Source of the DNA: Candidatus Collierbacteria bacterium | GTDB lineage: Bacteria; Patescibacteriota; Microgenomatia; UBA1400; MFAQ01 | DNA length: 52,762 bases | Direction: 5' to 3' | NCBI GenBank assembly: GCA_903884375.1 | Contig: CAISER010000020.1 | Coordinates: 1-52,762, forward strand | Part shown: positions 1 through 52,762 of the stretch, in pieces | Numbering within the stretch: the stretch's first letter is position 1 | Layout of the letters: each line of letters opens with the position of its first letter | Position numbers and translations under genes: made by a program | The notes under the pieces: model-generated | Told to the model about the DNA's origin: nothing | The model's input: only the letters and a program-made list of their open reading frames with translations | The model's database searches: none

Positions 1-585
1 CAATATTTTACTTAATGTCTCGGTCTTCATATTAAATGTCCCCCTTTCAACTTCAGGTGTGTAATCAACCCCAATTATTCGATAAACTATGGGTGCAAAC
101 CTCCATAAATATTTGTATATGCCATTTGCGTTCGGTTCGGGGCCAAAAACAAGTACTCCTTCTGAACTAATACTTTTATAAGCCAATTTAAATAATTTCA
201 TCCAATATTTTTTATCAATGTGATGTACTATTCCCGATCCTACAATCGCATCAAATTTATTTTTGCTATTCGATAAGTAGGCTACGGCATTACTTTCGAT
301 TGGAATAATTTTCCCTAAAAGTATTTGTTTTCTAAACTTTTCCTTTATTGATTCTATTGCAATCCTTGAGACATCGATGGCAGTTATTTTTCTTCCTGTT
401 TTAAGTAGATACTTTGTTAACAATCCGTCTCCGCAACCGATTTCTAATATTTCTTTATATTTGGGTTTTATATATCTTGCCACAAACCCTCTCATCGATT
501 TGTCTGTTTTATTGCTTATTTTGTCGGTTTTTATCCTTTTGTAAACGTCATCATAGTATTTTTTTTGAGTGGACAGTCCTTTCAT
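1..585 (-). CDS. Class I SAM-dependent methyltransferase (3' end runs off the window)
   Basis: Not in the ORF track because no stop lies in the window. Manual minus-strand translation from the ATG (complement of 583-585) gives MKGLSTQKKYYDDVYKRIKTDK...KEILEIGCGDGLLTKYL...ITAIDVS... A codon-by-codon walk found no in-frame stop down to base 1. EIGCGDG is the canonical SAM-binding motif I. Confidence 0.8.
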   Translation of the reverse strand, partial: MKGLSTQKKYYDDVYKRIKTDKISNKTDKSMRGFVARYIKPKYKEILEIGCGDGLLTKYLLKTGRKITAIDVSRIAIESIKEKFRKQILLGKIIPIESNAVAYLSNSKNKFDAIVGSGIVHHIDKKYWMKLFKLAYKSISSEGVLVFGPEPNANGIYKYLWRFAPIVYRIIGVDYTPEVERGTFNMKTETLSKIL

Positions 586-621
586 GTTTTGAATTATAAT
601 CTTTGTTTGATATTAATTTTT

Positions 622-1593
622 TTACTTGGACAAATTGTTGAAAACAGTTTTTATGTCAATAGTTTTTAGTTTAAATAGAGAAACTATCATACTGTGAATC
701 ATGGTAATGAGTAATAGTACAAACAACCAAAATGATCCCATTTCTGCATTAGATGTATTTTTTTCAATTAATTGAAACACTATATAAATTAATGGGATCA
801 TTGAAGCTACTAGATTTAATTTAGGAGTAACTTTATTTAAGAGCAGATATATACTCCACGTGATAATAACTGTAAATTCCCAAAAAGAAGGAAGAGATAA
901 TGAAAAAGGTTGGTAAATAACAATAAACAGAAAAGGTAATAATATGGTATAGAAGACCACTTTCTTTCGTGAAAATATTAACAGATTATGAAGGACATAT
1001 TGAACAAGGGGGAGCATGTAAAAAATTATTGGAAATAGTAATGCCATACTACTAACCATATTCTGAATTTTTAATAAGAGATATTTAAATGTGTCCGACG
1101 AAAAAAATGTTTGACGAAGAACATATTTATGTTTGCTAATTAACGTGGGTAATAGACGATCAACTTTTATATGACCTTCTTCAGAACCGGATTTAGATTC
1201 TATTTCAACTAAATAAACATTCCCCTTTGAGTTTTTGATAATTGGGAACCCAAACGGAAAGAACTGATGATCCTGAAATTGATCAGTTTTATAATTTGCC
1301 GTATAGTACCAATTTGCATTATTTTTATCTTTTAATCGAAAAACCAACGTGTCGTTGTTTATGCGTCCGAATGTCTGAAATCGTATTGCAATGATTCCTA
1401 AATTGTCATACTCAGAAATAAATTCCTGTGATATTTTCTCTCCAGTCAGAAGTTCTCTATTTCTTAATGAAGATGCATCATGTTCTTGAATCAATATCGA
1501 TGGAGATGGATCTAATTTATGTAGATATATATATGAAAATACCCCCCAATATATAATTAGGATAATATAGACAATAATTTTTGAAATTTTCAT
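622..1593 (-). CDS. Membrane protein of unknown function (signal anchor, extracytoplasmic domain, C-terminal helix bundle)
   Basis: 323 aa. N-terminal hydrophobic anchor IIVYIILIIYWGVFSYIYL, then a hydrophilic segment of about 150 aa, then several hydrophobic helices. No motif recognised. Its ATG overlaps the TGA of the upstream gene (ATGA at 1590-1593). Confidence 0.55.
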   Translation of the reverse strand: MKISKIIVYIILIIYWGVFSYIYLHKLDPSPSILIQEHDASSLRNRELLTGEKISQEFISEYDNLGIIAIRFQTFGRINNDTLVFRLKDKNNANWYYTANYKTDQFQDHQFFPFGFPIIKNSKGNVYLVEIESKSGSEEGHIKVDRLLPTLISKHKYVLRQTFFSSDTFKYLLLKIQNMVSSMALLFPIIFYMLPLVQYVLHNLLIFSRKKVVFYTILLPFLFIVIYQPFSLSLPSFWEFTVIITWSIYLLLNKVTPKLNLVASMIPLIYIVFQLIEKNTSNAEMGSFWLFVLLLITMIHSMIVSLFKLKTIDIKTVFNNLSK

Positions 1594-3773
1594 TTTTGAA
1601 TTTTATTTTTCCTTATCACCATATATATGACGTATAAAGCCATCAAAAGAAATATCGTGGCCGAAAATGGAAAGATTGTCGAGTATATTTCTTGAGGATA
1701 AAACTCAATTATATATTGGGCAGATGTAACCCCTGGGTTAGGATTAATAACCCATCCATTAACCAACTGATTGATTAATATGTGATCGAATTTTTGTTCT
1801 TTTCCATCTATATCAATAATTTTCCACCCTTGATGGAAGGTTTCGTTAAGTATCAGAATAAACTTTCCGGAAATATCAGTAATATTTATTTTGTATTTTG
1901 TGGCACTTAGAGGTGTAATTTTTATCGATGGTTCTTTTTTTGACAATGTATATGGTTTGTTTGGACCACATATTTGGCCGTTTTGTTCAAGATCTTTTGG
2001 GCACCCTACTAGCACAATCAGATTATCTAATTGTTTTTTAAGAATGTTTATGAATGAATCCGTTGAATAAATTGGAGATACCGATATGTATATCTGAGGA
2101 TAAGAATCCTTAATTTGACATATTTCCGTGATCGACCAATCTGAATCTTGAATCATTGTTGATATACATTCCGACTTTATTTTCTTTTGCGAAGTAGATA
2201 TTTGAATATTGGATTCTAATTTTGACCTAAGAAAAATATTGTTTACTCCGTAAACACCTAACATTTTTTTTGTCAAAACAATATCTTTTCCTGAATCAAT
2301 TAGGTTGTTTACAAAATTTTTTACCAAGGGGCTGCTTTTGTCACTTGTATAAATCCCCGTTGAGTATGGAGAAAAAAGTGCTTGAGTATCATAAACTTCC
2401 CAGAAATCTCCCATAAAACGAGTATCTGTCTTGGTTTTTGTCGAACCTCCGGTCGGTAATAATAAATTTATTTGATTAGAATATATATCCAGGCCATCTT
2501 CGTAACTTTCCATGGGTAGATCTAACAATCTAAGACGAAAATCTTTGCCAATAAATATGCCGTTGTTTTTATCTGACTTTGAAGTTGAGTAGATACCGTC
2601 AGAAAAGAATGGATATACAGAAAATAATAGGCAGATAATTAACGTACATAATAGTGTTTTGTTTTTTATTTGAGAAAAGGCAAGACCTATACCTGTGGAC
2701 AGTCCCAATGATGTAATAACCAAAAAACGACTACCGTCTCGTATTATCGTGGAAAATGGGATGTATGCGATTTCGGTTCGTAGTAAATATATTATCGGGG
2801 ATACCAATATCAAACACATCGAAAGGTTGTAATATCTTTGAAAATCATTTTTATCATTGACAATTGCACGGTAGATTATTAGACCGATTGGAAATAGTGA
2901 AAATAATAGTAGAGGTGATGGAAATACAATTTCGTACTGTTGGTTATATAAACTTCCCCACCCTCGAAAAGAATTCAGTAATGAGAAAACCGCAGAAAAT
3001 CTATCGACATCAAAGCTCGAAGTTGATTTGAAAGACAAATCCATATATTTCAAACTAGTTATGATCCAGGGAGCATTTGTAGCGATAACTGCTGAAAACA
3101 TGACAATCAAACCCATGAAAAACGATTTTATTTGTTTTGCGTATTCCAACTTATTAAATTGACTGAAAAATATAAATAGGTAAATTATTGGAAACCAGAC
3201 GATTGACTGTGATTGGGCAAATCCGAGTGTATATATAAAACCTAAAAATATCGCGTATTTAAATTTCCCGCTTGTAAAAAAGTTAATTGATATAAGGGCA
3301 AATAATGGTGATAAAGCCATGAATAATAGAACAAAATTCCAACCCATATTTATATAGTTAAATATCAAAGGGGAAAATAAATAACTTAACGCACCAACTA
3401 TCGATGCTGTTTTACGTTTGGTAAGCCGAAATATAAACAAGTACGAGAAATAATAAATTCCAATAATTGTTAAAAATAATGTGATTTTTTGGAAACTTTC
3501 ACCGCTTATGCCGATATCTGAGAATAAAGCAGCCAATAAATTAAATGGGTATGAATTCTTGTGAGAAGTTTGTGTTCCGGTTGGAATTTCTCTATTACTC
3601 CATATCGATGATACCGAATCGGCATAAACTTGAAGTTGTTTATTGGTATAAGGAGATGTCCAATCCCCCCCAACAATTAACCCCGGTTGCAAAAGAGGAA
3701 GAACGAATATAAAAAAAATGAGGAGAATGGGTAAAAAAAACAATAATATAATAGAAAATAAATTAGTTTTCAT
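1590..3773 (-). CDS. Large polytopic membrane protein, putative GT-C glycosyltransferase (AftD/DUF3367-like or YfhO-like architecture)
   Basis: 727 aa. N-terminal TM followed by the loop GGDWTSPYTNKQLQVYADSVSSIWSN...SYPF. Many hydrophobic helices fill the first ~400 aa. A soluble region of about 300 aa ends in FHQGWKIIDIDGKE...LVNGWVI, followed by a terminal TM anchor. This layout is typical of GT-C enzymes with a C-terminal extracytoplasmic domain. Confidence 0.5.
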   Translation of the reverse strand: MKTNLFSIILLFFLPILLIFFIFVLPLLQPGLIVGGDWTSPYTNKQLQVYADSVSSIWSNREIPTGTQTSHKNSYPFNLLAALFSDIGISGESFQKITLFLTIIGIYYFSYLFIFRLTKRKTASIVGALSYLFSPLIFNYINMGWNFVLLFMALSPLFALISINFFTSGKFKYAIFLGFIYTLGFAQSQSIVWFPIIYLFIFFSQFNKLEYAKQIKSFFMGLIVMFSAVIATNAPWIITSLKYMDLSFKSTSSFDVDRFSAVFSLLNSFRGWGSLYNQQYEIVFPSPLLLFSLFPIGLIIYRAIVNDKNDFQRYYNLSMCLILVSPIIYLLRTEIAYIPFSTIIRDGSRFLVITSLGLSTGIGLAFSQIKNKTLLCTLIICLLFSVYPFFSDGIYSTSKSDKNNGIFIGKDFRLRLLDLPMESYEDGLDIYSNQINLLLPTGGSTKTKTDTRFMGDFWEVYDTQALFSPYSTGIYTSDKSSPLVKNFVNNLIDSGKDIVLTKKMLGVYGVNNIFLRSKLESNIQISTSQKKIKSECISTMIQDSDWSITEICQIKDSYPQIYISVSPIYSTDSFINILKKQLDNLIVLVGCPKDLEQNGQICGPNKPYTLSKKEPSIKITPLSATKYKINITDISGKFILILNETFHQGWKIIDIDGKEQKFDHILINQLVNGWVINPNPGVTSAQYIIEFYPQEIYSTIFPFSATIFLLMALYVIYMVIRKNKIQK

Positions 3774-3826
3774 TCAATCATTTACTTACAAGCGTAATTT
3801 TGTTATTATTAGTGGCATTTCGAATC

Positions 3827-3835
3827 TGATAATAT
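3827..3835 (+). promoter_or_regulatory. Candidate extended -10 promoter element (TGATAATAT) for the plus-strand methyltransferase
   Basis: TGnTAATAT-like sequence in the 151-nt divergent intergenic region 3774-3924, about 90 nt upstream of the ATG at 3925. No good -35. Such matches are common in AT-rich DNA. Confidence 0.2.
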
Positions 3836-3924
3836 TCTCAAATCAGCGCATAATCTTCGCCGATGTCATATTATTACATATGTCAAAGGTAATTATTGGA
3901 GTAAAATTCTGAGTAGCAAGAAAA

Positions 3925-4679
3925 ATGAATAAATCGAAAAAATCAACATATATTTTGAAGATTCGTAATCGTAGGATTATTTTAGTGTTAGAAAAAATTT
4001 ACGACAAAATTGTTCCTAGTTTTATCAAAAATAATCGAACGTTCAACAAGTGGTTATACAAGTACTTAATCGGGTCTTGGTTTGATGTAGATTTTAAGCA
4101 AAAATATGAAAAATTTAAAACCAAAGATTGGATATATTTATATGACTCGTTATATGTTCATCGAATTAGAGACGAGGACATAACAGAAAATCAAAAAAAT
4201 TCGTTTTAAAATATCTTGAAGGTAATAGTATCGTTGATGTGGGATGTGGATTAGGATTTCTATGCAAACAGATAGTTATGAAGAATGATAAGTATAAGGT
4301 TGTTGGATGTGATTTATCTCCAGTGGCAATTAAAGATGATAATGAAAGGTTCCGTCGAATATCACGATTAAAATTTAAGGTGGAAAATATTACACAACTT
4401 AGTTTTAGAGATAAACAATTCGATACGTCCATTAGTTGTCATGTAATAGAACATGTTTTAAATTATAAAAAGGCAATCAGGGAGTTGGTTAGAATTACAA
4501 TGAAAAGACTAATAATTATCGTTCCAGAAGAGTATTATAAAAAATACTCTCCAGATTATCATATTAATTACTTTAATAGGGATAATCGGATCGAAAGTTA
4601 TTTTCCAAAAGACTTTACTGTTGTGGATACTCAACTCGTCGATGGAGATAGGTGCCTAGTTTTGGATAAAAATATTTAA
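3925..4679 (+). pseudogene. SAM-dependent methyltransferase interrupted by a frameshift at a homopolymeric A7 tract
   Basis: ORF 3925-4209 ends ...DEDITENQKNSF*. The next frame is open from 4146 and reads ...KKFVLKYLEGNSIVDVGCGLGFL...CDLS...ISCHVIEHV... (motif I and the post-I acidic residue). The only in-frame start for the downstream piece is the GTG at 4239, inside motif I. One extra A in the run at 4193-4199 would fuse both pieces into a protein of about 251 aa. Confidence 0.75.
4193..4199 (+). repeat. Homopolymeric A7 tract at the frameshift point of the methyltransferase
   Basis: Read directly: tc-aaaaaaa-ttcg at 4191-4203. Confidence 0.95.
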
Positions 4680-6877
4680 TGTTTTGACGCTTTTGGCCAA
4701 ATTCGGAATATTGAAACAGATTGTATAAAGAGAAAAAATATTATAAAAGCTATTCCCCACTTTTGATTAAGTAATTTGTAGTAAACACTATTTCCTGCCT
4801 CGAAAGAAAAATGTATATATGTGATGTAATAATATTCGATCATTGAAAGACACAAGACGACCCACTGACACCACCTTGGTAATTTTGCGATGAATAGAGT
4901 AGCCGTACCAACCAGTAAAGGAATAAGTCCGATGTTGTACCAGTTTAATCCAAGAATTGCGTAAAAACTTAAATAAAAGGCTGTGGTAATAAAAATAACG
5001 AAAAATGAAAAATAAGTAATAATTTTATTTATTTTTGATGGAAAAACAAATAAAGATATAAAAACAAAAGGGGTGAGAATAATGCTTATGGCTGGAAGTA
5101 GAGTGGTTCTAAAAGGACCATAGCTCCTAATTACCCCCTGTCTTGGGTTAGCAATAAAAACTCCCAATAAATTGTCGAGTTTTGCTGAGAGTATTTTTTG
5201 AAAATTATCAATTTGAATCGGTCTAACCATTTGCATTGTTTTGTTCGTATTTTCCCAACTACTAGAAATCATTGAAGCGATCAGTAAGCTATTCCCTGGT
5301 TCTAATCTCGACCATATTTGCCAAATGATAAAGGCAATAACTGGGAAAAAATATATTTTTGTAAGTAGGAATAATGATCTAAAGATATGCGACTTTCTAA
5401 AACATATTAATTGGAATAATGCGATTGGCGCGATATATATAAGGGCAAAGGGATGCGAAAGGAAAGCTAGAGTGGAGCTAAGAGATGCCATTACTATAAG
5501 TTTATTACTATGATCGGTTAATAGTCGATACGAATAATAAAAGAATAATAAAAGGAAAAAAAGCACCAATAATCTTACTTGGCCAAAATGACTGGCAAAA
5601 AATATCCAATGGTTGAAGGTTAAAAATATTGAGGTGATCGTGGCAATTTTTTTATTAAAAATGGAGTTTATCAGTACCCAACAACCTAATATGAAAACTG
5701 GTGAGATAACGATACTGATTATTTCAAATATGAAATGACGGTCTCCAAATATTGCTAAAAAAGGCAATGAATACAAAGATAGCAATGGTGTCCTGTCGGA
5801 AGGTTTATATCCTGTCATGATTTTCTCTGCTGCCGGATTAGTCAATGAAAGATCGTAATTCCAGACTTTTGTAACCGCGTAGGGTAGCTGAAAGTCGGTC
5901 TGATAGGCGCCGTATTGCGTGGGAAAATATATTGAGTTATCATATTTACTATCGTATTCCTCTATCAGTTTTATATCGTTATAGCCGTTAAAATTAAAGA
6001 AAAATAATAAGTTGACTAAATAAACAATCATTAACACAATAACCGTTTTGGAGTCATTGGAAATAGAAATTTTATTATTAATCAACTTGAACAATGAAAT
6101 AGTGATTAAAATACTTAACGTAATAATCATGACAATGTTTGTCTTTGTGATTAAGGATGTAATACCCAATAGGGAAAGGATCAATACACTCTTTAGCCAA
6201 ACCATTGAAAGATCGATCGGTGAAATAGAACTAACCTTCCGAAAAGTAATACCAAAACCAACAAAAATTGTGAGAGCCAGAAAAATGAGCGAGTAATAAA
6301 CGTAACATAGTGGCTCACGTTTTACGTAGAATAATTTTTGTGTAAGTCTTGTTAATAAATTATCTTGGGGTAGATAGAATGCTCTAATTTCACCTATACC
6401 AATTTTTCCATTCTCCGAACCTGGTGTTGAAAAAGAAAGTCTTAAGGTGCTGATTTTTTCTTTTTTCATTAATGCATTGGAAACAGTAACCAAACTAAAA
6501 TTATTGTCTTTGATCGTCTCGAGTGATTTCCAGGGGGTATTTGGTAGTGTTTGATATTCTACAAATATTTGTCTAGCCAGGTTATATGAAAAATATATTT
6601 CAATCTGATCGATTTTTTGGGAAGATTTGAAATAAAGAATGTTATCGCATTCTTTTTGTTTAACGACACAGTTAAATCCTGATTGGAGATTACCATCGAA
6701 TATTGATTGTGGGGTACCATTTGACGGATCATTAGGCACGTTATCTACCAGATTTAATGATTCGATAGAGCTAAAAGGAACTTGATGTCTATTTAAATTA
6801 TAAAAACTTAGTTTCGATCTTAACAATAATAGAATAACCAGAAAAGATATTAGAAAAATAATATTCTTTTTGATCAT
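4676..6877 (-). CDS. Polytopic GT-C-like membrane protein with an N-terminal discoidin-like (F5/8 type C-like) domain
   Basis: 733 aa. Signal anchor IIFLISFLVILLLL, then about 150 aa with IFDGNLQSGF...IDQIEIYFS...PWKSL...TLRLSF...GIGEIRAFY, a pattern like F5/8 type C carbohydrate-binding domains. About 500 aa of densely packed hydrophobic helices follow. Confidence 0.5.
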   Translation of the reverse strand: MIKKNIIFLISFLVILLLLRSKLSFYNLNRHQVPFSSIESLNLVDNVPNDPSNGTPQSIFDGNLQSGFNCVVKQKECDNILYFKSSQKIDQIEIYFSYNLARQIFVEYQTLPNTPWKSLETIKDNNFSLVTVSNALMKKEKISTLRLSFSTPGSENGKIGIGEIRAFYLPQDNLLTRLTQKLFYVKREPLCYVYYSLIFLALTIFVGFGITFRKVSSISPIDLSMVWLKSVLILSLLGITSLITKTNIVMIITLSILITISLFKLINNKISISNDSKTVIVLMIVYLVNLLFFFNFNGYNDIKLIEEYDSKYDNSIYFPTQYGAYQTDFQLPYAVTKVWNYDLSLTNPAAEKIMTGYKPSDRTPLLSLYSLPFLAIFGDRHFIFEIISIVISPVFILGCWVLINSIFNKKIATITSIFLTFNHWIFFASHFGQVRLLVLFFLLLFFYYSYRLLTDHSNKLIVMASLSSTLAFLSHPFALIYIAPIALFQLICFRKSHIFRSLFLLTKIYFFPVIAFIIWQIWSRLEPGNSLLIASMISSSWENTNKTMQMVRPIQIDNFQKILSAKLDNLLGVFIANPRQGVIRSYGPFRTTLLPAISIILTPFVFISLFVFPSKINKIITYFSFFVIFITTAFYLSFYAILGLNWYNIGLIPLLVGTATLFIAKLPRWCQWVVLCLSMIEYYYITYIHFSFEAGNSVYYKLLNQKWGIAFIIFFLFIQSVSIFRIWPKASKH

Positions 6878-6882
6878 TTAAA

Positions 6883-8046
6883 CTATCTTAAATCCAAATT
6901 TTTAATAATGGTTCTCTCCTGAATATTTGAGATATCTTTCCAAATAGGGACGTCTTGCAGTTTATAATTTTGGGGTTTAAGTTTCAATACCTTACATACC
7001 TCCTTGGCCATAGATTGAGTGTTACCTATGGAAACATACTTGATATAGGTTTTATATTTTTTGAAAATTAGTTTGTATACAGGTAAATTGTAGGCGACAA
7101 CTTTCATGCCACTTGCTATACCCTCGAGTATTCCTATGCCGAAGCCTTCCTCGTATGAGGGGGCTATCAGAATAGGTGTTGATTTCATCAGTTGTATTTT
7201 CTTTTCATTAGAGACATATCCAAAATAATGAAAATTGCGGTTTAATTTGAATCTTCGAAGCAAATCTTGAATTATATCCATATCCGATTTGGTACACGCC
7301 CCGATTACCCCCAACTTACATGAAGGTATGGATTGACAGATTATTTTGAGACATACCAGTGCGTCAAATATACCTTTTGTTTTGTTTAAACGACCAACAT
7401 AAAGGATATCCGTACTCATCTTATCCTTTTTATACTTTTTTCTAAAATCGGATGACACGGCTGCACCCGAAATTGAAATTCTTTCCGGTTTGAATCCTAA
7501 GTTTAGAAGTATCCCCTTTCCTTCGGAAGTTAGCACAAAAATATGATCGGCCGTTAATTTTATAATAAATAGACTAAATCTTTGAAGCACTAGTGAAGTT
7601 AAACTATAAATAAATCGATTCTTGCGTTTCCAAGGAACGGGATTTAAATGAAAAAAATTACAAAATATTTTTGTCTTTGGGTGAAATATTTTGTATATCG
7701 CCGCCGGTAGAGTGTTACAAAAGAAGTCTCCGGTTAAATATAATCCATCAACGCGACCTATCGCGGGAAACAGGAAAATTGTTTTTACGGTGCGGACTAT
7801 ATAGCTGTATAAAATCTCCAACCCACCAATAAAACCACCCATATATTGGATATGGGTATTGTCTGATGAAAAGTATTTAGCATTTTTTATCTTGGACTTC
7901 AAATCCGCATGTGTGTCCAATGGGGAAATAATTTTTAAGGAAAAGTTAAATTTTGAAACGATCTCCGTTGAAAGAACGTCGCCTCCGGATGCTATCTTCG
8001 GAGAAAGTAACTGATTAAAACAGACAAGTAACTTAATCTTTTCCAT
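6883..8046 (-). CDS. GT-B fold glycosyltransferase, family 4-like
   Basis: 387 aa. C-terminal PSYEEGFGIGILEGIASGMKVVAYN contains the E-x7-E nucleotide-sugar motif typical of GT4 enzymes. Confidence 0.8.
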   Translation of the reverse strand: MEKIKLLVCFNQLLSPKIASGGDVLSTEIVSKFNFSLKIISPLDTHADLKSKIKNAKYFSSDNTHIQYMGGFIGGLEILYSYIVRTVKTIFLFPAIGRVDGLYLTGDFFCNTLPAAIYKIFHPKTKIFCNFFHLNPVPWKRKNRFIYSLTSLVLQRFSLFIIKLTADHIFVLTSEGKGILLNLGFKPERISISGAAVSSDFRKKYKKDKMSTDILYVGRLNKTKGIFDALVCLKIICQSIPSCKLGVIGACTKSDMDIIQDLLRRFKLNRNFHYFGYVSNEKKIQLMKSTPILIAPSYEEGFGIGILEGIASGMKVVAYNLPVYKLIFKKYKTYIKYVSIGNTQSMAKEVCKVLKLKPQNYKLQDVPIWKDISNIQERTIIKNLDLR

Positions 8047-8705
8047 TAATCATCATTTTTAATTGCTTCGATATACATGCTTGTAGCTTTGTGTATCTCA
8101 AGTTCAAGTTTGTTTAAATCCGGTGTTTTTCCTTTTCTAAAACTACATTTTTGAATGCTTGAAAATCCCGTTTCTTTTAATAAATCTCTTAAATAGGGGA
8201 AGTTGTAATGCCATTTGTGATACCTGATAAATTGAATTGAAATTTTTTTAATAAGATTGGGAGTTTTATCTTTTTCATCCCCAAAAATTGCTTTATCAAA
8301 TTCTCTTGCTGAGTTTATCTTATTGGGATTATTTTTATAATTTGAAATTACCTTTTCGATATCTGGTACACTGATCCTTAATATTCCACCTTTCTCCATG
8401 ACTCTGTGACATTCCGATAATATTGACCTCGCTTCCCAGTATTCAAAATGTTCAAGAACTTGTGAACAAAAAAGGAACTTAACAGTGTTGTCTTTAAGAG
8501 GAAATTTTTTTCTGATATCAACAATTTTAATTTTTGGCCATTTCTCTTTATAACTGTTACTTAGTAGATGAATTTTTATTAATATTGATTTTAATTTTGG
8601 TAATGTTGAGATTAGTGGTAATATTCCAAAATCATAATTCAGCCACCCCGATATACCGCAAGGACCACAACCGATGTTTAGTTTTATGTGTTTACCTTTT
8701 TTCAT
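8046..8705 (-). CDS. Class I SAM-dependent methyltransferase
   Basis: 219 aa. LNIGCGPCGISGW (motif I), FCSQVLEHF, GGILRISVPD; the layout resembles Methyltransf_11/23. Confidence 0.75.
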   Translation of the reverse strand: MKKGKHIKLNIGCGPCGISGWLNYDFGILPLISTLPKLKSILIKIHLLSNSYKEKWPKIKIVDIRKKFPLKDNTVKFLFCSQVLEHFEYWEARSILSECHRVMEKGGILRISVPDIEKVISNYKNNPNKINSAREFDKAIFGDEKDKTPNLIKKISIQFIRYHKWHYNFPYLRDLLKETGFSSIQKCSFRKGKTPDLNKLELEIHKATSMYIEAIKNDD

Positions 8706-8721
8706 ATTAAATATATTTTTA

Positions 8722-9741
8722 TTATTTAAATCCGGGGTCGAAATCTATCTTTCCTAACGTTTTCGAATTAAATTTTAATTTAAATATTTCAGTGAGCTTC
8801 CTAAGGACCGTCCTTGGCGTTAATAACGACATTAAAGTGAAAAATAAAAATTTGTAATTAAAAATATTTATCCATCTATATTTGATCAGTGAGCTAATCT
8901 CTCTTAATAATTGTCTTGTTGTACCAAAATTTTTTATTTGAATTAATCCTACATAATTTGTGGCGATAAAATTTCTTAAAATATACTCTCTCATTCTTTT
9001 ATATCTTTTTTCCGGAAATTCCGTATACAAGGTGTTTTTCCACACTTCCATGGGAGAGTTTCGATAGACGTTGGGATTCGTTGAACCGTTACTACCGATC
9101 CTTACTCCAAGAATATAATCTTTAAGAATGACTGCCTTATGGTCTTTCAGAGCTTTCATAACGGCGGAGGCCATTTCAACAAATGGCTGGTTATTGAATG
9201 AAAAATTCAACAGATCTTTTCGAAAGGAAACTCCGGACATCTGATCAGATAGAGCCATCACATCGATGATCTTGTTAAAAGATGATCGTATGCTTACGAC
9301 CATATCTTTATCAAAATGTCTTGTTACTCTGACCGGACGTAAATCGTTCCCAATAAACCAGAAGTATGGGCGGATAACAACCCCAACATTTTTTGAAGTA
9401 TTAAATGCGTTAATGATTTTCTTCAATGCATATTTATCAAAGAGATCGTCTCCCGCCAAAAATACGATTATTTTCCCTACCGCCTTGTCTTTACATTTCT
9501 CAAGATTTTTTCCACAACCGATATTTTTTTTATTTTTGTATAGCCGGATCCTTGAGTCCTTGAAACTCTTGATCTTTTTAATGGTGTTATCTTTTGAGGC
9601 GTCGTCGACGATAACTATTTCAAAATCACGGATGCTCTGGTTAGCTAATGATCTTAAGGTGGAAACAATGGTGTTTCCGGAGTTATACGTCGGAATACAT
9701 ACACTGATCAAAACCTTTTTTTTACTAGATTTTCTGTTCAT
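8722..9741 (-). CDS. GT-A fold glycosyltransferase, family 2
   Basis: 339 aa. ISVCIPTYNSGNTIVSTLRSLANQSIRDFEIVIVDDASKDNT and LAGDDL (DxD-type) are classic GT2 N-terminal signatures. Confidence 0.85.
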   Translation of the reverse strand: MNRKSSKKKVLISVCIPTYNSGNTIVSTLRSLANQSIRDFEIVIVDDASKDNTIKKIKSFKDSRIRLYKNKKNIGCGKNLEKCKDKAVGKIIVFLAGDDLFDKYALKKIINAFNTSKNVGVVIRPYFWFIGNDLRPVRVTRHFDKDMVVSIRSSFNKIIDVMALSDQMSGVSFRKDLLNFSFNNQPFVEMASAVMKALKDHKAVILKDYILGVRIGSNGSTNPNVYRNSPMEVWKNTLYTEFPEKRYKRMREYILRNFIATNYVGLIQIKNFGTTRQLLREISSLIKYRWINIFNYKFLFFTLMSLLTPRTVLRKLTEIFKLKFNSKTLGKIDFDPGFK

Positions 9742-9762
9742 TAATTGGTCAGTATTAATTTA

Positions 9763-9792
9763 TTGATGCTATCACAAAATCAAGAGTATAAG
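9763..9792 (+). promoter_or_regulatory. Candidate sigma70-type promoter (TTGATG-N18-TATAAG) for the epimerase/transketolase operon
   Basis: Hexamers at 9763-9768 and 9787-9792 in the 75-nt divergent intergenic region, 24 nt upstream of the ATG at 9817. Weak evidence in AT-rich DNA. Confidence 0.25.
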
Positions 9793-9816
9793 TAGTGATA
9801 AAATCTTAATACAATT

Positions 9817-10683
9817 ATGAAGGAAAAAATCTTAGTTACCGGCGCAAATGGTTTCATAGGATCCGGATTGGTTAAAGAACTTGAAGATGGAGGTGCGAGG
9901 GTGATCAAACTGGATAGGGCTATTCTGACTCAACCGGATGTTTTAATTCGAACGATAAAAAGAATTAAACCTTCAAAAATATTTCATCTAGCCGCTTACG
10001 GAAATCATTATGATCAAAAGGATGTTAGGGAGATATATAACGCAAATGTCTATGGAACATTTAATCTATTACAGGCAGCCTCTCAGGCAGGAGTAAAGTG
10101 TTTTGTTAATACCGGATCTTCAAGCGAATATGGAAAGAAGGATGTTCCAATGAAAGAAGATATGGTCCCTGAGGCAAATACAATGTACGGAGCTACAAAG
10201 GTCGCCTCAACATATCTATCTAAGGCATTCGCATCTGAGTATGGGCTTCCGGTCGTAACAGTCAGACCGTTTTCGGTTTATGGCCCTGGGGAAGCAGAAC
10301 ACAGATTTATTCCTACGGTCATAAGATGCTGTCTTTCAGGCCAACCACTTAAACTTGCCCATGGAGTTCACGATTGGATATATATAGATGATTTCGTTAA
10401 CGGAATGATAATTGCAGCCAATAATATCAGGAAATTATCTGGTGAGGTTGTCAATATTGGCACAGGGAAACAGTATTCCAATGAAAAAGTCGTTGAAGAA
10501 GTTCAGAATATCTGTGGTATAAATGTAAAGAAAGAGGAGATTGGCAGTATTAGAAACTTCGATACCATAACTTCATGGGTTGCTGACAACGAAAAACTTA
10601 GGTCGTTTGGATGGAAACCCAAAATTGATCTTAGAAACGGTATCGAAAAAGTAATAAATGCTAAAAAGACAAATAAATCATAG
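9817..10683 (+). CDS. NAD-dependent sugar epimerase/dehydratase (extended SDR)
   Basis: 288 aa. ILVTGANGFIGSGLV (GxxGxxG), TGSSSEYG, YGATKVAS (YxxxK catalytic motif). Confidence 0.85.
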   Translation: MKEKILVTGANGFIGSGLVKELEDGGARVIKLDRAILTQPDVLIRTIKRIKPSKIFHLAAYGNHYDQKDVREIYNANVYGTFNLLQAASQAGVKCFVNTGSSSEYGKKDVPMKEDMVPEANTMYGATKVASTYLSKAFASEYGLPVVTVRPFSVYGPGEAEHRFIPTVIRCCLSGQPLKLAHGVHDWIYIDDFVNGMIIAANNIRKLSGEVVNIGTGKQYSNEKVVEEVQNICGINVKKEEIGSIRNFDTITSWVADNEKLRSFGWKPKIDLRNGIEKVINAKKTNKS

Positions 10684-11368
10684 AAGAAGAATTATCGAGC
10701 TAATAAAAGAGGCTGATACTACACATATTGGCTCTGCATTGTCTGTAGTTGATATCATCGACGCTATCTACAAAGTAAAGAAAAAGAAGGAGAAATTTAT
10801 CCTAAGTAACGGACATGCAGCTGCAGCGCTATACGTTATTCTTGAGAGCTACGGAATAGTAAAAGATCCCAAGATCAATATCTTGGGTGTTCATCCGGAA
10901 AGAAATCCTCAAATCGACATTCATCTGTCTACCGGTAGTCTGGGACAAGGTCTGCCAGTTGCAGTCGGTATGGCAATGGCAGATAGATCAAAAAATGTTT
11001 ATTGTTCCATATCTGATGGTGAGTGCGCTGAAGGAAGTATTTGGGAAGCAGTGTCAGTTGCTTCAAAATATAAGCTTAATAATCTAAAAATAGTAGTTAA
11101 TGCTAATGGATATGCGGGTTACGAGGAAATCAATTCTGATAGTCTTAAATCAAAATTCCACAGTTTTGATTGTGATGTTGTTGATGTAAATGGACACAAT
11201 ATTGGAGAAATCATCAGAGGACTTGCCATCGAAACAAAAACACCATTACTGGTTTATGCAAGAACTAACGTCGAGCAACTTCCCTTTTTAAAAGGGCTTT
11301 CTGCCCATTACTACAAAATGACAGAGGAAGATTATAAATTGGCAATTAAAACATGGTCAAAGAATTAG
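10658..11368 (+). CDS. Transketolase-like ThDP enzyme, N-terminal (diphosphate-binding) subunit
   Basis: 236 aa. HIGSALSVVDIIDAIY, SNGHAAAALYVILESYG, STGSLGQGLPVAVGMAMA, ISDGECAEGSIWEA. These match the PP-domain signatures of split transketolases. Confidence 0.8.
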   Translation: MLKRQINHRRRIIELIKEADTTHIGSALSVVDIIDAIYKVKKKKEKFILSNGHAAAALYVILESYGIVKDPKINILGVHPERNPQIDIHLSTGSLGQGLPVAVGMAMADRSKNVYCSISDGECAEGSIWEAVSVASKYKLNNLKIVVNANGYAGYEEINSDSLKSKFHSFDCDVVDVNGHNIGEIIRGLAIETKTPLLVYARTNVEQLPFLKGLSAHYYKMTEEDYKLAIKTWSKN

Positions 11369-11868
11369 ATTTGAAAGAAAGATATGACACCATGAGGGGG
11401 TGGTTTGCATATGAGCTTCATAAACAGATGGTCAAAAATCCCAAGATTTGGTTAGTAACAGGTGATCTTGGTTATGGAATGTTTGATAAGATCAAAAGAG
11501 ATTTTCCAGAGAGGTTTGTCAACGTTGGAGCGGCCGAACAAACATTGTTGGGTGTTTCAATAGGATTGGCTTACGAAGGAATGATTCCCATCACTTATTC
11601 AATAACACCATTTTTGCTCTATCGGCCGTTCGAAACAATTAGAAATTATGTAAATAGAGAAAAAGTTCCGATTATCTTGGTTGGAGGAGGAAGAGATAAA
11701 GATTATGGACATGACGGCTTTTCTCACTGGTCAGATGAAGACAAAAGAGTAATGACGTTATTCCCAAATATCATTTCCACTTGGCCCGAGAGTAAGGAAA
11801 GTATTCCCGATCTTTTTGAAACGATTTTGTCAAGTACCGTTCCCTATTATCTTAACTTACGAAGATAA
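11353..11868 (+). CDS. Transketolase-like ThDP enzyme, pyrimidine-binding subunit (short, no C-terminal domain)
   Basis: 171 aa. FPERFVNVGAAEQTLLGVSIGLAYEGMIPI and GHDGFSHWSDEDKRVMTLFPN match the transketolase Pyr domain. The protein ends right after this domain. Overlaps the upstream subunit by 16 nt. Confidence 0.75.
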   Translation: MVKELDLKERYDTMRGWFAYELHKQMVKNPKIWLVTGDLGYGMFDKIKRDFPERFVNVGAAEQTLLGVSIGLAYEGMIPITYSITPFLLYRPFETIRNYVNREKVPIILVGGGRDKDYGHDGFSHWSDEDKRVMTLFPNIISTWPESKESIPDLFETILSSTVPYYLNLRR

Positions 11869-12564
11869 TTATTTTTTCTTAGTCAGTACAAGTTCCCAAT
11901 TATAATAGCCGAGGATGGGGATTCTTAAGGCTCTGATCGTTTTCCAAAATAGATTATCACGTTTTTTTATTGATACACCCAGTCTTTTTGTAATAAAATC
12001 TATTAAAGGAAACCGCTGTGTTGTTTTGTTACTCACATTAATGGTGAAGAATTTTTTCAATAAATTTGTCAGTTGCTCATCATTTGTATATTCCCTTAGA
12101 TGTGTTGGGTCAAGTACCCAACCGGTGTTATTTTTGTAAAAATACCAACCATACCACTTCTTGAAGACCGTCGATAAATAGACAGTTCCTTTATCTTTAA
12201 GGACTCTATTAAAAGAGGTTGTCATCTTTTCATCATCTACATGCTCAATAACTTGTGTTGAAATTACCAAATCTTGGCTATTGTCCCCGATCGAGTTCAT
12301 TGTTTCGGCAGAGTCGACTTTAGCATTAAATTTTGGAAAATTTCTCTTTACTATTTCTATTCTGTCCTTTGAAAGATCGATGGCATTTACCTTTAGATTC
12401 CCTAATAGTCCTTCTTTATTGAGGGCATATAAAATGGATCCGTCTCCGCAGCCGCAATCGAGAATAGAATCAAATTTATGATTTTTGAATAATCTCAAAA
12501 GTATTTTTGGGGCTTCACCTGTATAGTACTGTGGAGCGAATTTGGCGTACTTCTCGATATTCAT
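11869..12564 (-). CDS. Class I SAM-dependent methyltransferase
   Basis: 231 aa. ILDCGCGDGSILYAL (motif I), AIDLS, VISTQVIEHVDD, GTVYLST. Confidence 0.8.
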   Translation of the reverse strand: MNIEKYAKFAPQYYTGEAPKILLRLFKNHKFDSILDCGCGDGSILYALNKEGLLGNLKVNAIDLSKDRIEIVKRNFPKFNAKVDSAETMNSIGDNSQDLVISTQVIEHVDDEKMTTSFNRVLKDKGTVYLSTVFKKWYGWYFYKNNTGWVLDPTHLREYTNDEQLTNLLKKFFTINVSNKTTQRFPLIDFITKRLGVSIKKRDNLFWKTIRALRIPILGYYNWELVLTKKK

Positions 12565-13304
12565 TTTAATTGTTCTTGAATTTTATCCAATACTTTTGTT
12601 ACTTTAATGGCATGTTCAAGTCCGGTAACACATTTTTCACCTTTTATAAAGGCAATAAACGACCGGAGCTCATTTTCCAGGGGGGCTATCGACTGTATAA
12701 TAGTGTCGTCGAAGTCTACTGAATCATATTCACCATGGGCTACGATCTTCCTTAATTTTTCTGAGTAATTCCAACCTGTTTCGATATGACATTCCGATTT
12801 TTCATATTTTAATGTGATGGATAAATTTTCATTGATCTTTTCGGCTTTTATCACTTGTGGCTCACCCAAAAAATAAACGGCAAGAGACACTCCGTGGGGG
12901 GCAAGATACCATAACGGAGTAGTATTTTCCTCGGCATGGATATTACATAGTTTAATATCCAATCTATTTATTTTGCCGACTTTTTTCAGTTTTTCCATGA
13001 GTCCTTTGTTATACAAATATATATGTCCAACCATTACTTTATTGTTGTTTATCTCAAGTGCATCCTTTAAAGAAGTTGCAAATGGTTTTTCGATAAGAAG
13101 ATATTTGTTGGGAAACTCTTTGGCAATTTCAGTGTGAGTGGAGTCCGGAGTGGCAATTATTATTCCATTAATATCATTATATTGCTGTAGCTCCTTATAG
13201 TTTCTTGTCACCACATATTTTATTTCCACATCCGGAATATTATTAACAACGTTAAGATAACGACTTCCCCATTTCCCCTTTCCAATCAAAGCAAGTGTAA
13301 TCAT
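12561..13304 (-). CDS. Gfo/Idh/MocA-family NAD(P)-dependent oxidoreductase (short form)
   Basis: 247 aa. ITLALIGKGKWGSRY Rossmann start, IIIATPDSTHTEIA, LLIEKPFATSL (EKP motif). Confidence 0.7.
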   Translation of the reverse strand: MITLALIGKGKWGSRYLNVVNNIPDVEIKYVVTRNYKELQQYNDINGIIIATPDSTHTEIAKEFPNKYLLIEKPFATSLKDALEINNNKVMVGHIYLYNKGLMEKLKKVGKINRLDIKLCNIHAEENTTPLWYLAPHGVSLAVYFLGEPQVIKAEKINENLSITLKYEKSECHIETGWNYSEKLRKIVAHGEYDSVDFDDTIIQSIAPLENELRSFIAFIKGEKCVTGLEHAIKVTKVLDKIQEQLK

Positions 13305-13307
13305 TAT

Positions 13308-14318
13308 TTAAACAACATATCTTGATTTATTTGTATTTTCAAAATCAAGAATATCGTATATATTATCCAATTTTGCACCGACAATAATATCAAAACCAGG
13401 AAACCCATAATCACTTCTAAATAATATTGGTCTTCCGTCGTCATAATCATTCTGTATAAGAACCGTTTTTCTTTCGCGTATATCACCCTTATGTTTCATG
13501 TCTTTCATATCGGGAATACAATTTACGACGTGTTCTTTTATCTTTTTGTAATCACCACCTTCAGGGGTTAATTCTACATGATGTATGGTGTGAAGACCTC
13601 GTTTGGGAAAAGGATAAATTGAAAAGAAAGAACCGTCCATTATTGTAATTGATACATTTTTAAACTTTTCAGGTACTTCCACTAAGGGCATAACGGTATC
13701 TTCGTTCCTTATTGGGAGTTCGGGAAGGTTTGAGTTTATTAATAACTTATTTGTGTCAGCGTAGATACAGGCTATAATTTTTTTTGCGTTTATTTCTCTA
13801 TCTCTTAGATATATCTTTCCTTCACTAACTTTTTTCACTTCAGTATTTAATAATATATCAACGTGTTTTAATTTCTCAATCAAAATCTTTTTAATTTTTT
13901 CGGAATCAAATACTCCTTCGTGTCCTAAAAAAATATCTTCAACAAATTCCAGATTAAACCATTTTTTAAGATTTTCCGGACATTCATATAAAGGACAGCC
14001 AACTTTTTTACATGCTTTCTTATATTTTTTTGCATCAGTTTTTCCATTGCGACCCACGGCATAGAACATTGTGTAGTCATCAGATACTGCATCTTTAAAC
14101 TCTGCCATGAATCTTGGAAAATTTATATGGGCTGCAAAAGCAGTTTTATAACTTCTTGGATAGTGATAACCATTGTGTACTCTTGCCTGATTATTAGCTG
14201 AGGCTTTTTGCATTAAATCATTTTCTTTTTCAATTAAAAGAACCTTTCCTTTCAGATTTTGGGCAATCATACAACCAAAAAATCCACCGCCAATCACAAT
14301 ATAATCATAATTATTCAT
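13308..14318 (-). CDS. FAD-dependent oxidoreductase
   Basis: 336 aa. YDYIVIGGGFFGCMIAQNLKGKVLLIEKE is a GxGxxG...E dinucleotide-binding fold at the extreme N-terminus. The substrate cannot be inferred. Confidence 0.7.
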   Translation of the reverse strand: MNNYDYIVIGGGFFGCMIAQNLKGKVLLIEKENDLMQKASANNQARVHNGYHYPRSYKTAFAAHINFPRFMAEFKDAVSDDYTMFYAVGRNGKTDAKKYKKACKKVGCPLYECPENLKKWFNLEFVEDIFLGHEGVFDSEKIKKILIEKLKHVDILLNTEVKKVSEGKIYLRDREINAKKIIACIYADTNKLLINSNLPELPIRNEDTVMPLVEVPEKFKNVSITIMDGSFFSIYPFPKRGLHTIHHVELTPEGGDYKKIKEHVVNCIPDMKDMKHKGDIRERKTVLIQNDYDDGRPILFRSDYGFPGFDIIVGAKLDNIYDILDFENTNKSRYVV

Positions 14319-14341
14319 TATTGGGTATTTTTTTGTATTAA

Positions 14342-15370
14342 TTATTGTTTCCAGTTGTCTCTTGTTGATTCTCTAGGCTCTATTTTACCTCTAATCCAGC
14401 CATAGATATAGATAAATAAAGTGGAGTAACAAGCCACCGGGTGAAAAAGCCAAGTCGCATCTTTTTTTCTTAGAAAACCTATTAGTGTTTGGATAAGGAT
14501 TGGAAAGATTAATATGCATTCGAAAGTAAATAATATTATCTTTGAAAGAAAAGATTGCTCCCAGTTTATTTCTCTATTATTCTTTGATTTATGAAAGGAC
14601 ATATCATTTATGCGACGAAGTTGTTTCTTAAAAAATTTTCCGGCATCTGCTTCAACAAAAGTATGAATAATCCCTGTTTTGACTTTGGCTATTTTTACCT
14701 CCCCTTTTGTTTTAATTATTTTTAATAAAATATCGATATCAAAAAGGTAATTGGCACCCTTGATGGCATTTTTCAATATTGATCTTCTAAATATAGTTCC
14801 ATTGGCACCGATTGTGGGTATTGGCTCATGATTGAGAGTAATTTTTAGATATTTCCCTTTGTTTTCTTCAGGAAATTTTAATCCTGTCCATTTGTTGGTG
14901 ATATATGAATATCTATCATAGTTCCCAATAAACAAACATATTGGATCATTCATACCAAGCAGGGCAAAATAACGAGTGAGATAAGGATCATTTTTCCTGT
15001 AGGTGTATTTAATTGGTTCCGAGGCAATGATTTCTTTATCACCAAAAGGCATTACCATGTCCTTTAACCAATGTCGATTGGGTAAAATATTATCCGAATC
15101 GATGAGAGCAATCAAATTATGTTTGGCAACTTTTACTCCAACAGCCTTTCCGGCTTCACCAGTTTTTAACTTGTTTTGGACTATTATGGCGTGATATTTT
15201 TTGGATATTGATAAAGTAGCATCTGTCGAACCGCCATCGGCAATGATGATTTCAATTTTGTTTTTGGGATATTTTTGTGTGGTGATTGAATTTAAACATT
15301 TATCCAATACAGAAGCAGCGTTTAAGGTAGGAATAACTACCGAGATTGATGGTAGTTTTGTTTGCTTCAT
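14342..15370 (-). CDS. GT2 glycosyltransferase with C-terminal membrane helices
   Basis: 342 aa. ISVVIPTLNAASVLDKCLNSITTQKYPKNKIEIIIADGGSTDAT and LIDSDN (DxD). Two hydrophobic helices near the C-terminus. Confidence 0.85.
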   Translation of the reverse strand: MKQTKLPSISVVIPTLNAASVLDKCLNSITTQKYPKNKIEIIIADGGSTDATLSISKKYHAIIVQNKLKTGEAGKAVGVKVAKHNLIALIDSDNILPNRHWLKDMVMPFGDKEIIASEPIKYTYRKNDPYLTRYFALLGMNDPICLFIGNYDRYSYITNKWTGLKFPEENKGKYLKITLNHEPIPTIGANGTIFRRSILKNAIKGANYLFDIDILLKIIKTKGEVKIAKVKTGIIHTFVEADAGKFFKKQLRRINDMSFHKSKNNREINWEQSFLSKIILFTFECILIFPILIQTLIGFLRKKDATWLFHPVACYSTLFIYIYGWIRGKIEPRESTRDNWKQ

Positions 15371-15373
15371 AAA

Positions 15374-16930
15374 TTAATCGTTTTCCCCGTGCTGACCAAG
15401 CTGTTTGGGTGAGAAATCGGTAAGGTGACCTAAAAATCTCCACCCGGCCATAAAGAGAAATTTTATATCGTCAATTCTTTTTATTTCCCTTATCTTGCGC
15501 CAAATAAACTTGGGGTTGAGGAAGGACTTGTAGAGCTCTTGGGTGAGTTCCATTACCTGTTTTTCCGTAAGTGGCGATTTCATAATAGGCTTCCTCATGT
15601 CGTAATCCTCATAGTTCTCTGACAATAACCAACCTTTTTCTTTACATTCTTTCCAAAGAGGAGTTCCCGGATATGGAATAACAACTGTTGCTTGGAGAGT
15701 GTCGACATAACCTTTTTCAAAACATTTTTTGGCAAGAGCAACTGTACGCTTGGCGTCTTTGTAAGTCTCCCAAGGATATCCCATCATTATAGTGAGATGT
15801 GGGTCAAGTCCGCCTTTTTTCGCCATACGAACACCTTCTTCAATTTGTTTGACTTTGAGACCCTTGTCTAGATGATCAAGTGTCTTCTGATTTGCAGATT
15901 CCATTCCGTATAGGATAAAGCGAAAATTTGCCTTACCCATTAAGTCATAATGTTCTTGTCGAAGCGCGTTGAGACGCATATTGCAACTAAAAACAACTTT
16001 TTTGTTGTAACCTGAATCAATTAATAGATTGCAAAAATCGATAAGTGGTTTTCCAATCATAAAAGTACCCGCATCGTCAAAAATTTCTTTAACGTGATAT
16101 TTATCGACGACGTGCTTTACTTCATCAAAAAGTCTTTGAGGAGTAAAGCGGCGATATGAACCTATTGGATTAATAGTATGATCCCAAACGCAAAATGTAC
16201 AACGATTCCACCAACAATCACGACCAGAGTACATATAAGTAGCTGGTGTGTATTTATAGTTCCCATTGTAAACGGAGTAGAGTTCCCATTTGGTTAGGTC
16301 TCGATCAATAAACGGTAATTCGTTTAGATTATGAGCAACAGACGGTTTTCCCGAATTTGCATAAACTATCTTTCCTTTTCTTTTAATTGTGGCGAATGGT
16401 TTTTGTTTTATCCGCTTGTCGGATGCTCTCCACCATACTCCACCTTCGAGTTTTGTTTTTTTTGTTAAATAATCGAGAAGATTGACGATGACAAAATCAT
16501 AGTCACCACCAGTGATTAGATAATCTACTTTGCTGTTGTCAAACATTTCTTCCGGGGCAAAGGTGACGTGATCACCTACCCAAACAGTGATTAGTTTTGG
16601 AAAAACTTTTTTGAGATCGTTAATTATTTCCCAGTGTTTTTTGACTATTGGGGATTTGGTTTCGACCATTAAAACATCCGGTTTCCATGCCTTCAACTCT
16701 TTGAGCCATTCCTTGTGTGTTTGTTCGGCAGCAATTCCATCCATCCACTTTACTTTGTAGCCATGTTTCTTTAAATTGGAAGCGGCATAGGCCGGAACCA
16801 TGGGATAGATATATGTCTTTGCGTTGAAGTACTGGAATTGCCTATTTTGTGAAAGAAGAGCAACTCCTTTGTCAGAAAGAATGGGAGGGTACCCGATTGC
16901 AACACGAAGAGGATTTTTTGTTGAGTTCAT
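15374..16930 (-). CDS. B12-binding-domain radical SAM enzyme (class B-like)
   Basis: 518 aa. The N-terminal ~170 aa has a flavodoxin-like B12-binding layout (YPMVPAYAASNLKKHGYKV...DVLMVETKSP...VWVGDHVTF). Next comes the cluster motif SGRDCWWNRCTFCVW, then a TIM-barrel-like region (FILYGMESANQ, HLTIMMGYPWET). The Cys spacing as read is C-x4-C-x2-C, not the canonical C-x3-C-x2-C. Confidence 0.8.
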   Translation of the reverse strand: MNSTKNPLRVAIGYPPILSDKGVALLSQNRQFQYFNAKTYIYPMVPAYAASNLKKHGYKVKWMDGIAAEQTHKEWLKELKAWKPDVLMVETKSPIVKKHWEIINDLKKVFPKLITVWVGDHVTFAPEEMFDNSKVDYLITGGDYDFVIVNLLDYLTKKTKLEGGVWWRASDKRIKQKPFATIKRKGKIVYANSGKPSVAHNLNELPFIDRDLTKWELYSVYNGNYKYTPATYMYSGRDCWWNRCTFCVWDHTINPIGSYRRFTPQRLFDEVKHVVDKYHVKEIFDDAGTFMIGKPLIDFCNLLIDSGYNKKVVFSCNMRLNALRQEHYDLMGKANFRFILYGMESANQKTLDHLDKGLKVKQIEEGVRMAKKGGLDPHLTIMMGYPWETYKDAKRTVALAKKCFEKGYVDTLQATVVIPYPGTPLWKECKEKGWLLSENYEDYDMRKPIMKSPLTEKQVMELTQELYKSFLNPKFIWRKIREIKRIDDIKFLFMAGWRFLGHLTDFSPKQLGQHGEND

Positions 16931-16948
16931 TGTTTTATATTCTATTAT

Positions 16949-17218
16949 TTATGGATAAATTTGTTTTCCTAACTTATTTTTTAGAATTATTGCAGAGACC
17001 GGACATGAACGAGTAGCCTCTTTTATTTTTTCTAGGCTGTCTCCTTCAGGGTTAATGATAACCGCTTTCCCGTCAGATTCACGAAGAAAAAATGTGTTTG
17101 GAGCTGCAATGGTACATGGCCCAGCCGAAATGCACTTTGAAAGATCAACCATGATGGTGATTCCATCACTTCGTGTTGCTTTTGTTGCTTGGTTGCTTTT
17201 GTAATCCGTTGTGGTCAT
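16949..17218 (-). CDS. Small mono-cluster ferredoxin, 3-Cys type (CxxAxxC...CP), probably [3Fe-4S]
   Basis: 89 aa. VDLSKCISAGPCTIAAPNTFF...SCPVSAI carries only three Cys in the arrangement C-x2-A-x2-C...C-P. Its ATG overlaps the upstream GT2 stop by 4 nt (17215-18). Confidence 0.75.
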   Translation of the reverse strand: MTTTDYKSNQATKATRSDGITIMVDLSKCISAGPCTIAAPNTFFLRESDGKAVIINPEGDSLEKIKEATRSCPVSAIILKNKLGKQIYP

Positions 17219-18225
17219 CGTTTTAGTTTAGCAGTAAACAAAAAGCCTTTAATAAACTTGGCTCCGTACCAAAGATGAGTAATAAAAATAGTAGGAATGG
17301 AAATAAGGGCCTGACGAATACTACCAGATTTTTTATATATCCAGTTGGCGTTTCCAATTAACGCCAGAAAATAAATGAAGAAACAAATAATTCCGAAATT
17401 ACGTATTGAAAAAATTGCTGGGTTAAACCAGAGATAGGAAAAAGAAATAAATACCAAACCTAATAACATAAGAGAGGGAAGAAAATAGATTGGCCGTAAT
17501 GAAGTTGCAGGAAGAATCTTGGCAAAAAATCCTCGGTGAAGGCCAAAATTACCGTTTTGTCTTAGATGAGATTTTAGTATCGGACGACGGTGATGAAATA
17601 CTACGGCTTTGGGTTCATAGATTATTTTCTTCTTTAATTTGTGGGTTAGGTCGAGACAAAGTTTGGTGTCTTCTCCCGGCCAGTAGTTTGAGTCGTAACC
17701 ACCAACAGATAAAAAATCATCTCTTTTTATAGAAAGGTTCATTGAAGGATAATCATCAACAAAGCGTTTTTTGCCTGGTAAAAAGCGATAAATATAAATT
17801 CCGGCACCAATTGGTGACGCCGAAGCCCATCCGGATGCTTCTTCTTTCCAGGAAACATTTGGTGGAGTAATTCCCGGACCTCCAACTCCGGTAATATATT
17901 TGTTTTTGAAATGAGGGACAATTTTGCTGAGCCAATCTGACTTTGGCTCTGTGTCGTCATCGATAAAGGCAACGATTTCTCCTTTGGCAATCTTGGCACC
18001 ATGGTCTCGTTTTTTTGCCGGTGGAGTATATTTTCCTTTGTAATCAACGATTTTTAGTTTGGGATGTTTAATCTTAAGAGGATGATCGGTTTCCAATATT
18101 ATTTCGAAATTTTTGTATGTTTGTTTTTTTAGCGCTGCCAAACACTCCAATAGATACTGATTATTTCCATTTTTTTTGTATTCAATTAAAATAACCGAAA
18201 CTAAGGGATTGTATTTTTTAGTCAT
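17215..18225 (-). CDS. GT2 glycosyltransferase with C-terminal transmembrane region
   Basis: 336 aa. VSVILIEYK...KKQTYKNFEIIL, FIDDDTEP (DxD), GEDTKLC. The last ~100 aa contain 3-4 hydrophobic helices. Confidence 0.8.
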   Translation of the reverse strand: MTKKYNPLVSVILIEYKKNGNNQYLLECLAALKKQTYKNFEIILETDHPLKIKHPKLKIVDYKGKYTPPAKKRDHGAKIAKGEIVAFIDDDTEPKSDWLSKIVPHFKNKYITGVGGPGITPPNVSWKEEASGWASASPIGAGIYIYRFLPGKKRFVDDYPSMNLSIKRDDFLSVGGYDSNYWPGEDTKLCLDLTHKLKKKIIYEPKAVVFHHRRPILKSHLRQNGNFGLHRGFFAKILPATSLRPIYFLPSLMLLGLVFISFSYLWFNPAIFSIRNFGIICFFIYFLALIGNANWIYKKSGSIRQALISIPTIFITHLWYGAKFIKGFLFTAKLKR

Positions 18226-19039
18226 AACGGAGTTTTAATCTGGAATCACCCTGCCAACGGTCGATATGGTTGTCGTCGTAATGATGCAAAATGTAAGTGC
18301 GATAGATGATGGCCAAGTAATCGATAGCAAAATTTTGGACTGAAGAAAATCCAATATTGCTTTGAAAATTGTAGTTAATTTCTACTGGAGACTCGTAAAT
18401 TTTTTTAAAACCGAGATGGTTGGCAACGGCGAGTAGTTCTAAGTCAAAGGCCCAACGCTTGACCATGAGACGAGGAAGAACTTTAACCAATACTTTTCTT
18501 TTAAACACCTTTAAGCCTGTTTGGGTATCGGAAACATTTAGTCCAAAAAAGAAACGGGTGGCTTTTTGAACCAGGAAACTTAAAATTTTTCTTCTCCAGG
18601 GATAGTAAACCTTACTGGCATGGTGACGTTTGGAACCAATAATAATATCGGCGTCGTACCATTTCATATGTTCAAGAGCCAAGCCAATACCTCTCGCGTG
18701 GAGGTCGGAACCAGCGTCAATGAAAGCAATAATCCCCCCTTTAGCTCGTGCCATACCGTAACGTACCGCATAACCCTTACCTTTGTTTGTTGGATAAAAA
18801 TAGATTTTGATATTATCGCCTTTGATTTTTTTGGCACGTTCTACAGTGTGATCTTTAGCATTTTTCCTTCCGTCAACAACGCAGAGTAGTTCATAAGAGC
18901 GACCTAGTTCATCCAGATATATTTTTAGTGAGGATAGATCACGAAGTATTGTTTTGCAGTTGTAGGCCGGAACAATAACAGACAGTAGACCGGGGTCCGA
19001 TTTGAGAACTTTTATTTTTTTAGTGGAGTGTCTTGCCAT
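18218..19039 (-). CDS. GT2 glycosyltransferase, polyprenyl-phosphate sugar synthase-like (DPM1/ALG5/GtrB-like)
   Basis: 273 aa. LSVIVPAYNCKTILRDL, TNKGKGYAVRYGMARAKGGIIAFIDAGSDL, IIIGSKRH. The layout resembles Dpm1/GtrB-type enzymes. The usual DAD reads DAGSD here. Confidence 0.55.
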   Translation of the reverse strand: MARHSTKKIKVLKSDPGLLSVIVPAYNCKTILRDLSSLKIYLDELGRSYELLCVVDGRKNAKDHTVERAKKIKGDNIKIYFYPTNKGKGYAVRYGMARAKGGIIAFIDAGSDLHARGIGLALEHMKWYDADIIIGSKRHHASKVYYPWRRKILSFLVQKATRFFFGLNVSDTQTGLKVFKRKVLVKVLPRLMVKRWAFDLELLAVANHLGFKKIYESPVEINYNFQSNIGFSSVQNFAIDYLAIIYRTYILHHYDDNHIDRWQGDSRLKLRYD

Positions 19040-19050
19040 CTATTTTCGGA

Positions 19051-20310
19051 TTATACTTGTTTTGGCTTTGAAAGTCTTCTGGAAACATAAATCGAAAGGG
19101 ATAGAAAAAGGAATAGCTGAAGATAGAAATTAGCTTGAACAGTGATGGAAAAAGAATTCTTAGATATATAGAAGACTATCGGTTGGAGAATAGTGGTGAT
19201 GAGCAATAATATGTTTGCTTGAGGACGATTGGTAGCCATTAAATAGGAAATAATGAATAAACTGAAGGCAAAGAAAGCCATGGAAAAAGCAAAATATGCA
19301 AGTAATGGAGATGCTTCAAGGTAGGCCGGACCTGAGAGTAAATTGATGATGAACTTGGGAAACAGACTAAAAATCCCTGCCCCTATCGTACCAAAAAATA
19401 ATATTACCGAACCAAGTTTGAAAAAAATTGAATTTGTTGAGGTATTTTTAGCATGACGATGAGCAGCGATTGGGAGCACTAAGGCGGAGATTGGAGTAAG
19501 CCCGAACAGAATCATTCTCCCGAGAATTGATAGTGCCGAGTAAAGTCCTGAGGTGTGTGAGTCAAAAAAAGCTCGAACCATTAAAACGTCTGTGGAGATT
19601 AACGATGCCACTCCAAGTGCGTAGATAAAACTGTAACCGGTAAAACCTTTCAAATTAAATTTATTTTTCTTACCGGTTTCCATCTTTGGGTAGACATTTT
19701 TTTTGATTGATAGAAATAGCATAATGGAAGTTATCGCTCCGGCAAGAATTTGACCAAGAATGGCTCCCGTGGCACCAAGCCCTAGTTTTATAAACAAAAC
19801 CGCAAGAAGAATCGTCGAAACTGTACCAATAAAACCAACAATCGTCTGGAAGACGAATTTTTGAAAAGCGATGATGTAGGAATTGACAATGGTTTGAAAA
19901 AGAGAAATAAAGACACTAATTCCCAGAACAATAAAGGCTATTGAGTGTGCTTTAAATACAAAAGCCAAGGGGCCGGAAAGAATAATCAAGAGAGTACCAA
20001 GTATTATGACAATTGGAGTAATGAGTTTGAGAAGATAATAAAAGAATTGATTGATTGATTTGTCGTCCCCCTTTCCTTTGTAATCCGAAACAAATTTAGT
20101 GACGACGTTGGCAACAGTTCCCGTGGGAATGGCTAAGAGATTGGTAAGACTGAGATAAGAAAGAAATTCACCATACTGCCCCGGTAATAGGAGTCTTAAA
20201 AGAACCAAATGAAAAATATACCTCGAAAAACTTAGAATAAAGTTCCCGAAATAATAAAAGGCACTAGAACGAGCAGTGGGTGTAGAAAAGGCTCGTAAAA
20301 CTTTCTTCAT
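19051..20310 (-). CDS. MOP-superfamily oligosaccharide/polysaccharide flippase (Wzx-like)
   Basis: 419 aa, about 12 hydrophobic helices. The N-terminal FYYFGNFILSFSRYIFHLVLLRLLLPGQYGEF pattern is typical of polysaccharide biosynthesis (Polysacc_synt) flippases. Confidence 0.7.
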   Translation of the reverse strand: MKKVLRAFSTPTARSSAFYYFGNFILSFSRYIFHLVLLRLLLPGQYGEFLSYLSLTNLLAIPTGTVANVVTKFVSDYKGKGDDKSINQFFYYLLKLITPIVIILGTLLIILSGPLAFVFKAHSIAFIVLGISVFISLFQTIVNSYIIAFQKFVFQTIVGFIGTVSTILLAVLFIKLGLGATGAILGQILAGAITSIMLFLSIKKNVYPKMETGKKNKFNLKGFTGYSFIYALGVASLISTDVLMVRAFFDSHTSGLYSALSILGRMILFGLTPISALVLPIAAHRHAKNTSTNSIFFKLGSVILFFGTIGAGIFSLFPKFIINLLSGPAYLEASPLLAYFAFSMAFFAFSLFIISYLMATNRPQANILLLITTILQPIVFYISKNSFSITVQANFYLQLFLFLSLSIYVSRRLSKPKQV

Positions 20311-20497
20311 TGCTTAGTTTAACATGGAGGCTAGGCTATCTATTCCTAAGAATACGAAAAATTGCCAATAAACCATAATTGTTTTGTTTTTCAACCTGGG
20401 GAAAAGTTTTGAATAGATTTATTAATAAGATGGCTGGATTTTCCAGTAAAAAGGTTCAAACTATGAATAAGATATCAAGAAATTTAGACGCCCTAGA

Positions 20498-21526
20498 TCA
20501 AGTTTGTGTTCTTTGAATAACTTGATTATAAATATCTTGCGTTTCTTTGGCTGTTTTAGCCCAAGAAAAGGTGGAGGCTTTCTTTTTGGCTTCGTCAATT
20601 TGAGTTAATTTCGCTTTGGGAGAGAGAGAAAGAGCTTTTTTAATGGCTTTTTCCATTGAAATTAGTTTGTGAGGATTAAAAGTAATGGCATTATCATGAT
20701 AGATTTCCGGAAGACTGCTAGTGTTTGAACTTGCAACTAAACAACCGGAAGTCATGGCTTCAAGAAGAGGTAAACCAAAGCCCTCATAAAAACTAGGCTG
20801 GACATAGAGAGCGGCCAGGTGATAGAGAGCGTTCAATTCATCGTTTTTAACATATCCTGGTAATATTAAGTGTTTGTAGACCCTTAAACGGACCATATCA
20901 ATAAGTTCTGGGTGAACAGGTTCTTTGATTTCTTGAAGCATCCCCTTTCCTACAATAACTAAAGGAATATTTAATCTGTCCGTTACCTCTGCTAGAGTAG
21001 GTAAGTTCTTGTTTGGATTTGGACCTCCAGCTACCGTAAGAATAAATTTATCTGGGAGATGAAACTTCTTTTTGACAGTATTAAGTTTTTTTTCGGCGAC
21101 TTCTTGGCTATAAAGTGAATCAACAGCCAATGGGGTGACAAATATTTTTTCCGGTGAAACACGTAGATATTTTTCAATATCTTTTTTTGAGTTTTCCGAG
21201 TCGGTAATTATTGCCGAAACAGATTGAAGGGCTAACCATTGACGAGCCAAGTTGATGGATCCTATTATCCCTTTTGGATATCTACCCGCCATTACCAATG
21301 GTGTAACATCATGAATGGTGACGATGGTGGATTTTTCTTTTTTCCAAGGGAGAGTGTGGAAGAATAGATCAAAAAACGGATAATGAATAATATCGGGATT
21401 GATATCGGTAAGTAAGATGGCTGATTTATTTTCTAGTGCCTTGGCGAGATTTTCGGCGTAAAAACCAACCCCTCTTCCTTTCGAGTGAGTGCCACTGTCC
21501 AAAAAAACTTTTATTTTATTTTGCAT
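20498..21526 (-). CDS. GT-B fold glycosyltransferase, family 4-like
   Basis: 342 aa. PSFYEGFGLPLLEAMTSGCLVASS carries the E-x7-E motif. Confidence 0.85.
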   Translation of the reverse strand: MQNKIKVFLDSGTHSKGRGVGFYAENLAKALENKSAILLTDINPDIIHYPFFDLFFHTLPWKKEKSTIVTIHDVTPLVMAGRYPKGIIGSINLARQWLALQSVSAIITDSENSKKDIEKYLRVSPEKIFVTPLAVDSLYSQEVAEKKLNTVKKKFHLPDKFILTVAGGPNPNKNLPTLAEVTDRLNIPLVIVGKGMLQEIKEPVHPELIDMVRLRVYKHLILPGYVKNDELNALYHLAALYVQPSFYEGFGLPLLEAMTSGCLVASSNTSSLPEIYHDNAITFNPHKLISMEKAIKKALSLSPKAKLTQIDEAKKKASTFSWAKTAKETQDIYNQVIQRTQT

Positions 21527-22394
21527 ATATTTCGTTTTTGTAAAGTTCCCAGAGTTTCATATAGGAAAAAGCGTGATGAAGCCCTGAATAGAGAGAAAAG
21601 ACAAATCCCGGAAAGCCATCCAAAAAACCCCGGCGGCGAAAATACAAATTTAGGAAAGTACCGGCTGGTTTAAAAAATAGAAACAAAATAGTATTGAGAA
21701 TAGTTATTTTTAGACCGGCTTCTTTGTAGAATTTGGCTTGTAGGCTGGAGTACCGATTTTCTCTTAATAAATAGCGACTGAAATCGGGAGTGGCGAAGTG
21801 GTCAAGATCGGTTTTCAACCAACCTACTGGTCCATCAACTTTCATTTGTTCATGGACATCCTTTGCCGGAAGAATGGCTTTCCCTTTTTGGAAAAGACGG
21901 ATAACAGGATCGGGGTACTGACCGGTATTTTTTAGATAACGATTAAGGAAATAATTTCTTCGCGGTAGCCAATAAGCAGAAGCAGGAGAGTTTAGTTTGC
22001 GTGGTTCGGAGAAGATTTTGATAATTTTGTTAATGGAATGGCGGAAAGGAGATATCCAATTATCATAGCCAAAAGATTCCCCTTCCAAAATTCTAATGAT
22101 TTCCTTTTTCATTTCCGGAAGAACCCTTTCATCGGCATCTAACTGAAGAATCCAGGTGGACTTCGCTTTATTAATCGCTTTATTTTTGGTGATATGAAAG
22201 ACTTGTTCGTGAGGTTCTTTATAAACTATGGCTCCAAGTGATTTAGCAATATCTCTGGTTTTATCGGTGCTTTGTTCGTCGACAACAATTATTTCATCAA
22301 CCCAGTTTTTGACCGACTCGAGACAGTCTTTGATGTTATTTTCTTCGTTGAAAGTGGCCAGTACCACCGAAATTGATTGACGTTTATTTTTCAT
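21516..22394 (-). CDS. GT2 glycosyltransferase (LgtF/WaaE-like subfamily)
   Basis: 292 aa. ISVVLATFNEENNIKDCLESVKNWVDEIIVVDEQSTDKT, LQLDADE (DxD), and a C-terminal amphipathic segment GFPGFVFSLYSGLHHAFSYMKLWE shared with the ORFs at 42922 and 44636. Confidence 0.8.
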   Translation of the reverse strand: MKNKRQSISVVLATFNEENNIKDCLESVKNWVDEIIVVDEQSTDKTRDIAKSLGAIVYKEPHEQVFHITKNKAINKAKSTWILQLDADERVLPEMKKEIIRILEGESFGYDNWISPFRHSINKIIKIFSEPRKLNSPASAYWLPRRNYFLNRYLKNTGQYPDPVIRLFQKGKAILPAKDVHEQMKVDGPVGWLKTDLDHFATPDFSRYLLRENRYSSLQAKFYKEAGLKITILNTILFLFFKPAGTFLNLYFRRRGFLDGFPGFVFSLYSGLHHAFSYMKLWELYKNEIYAK

Positions 22395-24031
22395 TTGGTT
22401 GAGATGAACTTATACATAACTTCACCTGAAAGTGATTTTACCGTGTTTATGATTTTTGTATCGTCCACTTTTTCATCGGCTGACACTATTAGGGCATTGG
22501 GTATATTTTTATCTTGTTCATAATTAATAGCTCGGAATTCGTATTTGTCTAATTTTCTTCCTGTTGAAAAACCATATTTGTCAGGTGAGGACATTACAAT
22601 TTCTTTTTGAAGTTTTTCCGGTGGGTATTTAGTGAAGAAGGCGATCAGAATATATGGCTGATCATAACGGTCGGAAATAATGATGTGGTCATATTTTTCA
22701 TAATTAGCTTTGGTATAGACGGCAATCTGTTCAAAACCATATTGCCAAGCTATCGGAAGCTCTTTGGGGTAGTGGATATAGTACATATGTAGATAGCGGC
22801 CGAAACCGTAGACAGTTCCTAAAATCACAAAGGTGAGTAATGCCGGGAGAAGTTTTTTTGCATATTTTTTGACAAATAAACAAGTTTCAATTAAGCCTAT
22901 GGCAATGATTACCGAAAATGGCACAGACATGTTTTCGGCTCGTAGTGCGTGAGGGGATTGATAGGTAAGGGCAGCCGCAAGTGGAGAGATAAAAAGCCAT
23001 GAAAGAATGGTTTTTTTGCCTGGTGTGTCGAATTTAATGACATAAAGAAATCCTAAGACAAAGAAAGGGAGAAAAAATAGTAGATTCTCCCCCATTTCCG
23101 GAACTCGACTTCTGGGAATGGCATCACCATCAATAAACTGAAAATCAGGAGAAAAATGAGATTGATAATTTTGGACAAAACGCATGGCATAACTTAGAAA
23201 TTTGTTGTGAACTAACTTAACAAATAGACTATCATTTTGGTGTTCAATTCTAAAATTAGTGGATTGCCATGCCGGACCGGGATCAGAAAAAATCGAGACA
23301 CCGGAAAATCTTGACTGACCTTCTTTGCTTAACATCTGGAAAGCAATCGGAAGAGCGAGAACAACGGTAAAGATAATGGCTAAAATGGTTCTTTTAAAAT
23401 TTGATTTTGCAAAAAAACTCTTGATTTCTTTAAAATAAATTATGGAAAATACAAGAATTAAGGCCGGTGTGATGACCCTGGCCGAGTGATATGTATAAAG
23501 AGATAAAACGGCGGATATAACAAAAACAAAAAGATGTTTCGTGTTTTCAAATGATTTATAAAGAAACAGAAGGGCCATAAGAATGAAAAATGTTGCTACG
23601 TTTACTTCCCAACCGCCACGAGAAAACTGAAGATGCCATGGAGAGATGGCCAAAATGAAAGCACTAAGCTCCGGAAGAAATGATTTTCTTTTTTCCGGGA
23701 ATAAATGTTTTACCAGTAAAAATAAAATATAAACACTAATGGTGCCCAATAAAGCCGACGGCAAACGAACAGATGTTACGGATAATCCCATTGCTTTGAC
23801 AAATGGAAGAGCAAGGTAAACATAGAGAGGTGGTTTGTAATCATCAAAAGAACGAAAAACCAAAGGCCAAGAAACCGAGTGTTCGTCTTTGCCGGTTTCG
23901 ATCAAAGACCAAGCATTGTAGCCTAGGGCTGCTTCATCGGCATTAAGACCGGCGGGAAATTTTGATAACATGAAGAGACGAAGAATTCCGGCAAGAAGAA
24001 TGATGGCAATAATGAGTTTATTTCTTTTCAC
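22391..24031 (-). CDS. GT-C glycosyltransferase, ArnT/PMT-like (GT39/GT83-like), tandem paralogue 1 of 6
   Basis: 546 aa. First loop LNADEAALGYNAWSLIETGKDEHSVSWPLVFRSFDDYKPPLYVYL, then SPWHLQFSRGGWEVN and many TM helices. C-terminal soluble domain WQYGFEQ...DQPYILIAFFTKYPPEKLQ. GTGA overlap with the upstream paralogue. Confidence 0.8.
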   Translation of the reverse strand: MKRNKLIIAIILLAGILRLFMLSKFPAGLNADEAALGYNAWSLIETGKDEHSVSWPLVFRSFDDYKPPLYVYLALPFVKAMGLSVTSVRLPSALLGTISVYILFLLVKHLFPEKRKSFLPELSAFILAISPWHLQFSRGGWEVNVATFFILMALLFLYKSFENTKHLFVFVISAVLSLYTYHSARVITPALILVFSIIYFKEIKSFFAKSNFKRTILAIIFTVVLALPIAFQMLSKEGQSRFSGVSIFSDPGPAWQSTNFRIEHQNDSLFVKLVHNKFLSYAMRFVQNYQSHFSPDFQFIDGDAIPRSRVPEMGENLLFFLPFFVLGFLYVIKFDTPGKKTILSWLFISPLAAALTYQSPHALRAENMSVPFSVIIAIGLIETCLFVKKYAKKLLPALLTFVILGTVYGFGRYLHMYYIHYPKELPIAWQYGFEQIAVYTKANYEKYDHIIISDRYDQPYILIAFFTKYPPEKLQKEIVMSSPDKYGFSTGRKLDKYEFRAINYEQDKNIPNALIVSADEKVDDTKIINTVKSLSGEVMYKFISTK

Positions 24032-25674
24032 TTGTTTTTTGTTTTGATGATTCTGAGCATGATTTTTCCATCGGGATAATAAACGTCTTCATGTTTTTCG
24101 ATTGTGGGCAAACTAAAATCGAAGTTATTGTCGATATTGCCGATTGTGCCGACAAAAATAGTATTGTATTGATTACTAACTTCGCTTTTTCCAAACTGGT
24201 GGAACTCAACAATGTCACCGATATGACTTACCATTCCCACATCAAAGCCTCCTGTTTCAAAGGAGTTTTGTTTTTGATATTCAGCCGGATTAAATTGAGA
24301 ATAAAAAAGATAGAATATATATGGCTGTCCCCAAACATCCGTCATGACGACTTTGCTTTCCGGGTATTGATTGATAAACTTCATTGCTTGTTTGTATCCA
24401 TACTGAAATTCTTTGGTGTAGACAAAGTTCCCATGGATAAAAAGAAGATCAGAAAGATAAAAGTATCCGATGATGGTTAGAAAAGAAGAAAAGACAAAAA
24501 TCAATTTTATTTTTTGCCAAGCATAAAACGCTCCACAACCACAAATAATAGCTAAAGGAATTACCATAAATAAACTCCTGACTGTTGAAAATTCGGATAA
24601 AGTTAGAGATCCGGGGAGTGGGGATAGAAGTAGTAAACCAAGAATGAAGATAGATATTTTTGAAGGAAACATTTTTACTAAAAATGCCAAACCTAAAATC
24701 ACCCAGATAAAATCAAAAACCAACAGGACTCCGGAACCAGGAACGTGACCTCTATCGACCGGTGCATACCCTTCATAAAAGAGAAGTTTGGGTGAAAAAT
24801 GTTTGAGGTAACGACTAGCAACCAGCCTGGTTGTCAGCTGTGACTGATTGTGGAAAAGGGAGAGAGTAAATTTGTTGCTATTATCAGTAACAACCGTTTG
24901 TTCCGAAACTCCCGGTTTGTAACCAAAAATACTTAGACGTTTTAAGCGGTTGCCTGTTTCTCCAGTAATAGAACTAATAAATAAATAAAGAACAATACTA
25001 ATGGATAATAATAAAAAGATCAGATTTAATGGTTTTTTGAGATGATGATGTATGTTTGTTTTGATCCCTTGCCAAAAAATTAAGAGTGTAAATATCAGCA
25101 CAACCGGTGTAAGAATCTTGGCTGCTTGGTAAGTTATAAAGGTCAGTAGCCCTAATAAAATAGAAGAATTGAGAAATTTTCCTTCCCTTGCAAATCTTAT
25201 TAAAAAATATATCGAGTATAAAAGTAGAGTGACGAAGACATTGGTTTCCCAAGCTCCTCTTGAAAAATGTATGTGAAGTGGCATTATGGCAAGAAAAAGT
25301 GCAGACAACGAAGCTAAAAAAAGATTCTTCTTTTCGTCCTTAAAAAGTTCTTTGACCAAAAGAAATACACCAAAAATTGCCAACAGACCAAAGATGACAC
25401 TAGGGAAACGTACCGCGAACTCGGTGAGCCCAAAAAGGGCAATCGAAGGAATGGTAAGGTAAATGTATAACCCAGGTTTGTAGTCACCAAAACTTTTGAA
25501 AATTATGGGAAGAAGTTTTCCATATTCGTCTTTGCCGGTTTTAAGAATGGAAAAAGCGTTATACCCAAGAGCGGCTTCGTCCCAAGTAAGTGCACCGGGA
25601 ATTGCACCGAGCTGATATAACCTTAAAAAAGCGCCTAATAGAAGAGCAATAATTAATAACCAGTACTTTTTCAT
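24028..25674 (-). CDS. GT-C glycosyltransferase, ArnT/PMT-like, tandem paralogue 2 of 6
   Basis: 548 aa. LTWDEAALGYNAFSILKTGKDEYGKLLPIIFKSFGDYKPGLYIYL; MPLHIHFSRGAWETN; C-terminal FQYGYKQ...GQPYIFYLFYSQFNPAEYQ. Confidence 0.8.
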   Translation of the reverse strand: MKKYWLLIIALLLGAFLRLYQLGAIPGALTWDEAALGYNAFSILKTGKDEYGKLLPIIFKSFGDYKPGLYIYLTIPSIALFGLTEFAVRFPSVIFGLLAIFGVFLLVKELFKDEKKNLFLASLSALFLAIMPLHIHFSRGAWETNVFVTLLLYSIYFLIRFAREGKFLNSSILLGLLTFITYQAAKILTPVVLIFTLLIFWQGIKTNIHHHLKKPLNLIFLLLSISIVLYLFISSITGETGNRLKRLSIFGYKPGVSEQTVVTDNSNKFTLSLFHNQSQLTTRLVASRYLKHFSPKLLFYEGYAPVDRGHVPGSGVLLVFDFIWVILGLAFLVKMFPSKISIFILGLLLLSPLPGSLTLSEFSTVRSLFMVIPLAIICGCGAFYAWQKIKLIFVFSSFLTIIGYFYLSDLLFIHGNFVYTKEFQYGYKQAMKFINQYPESKVVMTDVWGQPYIFYLFYSQFNPAEYQKQNSFETGGFDVGMVSHIGDIVEFHQFGKSEVSNQYNTIFVGTIGNIDNNFDFSLPTIEKHEDVYYPDGKIMLRIIKTKNK

Positions 25675-27350
25675 TTCATCTTAACTATGGTAAAGGCGGG
25701 ATAACCGTCTAGAAAATTAATTACTTTGATTACTTCGGAGTTTTTAGGTATGTGATTTACGGTAGTTACCAACAAACTATTTTTGGTGTCAATTATTTCT
25801 CCGTGTTCCAGTGTTAGAGTTTTTATTTCGGTATTGGGAGTATCAAATTCATTTACAAAGTAATAGTTATCAATCTTATCCGTCCAGTACCAGCCTGTTT
25901 GGAAAAATCTGGTAGTTATATTTTTGTCTTGGAGAATTTCAGGATTTAATTTGTTGTAAAAAGCATAAAAGATATGAGGTTCACCGTAGCGTTTGGTGAT
26001 AAAAAATTTATCATAATCATTTTGAGTAGAAAGATATTGATATAGTTCCTGATAGCCATACTGCCAGGCTTCTGAGTATGTTTTTGGGTAGGTAACAAAG
26101 AAATCGTTTAAATACAAGCAAAAGTTTAATAGAATCGTGATTACAAAAACAGAAGTGATAATTATTTTTGTTGAGGTAGATATTTTTTCCAAGAGATAAA
26201 GAAGGCCAAGCCCTGAAATTATGACTATTGCTGGAATCATTGGGTTTGGACGTAGGGCTTGAGGAGGATCAACGGTTAGTGCAGCAGCAACCGGAGAAAG
26301 TGCAAACCAAATAAAAATAAATTGGTGAGCTTTATCCTTTGGGTGTCTGACCAAATAAACAAAGCCAATTAGGAATAATAACATTAGCGGTAATCCGATT
26401 AAATTTTTCCCAGGAATAGCGAACTGAGTTTGAGCGCCTAAACTTTGATTGAAAAAACCGGGAGAAAAATAATTAAAATAATTTGCGATTGCTGTTTGAA
26501 TAAAAAACAACGGTCGGTTGTAAACCAGCTTGGCTACCAATGGAGGTAAATTACTTTCTGTCCGTTTTTGACCTAGCGTGTAAGCAGTGGACTCGGTGAT
26601 GATGTTTAATTTCCCATAACGCGCCGTTCCGGCACCTGTAGCCATTTGAAAGGCAACAATACCTCCAAAAAAGATTATTATTAAAAATGAAATTACTGCC
26701 CAACGGGTAATAATTAATTTTTTATAATAGAGTAGAACAAAGGAAATAAGAAGGAGTGGAATAAATACTCTGGCGGTGTTGTATGTGTGCAATGAAAGTC
26801 CAAATAGAATCGCTGCCGGAAGGAAATTTTTTGTCATTTCAATTCCTTTGATTAAAAAATAACCGCCAAAAATAATAAAGGTTAAAGCAAGATTGGCTTC
26901 AAGAGCAGGATGTGAAATAAAAAAATGCCAAGGTAATACGGCAAGGAATATCGAGGAAATAATAGGTAAAGAAAAAGAGAGTTTCTTTATCTGGAGTTTC
27001 TTTTCGGGAAATAGAACGCCAGTGAGAAGAAAAATTCCGGGGATAGCTAAGGTTCCGGCTAAAGCTGAAACAAAACGAATAGCAAAAGTATTGAGGCCAA
27101 AGACGGCTACCGAAATAGAGGTGAGATAGATATAGAGAGGTAATTTAAAATCTCCAAAAGCTCTGAAAATTAAGGGTAGTTTTATCCCCCATTCATCTTT
27201 GCCAGTTGTGAGAATTGAAAAAGCATTATATCCATGACTGACTTCATCCCAGTTTGGTGATACGGGAAATTTATCAAGCATAAAAAATCGAAGAACTCCA
27301 CCTAATAAAGTAATGAGAAATAGAGTAATTATGGTTTTATTTTTGAACAT
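25671..27350 (-). CDS. GT-C glycosyltransferase, ArnT/PMT-like, tandem paralogue 3 of 6
   Basis: 559 aa. PNWDEVSHGYNAFSILTTGKDEWGIKLPLIFRAFGDFKLPLYIYL; LPWHFFISHPALEAN; C-terminal WQYGYQE...GEPHIFYAFYNKLNPEILQ. Confidence 0.8.
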   Translation of the reverse strand: MFKNKTIITLFLITLLGGVLRFFMLDKFPVSPNWDEVSHGYNAFSILTTGKDEWGIKLPLIFRAFGDFKLPLYIYLTSISVAVFGLNTFAIRFVSALAGTLAIPGIFLLTGVLFPEKKLQIKKLSFSLPIISSIFLAVLPWHFFISHPALEANLALTFIIFGGYFLIKGIEMTKNFLPAAILFGLSLHTYNTARVFIPLLLISFVLLYYKKLIITRWAVISFLIIIFFGGIVAFQMATGAGTARYGKLNIITESTAYTLGQKRTESNLPPLVAKLVYNRPLFFIQTAIANYFNYFSPGFFNQSLGAQTQFAIPGKNLIGLPLMLLFLIGFVYLVRHPKDKAHQFIFIWFALSPVAAALTVDPPQALRPNPMIPAIVIISGLGLLYLLEKISTSTKIIITSVFVITILLNFCLYLNDFFVTYPKTYSEAWQYGYQELYQYLSTQNDYDKFFITKRYGEPHIFYAFYNKLNPEILQDKNITTRFFQTGWYWTDKIDNYYFVNEFDTPNTEIKTLTLEHGEIIDTKNSLLVTTVNHIPKNSEVIKVINFLDGYPAFTIVKMK

Positions 27351-29001
27351 AATGAAGTAGGTAAAAGGCTGGAGTCCTATTGGGATAGTTTACTTGATCT
27401 ATGATATTTGGTTTTAAAATATCAGTTAATTTTTCGGCTTTAATAATCACGAGATTCCCTGGGACAAGATCGACTGAAGAATCAAATGACCTAAAAACAT
27501 AATTTTTAAGCGAATAGCTTTCAATCATGTCCAAGAAAAGAAGATTATTATTTTTAATAATCGGCCACCAATTCTCCGAAAAGGTTTGATATTCCACCGG
27601 ATTTATTTTGTTGTAAAAAGCGAAAAAGACTTGAGATTGATTGCCTTTGTCTATAATTACTTTTGAATAATCATTTTGATATTGGTTTATTTTGACGATC
27701 AAATCCCGATACCCTGTGGACATGGCCGATGGATACTTAACCGGCCAGACAAATAAATAATTGTTGAGATAAAAAAGAAAAGAGCCAAAAACAATAAAGG
27801 AAATAAATATCTTTGAAATACTTTTTCTTATAAATGTAAAATTTCCAAGAAGTTCCACGAAACCAAAGGCTGAAATGAGCTCAAAAAGACACATTAGTGA
27901 ACCTGCTCTATTTGGCCGATAGCCTTCTTTGGTGATGGCTGCCGGAATAATGCCAATGAGTAACCAAAGAAGAAATATTAGTGATGTTTTATCTTTTCTT
28001 TTTGCAAGAGAATAGGCACCATAAATTAACATGGGGATCATCCAAAAATATAGAAGGCCTGTCCCGGGAATAATGGCGTAGGAAATTTCTCGACCGCTCT
28101 CGGCAAACCAAAAAGCCGGTGAAAGGTAACTTAAATAATTTTGATAAAAACTGTTTACGGCAAAGGTAAGTTTGTTGTTTAAGATTCGAGTAATTTGAGG
28201 ATTAATTTTATTTAGAGGAGAGAGATATTGGATTGAACTTATCTCCTGTAAATTTTCTTTTGAAAAATTGGTGATGATAAGATCTTTTCCCCTAACGTTT
28301 CCGGGGCCAAAAAATGAGTCGAGATATATTGGAGTACCAAAAAAGGCAAGAACGCAGAGAAAAATACTGATGAATTTGGGCTTGATTTGTTTTAAATGAT
28401 CACGATATACGATAAGGATTCCGAGAATAAATAAGGGAATAAATATTTTGGCTGCCAAATAGCTATATAAATCCAAACCGAAGAATAATGATGACCATAT
28501 TAAATTCCTTGGTTTTGAAAGTCCTTTGATAAAAAACAATAAGCCACCGGTAAAGAAAAATGAGGCGTAGTTGGCCTCAAGTGCCATTCGGGAAAATTGA
28601 AGATGCCATGGAGAAATAGCTAGGAATAATGAGGCAAATATAGCAACTTTTTCTTGTTTGGGAAATAATGCTTTTGCCAGAAAGAACAATAGAATAATGG
28701 CTAAACTGCCAAAAATGGCCGAGGGGAACCTGACCGCAAATTCATTCAAGCCAAAAATGGCAATACTGGGAATCATAAGATATGTCTGAAGTGGGGCGCG
28801 ATAGTCCGCAAAAGCTCTGAAGCTGGTTATCGGCCAAGGAATCCCCCACTCGTCTTTACCTGTTTTAAGTAACGAAAAAGCCGTGTAACCTTGACTGGCT
28901 TCATCAGGAGTAAAACCTGTGGGAGCCGAGCCAAGACAAATAATTCTTAACAATAGACCGACAATGAAAACTATCCCTAGGATAAAAAAGGGTCTTTTCA
29001 T
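27337..29001 (-). CDS. GT-C glycosyltransferase, ArnT/PMT-like, tandem paralogue 4 of 6
   Basis: The ORF track extends to 29097, but that overlaps the upstream gene by 71 nt and adds a non-homologous 32-aa leader. Starting at the internal ATG (complement of 28999-29001) gives MKRPFFILGIVFIVGLLLRI..., colinear with the paralogues. Motifs: FTPDEASQGYTAFSLLKTGKDEWGIPWP...FRAFADYRAPLQTYL; SPWHLQFSRMALEAN. Confidence 0.75.
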   Translation of the reverse strand: MKRPFFILGIVFIVGLLLRIICLGSAPTGFTPDEASQGYTAFSLLKTGKDEWGIPWPITSFRAFADYRAPLQTYLMIPSIAIFGLNEFAVRFPSAIFGSLAIILLFFLAKALFPKQEKVAIFASLFLAISPWHLQFSRMALEANYASFFFTGGLLFFIKGLSKPRNLIWSSLFFGLDLYSYLAAKIFIPLFILGILIVYRDHLKQIKPKFISIFLCVLAFFGTPIYLDSFFGPGNVRGKDLIITNFSKENLQEISSIQYLSPLNKINPQITRILNNKLTFAVNSFYQNYLSYLSPAFWFAESGREISYAIIPGTGLLYFWMIPMLIYGAYSLAKRKDKTSLIFLLWLLIGIIPAAITKEGYRPNRAGSLMCLFELISAFGFVELLGNFTFIRKSISKIFISFIVFGSFLFYLNNYLFVWPVKYPSAMSTGYRDLIVKINQYQNDYSKVIIDKGNQSQVFFAFYNKINPVEYQTFSENWWPIIKNNNLLFLDMIESYSLKNYVFRSFDSSVDLVPGNLVIIKAEKLTDILKPNIIDQVNYPNRTPAFYLLHYVQK

Positions 29002-29026
29002 ATAATCATTATAATTCCTTGATGAG

Positions 29027-30733
29027 CTAACGGAAACTTTTGTTTGTATTAAGGACATAAAAGACAGGGAATAGCGTAGGGAACTTGATTGTTTCATCGA
29101 TTAGATGGCTAAGTTCCCCGGTTTCAAGATATTCATTGTAAGTAACGACATAGACAGCATCTTTAATTTGGAAGGGATTTGGGAGTTTTTTGTCGGTAAT
29201 TGAGGCAAAATAGATGTTTGTCCCAGTAAGTTTTTCACCTTCGATATTTAACTTTTGATCGACTTTCTCAAGAAAAGTATTGGTTTTATAGATTTCCTGA
29301 AATTTTGCAGCCGGAAAATCGGAGTAATATAGATAGAAAATCAAGGGAGGTTCATAGTTTCTGGTGATTATTAAGGGGCGATTGATGTACTTTTTTGTGT
29401 TTTGAATGACTTGTTTTAAACCATAATGCCAGTCCCTTTGCGAGTCATACTGATAATGGTACCAGTAGTCATGAAAATAAAAGAATGACTCAAATAAAAA
29501 GAGTCCTGTCAAAAGAATGGTAAGTATTTTTGATTTATTTTGAAGGTTATAAACACCCGTAGTTATCAACAAAACGAGAGGTAAAATCATCATGTAATTT
29601 CTTGAAGCATGGTTTAGTCCATCTCTCGTCAGAACTGCCGGAGTAGTCGCCGAAAGCCAAAGAATGGCTAAAAATAATAAAAATCTATTATGTTTCCCCG
29701 AAATAATAAAATAAATTCCCAAGAGGAGCGGAATCATCAAACTTTTTTCCAACATCCCCCAGTTTTTTAGAGCATGACGTTGATTTGGATCACCAGACAA
29801 AAACAAGAATCCTGATGAAGCGGGGTTAATAAAATTGGTGGTGATGAAATTTGTGAGACTGATTAACTTGTTGTGAACAATTTTGCTATTTAACCCCGGA
29901 ACCGAACCGACAGTAGCGTTTGGACCAAGATCAATTTCTCGTTTGGCATTTATTTCGGTTGGAATTGTAGGGTCGGTAAAGATCGTTATTTCTCCAAAAC
30001 GTTTTCCGGCTCCCCCATTTAGAAGAAGAATGAACAAGGGAATAAAAAGAATCGATAAGATAATCCAATTTATTTTATTTTTTAAGTATTCAAAACCTCC
30101 CGGTATTAGAGAGATAATCAAGGGATAAAAAATGACCGACAGTTTGGCTGTGCTGTAAACCATGGGAACAAGGGACAACAAAATAAGACCAATGATTAAG
30201 TAGCTTTTTTTATTGCCAATTAGAAATTTTGTATAGAAAAATAGTCCTGCAATCACAAAGAATAAGAGCATTGAAAGTTCAAATCCTGCGCGGGAGTAAG
30301 TATAGTGCCATGGAAGAAGAGAGAGAACCAACGAAGACCAAATCCCCGGAAATATTTTTGATTTATTATTTATCAAACCAAAAAGAGTAAATAGATTATT
30401 TACCAAAAAGAATATTAAAATTATCGAAAGAACCGAGAAAATAGCTGGAGTTAATCGGATTGCCGTGTCGATTGATATTTTTGGAAGGAGGGAGATGAGA
30501 GCTGTCGAGTAAATTGGTAGTGAAGTACGGACATCACTGAAAGAGTGAAATTGAAGGGGAAGAAAATTTCCTTGATAATCTTTTCCTGTAGAAAGAAACG
30601 ACTTGACTTGATAACCGATGTCAACTTCATCAGCGAAAAGACTTGGAGGATTAAAATCAAGTTTGTATAAACGTAAAAAACCTGCCAGGAATATTATAAC
30701 TACCAAGGCAATGATTGATAAATTCTTATGCAT
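29027..30733 (-). CDS. GT-C glycosyltransferase, ArnT/PMT-like, tandem paralogue 5 of 6 (divergent subgroup)
   Basis: 568 aa. LFADEVDIGYQVKSFLSTGKDYQGNFLPLQFHSFSDVRTSLPIY; LPWHYTYSRAGFELS; C-terminal WHYGLKQ...EPPLIFYLYYSDFPAAKFQ. Confidence 0.75.
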   Translation of the reverse strand: MHKNLSIIALVVIIFLAGFLRLYKLDFNPPSLFADEVDIGYQVKSFLSTGKDYQGNFLPLQFHSFSDVRTSLPIYSTALISLLPKISIDTAIRLTPAIFSVLSIILIFFLVNNLFTLFGLINNKSKIFPGIWSSLVLSLLPWHYTYSRAGFELSMLLFFVIAGLFFYTKFLIGNKKSYLIIGLILLSLVPMVYSTAKLSVIFYPLIISLIPGGFEYLKNKINWIILSILFIPLFILLLNGGAGKRFGEITIFTDPTIPTEINAKREIDLGPNATVGSVPGLNSKIVHNKLISLTNFITTNFINPASSGFLFLSGDPNQRHALKNWGMLEKSLMIPLLLGIYFIISGKHNRFLLFLAILWLSATTPAVLTRDGLNHASRNYMMILPLVLLITTGVYNLQNKSKILTILLTGLFLFESFFYFHDYWYHYQYDSQRDWHYGLKQVIQNTKKYINRPLIITRNYEPPLIFYLYYSDFPAAKFQEIYKTNTFLEKVDQKLNIEGEKLTGTNIYFASITDKKLPNPFQIKDAVYVVTYNEYLETGELSHLIDETIKFPTLFPVFYVLNTNKSFR

Positions 30734-30737
30734 ACCC

Positions 30738-32375
30738 TTACAGTTTTATGATGGTGAATAAAGGTTTGCCTAAAATATCTTTGGTGAAGCCAACAGTCTT
30801 AAACATGGATGGTGGATCTTTGGACCAATCCCAGTCCCCTGGAATTTCTTTCATTTGCGCTGCCAGATAAATATCTCCAGGCTGAAGTAGTTTTTGCAAA
30901 TCATCCAAATTACCTGCTTGGCCAAAATAGTAATTATCTCCAAAACGGAAACCCGTAAAGTATTTTCCTTTGTATGATTCCTGATTATCTCCCTGGAAAT
31001 CTTTTTGAAATTTTGCTGGAGGGTACTTTGTGTAAAAAGCAAACCTTAGTAGAGATGGTTTGTAAGTGTTATTAATATATATATTTTTGGCATTTGCCAA
31101 TTGTGGTTTTAGTTGAGTAAAAATACTCTCATAGCCAAAGTCCCAAAATTGAGCCGAGTCGTATTTGTAGTGAATGGAATATTGATGAAAATAATTGGCG
31201 AAAGAGAATAAAAATAACGAGCCAATTATAGAGATGAATATTTTTTTAAATTTAATTTTGGAAATTAATTCCCCAAAACCAAGTCCGGTGATTATTACTA
31301 GTGGAGGTACCATAAGGAAAAGTCTGGTAGCATGATCTCCCCCACCCTGAGTAAGACTTGAGGGAAAAGGTGAAAGAAACATCCAGAGAATTATTAATTT
31401 ATTATGTTTTTCTGAAATATTTTTTAGTAGAGTAAATAAACCTAGTAAAAAGAAGGGGAGGAAAATCCAGAGCAGTTCACCTTGTTCACTTATTGAGTGA
31501 CGGAAAAAGGGGTCACCTTTGAGAAAAAGAAACTGAGGAGAAAGAGCGGTAATATAGTTTGAACCAATAGCTGTAGCGAAGGCTGCATATTTGTTATGAA
31601 AGACTGTTTCTATTAGTGAAGCTTTTATCCAGGGATCTGTTCTTTTGATTATTAGCTCATCTATAATCTTTTGATCGCTGAAAACACTGATAAGACCAAA
31701 GCGATTGGCTGCTTGGCCAAACAAAACGTTATAGACCATGGGTAAAACAATCAAGGTAGGAATAATCAATCTAGCCCAGTTCTTTTTTAGATTAAGCGCG
31801 GGACGGTAAATTAGAAGAAGCCCAATTATAAATAAGGGGGTAAAGACGTTGGCGGTTGAGTAGGTATAAAAAGTGAGAATAAAGGGAATGAGGCATGTAA
31901 AATATTTCTGTTTGACAAAAAGATAGGTTCCCAAAAGGAGGAAAAAAGTGAGAGGAACAACTTCGAATGAAGCTCTGGAGTAATGAATATGCCAAGGAGT
32001 GATGGCTAAGACAAACGCTGACAGAAGCGCTAAGGTATTGTTTTTGGAGAAGAGTTTGACCAGAAGGAAAAGAAGATAGACGGAGGCAACACCAAGAAGA
32101 GCGACCGGAAGTCTAACGGCAAAGGTGGTTGGACCGAGAATCCCAACAAAAGGGGCTGTGAGATACATAAGAAGTGGTGCTCTCCACTCCGATAGACTAT
32201 GAATATACGAAGGAAGAAAATTGCCCATGTAGTCTTTGCCGGTAGTTATTAGAGACCAAGCATGGTAACCAACATCGACTTCATCACCAAAAAGAGATAT
32301 CGGTAAAAAGTTCAGATTGACTAAACGGAAAAAAGCCGCGATTGATAAGATACCGATAAAAATAATATTGATCAT
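30738..32375 (-). CDS. GT-C glycosyltransferase, ArnT/PMT-like, tandem paralogue 6 of 6 (divergent subgroup)
   Basis: 545 aa. LFGDEVDVGYHAWSLITTGKDYMGNFLPSYIHSLSEWRAPLLMYL; TPWHIHYSRASFEVV; C-terminal WDFGYES...YKPSLLRFAFYTKYPPAKFQ. Confidence 0.75.
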   Translation of the reverse strand: MINIIFIGILSIAAFFRLVNLNFLPISLFGDEVDVGYHAWSLITTGKDYMGNFLPSYIHSLSEWRAPLLMYLTAPFVGILGPTTFAVRLPVALLGVASVYLLFLLVKLFSKNNTLALLSAFVLAITPWHIHYSRASFEVVPLTFFLLLGTYLFVKQKYFTCLIPFILTFYTYSTANVFTPLFIIGLLLIYRPALNLKKNWARLIIPTLIVLPMVYNVLFGQAANRFGLISVFSDQKIIDELIIKRTDPWIKASLIETVFHNKYAAFATAIGSNYITALSPQFLFLKGDPFFRHSISEQGELLWIFLPFFLLGLFTLLKNISEKHNKLIILWMFLSPFPSSLTQGGGDHATRLFLMVPPLVIITGLGFGELISKIKFKKIFISIIGSLFLFSFANYFHQYSIHYKYDSAQFWDFGYESIFTQLKPQLANAKNIYINNTYKPSLLRFAFYTKYPPAKFQKDFQGDNQESYKGKYFTGFRFGDNYYFGQAGNLDDLQKLLQPGDIYLAAQMKEIPGDWDWSKDPPSMFKTVGFTKDILGKPLFTIIKL

Positions 32376-33517
32376 ATAAAAGGAAGTCTTAGACTCCAGT
32401 ATAGGTTATACATATGATAAGACGATAACAAAAGAAAATCTAATAGGTATCTCGAAAAAATTCCTGGGGTAAGTAAACAAAACATAATAGCGGGGGCAAG
32501 ATGACGTTCGTGAACACGGGTTTGAATAAAGAAAACTAAAAGGGACCAGATAAAGAGATAATTGAGAAGGCGAATGATGGAAAAATTTTTATGTAGTTTT
32601 ATTAACAGATAAGCCAAGGAGATAAGGAGAATAAAAATTGATATTGATCTAACCGATAGAGGTCCAAATAATATGGTGTCTTCGGTACCGATGGGAAAAA
32701 TAAAATGCCAGATATTCCAAGCGGCGTCACTTACCAAGTTAGAAGAACCGGAAAGCGTTTGAAAATATATCCTTATTGCCGAACCCGGGCCAAGTCTAAT
32801 AAGAAGGAATGAGGTAAAAAAAGTTGCCAGTGAAAGAATAATTCCCTTAAAAAGTTCATCTTTATTCATTTGTTTTAACCAAAGAATTAAATAGAGGGGG
32901 GCAAACCAGAGAGTTGTTTGTTTGGTAAGTACACCAAGAGCAAATATAAAAATTGAAAGTAGCCGATACGGAGAGTAAATAGCGATATAAAGTGACCAAA
33001 CAAGAAAAAGATTGGTCAAAGGCTCAATTTGGCCCCAGACAGATGAGATATAAATAACGGCCGGATTGAAAAGATAAAGAGCGGACAACAACAAAGGTTT
33101 TATTGATTGTCGTTTTTCGAGGAATTTGAAAATTAATATAAAGGTAAAAATATCTGCTAGAATCCCCGGAAATTTGAGAAAGGCATAACGCATATTTTCA
33201 CTAATAAATAGAGGAACCAAAAATGATGGAAATATGTCAATTGATTTATTTAGAAAAAGAATTAGTCCGGTAATTGCCTGATGAAAAAGATTGGCGACAG
33301 AAAAAAATATGATGGCTAACGGAGGGTAATTTGGGTCATTGAATCCCGGAAAATGGCGAGAATAAAAACCAACCGGATCGTTAAGGAGACCATTCCCCCA
33401 AGCAAAATGGTTTTTGATATCTCCTGAGTATTGAAAATAAGCAATAGCTAATCTAATAATTAATCCCAATACCAAAACTAGCCAAAAAATACGTTTATTT
33501 TTGTCTGTTTTCGCCAT
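32372..33517 (-). CDS. Small polytopic GT-C-like glycosyltransferase with an ALG6/ALG8-like (GT57-like) first-loop motif
   Basis: 381 aa, all-helical membrane protein. The first loop YSGDIKNHFAWGNGLL...FYSRHFPGFNDPNYPPLAIIFF resembles my memory of the ALG6/ALG8 signature (GD-x4-R/H-x-W ... DYPPL). From memory, not searched. Confidence 0.45.
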   Translation of the reverse strand: MAKTDKNKRIFWLVLVLGLIIRLAIAYFQYSGDIKNHFAWGNGLLNDPVGFYSRHFPGFNDPNYPPLAIIFFSVANLFHQAITGLILFLNKSIDIFPSFLVPLFISENMRYAFLKFPGILADIFTFILIFKFLEKRQSIKPLLLSALYLFNPAVIYISSVWGQIEPLTNLFLVWSLYIAIYSPYRLLSIFIFALGVLTKQTTLWFAPLYLILWLKQMNKDELFKGIILSLATFFTSFLLIRLGPGSAIRIYFQTLSGSSNLVSDAAWNIWHFIFPIGTEDTILFGPLSVRSISIFILLISLAYLLIKLHKNFSIIRLLNYLFIWSLLVFFIQTRVHERHLAPAIMFCLLTPGIFSRYLLDFLLLSSYHMYNLYWSLRLPFI

Positions 33518-34712
33518 AAAGAAGTGATATTAGTGAGGCAAGAATACCGGCTCGTGCGAAAAGTACCAGATTCGAGTTTTGCAGAGGATTGTAGGTGGTG
33601 GGGGTAAAAACATTTTTGAAAGAGAGAAACATTCCAAGACTTTGGGACGGATCAAAAGAAACCCAGATTATCGCCCAAAAACAAATGAGCGTTATCCATA
33701 AATAATGTCTTCCGGTGGAAATTGAAAAATATAATAACCAAGGCATTAACCAGAGAAACCATTGAGGATGAAAATGATTAAAAGCTAGGGTTGAAAGAAT
33801 GGTAAGCCCGATTGATTTGATAAGACTTAGTTTGCCACGATATAAAAGAAGAGAAATAAAGATATAAGCAACATAAAGCCAAGGAATGGAGGTTCCCGGA
33901 GAGATAGCAATACCAGCATAAGTTGATTTCTCCGTCAGAGAAGCAAGAAGGGCATACATTTTGAATGAGGGTGAACTAAGATAGGGAATAATAAAAGCCA
34001 ACCAAACAGCAATTCCGGGAACTAGAGCAAGAATTGCTTTTTTAATACCATCTTTTTTAAAGGAATTAATGGCCATTAAGGGTAATAGTGCTAAACCAAA
34101 TGGCTTAATTAAAGCCGAAAGAGCAATGAAGACAGAGGCCTTGGAGTATGATTTCTTTTTAAGATAGATTAAGGCTATCAATAGAAAAAAGGTCAGCATG
34201 GTGTCCACCTGACCAACACCGGCAGCGACATGAATTGTGACCGGAGCAAACAACCAAATGAGCTGGGCTAGACGACCATTTTCTTTACTCGAAAATAGTT
34301 TGGGAAGAAAAATTAAAGTAAGAAAACCAAAGATAAGGAAAGGAAGTTTAAAAACAAATAAAGGAAAGAAAGTTTTGTAACCTTGAAATAGAGCATTATC
34401 ATCCAAGGTTATAATATCAACTGCTTTATTTAGTATTCCGGAGAAGGGAATATGAACAATTGAAGGAATTAAATAGGCAAGTGGGGGGTAAATAAAAATA
34501 TCGTCTCCGTAAATCTTTTTGACCAGATCATTTTGAGGAAGTTTTGAAACATGATCATAAAATGTTAGGACTTCTCCACTACTGATAAATTTTGAGGCTA
34601 AAACAAAGGCTCGAAGATCCGGATGATAGGTGGTGATGGAGATAAAAAATTGAATTAAGATACCAAGAATGATTAAGGGAAAAAAGAATTTGGTGGTTAT
34701 TTTTTTGACCAT
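33495..34712 (-). CDS. Small polytopic GT-C-like glycosyltransferase (DUF2029/GT87-like)
   Basis: 405 aa. HPDLRAFVLASKFISSGEVLTFYDH...IYGDDIFIYPPLAYLIPS, then about 10 TM helices. An acidic residue in loop 1 plus an aromatic-YPPL motif is the pattern I associate with DUF2029-type polyprenyl-phosphate-sugar-dependent transferases. Confidence 0.45.
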   Translation of the reverse strand: MVKKITTKFFFPLIILGILIQFFISITTYHPDLRAFVLASKFISSGEVLTFYDHVSKLPQNDLVKKIYGDDIFIYPPLAYLIPSIVHIPFSGILNKAVDIITLDDNALFQGYKTFFPLFVFKLPFLIFGFLTLIFLPKLFSSKENGRLAQLIWLFAPVTIHVAAGVGQVDTMLTFFLLIALIYLKKKSYSKASVFIALSALIKPFGLALLPLMAINSFKKDGIKKAILALVPGIAVWLAFIIPYLSSPSFKMYALLASLTEKSTYAGIAISPGTSIPWLYVAYIFISLLLYRGKLSLIKSIGLTILSTLAFNHFHPQWFLWLMPWLLYFSISTGRHYLWITLICFWAIIWVSFDPSQSLGMFLSFKNVFTPTTYNPLQNSNLVLFARAGILASLISLLYGENRQK

Positions 34713-35518
34713 GTTAATTTTTTAATTATTTTTTGCCATTTTTGGCCAATCCATAAAACAATATTTAGAACATCCGAACCAAATTTCCCATGATAAATTT
34801 CTGCCGACTTGGCTAACGGGCTGGAGAGATGTGAAGAAAAATTGCCACTGGCACCATGGGTATGCATGACTTGGGCTTTGGGATAGTAATAGACGGGAAG
34901 ATTAAATTTGTGCAAACGGCGACAGTATTCAACATCTTCATAGTATAAAAAGAAACGCTCATCTAATCCGCCGACTTGATTTATCGTCGCTTTAGGAATC
35001 AGGAAGGCTGCCATGACAGCGACATCGACTTTGGTGGTTTTGTTTCCTGGGAAATATTTATTGAAACAGTTTTTGCAGTTGAAAAAATAATATTTTATGG
35101 CATTTCCAATAGTGGGAAACTTGTAGCACGAAGGCTGGATTTTGCCATCATTGTAAAGAAGTTTGGGTGCGACGGCTCCAAGAACCGGATGTTCTTCGGC
35201 AAAATCAAATAATAGTTTTAGGGCGTTGCCCATAATTCGAGTATCGGGATTAATTTGTAAAACATATTTTCCATGAGATTCTCTGATTGCCCAGTTGACT
35301 GCTTTGGACAAACCAACATTTTCGGTGTTAACAAGTACTTTTGGTTTTAATGGATGTTTCTTTGCCAGTTCGACACACTTATCTCCGGGGTAGTTGTCAA
35401 CAACGATAATTTCTTTTTCGAGACCATCTTTGGATTTTTGAATGGAGTTTAGAAACGGAACAATGGTGTCTTCGGATTTATAGCCAACAACGATTATAGA
35501 TAAATCGATATTTTTCAT
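34697..35518 (-). CDS. GT2 glycosyltransferase (COG1216/rhamnosyltransferase-like subfamily)
   Basis: 273 aa. LSIIVVGYKSEDTIVPFLNSI, IIVVDNYPGD, LQINPDTRI, FLYYEDVEYCRRL. Confidence 0.8.
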   Translation of the reverse strand: MKNIDLSIIVVGYKSEDTIVPFLNSIQKSKDGLEKEIIVVDNYPGDKCVELAKKHPLKPKVLVNTENVGLSKAVNWAIRESHGKYVLQINPDTRIMGNALKLLFDFAEEHPVLGAVAPKLLYNDGKIQPSCYKFPTIGNAIKYYFFNCKNCFNKYFPGNKTTKVDVAVMAAFLIPKATINQVGGLDERFFLYYEDVEYCRRLHKFNLPVYYYPKAQVMHTHGASGNFSSHLSSPLAKSAEIYHGKFGSDVLNIVLWIGQKWQKIIKKLTWSKK

Positions 35519-36387
35519 ATTTTTTGATTAAATAAAAATAACACTTCCTTATCGGTTTTTACGAATTGTATTTTTGGTTTGTGAAAAAGGAAACGGATTA
35601 GAGCCACAATAATAATCTTGATATATCCTGGGTGTTTTAGCGCATGTTTGAATAAGAATTTTCGATGATCAAATAAAAGATCTTTATCGGTGATGTTGAT
35701 CCAGGTAAATAGTAGTTCATTTCTTTGCTTTATCAAACTTAAGAAAGATGGATTAATTTTCTTGGCGGTAGATTCGTGTTCGTGGAAAACAAGAGATTCA
35801 TTGTCCCAAATAATCTTGTAGCCGGATTTCCAGGCTCGATAACCTATATCGATATCTTCCCAGTAAAATGGAGCATATATTTCATCTAAACCACCTAATT
35901 TATCCCAAATATTTCTTTTAAAGATGGCGCTTCCTCCCGATGCCCAGGCGGTGTAACACGGTTTTGATTTCTCTTTTCCCCTCGTGAACTGAATTTTCCC
36001 TTCCCAACTAACTTGAGGCCAAGAGGATTCGTTTTCATTAAAAGAGACGGCAAAGATTTTCTCATCATCGAAAAAATGAAGGATATTTTTTAAGTATCCT
36101 TTTTCCGGATGAACATCGTTGTTTAATAAGACAAAATATTCTGCTTTTGACACAGCTACTCCTTGGTTAATAGGCTTGGTAAAACCGAGATTGCTTGTAT
36201 TTTTGACAATTTCGACTTGAGGATAATTTTTGTCCAGCCAATCTATGGTTCCATCGCTACTGCCGTTATCAATGATTATTACTTTATTAAGATAATCTGA
36301 GTTTTTGAATACTTGAGGTAAATGCTTTTCCAACAAGTACTTGCCGTTGAAGCTAGGAATAATAATATCTATCTTTTTTTCAGCCAT
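35515..36387 (-). CDS. GT2 glycosyltransferase (COG1216-like subfamily); first gene of a 13-gene minus-strand run
   Basis: 290 aa. IDIIIPSFNGKYLLEKHL, VIIIDNGSSDGT, LLNNDVHPE, FYWEDIDIGYRAWKSGY. Confidence 0.8.
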   Translation of the reverse strand: MAEKKIDIIIPSFNGKYLLEKHLPQVFKNSDYLNKVIIIDNGSSDGTIDWLDKNYPQVEIVKNTSNLGFTKPINQGVAVSKAEYFVLLNNDVHPEKGYLKNILHFFDDEKIFAVSFNENESSWPQVSWEGKIQFTRGKEKSKPCYTAWASGGSAIFKRNIWDKLGGLDEIYAPFYWEDIDIGYRAWKSGYKIIWDNESLVFHEHESTAKKINPSFLSLIKQRNELLFTWINITDKDLLFDHRKFLFKHALKHPGYIKIIIVALIRFLFHKPKIQFVKTDKEVLFLFNQKI

Positions 36388-36422
36388 CTCCCTAAGTATA
36401 TTACAATCCTAATGTTAGAATT

Positions 36423-38693
36423 GTGATAAGAGTGAAAAATAAAATAATCAAATATCTGCCAATCGTGTTTCTTATTGGGGTGGTTCTGGTCTATTATTGG
36501 AAAGTATTCCGAGGCTATATCCCCCTTCCTGGAGATTTACTTGTTGGCGCTTATTACCCATGGCTTGAGAGTAAATGGGGATATGCAGTAGGTGTTCCTG
36601 TAAAAAATACACTTATTTCTGATATTTTTTCCCAGTTCTTTATGTGGAAAGCCGAGATCGTCAAGAGTTTTATAAATCTAAAATGGCCGCTGTGGAATCC
36701 ATATTCATATTCAGGGTATCCCTTGATTGCCAATTATAACTCCGGACCTTTAAACCCGTTTAATCTAATAGAATTAATCCTGGGGAAAGTGAATGGATGG
36801 ACATGGTTAGTCGTTTCACAAGCAATTGGGTCAGTACTCTCAATGTATTGGTATCTTCGAACAATCAAGAAGGAGACCTTGCCTTCTTTAATTGGATCTG
36901 TTGTCTATGCTTTTGGTGGGTTCGCGATCTTATGGTCTCAGTTCGTAAATGCTGATTTTGCGATGATCTGGATACCTATCGTATTGATAGTTATTGAAAA
37001 AACAAAATCTAATAATGATAGAAGAAATTTACTGTGGCTTTCACCTTTATTCTTTTTGATTGTTACTGCTGGTCACTTACAGGCATTAATTTATGCTGCT
37101 ATTTTGACTGTTTTTTATTATGTATACCGCATTGGGATACAAAAAAAAGCATTTAATATATTCTTTTCTTTGGCTTTATTGTTTTCAATTTGCTTTAGCG
37201 CTATTCAACTATTGCCAACAGTAGAGTTGATGAACCATAGTATCCGTTTTGACGATAGTTCTATTGCGGGAATAAACTATGGTCTGCTTCCCCCGGAAAA
37301 TTTGATTACTCTAATCGCACCTGATTATTTCGGAAACCCATCAACTGGTAATTTTTGGGGGTATTTTAATTATCACGAGACGGTAACTTACGCTGGAGTG
37401 ATTGGTATAGTTGGTTTAATTTTTGGGCTCATATTCTTTAATAAACTTAAAATCGGTAAATTCTTTTTAATTGCAAGTGTTGTATCTCTTCTTTTCCAAT
37501 TTTCCACTCCGCTTGGCGAAGCGATATATAAATTTAAAGTACCATTCCTCTGGACTAGTGTGGCGGGACGAATAAATATGATTTATTTATTAGGGGTTAG
37601 TGTTGTGGTTGTGGAGATGATTGAAGAATTATCAAGCTTGTCTTGGATGCAAAAAGTGAGGATTTTTATTCCTTCAACATTAGCTCTTGGAATCGGTATG
37701 GTTATTAGTTTTTATTCTCTCCGTCTGTTGTCCCAGCCAGATATTGTTTCTCAACTTTATCCAAATATCAATAACTTAAATATCGGTCTAAGAAATCTTG
37801 CTTTTCCTTTGATGTTTTCGGGACTGTTGTTTGGAATATTTTTATTATCCCGAAAAATTAAGATATGGAAATGGTTAGTAATGATAATCGTATTAGCCGA
37901 TCTTTTTCGTTTTGGCTGGAAATACTCTCCAATTGTTCCAAAATTATTTGCATACCCACCAACCGAAATTACAGATTATCTTAAAAAAGATAAAAGTATA
38001 TTTCGGATTGACAAGGAAAGGGCTGAGATTATGCCACCGAATACCTGGATGGCTTATGAGCTATCTAGCCCTTCCGGCTATGACCCGATGGCAATATCAA
38101 AATATGTAAAAGCGTTTAATTTTGATCTTAATCTGGAGATGAACCCTGGAGTATCCAGATATTCCGAACTAACTAATTATGATGCGGAAGCTCTGGGAAA
38201 ATACAACGTCAAGTATCTATTGGCTATCAAACGCGACGAGAAGGCGGTGGTTCCCGGGGATAACATAAATTACCGAATAAATGAAAAAGAGTGGAAGAGA
38301 GTGTTTCAAACACCGGCTGTGGCAGTACTACTTAATACAAAATACAAAGAAAGGGCAAGAGTGATAAATAGTGATGGCACCGATGCAAAAGGAAGTACCG
38401 AGATAACTAGTTATGAAAATAATAAAGTAGTAATTAAATTTAATAATATCGACGGGACAAAGCTACTTTTATCAGATACCTATTATCCCGGCTGGGAGGC
38501 AACCATTAATGGGAGACAAACAAAGATAGGAGATGAAATAGTACCGTTTAGAACTGTGGATATTACAGGGATAAAGGATGGTGAAATTGTTTTTGAGTAT
38601 AAGCCACAAAGTTTTAGGTGGGGATTAGCGATTAGTGAAATTAGTCTGTTTATTTGGTTATTGATAGTTGTTTTGAACAAGAAGAAAGTTTAG
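36423..38693 (+). CDS. YfhO-family polytopic membrane glycosyltransferase (GT-C-like)
   Basis: 756 aa. N-terminal LPGDLLVGAYYPW, many TM helices, and a C-terminal extracytoplasmic domain ending LLLSDTYYPGWEATINGRQTKI...VPFRTVDI...GEIVFEYKP plus a terminal TM. The YYPGW-x-A-x-(I/V)-(N/D)-G pattern is characteristic of YfhO proteins. GTG start; the GTG at 36432 is an alternative. Confidence 0.7.
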   Translation: MIRVKNKIIKYLPIVFLIGVVLVYYWKVFRGYIPLPGDLLVGAYYPWLESKWGYAVGVPVKNTLISDIFSQFFMWKAEIVKSFINLKWPLWNPYSYSGYPLIANYNSGPLNPFNLIELILGKVNGWTWLVVSQAIGSVLSMYWYLRTIKKETLPSLIGSVVYAFGGFAILWSQFVNADFAMIWIPIVLIVIEKTKSNNDRRNLLWLSPLFFLIVTAGHLQALIYAAILTVFYYVYRIGIQKKAFNIFFSLALLFSICFSAIQLLPTVELMNHSIRFDDSSIAGINYGLLPPENLITLIAPDYFGNPSTGNFWGYFNYHETVTYAGVIGIVGLIFGLIFFNKLKIGKFFLIASVVSLLFQFSTPLGEAIYKFKVPFLWTSVAGRINMIYLLGVSVVVVEMIEELSSLSWMQKVRIFIPSTLALGIGMVISFYSLRLLSQPDIVSQLYPNINNLNIGLRNLAFPLMFSGLLFGIFLLSRKIKIWKWLVMIIVLADLFRFGWKYSPIVPKLFAYPPTEITDYLKKDKSIFRIDKERAEIMPPNTWMAYELSSPSGYDPMAISKYVKAFNFDLNLEMNPGVSRYSELTNYDAEALGKYNVKYLLAIKRDEKAVVPGDNINYRINEKEWKRVFQTPAVAVLLNTKYKERARVINSDGTDAKGSTEITSYENNKVVIKFNNIDGTKLLLSDTYYPGWEATINGRQTKIGDEIVPFRTVDITGIKDGEIVFEYKPQSFRWGLAISEISLFIWLLIVVLNKKKV

Positions 38694-40230
38694 AAACTTT
38701 AAGACTGTCGATAATAACCTTTTCTTTAACTTGACAAAGTTTACTAAAGTTTCCCATCCATAAATCGAACCTTTCTGAATGTTCACTATCACCTTGAATA
38801 ATAAGAAAAACAGGAGTACCTTCTTTGGTTGTTTTTTTCTTTGTCCAAGCCAGTTCTCCGTTTTGAATATAAATTGGTTGATTGGGAAGATAGGAAATTT
38901 CTTCCGGTTGATAACCATATTCTTTAGTTCCATACCACCAAAATAGATACTGGAAGGAATAATCGTAAATTGCCGGTAGATAACTATATGTTTTGAATGC
39001 CTCCCCATTGGCTTCCTGATAAACCCAATCAACTGCTTGTATTTCGTTTATTAAACTACTTGGGTCGTTTGATGGTTTTTGCAAATTATTTCTAAGATAT
39101 TCGTAATGAGCTTTTAGAGTATTGGTAATGGTAAATAAGATGACAAGAAATACAAGTAATTTACCAAAAGAATTAATGATATATATTTTTTCAAAAATAA
39201 CTGCAAAAAAGATAACAAGTGGTATGGTTAGAGAAAGTATGTACCATCCCTTAACTTGCATGGGGAAAATAAGATAAAAGACACAAGAAAAAACAAAGAG
39301 AAATAAAGATATGGTAATTGCTGTATCAGAAAATATATTTTTCTTTTTCTTCAAAATATAAATAATTCCGAAGATGATTAGACTTGGATAGATAATATTC
39401 AATACCTCCATGGGAATATGACTGGTGTTTCTAACTATGTCTATTAGAAGCTTTCCCCTTTCGGTGAGTCTTTCCGAAAGAGATAATTTGGTACCCAACA
39501 TATCTCCCCTGCCAGTTACTTGATCAAACAGTATCTTTGTCATGATGAAGCCGTGACGAAGTTCAAAAAGTACTTGTGGCAGAAGAGTAATCAAGAAACC
39601 AATGAACAAAGCGAGTAATTTCTTGATAGGGAAACGCTTGAATAATAAATAAACTAGAGCAAAGGGGAAAAATATAATGCCAAAGGCTGCCTCGATTTGG
39701 AGAGAGAGACCACTAATAAAACCAACAAGAAATGATCTTTTGAGGGTTCGTTTTTCCAACAAATAGATGAGTGCAGCAATAAATAAAATGGTAAAAATGG
39801 GCATAACATTGGCATTCCAAAAATAACGAGCCGTGTAAAAACCGGTAGGTAGAAGTGACAATAAAATTCCAACAACATTTGCAAGAACTCTGGATTTTTT
39901 CCGAAGAACAAGCCATAAAAGAACCACCGAGATTTGAAACCAGATAATCTGCCAAAACATTAGCGCCATGGGGTTTCCTCCAAAAATAATAAAGGGAAGC
40001 AAAAGAAAGTAATAATAGAAGGGCCCAAGAAGTACTCCGTTGATGCTCGTTGTCGGACCGACAAGACGGGGTGTGTGGGTAACTATCATTTGTCTTAAAT
40101 CCACGAGATCGCGCCCTTGGTCATAAGTAATGGGAATATTATTCCCCCAAACGGATAGAATTTTTATCAACAAACTAATTGCCAATGAAACAAAAAATAT
40201 GATTGTTAGAAGGTTGATTTCTTTCTTCAC
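38650..40230 (-). CDS. Polytopic GT-C-like membrane protein, paralogue A of a pair
   Basis: 526 aa, GTG start. Loop 1 reads PITYDQGRDLVDLRQMIVTHTPRLVGPTTSINGVLLGPFYYYF. Also QIEAAFGIIFFP and a C-terminal domain YSFQYLFWWYGTKEYGYQPEE...WTKKK...VFLIIQGDSEH. Its 3' end overlaps the convergent YfhO gene by 44 nt. Confidence 0.6.
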   Translation of the reverse strand: MKKEINLLTIIFFVSLAISLLIKILSVWGNNIPITYDQGRDLVDLRQMIVTHTPRLVGPTTSINGVLLGPFYYYFLLLPFIIFGGNPMALMFWQIIWFQISVVLLWLVLRKKSRVLANVVGILLSLLPTGFYTARYFWNANVMPIFTILFIAALIYLLEKRTLKRSFLVGFISGLSLQIEAAFGIIFFPFALVYLLFKRFPIKKLLALFIGFLITLLPQVLFELRHGFIMTKILFDQVTGRGDMLGTKLSLSERLTERGKLLIDIVRNTSHIPMEVLNIIYPSLIIFGIIYILKKKKNIFSDTAITISLFLFVFSCVFYLIFPMQVKGWYILSLTIPLVIFFAVIFEKIYIINSFGKLLVFLVILFTITNTLKAHYEYLRNNLQKPSNDPSSLINEIQAVDWVYQEANGEAFKTYSYLPAIYDYSFQYLFWWYGTKEYGYQPEEISYLPNQPIYIQNGELAWTKKKTTKEGTPVFLIIQGDSEHSERFDLWMGNFSKLCQVKEKVIIDSLKVSKLSSCSKQLSITK

Positions 40231-40280
40231 ATCATTAGTTTAACAGTGTTTTACCATTCACGGTTATTATTTAAAACTTC

Positions 40281-41840
40281 CTAATTATTTTGATGATCAA
40301 TTCTTTCTATGGTAGTGTCCCAAGGAAAAGATAATATCGTTGAGGCTTTTGGAAAACTTTTCCTCCAATCATTTGCCCTTTCCGGGTAGGTAGAGTCTTT
40401 TTCGATAATAAGGAAAGTAATTTCATTAACCGATTCTTTTTTCTTAGTCCAAAAGAGAGAGTTATTTTTTATATAATCGGTTTCTCCAGGAAAATAGGAC
40501 ATAATGCTTGGTTGATAACCGTATTTTTTTGTGCCATACCACCAGAATAAATACTGGTATCGGTAATCGAGAACTTGTGGAGTGTAGTTATAGACCTTGA
40601 ATGCACTACCTGAAGCATTGGTGTACACATTATCGACAACGATTAACATGTTGTTTAGATTTGCTAAATCATTTGATTTACCTTTTTCGTTATAAAGATA
40701 AGAAATTTTTGAGGAAACCGATAAAATAACTGCCAAAAGAATAACTGCGATTGAGCTAATATTAAACCAGTGTTTTTCCGAAATAATGGTTAGCGAAGAG
40801 GCAAATGAATAAATTCCCAGGGGTACAAGACCATAGAGATACCAATCTCTTATATTGAAAGGAAAGATAATAAAAAATAGCAAAAACGAGAAAATAATAT
40901 AGAGATTAGTTTTTAAAAATATTAAATTTTCCGAGTTCCGTTTCGCCATAATCAAAGCCAAAATGACAGCTGAAAAAATTACTAACAAGGGAAGATATGA
41001 GGCATCTGAAAATATCGATCGGAAATAGGTGAATCGATTAATTATCATGCTCGATAAGGATAGTCTTTGTCCTAACCAATCAGTACCACCCGAAAACTCA
41101 CTAATCATTGATTTGGTCATTATTAGGCCATGACGAATATCAAAGATTATTTGCGGTAAGAGAGTAACGATAAAGCCTAGAAATAAGGGAATTAGATTTT
41201 TTTCTTTTTTTGGCCTTTTAATGTGAAGAAATAAGGAAACTGGAAAAAATAAAATACCGACTGCCGCTTCGACCTGAAGGATTACACCACATAATAGGCC
41301 TTCAAAGAAAGAGAATAATTTTGATTTGAAAAAGAGAAATAATGGAAACAGTGCCGCAAAATAATAAGCAGAGTTTGCATTCCAAGAAAACTTAACCGAA
41401 AAAGCAGCTGTTGGAGAAAATAAAAATAATATGGCTGAATAAAATGCTAAAGATTTATTTTTCTTTCTTAAAACAAAATATATTATTAAGGAAATAAGGT
41501 GCATAGTAATAATTTGAAATTTCACTAACCCAAGAGGATCTCCACCGTACAAGACAAAGGGTATGGAATTGAAGTAAGCCCAAAATGGACCATAATATAA
41601 ACCGATGATATCTGTAGCAGGACCGATAAGAAGAGGTATTTTTGTGACTACCATGCGACGAATTTCCATCATCTCCCTGGCTTGATCAAAGGTAAAAGCT
41701 ATGTCATAGTTTTTTATTCTTTGAAAACTTAAAACCAACATCACGAGAAATAAGATAGCAAAAATTAAGACATCAAAGTATTTTTCAATAAAATTTCGAA
41801 AATTGAAATTCATTTCAAAGGAGCTTTTTTTGATTGACAA
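40281..41840 (-). CDS. Polytopic GT-C-like membrane protein, paralogue B of a pair
   Basis: 519 aa. IAFTFDQAREMMEIRRMVVTKIPLLIGPATDIIGLYYGPFWAYF; QVEAAVGILFFP; YRYQYLFWWYGTKKYGYQPS...WTKKK...TFLIIEKDSTY. Colinear with 38650-40230. Confidence 0.6.
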   Translation of the reverse strand: MSIKKSSFEMNFNFRNFIEKYFDVLIFAILFLVMLVLSFQRIKNYDIAFTFDQAREMMEIRRMVVTKIPLLIGPATDIIGLYYGPFWAYFNSIPFVLYGGDPLGLVKFQIITMHLISLIIYFVLRKKNKSLAFYSAILFLFSPTAAFSVKFSWNANSAYYFAALFPLFLFFKSKLFSFFEGLLCGVILQVEAAVGILFFPVSLFLHIKRPKKEKNLIPLFLGFIVTLLPQIIFDIRHGLIMTKSMISEFSGGTDWLGQRLSLSSMIINRFTYFRSIFSDASYLPLLVIFSAVILALIMAKRNSENLIFLKTNLYIIFSFLLFFIIFPFNIRDWYLYGLVPLGIYSFASSLTIISEKHWFNISSIAVILLAVILSVSSKISYLYNEKGKSNDLANLNNMLIVVDNVYTNASGSAFKVYNYTPQVLDYRYQYLFWWYGTKKYGYQPSIMSYFPGETDYIKNNSLFWTKKKESVNEITFLIIEKDSTYPERANDWRKSFPKASTILSFPWDTTIERIDHQNN

Positions 41841-42879
41841 AAAAAGAAGCTTGAGAATATTCCATAGACCTTTTTATGGCAGAATTTTGATATTTATTTA
41901 ATAATTTATCATTATTAATTAATTTTTGAGTATTTAAGGCGATTTCTTGAGCGTTGGCACAGAGAAAACCGGATTCTTCGGTAATTATTTCTTTTGGGCC
42001 ACCCTTGGCAATTACAAGTGGTATTGCACCTGCTGCCATGGCTTCAACAGTGGTCATTCCAAAATGCTCAACTTTTTCCGGATCTGTTTCTTCGTTGATT
42101 TCAAACCCAGCAGCATGCCAGAAATATTTAGCTTTGGCGTAAAGACTCTTTAATTTATCAAAGTCCGGATCAACAATAAATTTGATTGGTAGTGACCCTG
42201 CTTTTTTCTTAAGTGTTTCGAGAGTTTCTGATTCTCCGTGACTTCCTCCAGCTAACAATAATTGATAGTCTGGGTGTGATTTGTATAGAATTTTGTAGGC
42301 ATCGATAAGAATATCTTGACGTTTTGGGTGACTGGGAGAATCAAAACGAGCAACAGAAAGAATAATATTTTCTTTGGCACCGGGCTTAATACTTTGAACA
42401 TCGATTGGAGGATAAAGAATAAAACTTTTTCTTTTGGAAAAATGAGTTTCGTGAACCTTGGCGGTAAAACGTGAGTTGTAGACAAATTTATGAATAAATA
42501 TTGTTTTTATTCTATTAATAATTGGATTGCCACCGATTGTCTTGAAGGGAACTTGAAAATGAACAAGATTTTTTTTGGAAAAGAGAAAAGGTAAACTACC
42601 ATCACTAACAGCAAATATTAGACCATAACGAATAGTGAAGAGAAATTTACGGAGTAAAGAGGTTTTTCCGGTAAATAACATAAAGGCTTTTTTATTTATT
42701 TTTATTTTGGATAGATCGAGACCAAATCTGTTTTCTGCTGCAATAATAGTTTCGTGATTTCCCCAAGCAAGTTCAACCGAATAACCTTGCGCCAACAATC
42801 CCATGGCAAAGGTAAGTATATAACGCTCCCCTCCTCCAAGAGTATCCAGGTAGGGGTCGAAGATTAAAGCTTTTTTCAT
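41815..42879 (-). CDS. GT4 glycosyltransferase, ALG11-like
   Basis: 354 aa. N-terminal IFDPYLDTLGGGERYILTFA and C-terminal EHFGMTTVEAMAAGAIPLVIAKGGPKEII (E-x7-E). They resemble the GGGGERVLW and EHFGI..VE.MAAG signatures I recall for ALG11-type alpha-1,2-mannosyltransferases. Confidence 0.65.
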   Translation of the reverse strand: MKKALIFDPYLDTLGGGERYILTFAMGLLAQGYSVELAWGNHETIIAAENRFGLDLSKIKINKKAFMLFTGKTSLLRKFLFTIRYGLIFAVSDGSLPFLFSKKNLVHFQVPFKTIGGNPIINRIKTIFIHKFVYNSRFTAKVHETHFSKRKSFILYPPIDVQSIKPGAKENIILSVARFDSPSHPKRQDILIDAYKILYKSHPDYQLLLAGGSHGESETLETLKKKAGSLPIKFIVDPDFDKLKSLYAKAKYFWHAAGFEINEETDPEKVEHFGMTTVEAMAAGAIPLVIAKGGPKEIITEESGFLCANAQEIALNTQKLINNDKLLNKYQNSAIKRSMEYSQASFFVNQKKLL

Positions 42880-42893
42880 ATATATTTTTACAG

Positions 42894-42914
42894 ATTCCCG
42901 ATCAGATCGGGAAT
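42894..42914. repeat. Perfect 10+1+10 palindrome ATTCCCGATC-A-GATCGGGAAT in a 42-nt intergenic gap
   Basis: Read directly from 42894-42914. It lies between the stop of the GT2 gene (42922) and the start of the GT4 gene (42879) and contains two GATC sites. It could form an RNA hairpin on the minus-strand transcript or act as a dimeric protein-binding site. Confidence 0.9.
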
Positions 42915-42921
42915 GACAGAA

Positions 42922-43731
42922 TTATTTTTCTTTTATTTTTAACTCGATAAGAAGATCATCGTCGACTTTTTTATAAGTGTCTGACAATGACGGTTTTCTT
43001 TGAGCTTCCCATAATCGTTCATATGTCATAAATTTACTAAACATTTGATAGATTATCTCAATCCAACCCTCAGTGCCATCTTTCCAAAGACCTTGTTTGA
43101 CGGCGCGATACCAAAACTCGGTAAACATAATTCTTATAAAGCGCCAACCTTTCATTTGTGGGTGCTTGGCATCAAGAAGCATTTGACTTTCAAGTTTTGA
43201 CCAACGCAGGGTACTTAATATTTTTTCATCAATATTTTTGTGAGAAAGATGAACCATTTGATGCCGTAAATCTCCAATGGTACCTTCTATCTTTGGCTGT
43301 TCGTGGAGCTTTCCTTCCCAGCGTTTGAGAGCTGACTTTTTCATCAAGCGAAGAACACGAGGATCACCCCAATGATTTAAGTGTTTGCCAAGAAATATTT
43401 CAAAACGGCTGATGGTGTACGCTTGATGTTCGGGATTTTCGACAGTATTAATAATTTCATTGGCTAGTTTGACCGGTATACGTTCATCCGAGTCGAGATA
43501 AAGTAACCATTCGCCTTTGGCTTCTTTGGCACCATCATTTCGCCACTTGGCAAAACTGTCTCCTGTGGCGTGAATTATTTTGACGCCATGTTTACGACAA
43601 ATATCAACTGTGTTGTCGGTTGATCCGGTATCAACAACTATTATTTCCGATGCGAATTGTGATGTTTTGATAGCCGGAACGATTTCTTCGGAAACATTCT
43701 TGGCAAGGATAATGACGGAAATATTTTTCAT
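42922..43731 (-). CDS. GT2 glycosyltransferase (LgtF/WaaE-like subfamily)
   Basis: 269 aa. ISVIILAKNVSEEIVPAIKTSQFASEIIVVDTGSTDNT, YLDSDE (DxD), C-terminal GTEGWIEIIYQMFSKFMTYERLWE. Confidence 0.8.
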   Translation of the reverse strand: MKNISVIILAKNVSEEIVPAIKTSQFASEIIVVDTGSTDNTVDICRKHGVKIIHATGDSFAKWRNDGAKEAKGEWLLYLDSDERIPVKLANEIINTVENPEHQAYTISRFEIFLGKHLNHWGDPRVLRLMKKSALKRWEGKLHEQPKIEGTIGDLRHQMVHLSHKNIDEKILSTLRWSKLESQMLLDAKHPQMKGWRFIRIMFTEFWYRAVKQGLWKDGTEGWIEIIYQMFSKFMTYERLWEAQRKPSLSDTYKKVDDDLLIELKIKEK

Positions 43732-44639
43732 TTTTGTTTAATCCATGAACCTCCACCTAATTTTCTGATAAAGAAATCACGAACTGCTTGTTTTTGGGCT
43801 TTTGTGCCGATAAATGATTTTTTGACAGCTTCACGAAGAAGAGCAATCTTTGTTCTTGTTTTGGCATAATCCATGCCAAATAAAAGTCTGTTTCTGGTTA
43901 TAAAATAATCGTTTAAAGGTGAGCCAATGCCGGAACTTTGGGCAACTTTGTGCCAAAGTTTAACGCTGGAATCAAATACCAATTTGAAACCGGCTTTTTT
44001 GATTCTCATTCCCAAATCCGAGTCTTCGAAATATAAACAGTACCTTTCATCAAAAAGCCCAACTTTTTTTAAGACTTCGGCTTTGGTAATAAATAAACAG
44101 CCGGTAATAAAATCTGTTTCTCTTACACCATCAAATTGACCTGTATCAACTTCATTGACACCAATGTGTTTGGCATAGACATTATTCCAGTCGTATTCTC
44201 CTCCTGCATACCAAACAACTTTTCCAAGCTCATCTTTTTGATATTTATTTTCAAATTCAAAACCTTTAGCAAAATAAATTAAACCACCGACAGCTCCAAT
44301 TGATTTGTCAGCAATAGGTGAGGCAAGAATTTTTAGAATGAGGTCTTCGGGGACAACGGTATCATTATTAATGAGGACGATTAAATCACAACCATCTTCG
44401 ATGGTTTTCCGGAAGCCGAGATTATTTCCAGCGGCGAAACCAATATTTCCGGGACTTTCGACATAAACGACCTGAGGATATTTAGCAAGTTTTTTTTTGA
44501 GTTCTGACGAGTTATCATTATCAACAACATAAACCGTTGAGGAAACTCCCAGAGGAAGGCTGTTTTTATCCAATTGTTTGACAACATCAAGAGTGTCTTG
44601 ATCGCTATGAAAGTTGATAGTAATAAAACCGATTTTCAT
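43728..44639 (-). CDS. GT2 glycosyltransferase (COG1216-like subfamily)
   Basis: 303 aa. IGFITINFHSDQDTLDVV, VYVVDNDNS, NIGFAAGNN, LINNDTVVPE, LYFEDSDLGMRIKKAGF. Confidence 0.8.
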   Translation of the reverse strand: MKIGFITINFHSDQDTLDVVKQLDKNSLPLGVSSTVYVVDNDNSSELKKKLAKYPQVVYVESPGNIGFAAGNNLGFRKTIEDGCDLIVLINNDTVVPEDLILKILASPIADKSIGAVGGLIYFAKGFEFENKYQKDELGKVVWYAGGEYDWNNVYAKHIGVNEVDTGQFDGVRETDFITGCLFITKAEVLKKVGLFDERYCLYFEDSDLGMRIKKAGFKLVFDSSVKLWHKVAQSSGIGSPLNDYFITRNRLLFGMDYAKTRTKIALLREAVKKSFIGTKAQKQAVRDFFIRKLGGGSWIKQK

Positions 44640-45553
44640 TTTGAAATTTTGCGTTTGATTTTGAGCAAAAATCTTTTGGCTTTTTGAGGTTCTGATTGAA
44701 TTAATACAGTGAGATACCAGTATCGAAGTTCCTTAAATTTCTCGAGAAAAAGCTTTTGCCAAATTGGGGTAAAAGAACCGACTTTTTTTGATTGATGTCC
44801 TTCGTGTTGCCATACCTTTAAATAAATGAGCATCACCGAAAACATTTGCAAGAACGCAAGAACCAAACCATGAAGACCGTCTTTATAACCTTCTCCGGCA
44901 AAGAAACGGCTAATAAATTCACCGATGGGTTTTGTTATTAAATCTTTGACATCGAAAACATAACCCGAACCAATCAATTCTTTTGATTGTTGGGTGGAAT
45001 AACGAAGTGACCTTTCAAAGTATTCGTCTATGGTATCGTAATGATGATGTTCGATAGCTAATGTTTCTTCCGCATCAATATTTATACCGTTGCCGGTGGT
45101 AATTGGAATAGAATGAATTTCATTTTGCCATTGCACTGCCCCTTTCTTAAAAAAACGGATGTTGTAGTCTGGCCACCAACGAGAGTGTTGTATCCATTGA
45201 CCAAAGATGAGATTTTTCCTGGGGATTCTGACAAAATCAACATCTCCTTTTTCGGTGATTTCAATAAGTTTCCTGGCAAGAGTTTTGGGGATTCGTTCAT
45301 CTGCGTCGACAATTAATATCCATTTCCCCGTGGCTTTATTGATAGCAATATTTCTTGCCGGTTCAACAAAACCAACCATTTCCGTATCAAAGATTTTATC
45401 CGTAAAGTTTTTGGCAATCTGTTTGGTTTTATCTGTAGACTCCATGTCTACAACGATAATTTCTTCAGCAAACTGAAGTGATTTTAAACATTGTTCGATA
45501 TTTTTTTCTTCGTTTCGTGTGTTGACGACTGCCGATATATTGAGTGTAGACAT
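44636..45553 (-). CDS. GT2 glycosyltransferase (LgtF/WaaE-like subfamily)
   Basis: 305 aa. ISAVVNTRNEEKNIEQCLKSLQFAEEIIVVDMESTDKT, IVDADE (DxD), C-terminal GLHGLVLAFLQMFSVMLIYLKVWQ. Confidence 0.8.
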   Translation of the reverse strand: MSTLNISAVVNTRNEEKNIEQCLKSLQFAEEIIVVDMESTDKTKQIAKNFTDKIFDTEMVGFVEPARNIAINKATGKWILIVDADERIPKTLARKLIEITEKGDVDFVRIPRKNLIFGQWIQHSRWWPDYNIRFFKKGAVQWQNEIHSIPITTGNGINIDAEETLAIEHHHYDTIDEYFERSLRYSTQQSKELIGSGYVFDVKDLITKPIGEFISRFFAGEGYKDGLHGLVLAFLQMFSVMLIYLKVWQHEGHQSKKVGSFTPIWQKLFLEKFKELRYWYLTVLIQSEPQKAKRFLLKIKRKISK

Positions 45554-45554
45554 G

Positions 45555-48500
45555 TTATTTTGTTTTGTATATCTTTATTCCTCCTGAATCAAAAATCAGA
45601 GTAAGCGATAAATCAATGGGGTTAATTTTTATTGATTGGAAGGGTGTTTCGTATATATATCTTATGTCATTCTCTTGCAAAAATCTTCTGGCCCAGATTC
45701 TATCGAGAGTATTGTAGAAACGCTGTACTTGTCTTGCACGTTCTTTGTAATTAAAGCCAGTAATATCAAGGTTGATTGTGTCTGAAATAAATTCAGACTG
45801 GCCTGAGAAGGCCGATACGTAAGCTGTAGAAACATAGTCATATAAAGGTTTGGGGGTGACATTCCAGCCTGACCTTAGATACATTGGAGTGAGGACAATA
45901 CCCTTTGGTTGTTTTCTTAGAGTTTCTAAACCAGCAATCTCACTAAAACTAACTGTAGCTGCAGAATTTTTGCCGAAATAATCACGAAGAGTACCAACGC
46001 TAGTTGCTGTTCCCATAAATAGGATAAGTGTACCGAAAATTATTTTAAGTGTGTTTGATTTGAAAAGTTTGAAAAGGCGAATAATAATTGGAGACGAGAG
46101 AATACCAAGGAAGAAAACTGAGTAATAGGTAAACTGAATAGTGTTCCAAGGATTTACTTTTTGAACAATAAAGAGGGGAAGAAGAAGGCCAGTAAAAATA
46201 ATCCAGAAAACCAATTTTTCGGAGAGATCTTTATTTTGATAATTTTTTAATCTTAGGAATCCTAAAATTCGGATATTGAGATTACCAATAAAAAAGATAA
46301 TGGTGGCAAAGAGATTAATAGCTAAGAGTTTAGGAATATTGCCGGTGGCTTCATAGGCCTGCCAAGCTTCGACAAATTTTGGCCAATAAAAACGATCGTA
46401 TGAAGCAAACAAGCTTTTGGAAAACCATAGCGGATCAAAAATAAAAGGTGACCCGGAAAATGAGGAAAATGGAATTGTAAATAAAGTACCGAGAATAACA
46501 ACTCCAGAAAAAACCTTTAATTTTCCACACAAGAAAAGAGCACCGATCAAAAGTACAAAAGCATATATTTTTGTTTGAGAAAGCAAGGCACCAAGAATAA
46601 TTATTTTTATAAAATTCTTTTTATTTAGTTTATTTTCTTCGGAGATATTTAATAAAAATAATATCAAGAATATTAAGGAAAGAGCAAAGGGTGGGTTTAA
46701 AAATAATGAGGCGGACTGATTAACCCAGAAAGCAGATTCGCCGGAAAAGAAGTCTTGGCCTGTCAGTAGTTTGGGGAGGAAACCCAGAGAACCGCCAAGA
46801 AATACCAAAATAAAAGAAATTGATTTTTCCAAGGAGGAATATTTCCATTTTGTCATTAATTTTTGGAGAAGAAAAACAAGAGTCAGGCCTAAAATTATCG
46901 GAGCAATGCGAAAGTAAAAGGTGGTGGAAGGAATGCGAAAAAGACCAACGATAATACCTGAAAGATAATCAAAAACAAAGTGATAATTGGTAAGTTTTAC
47001 TCCGGCATATTGAGGATGATTTAAATTGAAAGGGCTTTGAGCAAATTTTTCAATAAGTGATAAATGGAAAATAGCGTCGTGGCCATTTGGGCCCCAAAAA
47101 CCCAGACCAAAAGAATAGACTAAGCCACTTTTTATAACTGTCAGATAAAGAATGCCAATACATAAGATACCGATAATTGTGGATATTGAAATTTTGGGAA
47201 GTTTTTGTCGATGAATTTTCCGAATCATAGTTATGATAATTGGAATAGAAATTACCCAAAAAATCCAAGAATAATGAAACTTGTCGGTAAAAGGAGTGTA
47301 TGGAGCTGTCAGCCAAGTTGTGTCTTTATTATTATTGATTACTTTGATGTCTTGATACTCGACTTTGGGAACTATTAAATTTTCAAAAACAATAGATCTT
47401 GGGTAAAAAGTAATTTTTTGATTATCTTTTTCTAAAGATAACTGCCATAAATCCCATTGTTGGTCGTAAACCGTAGTAAATCCTGAAAGATCAAAATCTA
47501 GAGTTAATTCCGAACCAGGAAATTTGACTGAATCAATGGCTGCAGGAATGTCCAAATATAAATTAATTTGATGATTTGGAGTAACGTGATAATCTTCATA
47601 AACCTCCCGATTGTATATACGAAAATCTATAATTTTTGTTTTGCCTTCGAAAGATTTAAGACCGATTCGATAAAAAGGACTTTGGTACCAAAACACTTCT
47701 CCTTTTTGAACACCTGTTGGATCTGTTGTGCGATAAAAATAGGCTGGACTACTTTCTGGGTAACGTCCTTTGAACCAATCACCAAATTCGGCAAGAGATA
47801 GATAACGGAATTCATTTTTTTCTTCATTTTCAATGATTGTTTTAAAGACATCTTTTATTTCCTGACGATACCAAGCAATTGGAAAATCATTTTCTAAACC
47901 AATATTAATATAAGTAAACTCGTTAAAACTATGCTGACTATAAAGACTTAGAAGATTGGTAAAGTACTTTAGATTTTGTCCACGACCAATAAAGTCGTTT
48001 ACCTGAACTGAGAATGATGATTCACCACCTGGACCATAGAAATTAAAAAGATCTCGTTGGGCCCAACGTACCATGGCCAAATTGACTCTATTATTTTTAC
48101 TGGAAGCCGGAATTAAAGAATTGTTTTTATCGGGAAAGTATGGACTACCAAGATATCCCCCCCACAGACGATAACGGTCTGTAGAATACTGATCATCGCA
48201 GTTCATAGCCGCTAGTACAGAGTATTTTGTTTGAAGATACTGGAGAGAATAACTATCCAAATCCCAAGCTCCAACTGTTTTTGGGTAATAGCCAAAACGA
48301 TTGAAGAAGGCTTCCATATAAGTATCGATTAATCTCACCCTGTCTGATTGAGAATATCCTGAAAGAAAGATTCTGTTGGCACTAAAAATATTAAGGCCAT
48401 TGGGATAAGTCACTCCGGCTTTATCGACTAAAGAAGGAGTAATTTCCATAAAAGCTCCAAGAGATTCAAGAATATTTGTTTTCGAAATATTTTCGAAAAA

Positions 48501-48752
48501 AGCAGAGATTGTTGCATCGGTAACGGCATCAAATCGAAGCTGCCAAGTGACCGGTAAACCTGAACGACTAGATTCTTCAAGTTGATATATGGGAAGATCG
48601 AGAGGTTTTTGACCGACAAGAAGCCAACCTTCATTACCTCTTACTGGATTAGTAAAAGTAACTATTGTATCTCTTGAAAATTCTGCTCTAATTGGTTTTG
48701 GAAAGAATAAGATCAGAAAAAGTGGAAGTAGGGTAAGAAGTTTTTTAAACAT
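45555..48752 (-). CDS. 1065-aa secreted-domain/polytopic-membrane fusion protein, putative glycan polymerase or GT-C-like transferase
   Basis: Signal peptide MFKKLLTLLPLFLILFFPKPIRA. An extracytoplasmic domain of about 480 aa follows (FTNPVRGNEGW..., NCDDQYSTDRYRLWGGYLGSPYFPD...) with no motif I can name. Then about 13 hydrophobic helices beginning near WIFWVISIPIIITMI, with the loop GFWGPNGHDAIFHLSLIEKF. A C-terminal soluble domain of about 130 aa ends the protein. Confidence 0.45.
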   Translation of the reverse strand: MFKKLLTLLPLFLILFFPKPIRAEFSRDTIVTFTNPVRGNEGWLLVGQKPLDLPIYQLEESSRSGLPVTWQLRFDAVTDATISAFFENISKTNILESLGAFMEITPSLVDKAGVTYPNGLNIFSANRIFLSGYSQSDRVRLIDTYMEAFFNRFGYYPKTVGAWDLDSYSLQYLQTKYSVLAAMNCDDQYSTDRYRLWGGYLGSPYFPDKNNSLIPASSKNNRVNLAMVRWAQRDLFNFYGPGGESSFSVQVNDFIGRGQNLKYFTNLLSLYSQHSFNEFTYINIGLENDFPIAWYRQEIKDVFKTIIENEEKNEFRYLSLAEFGDWFKGRYPESSPAYFYRTTDPTGVQKGEVFWYQSPFYRIGLKSFEGKTKIIDFRIYNREVYEDYHVTPNHQINLYLDIPAAIDSVKFPGSELTLDFDLSGFTTVYDQQWDLWQLSLEKDNQKITFYPRSIVFENLIVPKVEYQDIKVINNNKDTTWLTAPYTPFTDKFHYSWIFWVISIPIIITMIRKIHRQKLPKISISTIIGILCIGILYLTVIKSGLVYSFGLGFWGPNGHDAIFHLSLIEKFAQSPFNLNHPQYAGVKLTNYHFVFDYLSGIIVGLFRIPSTTFYFRIAPIILGLTLVFLLQKLMTKWKYSSLEKSISFILVFLGGSLGFLPKLLTGQDFFSGESAFWVNQSASLFLNPPFALSLIFLILFLLNISEENKLNKKNFIKIIILGALLSQTKIYAFVLLIGALFLCGKLKVFSGVVILGTLFTIPFSSFSGSPFIFDPLWFSKSLFASYDRFYWPKFVEAWQAYEATGNIPKLLAINLFATIIFFIGNLNIRILGFLRLKNYQNKDLSEKLVFWIIFTGLLLPLFIVQKVNPWNTIQFTYYSVFFLGILSSPIIIRLFKLFKSNTLKIIFGTLILFMGTATSVGTLRDYFGKNSAATVSFSEIAGLETLRKQPKGIVLTPMYLRSGWNVTPKPLYDYVSTAYVSAFSGQSEFISDTINLDITGFNYKERARQVQRFYNTLDRIWARRFLQENDIRYIYETPFQSIKINPIDLSLTLIFDSGGIKIYKTK

Positions 48753-50220
48753 GTTTCATTTTAAAGTAATTTACCGTTCTTTCCACAAAGGAAATTCCTT
48801 CAACAAAAAGAACTGAACAGATGTAAATAACAGAAGCAAGAATACCAATAATAATGAGAGATATTGTTGAGTTTGCTAAATGAATTGAAATAAATAGAAA
48901 TAACGACATTGTCATGGTGGAAATTAAGGGAGTTTTAAGAATGTTTAACAAACTAAAGTTAAGATATTTTTTGGCCGTAATAATTGTTACGAAAGAAGAT
49001 GTAGCGATGATTAAAACTGCGTAAGATACACCCAGATAACCAAATTTAATTGCTAAAAGGGGCATCGTGGCCCAAGTAAGTCCTGTCCACATTAACATTA
49101 GTTTGAAAGTTTGTTTGATGTGACCAGTGGCATTTAAGAGATTGGTGAGACTAGTGGAGATACTCGCCCAAGCAGAGTTGTAAAGATAAACATAAAGAGG
49201 AATTAGTGCGGGAAGCCATTTGGTATATTTGGGGATAATATTTACTAAAGGTAGGGCGAAGAAACCCATGCCAACAAGTACGGGGAAAGCTGCCATACAC
49301 AGGTATTTTAAACTCACTTCTACGGCTCGGCCTAATTTCTCTTCATCATGTTGGAGACGAGCAAAGGTGGGGAAAGATACTTTGGTGAGATTGTCCATGA
49401 CGATACGCAACGGAAGACCTGCCCAGCGGCTGGCCCAGCCGATGTAGCCCAAACCAGTTGTGCCAATAATTTTGGTAAGAATTATTGTGACACCGTCATC
49501 TTTGAGCACAGCAAGAAAAGTATTTGCTTGATAAGGTAAACCAAATCTGAGCAATGATCTAAGAGAGTCTTTGTAAATTCCCAACATAGGTCGCCATGGA
49601 TACACAATATACATAACAACTAAACCAACCACTCCCCTTGCTAAAACCGCGAAAGTAAATGCTGTGACACCAAAACCTTTCCAAGCGAAATATACCGCGA
49701 TAAAATTGAACGTTAAGGTTTCAAGAATTTGAGGAAGAATTAGTTTGTTGAATTTGATTTCTCTCTCAAGCATGATCGACGGAATCGTTTTGAGAGAGCT
49801 GAGGAAAAGAGAGATTCCCATGGCATAAAGTAAATACATTCCCGACTGATCAATGTTGTATTGAGTACGAAGGAGTGATCTTAATGAGAATAATAGTAGT
49901 AGAAGAAGAAAAACTAATATTTGCTGGACAGTAAAAGTGGTCGCGAGGTCTTTTCGAGTGACAGTTTCTTTTTTTTGAATTAGTGCTGCAGCCAAGCCAA
50001 TATCTGAAAAATAAGCTAAGAAATTAACGACTGAAGAAACGAGATAAAAAATACCATAAATATTGGGGTCTAAGAAAATAGTGAGGGCAATGGTGGCAAT
50101 GAAAGAAATAATCTGGACGATAAACGTACGGGAAATTAGAGCTAAGACACCGGATACCGATCGGCGTTTGACCTCTTGGTACTCAATTACTTGTGGTTCG
50201 TCAGTGATGGTATCGAGCAT
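48745..50220 (-). CDS. MOP-superfamily oligosaccharide/polysaccharide flippase (Wzx-like)
   Basis: 491 aa. RRSVSGVLALISRTFIVQIISFIATIALTIFLDPNIYGIFYLV...FSDIGLAAALIQKKE is a typical Polysacc_synt N-terminus. About 12-14 TM helices. Confidence 0.75.
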   Translation of the reverse strand: MLDTITDEPQVIEYQEVKRRSVSGVLALISRTFIVQIISFIATIALTIFLDPNIYGIFYLVSSVVNFLAYFSDIGLAAALIQKKETVTRKDLATTFTVQQILVFLLLLLLFSLRSLLRTQYNIDQSGMYLLYAMGISLFLSSLKTIPSIMLEREIKFNKLILPQILETLTFNFIAVYFAWKGFGVTAFTFAVLARGVVGLVVMYIVYPWRPMLGIYKDSLRSLLRFGLPYQANTFLAVLKDDGVTIILTKIIGTTGLGYIGWASRWAGLPLRIVMDNLTKVSFPTFARLQHDEEKLGRAVEVSLKYLCMAAFPVLVGMGFFALPLVNIIPKYTKWLPALIPLYVYLYNSAWASISTSLTNLLNATGHIKQTFKLMLMWTGLTWATMPLLAIKFGYLGVSYAVLIIATSSFVTIITAKKYLNFSLLNILKTPLISTMTMSLFLFISIHLANSTISLIIIGILASVIYICSVLFVEGISFVERTVNYFKMKHV

Positions 50221-51916
50221 ATTGAACTAATTTTATTAATATCAGTAATGAAGTTAGAGTTAGAACGTCCGAAATAAATCTAATTGGCGTGTAGCCAATT
50301 TTGGCGAAGATCTGGTGTTCTCCTTTTTCTAAGTCTATAGTAACCCGGCCAAGATCGGGGTCGTAGGTATTGGCAACTTTTTGACCGTCAACTTTGGTAA
50401 CAATACCAGGAAAGTTGAAGAGAGGAAGCATAACCTTGGAGTTATCGGAAGAAACAATGGCCGTAAATTTCATCCAGTTGGTGCCCGAAGTAAAGTGTTG
50501 AATACCACCCTGGCCGATGATGTATTGAGGTAGAGAAAAAGCCGGGTCTCCTGGAGGAAGAATAGCAGAACGGGGTAAATAATCAAATATACCTCCTGTA
50601 ACTTGAAGAACCCATTGTTTGCCTTGCATCTTTTCTTCGATGCTGACTCTAACGGGTCTTTCAATATGAAAGAATTGAACATTCCAAGCGACAACTCCAA
50701 TTGATAGTATGACAAAAATGATATTTTTCCAAATTTTTGAAAACGGAATGGTTGATAGATAACCAACAACAAAAGAAAAATAGAAAACAATCAAGGCAAC
50801 CAAACGCCAAGGGAATTGAGCATATTGAAGAAGCGGTAGACGCTCCCAGATTGGAAGTGATTTGCTGTGGGCCAAAAAGGCATAAGCAAAACCAAAAGCA
50901 ACAGACATTAAAATCGTTAATGAAACAGTTTTGTTTTTTTTAAATCGGAGTAGAGCAATAGCTGAAGCAATTATGGCGGCTATCCATTGAAGCTGACCAA
51001 CAGAAAATGACATTCGATCGTCCGGTCCCCAAGTGGAACCGCCATAGCCCCAATAACGAGATATAAATATTTGATTAAGGTCGGCGTAATGTGCCATGTA
51101 ATTAAAATAACCGGAAGTCATTGAGTCGACGTGAACATATTTTTGTTCCAAAATAACAGGCATTAAAAAGAATGCCGATAATCCGATTCCTAACAACCCA
51201 GATAAAATAAGACTCTTAATTGATTTGATATTTTTTGTTTTCCCTAACCAAAATAGAGTCCAAATTATTGCAGAAGGGGCAAAAACCATGGTCATTACAT
51301 TGTGTGAGGTTAGTTGCCCAGCAAGAGAAATGGCAAAAAGAATAAAATACTTCCATGAAAATTTATAAGTTATTAACTTGTAAATAAATAACAATACAAA
51401 GGGAAACCAAACCATGCCCCAGGATTCATTCTGGGCTCCACGGACATAGACATCAACCGAGTGATAGGGTGCATAAACATAGAATAGTGCTGAAAGAACA
51501 CCTCCCCACTTTCCAAAAAACTCCTTGGCGAGATAATACATGCCTATTCCAGAAAGTAGGAAAGAGAGAACAAACATTATTTTAACCGGCCAGAAAAATC
51601 CCAGCCCTAGGATAACCAGAAGCTCCATTGGATAGTAAGGCATAGGAGGATAAAACTGCATTAGCGGATAACCATAACCGAAACCGCCATCAGGAATCCA
51701 GCGACAGGGAATTTGACCATCTTTGAAACATTTGTCCAGTTCAAAAAGACGAAAAACCTGAAGATCATCATGCATAGAGAAATAACCAGGCTGAAGTAAA
51801 CTGCTGACCGCAGGAATGAGAAGAAAAATTAGTAATATTTCAATTCGAAAAAGTTTGATGAGTTTACCCAAAGTAGAAAATAACCGAACGATGAAAGACG
51901 AAATAATATTCATCAT
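50201..51916 (-). CDS. Polytopic GT-C-like membrane protein with HD-containing first loop
   Basis: 571 aa. LQPGYFSMHDDLQVFRLFELDKCFKDGQIPCRWIPDGGFGYGYPLMQFYPPMPYY, then about 11 TM helices. The C-terminal ~170-aa soluble domain (LPLFNFPGIVTKVDGQKV...) ends in a TM anchor. Confidence 0.5.
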   Translation of the reverse strand: MMNIISSFIVRLFSTLGKLIKLFRIEILLIFLLIPAVSSLLQPGYFSMHDDLQVFRLFELDKCFKDGQIPCRWIPDGGFGYGYPLMQFYPPMPYYPMELLVILGLGFFWPVKIMFVLSFLLSGIGMYYLAKEFFGKWGGVLSALFYVYAPYHSVDVYVRGAQNESWGMVWFPFVLLFIYKLITYKFSWKYFILFAISLAGQLTSHNVMTMVFAPSAIIWTLFWLGKTKNIKSIKSLILSGLLGIGLSAFFLMPVILEQKYVHVDSMTSGYFNYMAHYADLNQIFISRYWGYGGSTWGPDDRMSFSVGQLQWIAAIIASAIALLRFKKNKTVSLTILMSVAFGFAYAFLAHSKSLPIWERLPLLQYAQFPWRLVALIVFYFSFVVGYLSTIPFSKIWKNIIFVILSIGVVAWNVQFFHIERPVRVSIEEKMQGKQWVLQVTGGIFDYLPRSAILPPGDPAFSLPQYIIGQGGIQHFTSGTNWMKFTAIVSSDNSKVMLPLFNFPGIVTKVDGQKVANTYDPDLGRVTIDLEKGEHQIFAKIGYTPIRFISDVLTLTSLLILIKLVQYARYHH

Positions 51917-52762
51917 AATGAACCTTGTTGGTAACGATAGAATTGAAGAACTTCTTGTGTGCCGTCAAGACGCGTTGGTTTAGGAAATTCTTTGATTAAG
52001 GTTAGATTGTTTAATGAACCTGCGTTGAGATGATTTCTAGATTTATTTAATACTAAAAAACGAGAATTTAGATGAGAGCTATTAATGAGACCTTCGGGAA
52101 TGGCACCTACATAAGGATTTGAACCAACAATAGTGATATTGCTGTGACCATTAGTGTAGATTTGAAGTCCGTCTGGTAGAGTACCAAAAAAGCCTTCAGT
52201 AAAAACAACAACTTTCTCCCCTTTTGATTCAAGATCGATTAAGTAGTTGGCAATTTCTTTTTGGCCCCAACCGGCAGTCCACTCCTCTAAATATCCATTA
52301 CGCATATCAAAGGAAAGTGGGGCTTTGGAGGGTGCAAAAACACAAAGAATTGAAATAACAAAAGGAACAATTAGAAGAATAATTGAAGAAAGTTTGATTA
52401 AGATGCCTTTGCGGGTAACAAGCCAATTTAAGCCAAAACCGATAACCGGAACAAAAGGAAGAACAGCAAAAAGTGCGTAACGACTAGTATAGACTTTGGC
52501 AATGGTGGCTTGAGCTGTAATCGGAATAAGAGCCATGAGAATTAAAAATATCGAAAGAACGCGAGTCTTTTTTGGTATAAGACCAAATAATAGTGTGAGA
52601 AGTAGTGTGGGGGTAAACAAAAGCCAAAGCCAGTTAAGAGTAGTTTTTAAATTCCCTATGAGTGGGCTTAGAGGGTGATAGAGCACTTCTCTCCAAGAAT
52701 ATAAATAGTCTTGATTGCGAGATCCAATCATCTCAAAAGCAGGACCGAGACGAAGAATACCA
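51913..52762 (-). CDS. C-terminal part of another polytopic GT-C-like membrane protein (5' end probably outside the window)
   Basis: The ORF track starts it at the Met at 52731. The frame stays open to the window edge (manual translation of 52732-52761: GILRLGPAFE preceding MIGSRNQ). It has several TM helices and then the soluble tail YLEEWTAGWGQKEIANYL...KVVVFTEGFFGTLPDGLQIY, so the true start probably lies upstream of the window. Confidence 0.55.
   Translation of the reverse strand, partial: GILRLGPAFEMIGSRNQDYLYSWREVLYHPLSPLIGNLKTTLNWLWLLFTPTLLLTLLFGLIPKKTRVLSIFLILMALIPITAQATIAKVYTSRYALFAVLPFVPVIGFGLNWLVTRKGILIKLSSIILLIVPFVISILCVFAPSKAPLSFDMRNGYLEEWTAGWGQKEIANYLIDLESKGEKVVVFTEGFFGTLPDGLQIYTNGHSNITIVGSNPYVGAIPEGLINSSHLNSRFLVLNKSRNHLNAGSLNNLTLIKEFPKPTRLDGTQEVLQFYRYQQGSL

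Follow-up and report, generated by a model that had tools for sequence, protein, structure and literature searches.

A putative sugar-tailoring module in a glycan locus of a Candidatus Collierbacteria bacterium pairs an NDP-sugar-type SDR with a minimal two-subunit transketolase-like enzyme

What might a transketolase-like enzyme be doing in a locus devoted to glycan synthesis? The question is raised by the window, i.e., the whole stretch of 52,762 nucleotides of Candidatus Collierbacteria DNA that was analysed. Nearly all of this 52.7-kb window is given over to genes for glycosyltransferases, methyltransferases and flippases; among them lie three plus-strand genes that encode an extended SDR and the two subunits of a ThDP enzyme. 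PMT_2-type GT-C proteins are abundant, as in related loci, and neither tRNA genes nor Rfam matches were found in the window. The region is present in sequencing runs of lake/freshwater DNA metagenomes only. A preliminary description of this DNA had proposed that the ThDP enzyme tailors sugars together with the SDR, instead of acting as a pentose-phosphate transketolase. Our analysis supports this proposal on the basis of the glycan locus itself, the recurrence of the genes in 70 loci and the nature of their relatives that possess a C-terminal domain. A role in surface-glycan synthesis is well supported. We also consider it probable, on balance, that the trio is a glycan-tailoring module in which an SDR of the NDP-sugar type works alongside a minimal transketolase-like enzyme of two subunits.

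The SDR gene (9817..10683, plus strand) encodes a 288-aa protein (Pfam Epimerase, 2e-48) and overlaps by 26 nt the gene of the PP subunit, alpha (10658..11368, plus strand; 236 aa; Pfam Transketolase_N, 8e-18). The latter in turn overlaps by 16 nt the gene of the Pyr subunit, beta (11353..11868, plus strand; 171 aa), in which Pfam detected Transket_pyr only (2e-15). Identical 26- and 16-nt overlaps are present in the Collierbacteria locus L003. The trio is flanked on both sides by minus-strand genes. As far as these features are concerned, the preliminary description reads the DNA correctly: the ORFs bear out the three overlapping genes, and the GxxGxxG and YxxxK motifs of the SDR (GANGFIG and YGATK), as well as GHAAAALY and SDGECAEGSIWEA in the PP subunit, are all read in the translations. 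The ThDP-binding GDG is indeed SDG (S119-D120-G121), and this is so throughout the family. The Pyr subunit does stop after its Pyr domain, with the Transket_pyr match covering residues 14-167 (profile positions 5-165 of 174), and typical beta subunits do measure about 300 aa and contain an extra domain, since PDB 6YAJ and the Paenibacillus and Azospirillum subunits carry Transketolase_C.

The label "truncated", which had been given to the enzyme, turned out to be misleading, because the short length of beta is conserved across the family. The Pyr subunit has 2,059 homologues and the PP subunit 5,397; the Pyr family tally of more than 2,000 refers to sequence clusters at 90% identity. The Pyr homologues are typically about 160-175 aa long, with a span of 158-201 aa among the best 120 of the 2,059. 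Of 70 homologues, 62 stop at the same column as beta, whose C-terminal residue, Arg171, aligns with Arg520 of E. coli TktA. The short length is therefore the design of the family and not the outcome of a truncation event. Pfam detected no Transketolase_C domain in beta, and since a minus-strand gene ends at 11869, straight after the beta stop codon, there is no space for a decayed one. These observations bear on the idea that the pair is an inactive relic, i.e., a decaying and truncated transketolase pseudogene pair, which is what a beta subunit of about half the usual length and an SDG in place of GDG might suggest. Both traits are conserved family-wide, catalytic residues are invariant even among sequences down to about 50% identity, the AF2 models are confident and no leftover coding space exists beyond the stop codon. 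The conservation data effectively refute this idea, whose chances we regard as negligible.

Active-site residues were mapped onto E. coli TktA, and their conservation was counted over 66 alpha and 70 beta family sequences. The ThDP/Mg motif GDG-X(25-30)-N is found in alpha as S119-D120-G121...N150; its D, G and N are invariant (66/66), while the first position is occupied by S (62 sequences), T (3) or G (1). Residues H26, H66, H100, D155, N185 and H261 of TktA correspond to H23, H53, H79, D120, N150 and H217 of alpha, and E411, Asp469, H473 and R520 to E62, D121, H125 and R171 of beta. The cofactor-activating E62 and the aromatic F87, involved in pyrimidine stacking, are invariant in all 70 beta sequences. 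The catalytic residues H23, H53, H79, H217 and H125 are kept in 65-70 of 66-70 sequences, and D121 in 56/70. The loss of essential ThDP or catalytic His residues, which had been named beforehand as a sign of inactivity, was not observed in the alignments. All the residues required for ThDP/Mg binding and transketolase chemistry are present in the two sequences, and ketol transfer itself is predicted from them. The family lacks the PP-domain loop located around residues 40-60 of TktA.

The two chains, modelled singly with AF2, gave pLDDT values of 93.0 (alpha) and 91.8 (beta), and query-normalised TM-scores of 0.87 to 6YAK and 0.83 to 6YAJ (161 columns), respectively. The models show alpha and beta as complete PP and Pyr domains that are predicted to be well folded. 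In the fold search with alpha, the top 44 matches were all transketolases and DXS first appeared at rank 45; with beta, DXS chains came just below the split transketolase, and E1 beta chains lower (TM-score 0.76-0.78). The position of DXS in the Pyr search, together with secondary Pfam/NCBIfam matches to DXP_synthase_N and DXS, could indicate a YerE- or DXS-like acyloin synthase, which would decarboxylate pyruvate and transfer a hydroxyethyl/acetyl unit, and not glycolaldehyde, to a keto sugar, giving a yersiniose-type branch. Pyruvate is indeed used by YerE and KbDH, the ThDP enzymes of sugar branching that have been characterised (PMC12247030). However, the ranking obtained with the PP subunit, the scores of 65 bits for Transketolase_N and 34 bits for DXP_synthase_N, and the invariance of the full transketolase His set (26, 66, 100, 261, 473) make such an activity distinctly unlikely. 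Among the other ThDP enzyme models of Pfam and NCBIfam, TPP_enzyme_C gave a partial match (1e-7), AHAS models matched at about 1e-3 to 1e-6 and E1_dh at 0.006.

The SDR contains the glycine motif (G9/G12/G15) and the Ser-Tyr-Lys triad (S101 and Y124/K128) of extended SDRs. The Pfam Epimerase match covers residues 5-215 and that of GDP_Man_Dehyd reaches residue 278, into the C-terminal substrate domain. In the PDB, the UDP-GlcA 4-epimerases MoeE5 (4e-33) and 6ZL6 match it best. The protein is 73% identical to the SDR of locus L074 and 64% to that of L003, and its GSSSEYG motif is conserved in the cassette SDR family (alignment, n = 43). In 4,6-dehydratases the catalytic Thr is followed by an acid/base pair, as in TDE of RmlB and SxE of GMD-type enzymes. 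A function as NDP-hexose 4,6-dehydratase was rejected for this SDR, in which the Asp/Glu motif is absent and E104 aligns with the Val of SSSVYG in epimerases; the NCBIfam dehydratase models score far under their cut-offs. A UXS/ArnA-type decarboxylase is a further possibility, although the PDB alignment places E104 at the epimerase Val position. Of the double role as 4,6-dehydratase or epimerase that had been attributed to this protein, the epimerase-type part agrees with the PDB matches and the dehydratase part is to be abandoned. From its sequence the SDR looks like an NDP-sugar epimerase or reductase.

The combination of an SDR and a two-subunit transketolase recurs in 70 glycan loci from several phyla. 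The hosts, patchily distributed, are mainly CPR bacteria, and also Omnitrophota, Planctomycetes, Elusimicrobia and proteobacterial MAGs. The usual order of the cassette is SDR, Zn-ribbon methyltransferase (44/70 loci), TKα, TKβ and PgfS/ArnC-like GT2 (52/70 loci), with TKα adjoining TKβ in 68/71 loci. Two TM helices lie at the C-terminus of this GT2 in 39 of 40 cases; it is 64-78% identical across phyla and finds its best models in PgfS (245 bits) and ArnC (155 bits), both under the NCBIfam cut-offs. Large polytopic membrane proteins are encoded in 34 of 37 full-length loci. RfbF/RfbG-like pairs adjoin the cassette in 4-5 CPR loci, and RfbF occurs in about 5/70 loci; no nucleotidyltransferase or 4,6-dehydratase was found near the trio in the window or in most related loci. 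The closest relatives with a C-terminal domain adjoin an extended SDR in sugar loci as well; in L075 and L081 an SDR, a TK_N protein and a Pyr-TKC subunit occur together. A phage collection gave weak matches only (28-33% identity), to ordinary transketolase fragments; the contigs carrying P0161 and P0166 are too short for informative gene context.

The canonical sugar-phosphate site of transketolase (TktA R358, S385, H461 and R520) is not preserved as a whole, since two of its four residues are missing. H461 is replaced by Gly113 in 69/70 sequences, and a new, invariant R114/Y118 loop lies at its site; the S385 column varies between T, V, A and S. The column of R520 (R171 in beta) is R or K in all beta sequences, and the invariant Arg15 is the probable equivalent of R358, in a place where the alignment is ambiguous. 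With these two arginines kept, a sugar-phosphate substrate is also compatible with the site. The enzyme might then supply a precursor: free sugar phosphates would be converted into an unusual ketose phosphate (heptulose, octulose or pentulose), the SDR would reduce or epimerise it, and a kinase and a nucleotidyltransferase would activate it for the glycan. Genes suited to such a route are found in the Azospirillum plasmid locus (GHMP kinase and nucleotidyltransferase), in L075 (APH-type kinase) and in L002 (cytidylyltransferase two genes upstream of the SDR). In addition, the extended SDR gives way to a classical adh_short SDR in about 7 loci; this fits a simple ketoreductase and weakens the NDP-sugar argument. 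Nevertheless, neither a kinase nor an isomerase nor a nucleotidyltransferase belongs to the conserved cassette, the SDR of the trio is of the NDP-sugar type, and the GT2 in tight linkage belongs to a kind that requires an NDP-sugar donor. Moreover, Paenibacillus has a fusion of SDR and PP domain beside genes forming CDP-4-keto-6-deoxyglucose. Considering also the lost His461 and Ser385, we hold a precursor-supply role to be unlikely, with some real chance of being correct.

The loss of His461 and Ser385 speaks as well against a housekeeping transketolase of the pentose phosphate pathway that came to lie in a glycan locus by chance and dispensed with its C-terminal domain. The intact catalytic residues would suit a housekeeping enzyme, as would the fact that the transketolase C-terminal domain is non-catalytic and that CPR genomes are streamlined. 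Yet the spread of the genes is patchy over many phyla and always in glycan loci beside an SDR. The closest relatives with a C-terminal domain are encoded in sugar clusters on Paenibacillus and Azospirillum plasmids, and a fusion of SDR and transketolase would be pointless in the pentose phosphate pathway. The relatedness of the window pair points in the same direction, with 95-116 bits against glycan-locus transketolases as compared to 62 bits against the sole solved split transketolase. A housekeeping function is thus highly improbable.

In the window, the gene divergent from the SDR encodes a soluble GT2 glycosyltransferase (8722..9741, minus strand; 339 aa; Pfam Glycos_transf_2, 1e-27) with no predicted TM segments and 24% identity to the cassette GT2. 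Comparison with L074 and L003 indicates that it fills the slot which the PgfS/ArnC-like lipid-carrier GT2 has in the closest relatives, and it might be the enzyme that transfers the product of the trio. Neither a PgfS-like lipid-carrier GT2 (searched by tblastn) nor the Zn-ribbon methyltransferase has a match in the window; the lipid-carrier GT2 is therefore a trait of the family cassette and not of the window copy. The same divergent arm encodes a class I SAM methyltransferase (8046..8705, minus strand; 219 aa; Pfam Methyltransf_11), possibly a tailoring enzyme, which is no orthologue of the Zn-ribbon methyltransferase (no similarity at 1e-3). On the other side, a second class I SAM methyltransferase (11869..12564, minus strand; 231 aa; Pfam Methyltransf_11/23/25) abuts the beta stop codon and has a counterpart in L003 in the matching position and cluster (c51). 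It is followed by a GFO/IDH/MocA-type NAD-binding oxidoreductase (12561..13304, minus strand; 247 aa; Pfam GFO_IDH_MocA), weakly matched by the NCBIfam model of UDP-GlcNAc 3-dehydrogenase (8e-9), and by a DAO-type FAD oxidoreductase (13308..14318, minus strand; 336 aa; Pfam DAO, 1e-14). Both have orthologues in the equal position in L074 (61 and 81% identical, respectively), where the DAO gene is conserved beside the GFO-like gene. The link of the GFO-like gene to the trio is lineage-specific, and its product is possibly a sugar dehydrogenase that makes the keto acceptor.

The most likely function of the trio, whose chemistry we infer, is the addition of a C2 unit to an activated sugar outside central metabolism. 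Alpha and beta would assemble into an α2β2 enzyme, as in other split transketolases, and ThDP would take a C2 ketol (1,2-dihydroxyethyl-ThDP) from a donor, e.g., hydroxypyruvate or a ketose phosphate. The unit would be delivered to the carbonyl of an activated sugar, most probably an NDP-4-keto-6-deoxyhexose or a keto/aldehydo sugar generated by the SDR, so that a hydroxyacetyl branch is formed or the chain is lengthened by two carbons. The SDR would carry out the adjoining redox step, either making the acceptor carbonyl or reducing the new side-chain ketone, and the nearby methyltransferases may decorate the product. In most relatives, the PgfS/ArnC-like GT2 would then load the sugar on polyprenyl phosphate for a GT-C outside the membrane; in the window copy, the soluble GT2 occupies that slot. 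C2 cleavage of a heptose side chain was rejected on chemical reasoning only, in that the carbon needing a free hydroxyl bears the ring oxygen. Transketolases normally take aldehyde acceptors, and ketone acceptance by any transketolase is unproven (PMC12247030). A more specific proposal, which appears to us possible but somewhat short of probable, is that a minimal α2β2 transketolase with a remodelled substrate channel and no C-terminal domain creates a carbon-carbon bond on a keto sugar carried by a nucleotide or a polyprenyl. This would yield a methylated sugar not described before, either hydroxyacetyl-/dihydroxyethyl-branched or C2-extended (e.g., an octose), displayed through polyprenyl phosphate and GT-C enzymes by CPR bacteria, Omnitrophota and other uncultured bacteria.

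If this is true, the enzyme would be the first transketolase with a demonstrated action on activated sugars and might be the first known to take a ketone as acceptor. The family, with more than 2,000 clusters at 90% identity, would comprise the smallest known transketolase-type enzymes and demonstrate that PP and Pyr domains alone suffice in nature. The trio suggests that CPR/Patescibacteria, bacteria with an envelope chemistry that is, to our knowledge, essentially unexplored, carry a new modified sugar on their surface. The public labels of family members are "transketolase", "DXS N-terminal domain protein" or "hypothetical", and genomes may in this way be wrongly credited with a pentose-phosphate enzyme, an error that the family reading would correct. 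No paper on this mini-transketolase family was found in a full-text literature search. The family could also give the first experimental access to transketolase-type C2 transfer onto sugar ketones, leading to tertiary alcohols, a reaction proposed and never demonstrated according to a 2025 review (PMC12247030). The plasmid locus of Paenibacillus cellulosilyticus, with its SDR::TK fusion, offers a tractable model in a culturable organism.

Among known systems, the split transketolase of Carboxydothermus hydrogenoformans (6YAK/6YAJ, α2β2), likewise encoded by adjacent PP and Pyr genes, is the best PDB match (7e-29 for alpha and 4e-16 for beta) and the best fold match, at about 30% identity. It has the same catalytic His and Glu residues; its beta subunit, however, measures about 300-340 aa with Transketolase_C, a domain absent from the 171-aa beta of the window, and the window pair differs from it in its glycan-biosynthesis context. 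A sugar-nucleotide locus on plasmid NZ_CP054609.1 of P. cellulosilyticus KACC 14175 encodes the three activities of the trio in unchanged order, as an SDR::Transketolase_N fusion (WP_110042955.1; 25% identity to the window SDR, 2e-18, and 31% to the PP subunit, 3e-30) followed by a Pyr-TKC subunit (WP_110042956.1; 33% identity to beta). The fusion gene comes directly after rfbF, rfbG (CDP-glucose synthesis and 4,6-dehydratase) and an NDP-sugar-type, TylC3-type C-methyltransferase gene, in line with the sugar-tailoring proposal, and the locus also encodes a TylF-type O-methyltransferase. Unlike the window pair, the Paenibacillus enzyme retains Transketolase_C in a beta subunit of 308 aa, and its PP motif is GDG, not SDG.

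YerE and AviB1/AviB2, put forward in the preliminary description, use ThDP to form C-C bonds on NDP-keto sugars within a glycan or antibiotic sugar cluster and are likely a functional analogy for the trio. Their architecture and ThDP superfamilies are different: YerE consists of one decarboxylase/AHAS-like chain (about 560 aa, domain order Pyr-TH3-PP), whereas the window encodes two chains, PP and then Pyr, and AviB is a keto-acid dehydrogenase E1 α/β enzyme, whereas alpha matches E1_dh at 0.006 as compared to 8e-18 for Transketolase_N. Both use pyruvate, while the mini-transketolase family possesses the transketolase histidines that handle a hydroxylated C2 unit. As for the membrane side, the GT2s of Pgf and Arn (Enterobacteria) are the best models for the cassette GT2 of the relatives, with which they share two C-terminal TM helices. 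Both pathways link an enzyme for NDP-sugar tailoring and a polyprenyl-phosphate GT2 to a GT-C transferase, and GT-C proteins also abound in the PMT_2-rich mini-transketolase loci, the window included. In the Pgf system of Streptococcus mutans, the GT-A PgfS is paired with an epimerase and GT-C enzymes (PMC12041528). Pgf and Arn differ in that no transketolase is involved, and the window in that it has no PgfS-like GT2. Finally, in miharamycin and amipurimycin biosynthesis, split-gene transketolases, with 13 predicted Streptomyces homologues, have been proposed, without in vitro proof, to add a hydroxyacetyl unit to a keto sugar (PMC12247030). These are actinomycete secondary-metabolite clusters, whereas the mini-transketolase family belongs to surface-glycan loci, usually with a polyprenyl-phosphate GT2. 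As judged from their description, they also combine a split transketolase and an oxidoreductase in a sugar-tailoring cluster, and the reaction proposed for them, C2 ketol transfer to a sugar carbonyl, is the one that we propose for the trio.

The preliminary description had named three overlapping plus-strand genes, and the ORFs, the Pfam matches and the motifs bore this out. An extended SDR (9817-10683, 288 aa; Pfam Epimerase, 2e-48) is followed by TKα, the PP subunit of a transketolase-like pair (10658-11368, 236 aa; Transketolase_N, 8e-18), and by the Pyr subunit TKβ (11353-11868, 171 aa), which matches Transket_pyr alone (2e-15, almost the entire profile covered), as expected of the Pyr-only subunit described. 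The motifs GxxGxxG, YGATK, GHAAAALY and SDGECAEGSIWEA were found in the translations of the trio, which has minus-strand genes on both flanks. The ORF overlaps, 26 nt between the SDR and TKα and 16 nt between TKα and TKβ, are identical in the Collierbacteria MAG locus L003, and this suggests that translation of the trio is coupled. Four other plus-strand ORFs (9266-9766, 10887-11087, 11915-12139 and 12281-12481) shadow real genes in antisense or out of frame and should be left unannotated.

TKβ had also been called truncated, a view that we did not uphold. Among 5.8 billion proteins searched, TKβ has 2,059 homologues, the best 120 of which are 158-201 aa long with PF02779 as their sole domain; the best 120 of 5,397 PP-subunit homologues measure about 216-253 aa. 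In a library of 50%-identity representatives, all 33 clusters matching TKβ with E<1e-30 are short, and in the next tier (1e-29 to 1e-23) short proteins are mixed with Pyr subunits of about 300 aa that carry Transketolase_C, at 36-43% identity. The C-terminal end falls in the column of Arg171, the last residue of the window protein, in 62 of 70 aligned family members. Moreover, the next gene, for a methyltransferase and convergent to TKβ, reaches to 11869, one base past the TKβ stop codon, and therefore there is no room for a decayed C-terminal domain behind TKβ. A Pyr subunit of this short form is characteristic of the family.

The AF2 models of both subunits are confident (pLDDT 93.0 for TKα and 91.8 for TKβ) and resemble the split transketolase of Carboxydothermus hydrogenoformans, with TM-scores of 0.87 for TKα against the 6YAK alpha chain and 0.83 for TKβ against the 6YAJ beta chain, and the top 44 fold matches of the TKα model are all transketolases. 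Both subunits were aligned to E. coli TktA, and the positions were checked across 66 PP and 70 Pyr sequences. In TKα, H23, H79, D120 and N150 (TktA H26, H100, D155 and N185) are kept in 66/66 sequences, and H53 and H217 (TktA H66 and H261) in 65/66. In TKβ, E62 and H125 (TktA E411 and H473) are kept in 70/70 and D121 (TktA D469) in 56/70, while R171 (TktA R520) is R or K throughout the family. The reading of the ThDP-binding GDG as SDG was correct; it occurs in 62 of the 66 PP sequences and is therefore a family trait as well. Loss of ThDP-binding or catalytic His residues, looked for in these alignments as the sign of an inactive relic, was not seen, the catalytic and cofactor residues being kept, and the chance that the enzyme is such a relic is close to negligible. 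By sequence and predicted fold, the pair is an intact, conserved, minimal two-subunit enzyme of the transketolase type.

The site of the sugar phosphate is different. Two of the four canonical ligands are lost: the position of TktA H461 is occupied by Gly113 in 69/70 sequences and that of S385 is variable, and a new loop with invariant Arg114 and Tyr118 lies at the site of these ligands. TktA R358 probably corresponds to invariant Arg15, where the local alignment is ambiguous, and the PP-domain loop of TktA residues about 40-60 is missing from the family. This pattern of residue conservation points to an altered substrate channel with retention of transketolase chemistry. Pyruvate-using acetyl transfer is a decidedly improbable activity for such an enzyme. 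A role as dedicated supplier of an unusual ketose phosphate appears somewhat less remote, yet still unlikely.

Among solved structures, the window SDR has its best relatives in two UDP-glucuronate 4-epimerases, MoeE5 (4e-33) and 6ZL6; GalE enzymes and 4-keto reductases come next. In the PDB alignments and in the alignment of cassette SDRs, the conserved family motif GSSSEYG lacks the acid/base pair of 4,6-dehydratases, and a 4,6-dehydratase was thus ruled out. On account of these relatives and of this motif, the protein looks like an NDP-sugar epimerase, oxidase or reductase, so that of the proposed "epimerase/dehydratase" only the extended, epimerase-type SDR stands. With respect to the consensus of 43 cassette SDRs, about 19 residues of the cofactor-binding region are deleted from the window SDR after β2.

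Across the 185,579 species genomes scanned, 69 loci were recovered, hosted mostly by CPR Microgenomates and also by Omnitrophota, Planctomycetes, Elusimicrobia and MAGs labelled Gammaproteobacteria; complete or near-complete genomes with the cassette include OY970230.1 and MFAS01000001.1. Clustering of ORFs over the related loci defined a cassette in the order extended SDR (~315 aa), Zn-ribbon class I methyltransferase (~300 aa), TKα, TKβ and GT2 (~310 aa), with the GT2 present in 52/70 loci and the methyltransferase in 44/70; about 7 loci follow the alternative layout TKα, TKβ, classical SDR, GT2, methyltransferase. The mini-transketolase is genetically tied to an NDP-sugar-type SDR. The cassette GT2 is 64-78% identical across phyla, and of 40 copies 39 have two C-terminal TM helices; it best matches PgfS (245 bits) and ArnC (155 bits), both under the model cut-offs. 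Its predicted architecture is that of polyprenyl-phosphate sugar transferases, which supply enzymes of the GT-C type, the Pgf pathway being an example (PMC12041528). Large polytopic membrane proteins are present in 34 of 37 full-length related loci. Three loci, L054, L058 (from a 'Maricaulis sp.' MAG) and L057 (from a 'Thaumarchaeota' MAG), have their genes in the same order, with ORFs of near-identical length, and also match in their percent identities to the window proteins, despite very different assigned taxa, probably through binning or contamination errors in public MAGs. In another locus, L002 (7799-10495), the SDR, TKα and TKβ genes have shortly upstream of them a DUF2061 gene and a gene for a small cytidylyltransferase (CTP_transf_like); L002 also contains a TFIIB-type zinc-ribbon protein among numerous small unknown ORFs, and its host may be archaeal or viral.

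The window is a single continuous glycan locus, in which no nucleotidyltransferase and no housekeeping genes were found; its gene order is common to L003, and k-mer matches of its sequence come from lake-water metagenomes. Its PMT_2-type GT-C proteins number at least ten, of which six are paralogues encoded in tandem; this battery of lipid-carrier-dependent glycosyltransferases is unusually large for one locus. The paralogues (22391-32375, minus strand, 545-586 aa) form one cluster, in which five of six match PMT_2 (GT-C); further PMT_2 genes lie at 4676-6877, 38650-40230 and 50201-51916. The locus further encodes about 12 glycosyltransferases of family GT2 and three of family GT4, together with several methyltransferases and a Wzx-type flippase. 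Three large polytopic membrane proteins, each predicted to have 8-12 TM segments, have no Pfam match (1590-3773, minus strand, 727 aa; 36423-38693, plus strand, 756 aa; 45555-48752, minus strand, 1,065 aa). The 756-aa gene is the sole other sizeable plus-strand gene outside the trio.

The PgfS-like GT2 and the Zn-ribbon methyltransferase were not found anywhere in the 52.7 kb of the window. In its closest relatives with context, L074 (beta subunit 87% and SDR 73% identical) and L003, both genes sit divergently upstream of the SDR, with the GT2 at 5740-6690 and 6550-7491, respectively; in the window this slot holds a soluble 339-aa GT2 (8722-9741, minus strand) and a different methyltransferase of 219 aa. 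Therefore, the product would be transferred straight from the nucleotide sugar, or a lipid-carrier GT2 would lie beyond the window. Convergent to the trio on the minus strand are a short GFO/IDH/MocA-type oxidoreductase (12561-13304), weakly matching UDP-GlcNAc 3-dehydrogenase, and a DAO-type FAD oxidoreductase (13308-14318), both in the same position in L074 (61% and 81% identity, respectively); these enzymes could make the acceptor carbonyl. A B12-binding radical SAM enzyme (15374-16930, minus strand), whose family is found again close to the mini-transketolase of 8 related loci, may C-methylate the same sugar.

The nearest Transketolase_C-bearing relatives that could be placed in context adjoin extended SDRs in sugar loci. 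In L075, the SDR, TK_N and Pyr-TKC genes are accompanied by an APH-type kinase, a methyltransferase and glycosyltransferases of families GT1 and GT2, and in L081 by a second SDR and a GT2. On the plasmid NZ_CP054609.1 of Paenibacillus cellulosilyticus KACC 14175 (locus L078), rfbF, rfbG (CDP-glucose 4,6-dehydratase) and a C-methyltransferase gene (Methyltransf_13/23/14) precede the gene of a 635-aa protein, after which come a Pyr-TKC subunit (WP_110042956), an O-methyltransferase of the TylF type and glycosyltransferases. The 635-aa protein (WP_110042955.1, 10097-12004), publicly annotated as 'SDR family oxidoreductase' and nothing more, is an Epimerase-SDR (19-247) fused to Transketolase_N (383-612), and both halves align with the window proteins. 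This fusion argues that SDR and transketolase act in successive steps, and the locus offers a culturable model of the whole family. The TK pair on an Azospirillum argentinense plasmid has for company an SDR, a B12-radical SAM enzyme, a methyltransferase, a DegT aminotransferase, a nucleotidyltransferase and a GHMP kinase; in the case of the Azospirillum Az39 plasmid, a radical SAM gene adjoins the TK pair with the C-terminal domain. RfbF/RfbG-like pairs adjoin the cassette in 4-5 CPR loci. Window TKβ scores 95-116 bits against glycan-locus subunits as compared to 62 against the one solved split transketolase. [quoted passage not shown]

The mini-transketolase is embedded in surface-glycan loci, and a dedicated glycan role is highly probable. 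For the specific chemistry, C2 ketol transfer to an activated sugar, which we infer, the chances are about even. The carbonyl of the activated sugar would receive from the enzyme a ketol unit of two carbons, either as a hydroxyacetyl branch or as an extension of the chain; the SDR would carry out the adjoining oxidation or reduction, and methylation and transfer to the glycan would follow.

In the literature searched we found no characterised member of this family and no paper on it, and public names of its homologues are generic. The nearest published idea concerns split-gene transketolases in miharamycin/amipurimycin sugar branching, proposed and still unproven (PMC12247030). ThDP enzymes of the transketolase type and sugar-tailoring ThDP enzymes are both known kinds; what sets the present family apart is that it has lost the third domain, that its substrate site has changed and that it comes with a conserved cassette of five genes, one of them for a lipid-carrier GT2.

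Follow-up and report, generated by a model that had tools for sequence, protein, structure and literature searches.

What does a radical SAM protein with a B12-binding-like domain do in the middle of a run of glycosyltransferase genes? The question is raised by a 52,762-nt stretch of DNA from Candidatus Collierbacteria (the window, by which we mean the whole stretch that was analysed), in which a preliminary description had noticed such a protein behind a small ferredoxin. We show here that this protein has the domains, the cluster motif and the modelled fold of a class-B-type radical SAM enzyme, as had been claimed, and that the gene order around it is conserved. Its open reading frame (15374..16930, minus strand, as are all the genes discussed here) encodes 518 amino acids, in which an N-terminal Rossmann domain is followed by a radical SAM barrel and then by a helical domain at the C-terminus, and no transmembrane segments are predicted in it. 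The radical SAM core (aa 237-399, 15734..16222), which is also marked by invariant alignment columns, reaches 63.1 bits with Pfam PF04055, whose cut-off is 29.5 and which all 30 aligned family members match, and equivalents of the SAM motifs are conserved in the same 30-sequence alignment as FDDAG (aa 284-288), GMES (aa 342-345) and MGYPWET (aa 383-389). The B12-binding-like domain (aa 38-141, 16508..16819) contains a near-invariant G119-D120-H121; it scores 31.5 bits against PF02310, 0.6 short of the cut-off of 32.1, and 26 of the 30 aligned family members match that family. An AF2 model of the protein (pLDDT 91.2, pTM 0.91) has MgmA, AprD4, OxsB, TsrM, CysS and TokK as its best PDB fold matches in Foldseek, with OxsB, TsrM and TokK also supporting the Rossmann domain. 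The structure prediction that had been proposed is thus consistent, at the level of a model, with a class B fold: the matches to radical SAM cores point to the partial TIM barrel of the superfamily, and PF02310 in the relatives together with the whole-chain fold points to the N-terminal B12-binding domain of the class.

The second feature singled out earlier was the Cys motif RDCWWNRCTFC, with one residue more than usual between the first two Cys. Rereading the minus-strand DNA at 16190..16216 gave tgt tgg tgg aat cgt tgt aca ttt tgc, that is C239-WWNR-C244-TF-C247 (CX4CX2C), flanked by R237-D238 and W249. All 120 close homologues keep this motif with its spacing, as do all 80 loci from species-level genomes, which share 50-85% identity and come from several phyla, so that the question of its conservation among orthologues is answered, and the conservation is far beyond chance. 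A different conserved Cys triad was looked for as well and not found: among 30 aligned sequences of 34-85% identity no Cys other than C239, C244 and C247 is invariant, and the same alignment holds no alternative conserved Cys cluster or auxiliary cluster, C300 alone being additionally near-invariant. Some homologues carry inteins placed precisely at the cluster Cys, an insertion point that marks a critical site. Judged from these alignments, the triad is the true site of the predicted cluster in this family, and it supplies the three Cys of a SAM-binding [4Fe-4S] cluster in a documented variant of the CX3CX2C spacing. While the odd spacing is thus genuine and invariant, it is already known from other class B enzymes and we do not regard it as a novelty. 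CX4CX2C occurs in OxsB (PMC9204698), and GenD1, a sugar C-methylase that had been brought in as a canonical comparison, is itself Cx4Cx2C (PMC4340712). The x4 spacing is also present in queuine lyase (PDB 6P78), and across the family and its sister clades the loop ranges over x3, x4, x7 and x9 to x20, the sister clades having x3, x7 or x9 to x20.

The Cys loop also bears on cobalamin. The loop of the window protein, RDCWWNRCTFCVWDH, aligns without gaps to the loop of cobalamin-bound OxsB, RGCDYSRCTFCPRDH (C313-x4-C318-x2-C321). By alignment coordinates read together with the published description, R237 and W249 would correspond to TokK Arg204, a cobalamin contact, and TokK Trp215, which lies between cobalamin and the cluster (PMC9204698). 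We consider that the N-terminal Rossmann domain probably holds cobalamin, although the fold alone can lack it, as AprD4, which has the same fold, binds none (PMC12931638). No cobalamin uptake or salvage genes are present in the 52,762-nt window. These comparisons divide between two kinds of chemistry. In the first, the protein would be a cobalamin-dependent sugar C-methyltransferase, with methylcobalamin as the source of a methyl radical equivalent for a carbon radical on the sugar and the ferredoxin delivering two electrons per turnover. Methylases make up the majority of the class B enzymes that have been characterised (PMC9204698, PMC12931638), the Cys spacing is common to GenD1, and a hydrophobic residue between cobalamin and cluster, where W249 would sit, is typical of methylases (PMC12931638). 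Against this, the Cys loop is closest to that of OxsB, a ring-contractase. In the second, the protein would catalyse a rearrangement without methylation, as HpnJ, OxsB and Cds do, and would turn the hexose installed by the preceding glycosyltransferase into a carbocyclic or branched sugar by contraction or rearrangement; cobalamin would serve as a radical mediator or electron sink, while the ferredoxin would tune or accept electrons. The resemblance to the OxsB loop speaks for this, but OxsB has an Arg in place of the family's invariant W249.

The best-scoring curated family is HpnJ (TIGR03471), which matches over nearly the full length at 163.7 bits (E 6.9e-48), 57 bits above the next curated match, and BchE (TIGR02026) matches at 106 bits. 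That the two top curated matches are both non-methylases argues against a C-methyltransferase, and the lead of HpnJ argues for a rearrangement. Some relatives carry HpnJ or BchE labels in their source annotations, but by the curated cut-offs the protein is neither. The HpnJ score compares with a cut-off of 577.6, and ten more distant representatives also stay below it; BchE failed its cut-off of 481, which makes the source label 'anaerobic Mg-protoporphyrin IX monomethyl ester cyclase' on some relatives look like automatic mis-annotation. In addition, many distant class B proteins also match HpnJ first, so that the ranking may reflect a 'central' profile. A ladderane-lipid radical SAM model gives a further weak match. 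All curated models score well short of their cut-offs, and no member of the orthologous group is known to have been characterised. The group is large, occurring in at least 570 species-level genomes, mostly of uncultured Patescibacteria and anaerobes. On the non-CPR branch no cultured organisms were seen among the 120 relatives listed, and those named by organism are all MAGs. Our literature search on the family in CPR/Patescibacteria and on CPR cobalamin use found nothing relevant.

The strongest new result of this analysis is the gene context. Glycosyltransferase genes of the GT2 type flank the radical SAM and ferredoxin pair on both sides, as had been described, and the full order is a Wzx-like flippase, GT2a, GT2b, the optional ferredoxin, the radical SAM gene and an optional GT2c. 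GT2b (17215..18225) is a 336-aa enzyme with two C-terminal transmembrane segments that matches lipid-linked-sugar transferases of the AglG, EpsD and PglI type; GT2a (18218..19039) is a soluble protein of 273 aa that, within the PDB, best matches ArnC and GtrB, both polyprenyl-phosphate glycosyltransferases. The flippase candidate (19051..20310; 419 aa, about 10 transmembrane segments) is of the Wzx/PST-like type, with a weak Polysacc_synt match, and GT2c (14342..15370), immediately downstream of the radical SAM gene, is a membrane-anchored GT2 of 342 aa. This order recurs in CPR, Chloroflexi, Nitrospinota, Deltaproteobacteria and Kuenenia. GT2b lies directly upstream of the radical SAM gene in 58 of 65 loci, including those of Deltaproteobacteria, Chloroflexi and Nitrospinota, and even a CX3 sister protein of the family retains the upstream GT2; GT2a is found in 45 of 61 loci, the flippase candidate in 36 of 58 and a clear GT2c orthologue (>300 bits) downstream in 17 of 58. 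Identity between the window and a deltaproteobacterial locus, where the genes overlap by 4 nt, is 44% for GT2b, 53% for the radical SAM protein and 48% for GT2c; the 48% and the 4-nt overlap of GT2c with the radical SAM gene are those of locus L085. The link to glycan genes proposed from the window is therefore strong and crosses phyla, rather than the family being tied to non-glycan functions elsewhere. With the Cys triad conserved and this link in place, neither of the two findings that the preliminary description had named as speaking against it was made.

Other neighbours do not take part in the conserved order. An FAD (DAO-type) oxidoreductase, a GFO/IDH/MocA oxidoreductase and a class I SAM methyltransferase follow the cassette (11869..14318). 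The two oxidoreductases have zero matches near the radical SAM gene in other loci, and the methyltransferase has scattered, mostly weak matches that are strong only in L078 and L065. Considered as conserved partners, the FAD oxidoreductase, the GFO/MocA oxidoreductase, a PIG-L deacetylase, a transketolase, a HAD phosphatase and a 322-aa protein were all rejected, each being absent from the 84 loci or present in few of them and thus lineage-specific. These neighbours touch both chemistries discussed above: class I SAM methyltransferases already in the locus speak against a further methylating enzyme, and an HpnJ-like rearrangement would lack a conserved deacetylase partner, the PIG-L deacetylase occurring only in L085. 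In contrast, the adjacency of GT2b and the radical SAM gene favours the rearrangement, as HpnJ directly follows the GT2 HpnI, acting on a lipid-linked hexosamine (PMC13459092).

The context also bears on whether the substrate is a sugar at all. The enzyme might instead act on something other than a sugar: the polyprenol lipid carrier or, for instance, a peptide or protein destined for later glycosylation. Isoprenoid lipids are modified by the class B enzymes HpnP and HpnR and by the GDGT enzymes (PMC13459092), the ladderane-lipid model matches weakly, and GT-C protein or lipid glycosyltransferases are abundant near the gene. However, no precursor-peptide or isoprenoid synthesis gene is conserved beside the radical SAM gene in the related loci, and the translationally coupled sandwich of GT2b, radical SAM protein and GT2c reads most simply as successive steps on one growing glycan. 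A non-sugar substrate therefore seems to us very unlikely, and the best reading is that the enzyme probably modifies a sugar carried by a lipid-linked glycan intermediate.

The ferredoxin gene (16949..17218) encodes a mono-cluster protein of 89 aa with exactly three Cys (C29-ISA-GP-C35 ... C72-P), as first described, and is predicted to bind [3Fe-4S]. It matches Fer4_13 at 43.7 bits against a cut-off of 24.5 and carries the CxxXxxC...CP pattern in which X is not Cys; 46 of 47 ferredoxin orthologues are of the same three-Cys CxxAxxC...CP type, in which X is Ala. The [3Fe-4S] protein FdII of Desulfovibrio gigas is matched at E 7e-7. PDB sequence matches to the designer repeat proteins 'Cake' and 'Scone' are spurious, being sums of weak repeat matches. 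The close packing of the genes was borne out on the DNA, with the ferredoxin ATG overlapping the GT2b stop codon by 4 nt as ATGA and its TAA stop lying 18 nt ahead of the radical SAM ATG. The further proposal of a self-contained module of reductant and enzyme stands in part. The ferredoxin gene accompanies the radical SAM gene in 39 of 68 loci (about 57%, missing from 43%) and is confined to CPR, being absent from all non-CPR loci examined, and it is GT2b, not the ferredoxin, that is the near-universal partner.

How electrons flow between the two proteins bears on the chemistry. Ala at the middle position presumably makes the window ferredoxin an obligate 3Fe form. The potentials of [3Fe-4S] clusters are usually much higher than the reduction of a radical SAM cluster or of Co(II) calls for, so this ferredoxin may instead accept electrons or serve another enzyme; it is not an obvious low-potential donor for the radical SAM cluster or for the Co(II)/Co(I) couple. 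A high-potential [3Fe-4S] ferredoxin would suit a role as acceptor or mediator, which speaks for a rearrangement. A dedicated ferredoxin would also suit the stoichiometric electron demand of a C-methyltransferase, although a [3Fe-4S] protein is a poor candidate for reducing Co(II) to Co(I). In a study of BchE, moreover, MeCbl was not generated by ferredoxins (PMC13598231).

Taken together, we think it rather likely that the window encodes a cytoplasmic class-B-type radical SAM enzyme, predicted to be active and belonging to an uncharacterised orthologous group, that works within a membrane-associated glycan assembly line. Its substrate, its use of cobalamin, the direction of electron flow and its chemistry are what we infer. 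At the inner membrane face, GT2a, resembling ArnC and GtrB, and GT2b would assemble a sugar or short saccharide on polyprenyl-phosphate or another lipid acceptor. The [4Fe-4S] cluster held by C239, C244 and C247 would cleave SAM, and the resulting 5'-deoxyadenosyl radical would take a hydrogen either from the sugar that GT2b has attached or from the nucleotide sugar that serves as its precursor, after which the N-terminal Rossmann domain, probably with cobalamin, would finish the reaction. The modified intermediate may then be extended by GT2c, flipped by the Wzx-like protein and used outside the membrane by neighbouring GT-C enzymes. In CPR genomes the co-transcribed [3Fe-4S] ferredoxin would act as a dedicated one-electron partner, while larger genomes may use housekeeping carriers.

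As to the reaction itself, the C-methyl installation proposed from the window becomes one possibility among several, given that HpnJ and BchE, the nearest curated models, are non-methylases. C-methylation as in GenD1 or MoeK5, by a cobalamin-dependent sugar C-methyltransferase, is a serious candidate that we hold at somewhat under an even chance. A rearrangement of the carbon skeleton, redox-neutral or oxidative, of the kind known from HpnJ or OxsB is less likely, and so, to a like degree, is some other outcome such as epimerisation, dehydration or oxidation. In its most specific form, in which the cassette of GT2b, radical SAM protein and GT2c, with the [3Fe-4S] ferredoxin in CPR, carries out a cobalamin-dependent carbon-skeleton rearrangement of a lipid-linked hexose, a ring contraction of the HpnJ, OxsB or Cds kind that yields a cyclitol or branched sugar, the proposal is rather improbable. 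If it held, the surface glycans of at least 570 species, many of them CPR, would contain a carbocyclic or C-branched sugar that has yet to be described, and envelope biogenesis in reduced genomes would depend on scavenged B12.

The assembly-line reading has consequences of its own. To our knowledge, CPR cell envelopes are essentially uncharacterised. If the reading is right, a class B radical SAM enzyme would be part of primary cell-envelope glycan assembly, as opposed to antibiotic or hopanoid tailoring, an unusual sugar (C-methylated, branched or carbocyclic) would be predicted on the CPR cell surface, and envelope biogenesis in minimal genomes would be tied to external cobalamin and a dedicated ferredoxin. 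The cassette of GT2a, GT2b, ferredoxin, radical SAM protein and GT2c, together with the flippase, is compact enough for heterologous expression.

Several characterised systems invite comparison. HpnJ has the same two-domain architecture, and the substrate on which it acts is a hexosamine installed on a lipid by a GT2; Cds, compared here by way of its description in a review, converts a lipid-linked hexose to calditol (PMC13459092). However, the closest HpnJ-like representatives use CX3CX2C in place of the CX4CX2C of the window family, and the setting differs: no hopanoid genes (hpnI, hpnK, shc) occur in the window or the related loci, GT2b is not matched by the HpnI model, and a conserved deacetylase is missing. 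OxsB (PDB 5UL2/5UL3/5UL4), the cobalamin-dependent radical SAM ring-contractase of oxetanocin A biosynthesis, acts on a sugar ring (PMC9204698) and matches the fold of our model at E 4e-19, at a sequence identity of only ~15%. In addition to the CX4CX2C spacing common to both, there are clear differences: OxsB has 744 aa with an extra N-terminal domain, Arg323 at the position of W249, an HD-domain partner protein and a nucleotide substrate, and it lies outside glycan operons. AprD4 (PDB 6FD2), a radical SAM 1,2-diol dehydratase of the aminoglycoside paromamine, likewise has a sugar substrate and is the best PDB sequence-profile match (E 3e-21) and second-best fold match, but it has a different Cys motif, shares 13% identity and uses no cobalamin (PMC12931638).

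GenD1 and GenK (gentamicin) and MoeK5 (moenomycin) are class B sugar C-methyltransferases that act on growing glycoconjugates, and HpnJ, Fom3 and MoeK5 co-cluster in similarity networks (PMC9204698). The likeness of GenD1 and GenK to the window protein is known by the Cx4Cx2C spacing of GenD1 alone (PMC4340712), and these three enzymes differ in belonging to actinomycete secondary-metabolite clusters, with no dedicated ferredoxin described for them in the cited papers. The ferredoxin of the window, finally, shares with D. gigas FdII the three cluster Cys and the CP motif. It differs from FdII in the Ala at the middle position, in an N-terminal extension of ~22 aa and in being genomically dedicated to a cassette of radical SAM and GT2 genes.

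The radical SAM protein considered here (rSAM; 15374-16930, minus strand, 518 aa) is an intact predicted radical SAM enzyme with the fold of class B, the cobalamin-type enzymes. In Pfam it matches Radical_SAM with 63.1 bits (cut-off 29.5) and B12-binding with 31.5 bits, just below the cut-off of 32.1, and the B12-binding model matches 26 of 30 aligned family members. The AlphaFold2 model, for which 30 sequences were aligned, has high confidence (pLDDT 91.2, pTM 0.91), and its top PDB fold matches (MgmA, AprD4, OxsB, TsrM, CysS and TokK; E 1e-21 to 1e-13) all share the class B Rossmann-plus-radical-SAM architecture. These domains and fold matches uphold the class B assignment of the preliminary description, whose account of the ORFs, motif, junctions and flanking GT2 genes also proved correct in every element when the DNA was re-read. 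AprD4, one of the top matches by structure and by sequence, has a class B-like fold without cobalamin binding (PMC12931638). Invariant across the family alignment (30 sequences, 34-85% identity) are C239, C244 and C247, together with SAM-binding elements, namely E282, F284 and D286 (FDDAG), G342, E344 and S345 (GMES), and the MGYPWET strand. Because C300 is the sole further near-invariant cysteine, an auxiliary cluster is not indicated. No TM segment was predicted in rSAM.

Among curated models, rSAM scores best with HpnJ (E 6.9e-48, 163.7 bits) and next with BchE (106 bits), far under the respective cut-offs of 577.6 and 481 bits, so that neither identity holds; some source annotations nevertheless label its relatives as HpnJ or BchE. 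HpnJ was also the first match of ten more distant representatives, none of which reached the cut-off. Given these scores, rSAM falls within a wide and uncharacterised part of class B sequence space that resembles HpnJ and BchE. Among 1.84 billion cluster representatives searched, 382 matched at E <= 1e-30, and when one genome was scanned for each species, at least 570 genomes proved to encode a relative. The nearest relatives (~85% identity) are from Candidatus Collierbacteria (Microgenomates), and these, which place the window in CPR/Patescibacteria, are followed by WWE3, Roizmanbacteria and Gottesmanbacteria (60-70%), and then, at ~50-55%, by Chloroflexi, Nitrospinota, Deltaproteobacteria/Thermodesulfobacteriota, Elusimicrobiota, Candidatus Kuenenia and one Methanobacteriota MAG. 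Among the relatives listed no cultured host was found, all those with an organism name being MAGs, and our literature searches found no study on the rSAM family or on B12 use in CPR. The enzyme class is a known one, in which rSAM is a new and widespread but uncharacterised member.

The main new result is the conservation of its genomic setting across phyla. ORFs called in 80 genome loci were searched with the window's proteins, and one order recurs: a Wzx-like flippase (candidate at 19051-20310 in the window), GT2a (18218-19039, 273 aa), GT2b (17215-18225, 336 aa), in some loci a ferredoxin, then rSAM and in some loci GT2c (14342-15370, 342 aa), all on the minus strand in the window. GT2b lies on the same strand within 3 kb upstream of rSAM in 58 of 65 loci, GT2a within 5 kb upstream in 45 of 61, the flippase within 6 kb upstream in 36 of 58 and the ferredoxin within 1.6 kb upstream in 39 of 68, and a clear GT2c orthologue follows within 3.5 kb downstream in 17 of 58. 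On a deltaproteobacterial contig (L085), 4-nt overlaps occur at both the GT2b/rSAM and the rSAM/GT2c junctions, with GT2b ~44%, rSAM ~53% and GT2c ~48% identical to the window's proteins, which argues that the trio was inherited together across phyla. The proposed link to glycan genes stands, since GT2 neighbours recur across phyla, and we show that rSAM has a fixed place between two membrane GT2s of a lipid-linked glycan pathway, a conserved setting that lends itself to experimental testing. According to the locus survey, three proteins encoded downstream in the window, an FAD oxidoreductase, a GFO/MocA oxidoreductase and a methyltransferase, are not conserved partners, nor are the PIG-L deacetylase and transketolase seen in other loci. 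In nine loci, several from WWE3 (L002:6957-7925; e.g. also L001, L013, L014, L020, L023, L043 and L072), a 322-336-aa protein lies between ferredoxin and rSAM; it has no confident Pfam match and only a weak one to DUF4015 (putative glycosyl hydrolase).

In the window, GT2 genes stand on both sides of the ferredoxin and rSAM pair. The solved proteins closest to GT2a are ArnC and GtrB, both polyprenyl-phosphate glycosyltransferases; GT2b, with two predicted C-terminal TM segments, weakly matches AglG, EpsD and PglI, transferases that extend lipid-linked sugars; and GT2c is predicted to be membrane-anchored. The entire window is a glycan island, mainly on the minus strand, in which GT-C (PMT_2) genes number about ten, GT2 and GT4 genes are numerous and Wzx-like genes occur twice. 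The GT-C array is unusually dense: six head-to-tail PMT_2-type paralogues (22391-32375, minus; 27-35% mutual identity) are accompanied by one pair (38650-41840, 37% identical) and two single copies (4676-6877 and 50201-51916). A short, split transketolase-like pair (9817-11868, plus; Transketolase_N of 236 aa and Transket_pyr of 171 aa, without C-terminal domain) adjoins an NAD-dependent epimerase/dehydratase and converges on the glycan operon, and a split transketolase likewise lies upstream of the cassette in L085; the pair might serve in TPP-dependent branching of sugars and not in pentose-phosphate metabolism. Three large ORFs of the island, of 1065 aa (45555-48752, minus), 756 aa (36423-38693, plus) and 727 aa (1590-3773, minus), had no match in Pfam at E <= 1e-3. 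The window showed no gene for cobalamin uptake or salvage, but its 53 kb are too short to settle scavenging.

The ferredoxin ORF (16949-17218, minus, 89 aa) lies upstream of rSAM in the same direction; its ATG overlaps the preceding GT2 stop codon as ATGA, and its stop codon is 18 nt from the rSAM start. It has exactly three cysteines (C29-x2-A-x2-C35 ... C72-P) and matches Fer4_13 as well as mono-cluster ferredoxins, among them D. gigas FdII, a [3Fe-4S] protein. Of 47 orthologues, 46 retain CxxAxxC...CP, which confirms the three-Cys type originally assigned. In CPR genomes rSAM comes with a private ferredoxin, which was absent from all non-CPR loci examined. To call the two a self-contained module, as the preliminary description did, is an overstatement at 39 of 68 loci and none outside CPR; a CPR-only ferredoxin would fit reduced genomes without general low-potential carriers. 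The potential of a [3Fe-4S] cluster is usually too high for reduction of Co(II) to Co(I). In a study of BchE, ferredoxins supported turnover and did not support MeCbl formation (PMC13598231).

The cluster motif, read on the minus strand at 16190-16216 (tgt tgg tgg aat cgt tgt aca ttt tgc), is C239-WWNR-C244-TF-C247. This CX4CX2C triad is kept in 120 of 120 close homologues and, as [RK]D-CWW[NG][RK]C[TSR]FC-x-W, in 80 of 80 species-level genome loci (50-85% identity), so that with its invariance in the alignment it is well established as the conserved cluster site. In four relatives outside the window (P0122, P0123, P0125 and P0126; 665-972 aa), Hint inteins, in some cases accompanied by a LAGLIDADG homing endonuclease, sit exactly at the cluster cysteines, either at the third (CTF|C...) or before the first, and the extein loop of P0123 is CX18CX2C. 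Inteins usually insert at functionally critical sites. None of the three cluster cysteines survives in five further full-length relatives outside the window (P0137, P0144, P0146, P0149 and P0155; 35-39% identity), which may be non-catalytic paralogues; P0137 and P0146, the two scanned with Pfam, still match B12-binding and Radical_SAM. The novelty first seen in the x4 spacing was overstated, as OxsB has CX4CX2C (PMC9204698), the queuine lyase (6P78) has CIWGKCSFC, and the sugar C-methylase GenD1, the preliminary description's own canonical comparison, has Cx4Cx2C (PMC4340712). Across the wider family radiation the first spacer varies in length, with x3, x4, x7, x9 and up to ~x20 all represented, and a CX3 sister protein (37% identity) has the same upstream GT2 as rSAM; therefore, spacer length does not define function.

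GT2a and GT2b would assemble a lipid-linked sugar at the cytoplasmic membrane face, and rSAM would generate a 5'-deoxyadenosyl radical and, with the help of cobalamin, functionalise this sugar or its nucleotide-sugar donor; GT2c would then extend the product and the flippase export it for use by the GT-C enzymes. The functionalisation is quite possibly, if tentatively, a C-methylation: methylases make up the majority of class B enzymes (PMC9204698, PMC12931638), GenD1 is a precedent, and R237 and W249 of rSAM, mapped from alignment coordinates and the same two papers, correspond in position to TokK Arg204 and Trp215, suggesting a methylase-like environment. Chemistry that is neither methylation nor rearrangement appears somewhat less likely. 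An HpnJ- or OxsB-like rearrangement is likewise somewhat less likely than methylation; the HMM ranking, with HpnJ first, argues for it, as does the OxsB-like Cys loop of rSAM, which aligns without gaps (RGCDYSRCTFCPRDH in OxsB vs RDCWWNRCTFCVWDH in rSAM), and the HpnI(GT2)-HpnJ pair acting on a lipid-linked hexosamine provides a precedent (PMC13459092). On L085 (260-1747, 5817-6725), a second, distant B12-domain radical SAM protein (21% identity, CX3CX2C), a HAD phosphatase and a PIG-L family deacetylase precede the cassette, none of them conserved across 84 loci; the deacetylase is reminiscent of the HpnK step in the HpnIJK pathway.

Follow-up and report, generated by a model that had tools for sequence, protein, structure and literature searches.

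What would an ultra-small bacterium of the Microgenomates group, within the Candidate Phyla Radiation (CPR), do with six homologous membrane-protein genes in a row? We addressed this question for an array in a 52,762-nucleotide stretch of Candidatus Collierbacteria DNA (the window), in which an original prediction, made from the letters of the DNA, had described six ArnT/PMT-like paralogues.

Organization of the array and its surroundings

The array (22391-32375, minus strand) consists of six consecutive open reading frames of 545-568 aa, all on the same strand. From its first gene to its last these are G6 (30738-32375, 545 aa), G5 (29027-30733, 568 aa; the most divergent copy and variably present), G4 (27337-29001, 554 aa; the copy chosen for modelling), G3 (25671-27350, 559 aa), G2 (24028-25674, 548 aa) and G1 (22391-24031, 546 aa, GTG start). 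A longer reading frame, extending to 29097, is possible for G4; its start at 29001 is supported by the length of its orthologues, which is 554 aa. Gaps of 4 nt and 25 nt separate G6 from G5 and G5 from G4, respectively, G4 and G3 overlap by 14 nt, and the G3/G2 and G2/G1 junctions are 4-nt ATGA/GTGA overlaps, in agreement with the gene sizes and spacings first described.

The array does not stand alone but belongs to a larger conserved operon, a block with the order GT2-GT2-(U405)-U381-array-GT2-GT4-flippase-PpgS-like GT2. Between 36387 and 20498 lie 12 genes with every junction at most 25 nt, a gene spacing that suggests a co-transcribed chain. Neither promoter-like sites (50 found versus 59 expected from shuffled sequence) nor terminator-like sites (20 versus 15) were enriched. 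At the head of the chain are two GT2 genes (34697-35518 and 35515-36387, minus strand; Pfam Glycos_transf_2) with overlapping junctions, which many loci also carry ahead of the array. They are followed by two genes for polytopic proteins, U405 (33495-34712, minus strand), which many related loci have and others lack, and U381 (32372-33517, minus strand), which most loci have just upstream of G6 and whose stop codon overlaps the G6 start by 4 nt. U381 itself had no Pfam match; some of its homologues match GT87, Alg6_Alg8 or PIG-U, and some carry the JGI label 'Gpi18-like mannosyltransferase'. It is probably a GT-C enzyme of another class. U405 is a distant paralogue of U381 (BLASTP E = 7e-08) with a weak Pfam GT87 match below cut-off (21.9 bits).

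On the other side, G1 overlaps each of its two neighbours by 4 nt and is directly followed by a GT2 gene (21516-22394, minus strand; Pfam Glycos_transf_2), whose product resembles GmaR and SunS weakly over its N-terminal 110 residues, and then by a GT4 gene (20498-21526, minus strand; Pfam Glycos_transf_1). Both are kept in most of the loci whose sequence extends that far. Next come a MOP-type flippase-like protein (19051-20310, minus strand; weak Polysacc_synt match, under cut-off) and an ArnC/GtrB/PpgS-like GT2 (18218-19039, minus strand), a candidate polyprenyl-phosphate sugar synthase. The best NCBIfam match of the latter was PpgS (50 bits versus a cut-off of 370), with ArnC and AglJ weaker, and its best PDB sequence matches were ArnC (E = 3e-06) and GtrB (E about 8e-05). 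This pair also follows the array in the related loci L011, L021, L022 and L024.

Relatedness, family and fold of the six proteins

Pairwise identity among the six copies is 25-34%, and the BLASTP scores between them (210-266 bits) are far beyond chance. Residues D32, E33, G37, Y38, T46, G47, K48 and D49 are invariant across the six, as are P131, H133, S137 and E142 and, in the C-terminal domain, G432 and Q475; these positions bear out the motifs quoted in the original prediction, except for the W of 'W.YG', which is missing in G2 and G4. The two subgroups recognized there also hold, TGKDE in G1-G4 and TGKDY in G5 and G6. G5 aligns over its full length with the other five copies, has every invariant residue and is probably a later duplicate of G6. 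DNA comparison of the copies found no long repeats between array genes, the longest similarity being a stretch of 77 nt that covers the DE-TGKD motif with 61-70% identity. In a phylogenetic tree each paralogue formed its own monophyletic orthologue clade (12 sequences for G1, 15 for G2 and 18 each for G3 and G6), which supports old duplications, as had been proposed.

Matches to the Pfam profiles PMT_2 or PMT were obtained for five of the six copies: G1 (PMT_2, 34.2 bits), G2 (PMT_2, 40.5 bits; PMT, 28.8 bits), G4 (PMT_2, 49.9 bits; PMT, 26.7 bits), G6 (PMT, 26.5 bits; PMT_2, 24.5 bits) and, under the 26.1-bit cut-off, G3 (PMT_2, 22.6 bits). PMT was above its cut-off in G2, G4 and G6, and G5 had no Pfam match. 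G3 scored 768 bits against a profile built from all six copies (G3 itself included). No other profile families were matched by the array proteins; Pfam detected no MIR domain and no STT3 in any of the six, and PMT_4TMC likewise found no match among them. NCBI names an orthologue 'glycosyltransferase family 39 protein'. A profile of G4 orthologues searched against the PDB gave a single, weak sequence match, ArnT (5ezm, E = 0.0023). Orthology to ArnT or Pmt is ruled out by NCBIfam equivalog scores far below cut-off, 17-24 bits versus 567 for ArnT and a negligible 17.7 bits versus 800 for bacterial Pmt. The description 'ArnT/PMT-like' is upheld as to fold and profile similarity and fails as to orthology.

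The AlphaFold2 model of G4 (pLDDT 88.4, pTM 0.88) matched AglB, PglB, STT3, ArnT and Pmt4 in Foldseek (E = 5e-10 to 3e-06), with Pmt1-Pmt2, ALG12 and ALG9 as further matches. The best E-values were those of AglB, PglB and STT3 and the best TM-scores those of ArnT (0.55/0.56). The modelled fold is that of GT-C class A; the Pfam matches, the G4 model and the match of the G4-orthologue profile to ArnT together identify all six proteins as GT-C class A membrane glycosyltransferases. We assigned about 11 membrane helices from the model, with the N-terminus inside, and the short loops contain 8 K+R inside versus 3 outside, a bias that places D33/E34 and the C-terminal domain outside the cell. According to the model, then, both the C-terminal domain and the invariant Asp-Glu are extracytoplasmic, as anticipated for the latter. 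The Asp-Glu pair had also been read as a PMT (GT39) catalytic signature; GT-C enzymes in general, however, carry such a pair behind their first membrane helix, and it is not specific to GT39. The isolated C-terminal domain matched no known carbohydrate-binding fold and no oligosaccharyltransferase (OST) domain in Foldseek (best E = 0.65).

Conservation among relatives and proposed function

Collierbacteria, Woesebacteria and their relatives share the gene order G6-(G5)-G4-G3-G2-G1, even where orthologues are only 34-43% identical. Array size differs among related genomes, from 4 to 7 copies: G5 is often absent, only 4 distinct related loci carrying it, a seventh copy type is present in some genomes, and extra copies and U381/U405 sit at differing insertion places. 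Residues D33, E34, D50, R91, R138, E142, Y181, R237 and R365 are retained by 97 or more of the 101 distinct homologues, and the check for degenerate copies found none. These are putative catalytic residues, and judged by them, by the separate orthologue clades and by the conserved gene order, all copies look catalytic and non-redundant. Common to all is an N-terminal catalytic module, marked by a T-G-K/R-D loop, an R....E motif in the second outer loop, conserved Tyr and Arg residues and, following helix 1, the extracytoplasmic Asp-Glu. In this module identity within an orthologue group is 1.4-1.5 times that between paralogues; the ratio rises to 1.96 for the large outer loop that joins helices 7 and 8 and to 2.1 for the C-terminal domain, the two regions where the copies differ most. 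Divergence had been located in the C-terminal domains; it is found there but also in the helix 7-8 loop and in loop residues around the active site, whose signatures are specific to each orthologue group. These higher ratios and group-specific signatures point to the same chemistry acting on different acceptors.

On balance we favour the view that the six genes encode non-redundant catalytic steps of an operon-encoded line for glycan assembly or decoration at the outer face of the membrane; distant relatives have these genes in an unchanged order, suggestive of an uncharacterised line that assembles a cell-surface sugar polymer. The flanking GT2 and GT4 enzymes would build the base of a glycoconjugate in the cytoplasm, the ArnC/GtrB/PpgS-like GT2 would be the donor synthase and the flippase-like protein would carry lipid intermediates outward. 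All six enzymes would then take sugar from a polyprenyl-phosphate-linked donor, and on a single growing glycoconjugate, which U381 and U405 would also extend, each paralogue would attach the sugar at its own acceptor position or in its own linkage. The final acceptor could be a lipid-linked glycan, a wall polymer or a surface protein (S-layer protein or pilin), and the sequence and model data may fit a glycan or a protein acceptor equally. Several observations count against an assembly line: PMT and PMT_2 are the sole profiles matched, and characterised bacterial GT39 enzymes are protein O-glycosyltransferases (PMC6151902); the C-terminal domain lacks a carbohydrate-binding fold match; the donor-synthase scores are weak (50 bits versus 370; E = 3e-06); and the top Foldseek matches are oligosaccharyltransferases, which use pyrophosphate-linked donors.

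Alternatively, each PMT-like paralogue could initiate O-glycosylation on its own class of secreted or surface proteins, such as pilins or S-layer proteins, instead of lengthening one glycan. PMT matches above cut-off in three copies, the structural likeness to Pmt4 and Pmt1-Pmt2, the protein substrates of bacterial GT39 enzymes (PMC6151902), an outer loop and C-terminal domain that could read such substrates and the resemblance of the adjacent GT2 to the protein glycosyltransferases GmaR and SunS all fit parallel enzymes of this kind. We nevertheless consider them unlikely, given the low bacterial Pmt equivalog score, the missing MIR domain, surroundings typical of polymer assembly (GT2/GT4, flippase-like and GT87/ALG6-like GT-C proteins) and a strict collinearity of five to six orthologue groups that is unexpected for independent substrate-specific enzymes. 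Somewhat less probable still is that the paralogues act only as an obligate multi-subunit membrane assembly, whose subunits might divide the labour. The overlapping start and stop codons and deeply conserved order are what genes for interacting proteins typically show, and GT-C heterodimers and homodimers exist (EmbA-EmbB, PMC7341804; Pmt1-Pmt2 and Pmt4 dimer entries among the Foldseek results), but the variable copy number, the frequent absence of G5 and the varied insertions argue against a fixed stoichiometric machine, and with a full catalytic residue set in every copy none looks purely structural. Oligomerization is compatible with an assembly line, which could accommodate physical association of its enzymes yet does without it.

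Two further readings seem highly improbable. An OST- or ligase-like role, in which glycans preassembled on pyrophosphate-linked carriers are transferred en bloc to proteins or wall polymers, would account for the best Foldseek E-values (AglB, PglB, STT3), a weak precomputed STT3 match in one G2 orthologue and the MOP-type flippases nearby. It would also fit the W-x-Y-G motif right after the last helix, a position reminiscent of that of the WWDYG motif in the OST family. That motif is not matched, however, Gly alone being conserved and the G4 group having x-s-y-G; Pfam STT3 matches none of the six, Foldseek finds no OST domain for the C-terminal domain on its own, ArnT gives higher TM-scores and there is no obvious rationale for six en bloc transferases in series. 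Equally doubtful is that the copies are redundant, fast-diversifying and interchangeable side-branch transferases, like the serotype-converting Gtr proteins, that vary the surface for phage evasion. CPR bacteria are under phage pressure, GT-C enzymes mediate enterobacterial seroconversion (PMC11127046), and G5 and the seventh copy type differ between genomes; G1-G4 and G6, in contrast, are stable one-to-one groups with conserved order and deep divergence, the opposite of rapid turnover.

Comparison with known systems

ArnT (CAZy GT83), the lipid A aminoarabinose transferase, gave the best TM-score and the only PDB sequence match, and shares with the array proteins a similar size and a C-terminal outer domain. 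It also carries an acidic motif after its first helix, and its helix count is higher than the approximately 11 of the G4 model. Unlike the array, ArnT is a single-copy enzyme, its equivalog scores are far from reached (17-24 bits versus 567), and no lipid A pathway was seen within the window. Among GT39 enzymes we compared yeast Pmt1-Pmt2 and Pmt4, actinobacterial Pmt and the Caldicellulosiruptor bescii enzyme. The likeness here lies in the Pfam PMT match of three copies, the Foldseek matches to Pmt4 and Pmt1-Pmt2, the NCBI family 39 name and the Asp-Glu behind helix 1, which is also described for PMTs. In contrast to GT39, the array proteins lack MIR and PMT_4TMC, score negligibly as bacterial Pmt and have a C-terminal soluble domain instead.

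Bacterial three-component systems for extracytoplasmic glycosylation (GtrA/GtrB/Gtr*, CsbB/YfhO, GT136) team a GT-C enzyme with a flippase and a GT2 polyprenyl-phosphate sugar synthase (PMC11127046, PMC8035078), and the block containing the array holds candidates for each. Those systems, however, use one GT-C for one side-branch sugar, whereas here five to seven GT-C class A enzymes are chained with two other GT-C-like proteins. In the ER lumen, ALG3/ALG9/ALG12 (and ALG6/8/10) follow a serial GT-C logic, in which several enzymes using one lipid-phosphate donor each add one residue to a lipid-linked glycan (PMC13503287), and ALG12 and ALG9 are among the Foldseek matches. The ALG genes are dispersed, eukaryotic and of other GT-C families, unlike the close paralogues of this bacterial operon.

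Although the original prediction knew of no characterised bacterial system of this arrangement, a precedent for tandem GT-C paralogues exists in the mycobacterial emb operon, where EmbC, EmbA and EmbB (CAZy GT53), homologous GT-C enzymes of 40-46% identity, are encoded together; they act outside the membrane on specialised acceptors, take the sugar from a polyprenyl-phosphate donor and are able to dimerise, as in EmbA-EmbB (PMC7341804). The emb operon differs in having three genes, from a different GT-C family, rather than five to seven, and proteins of about 1,100 aa with carbohydrate-binding modules rather than about 550 aa, whereas the array proteins match PMT_2/ArnT-like profiles, have a small C-terminal domain without a known fold match and occur in a CPR host. 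The emb operon, with several homologous GT-C genes in one operon, and the eukaryotic ALG3/9/12 series are the closest precedents for the array.

The array and its orthologues

The original prediction placed six consecutive minus-strand GT-C paralogues between positions 22391 and 32375, and the ORF list bears this out. In gene order, from G6 to G1, the genes are G6 (30738-32375, 545 amino acids), G5 (29027-30733, 568 amino acids), G4 (27337-29001, 554 amino acids), G3 (25671-27350, 559 amino acids), G2 (24028-25674, 548 amino acids) and G1 (22391-24031, 546 amino acids, GTG start), all on the minus strand. Re-reading the junctions gave the 4-nt overlaps at G3/G2 and G2/G1, the 14-nt overlap at G4/G3 and the gaps of 4 nt at G6/G5 and 25 nt at G5/G4 that had been claimed. 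The G4 frame is open as far as 29097, where an in-frame upstream ATG (29002-29097) would add 32 residues and create a 71-nt overlap with the end of G5; the start at 29001 is nevertheless the likely one because the orthologues are 554 amino acids long. A promoter and terminator scan found nothing above shuffled background and thus gives no internal operon boundaries. Two antisense ORFs on the plus strand, of 129 amino acids within G2 (24091-24480) and of 166 amino acids (9266-9766) within the GT2 gene spanning 8722-9741, most likely arose by chance in AT-rich sequence.

G1-G6 can be aligned end to end at 25-34% identity, with copy-to-copy BLASTP scores above 200 bits. The six-copy alignment contains the motifs quoted in the original prediction (the invariant D-E, G-Y, T-G-K-D, P-x-H-x-x-x-S-x-x-x-x-E, and the Gly and Gln of the C-terminal domain), and the two subgroups proposed there, TGKDE (G1-G4) and TGKDY (G5 and G6), are real. 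The reported lack of long DNA repeats also held, the best repeat being 77 nt at 61-70% identity over the region coding for D-E to T-G-K-D. Since long repeats are absent from the DNA and orthologues exist for every copy separately, an assembly artefact or a recent duplication is ruled out.

G4 has its nearest homologue, at 77% identity, on a 704-kb contig from a MAG of the Microgenomates group. When one genome per species was scanned, 24 loci emerged, and those with a candidate phylum in their title all belonged to Collierbacteria, Woesebacteria, Microgenomates or Patescibacteria. Homologues in the related loci were each classified against the six window copies. These data showed that the gene order G6-(G5)-G4-G3-G2-G1 recurs while orthologue identity falls to 34-43%, and a neighbour-joining tree of 101 distinct sequences resolved a clean clade for each of G1-G6. 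Array size differs between related genomes, ranging from 4 to 7 copies with G5 present in few of them. In the most distant loci, L024 and L025, the first gene is equidistant from G5 and G6, which suggests that G5 arose later, by duplication of G6. One or more seventh types falling outside the six groups are inserted at differing array positions in related genomes (L006 5013-6692, L009 1660-3330, L015 3479-5158, L025 12302-13921 and L026 20-1714). Local rearrangement also involves homologues of the two polytopic proteins encoded upstream of G6, U381 (32372-33517, minus strand) and U405 (33495-34712, minus strand): L014 has a U405-like gene inserted between G4 and G3, whereas a U381-like gene separates G6 from G4 in L024 and L025 and, in L026, lies upstream of G4. 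L023 carries two G6-like copies in tandem.

At least 97 of the 101 homologues share the residues D33, E34, D50, R91, R138, E142, Y181, R237 and R365 (G4 numbering). As every copy retains the conserved residues, the array contains no degenerate copies, in line with the earlier reading, and the possibility that these are pseudoenzymes is ruled out. Several public MAG records with this CPR-type array (L006, L009, L010, L014, L016, L020-L023, L027 and L028) bear the title 'uncultured Pseudomonadales' or 'uncultured Gammaproteobacteria', and one family member, HUW22051.1 (protein P0400), is entered as 'Bathyarchaeia archaeon'; such naming is probably mistaken.

Family assignment, fold and regional divergence

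Pfam PMT_2 (PF13231) exceeded its gathering threshold in G1, G2 and G4, and PMT (PF02366) did so in G2, G4 and G6. G3 fell just under the PMT_2 cut-off (22.6 against 26.1 bits) and G5 was without any Pfam match, so that five of the six copies match one or both models (one of them just below threshold); all six are clearly homologous by alignment. The family is large, with 6,249 representatives (50%-identity clusters) recovered by the six-copy profile at E <= 1e-30, and public pipelines already name single genes 'glycosyltransferase family 39 protein' or 'ArnT-like'. The bacterial Pmt equivalog NF058602 matched G4 only, at 17.7 bits where the cut-off is 800, the ArnT equivalog NF009784 scored 16.9 bits for G2 and 23.8 bits for G4 against 567, which excludes assignment to GT83 on this measure, and the Agl23-type archaeal model TIGR03663 gave 30-37 bits against an NCBIfam cut-off of 126. 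Since the NCBIfam matches are all weak and sub-threshold, G1-G6 are orthologues of neither Agl23, ArnT nor Pmt. No MIR or PMT_4TMC domain was found by Pfam in any of the six copies, which by this criterion are not GT39 sensu stricto, and no Pfam STT3 match placed them in GT66 (STT3/AglB/PglB). Searching PDB sequences with the six-copy profile returned nothing at E <= 1, and with G2 alone nothing at E <= 10; the sole solved relative detectable by sequence was ArnT, found weakly (E = 0.0023) with a profile of G4 orthologues. Extrapolating the +20 offset of this alignment, G4 D33 would lie close to position 53 in the 5ezm chain.

Modelling of G4 with AlphaFold2, on the basis of 28 orthologues, reached a pLDDT of 88.4 and a pTM of 0.88. 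Foldseek matched this model to AglB, PglB, STT3, ArnT and Pmt4 in the PDB with probability 1.00 and E-values from 5e-10 to 3e-06; the top matches were GT-C enzymes only, including ALG12/ALG9 and AftD, with the best TM-scores against ArnT. As modelled, the polytopic core is that of a class A GT-C enzyme. We counted 11 membrane spans in the model, with the N-terminus inside, and the short loops hold 8 Lys/Arg inside against 3 outside. Because of this positive-inside count on the model helices, the Asp-Glu pair, the large loop joining helices 7 and 8 and the C-terminal domain of ~130 amino acids are predicted to lie outside the cell. D33/E34 directly follow helix 1 and are present in 100 of the 101 homologues, giving a conserved acidic pair in the first outer loop. 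The helix 7-8 loop of the model includes a disordered stretch, a trait it shares with its counterpart in other class A GT-C enzymes.

Modelled alone, the C-terminal domain had a pLDDT of 92.8. It is without a Pfam match and without a significant Foldseek match to a PDB fold, and its identification as a known carbohydrate-binding module or an oligosaccharyltransferase-like domain is accordingly unsupported. A W-x-Y-G-(Y/F) motif occurs a few residues past the last membrane helix (27600-27735, where the C-terminal domain begins, and the same region of each copy). In position it is reminiscent of the oligosaccharyltransferase WWDYG motif, enzymes of this type being ones that are also among the top Foldseek matches; the equivalent site reads W-Q-Y-G, F-x-Y-G or x-s-y-G, with the Gly alone conserved across orthologue groups.

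We compared identity within orthologue groups with identity between paralogues region by region (G4 numbering). The ratio of the two was 1.51 for helix 1 and the first outer loop (residues 1-86; 0.635 within, 0.42 between), 1.39 for helices 2-7 (87-231; 0.454 and 0.326) and 1.56 for helices 8-11 (321-424; 0.396 and 0.253), and rose to 1.96 for the large outer loop (232-320; 0.48 and 0.245) and 2.1 for the C-terminal domain (425-554; 0.415 and 0.198). Signatures specific to orthologue groups also occur beside the conserved motifs. This pattern of divergence is as would be expected if the paralogues shared one donor chemistry and each had a different acceptor.

Gene neighbourhood and the candidate donor synthase

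The array lies in the middle of a twelve-gene chain running from 36387 to 20498, in which no gap exceeds 25 nt, and the whole block around it is syntenic in many related loci. Upstream of the array are two GT2 genes followed by U405 and U381, which are distant paralogues of each other; some U381 homologues match GT87, ALG6/ALG8 and PIG-family models, and U405 and U381 therefore probably belong to another class of GT-C enzyme. Downstream come a GT2 gene (21516-22394) and a GT4 gene (20498-21526) and, after a gap of 187 nt, a MOP-type flippase-like protein (19051-20310, minus strand) and a further GT2 gene (18218-19039, minus strand). The best, albeit weak, matches of this last gene are the polyprenyl-phosphate sugar synthases PpgS, ArnC and GtrB, and a hydropathy scan found no membrane helix in its product. 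Among the window GT2 genes compared, the likeness is limited to 18218-19039; those at 8722-9741, 14342-15370 and 17215-18225 resemble ordinary polysaccharide GT2 enzymes and were rejected as donor synthase. Candidate genes for the synthase, flippase and GT-C of a three-component extracytoplasmic glycosylation system are syntenic in the window, L011, L021, L022 and L024, the synthase and flippase matches being weak. The ArnC/GtrB/PpgS-like GT2 within the conserved block is an indirect sign that the enzymes may use a polyprenyl-phosphate- (or pyrophosphate-) linked donor. Among solved proteins, those closest to the GT2 protein coupled to the array end (21516-22394) are the protein glycosyltransferases GmaR and SunS, the similarity being confined to its N-terminal 110 residues; this is a weak hint that the pathway could somewhere have a protein acceptor.

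Nearly the entire window is one glycan-synthesis island with all but about five real genes on the minus strand, and it holds ten GT2 and four GT4 genes, two MOP/Wzx-type flippases and at least 13 GT-C-like polytopic proteins; searches for tRNA and Rfam matches in the window found none. Outside the array are a YfhO-like protein, a Wzx-type flippase, enzymes that modify sugars and more genes of the GT2/GT4 types. Four further PMT_2-type GT-C proteins (4676-6877, 38650-40230, 40281-41840, which is sub-threshold, and 50201-51916) are too distant to be recovered by the six-copy profile at E <= 1e-05, and the one of 733 amino acids is extended at its N-terminus by ~360 residues that include further membrane helices. 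Three very large polytopic proteins, at 45555-48752 (1065 amino acids), 1590-3773 (727 amino acids) and 36423-38693 (756 amino acids, plus strand), have no significant Pfam match; the first begins with ~490 residues almost without hydrophobic segments ahead of its membrane domain, and an orthologue of the last has a weak YfhO match. The block at 8046-16930 comprises a split transketolase pair (10658-11368 and 11353-11868, plus strand), an epimerase/dehydratase (9817-10683, plus strand), a B12-binding radical SAM enzyme (15374-16930), GFO- and DAO-type oxidoreductases and SAM methyltransferases, which together suggest an unusual branched or methylated sugar. Plus-strand GC skew is positive almost throughout the window, and an unusual strand asymmetry has been described in a published Microgenomates genome (PMC7143001).

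Interpretation and comparison with known systems

The best-supported interpretation is a multi-step pathway that would assemble or decorate a glycan at the outer face of the membrane, each presumably co-transcribed paralogue catalysing a transfer of its own, without redundancy, with a polyprenyl-phosphate sugar as donor. A plausible alternative is that the paralogues are PMT-like protein O-glycosyltransferases working in parallel on different protein substrates, for which the PMT profile matches and the known function of bacterial GT39 enzymes (PMC6151902) argue. The paralogues could also form an obligate hetero-oligomer, an arrangement compatible with stepwise glycan assembly, although the variable copy number speaks against a fixed machine. 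En bloc oligosaccharyltransferases, by comparison, would carry a defining motif and domain that G1-G6 lack, and the stable orthology of the copies contradicts the notion that they are rapidly varying surface-diversification modules. A bolder version of stepwise assembly, in which six to eight chained GT-Cs make up a dedicated Microgenomates-specific membrane assembly line that builds a defined heteroglycan outside, residue by residue, as a bacterial operon-encoded counterpart of the ALG pathway of the eukaryotic ER lumen, its product being the main surface polymer by which these ultra-small bacteria of minimal metabolism attach to hosts or resist phage, seems improbable to us.

CPR bacteria have tiny genomes in which most biosynthetic pathways are missing. 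Five to seven distinct GT-Cs are nonetheless kept in fixed order across Collierbacteria, Woesebacteria and their relatives, and the glycan-rich 52.8-kb window together with this conserved order therefore points to an important uncharacterised envelope structure, whose construction from lipid-linked sugars takes place mostly on the outer side of the membrane. Should the enzymes act in series, they would offer a compact, genetically tractable model of how GT-C acceptor specificity diverges at constant donor chemistry, as well as a route into the surface chemistry of episymbiotic bacteria; were they ordinary redundant transferases, the array would merely be a notable gene-family expansion. The enzymes are members of a well-known superfamily, and their functions in the array are predicted ones. 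The array itself is real, conserved and uncharacterised, its arrangement and conservation in minimal genomes are striking, and it yields a testable proposal on CPR surface chemistry.

Full-text literature searches on the array, or on GT39/GT83 in CPR bacteria, yielded no account of it, and a Microgenomates genome paper only counts 29 glycosyltransferases (PMC7143001). Among bacterial systems the mycobacterial emb operon comes closest, with three homologous GT-C genes in a single transcription unit and a dimer formed by EmbA and EmbB (PMC7341804). The logic of the array may also be likened to the eukaryotic ALG3/9/12 series (PMC13503287) and to an expanded three-component system (PMC11127046). 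What sets it apart from these three is its family, that of PMT_2/ArnT-like proteins of ~550 amino acids, its five to seven copies accompanied by two other GT-C-like proteins, and its operon organisation and host lineage.
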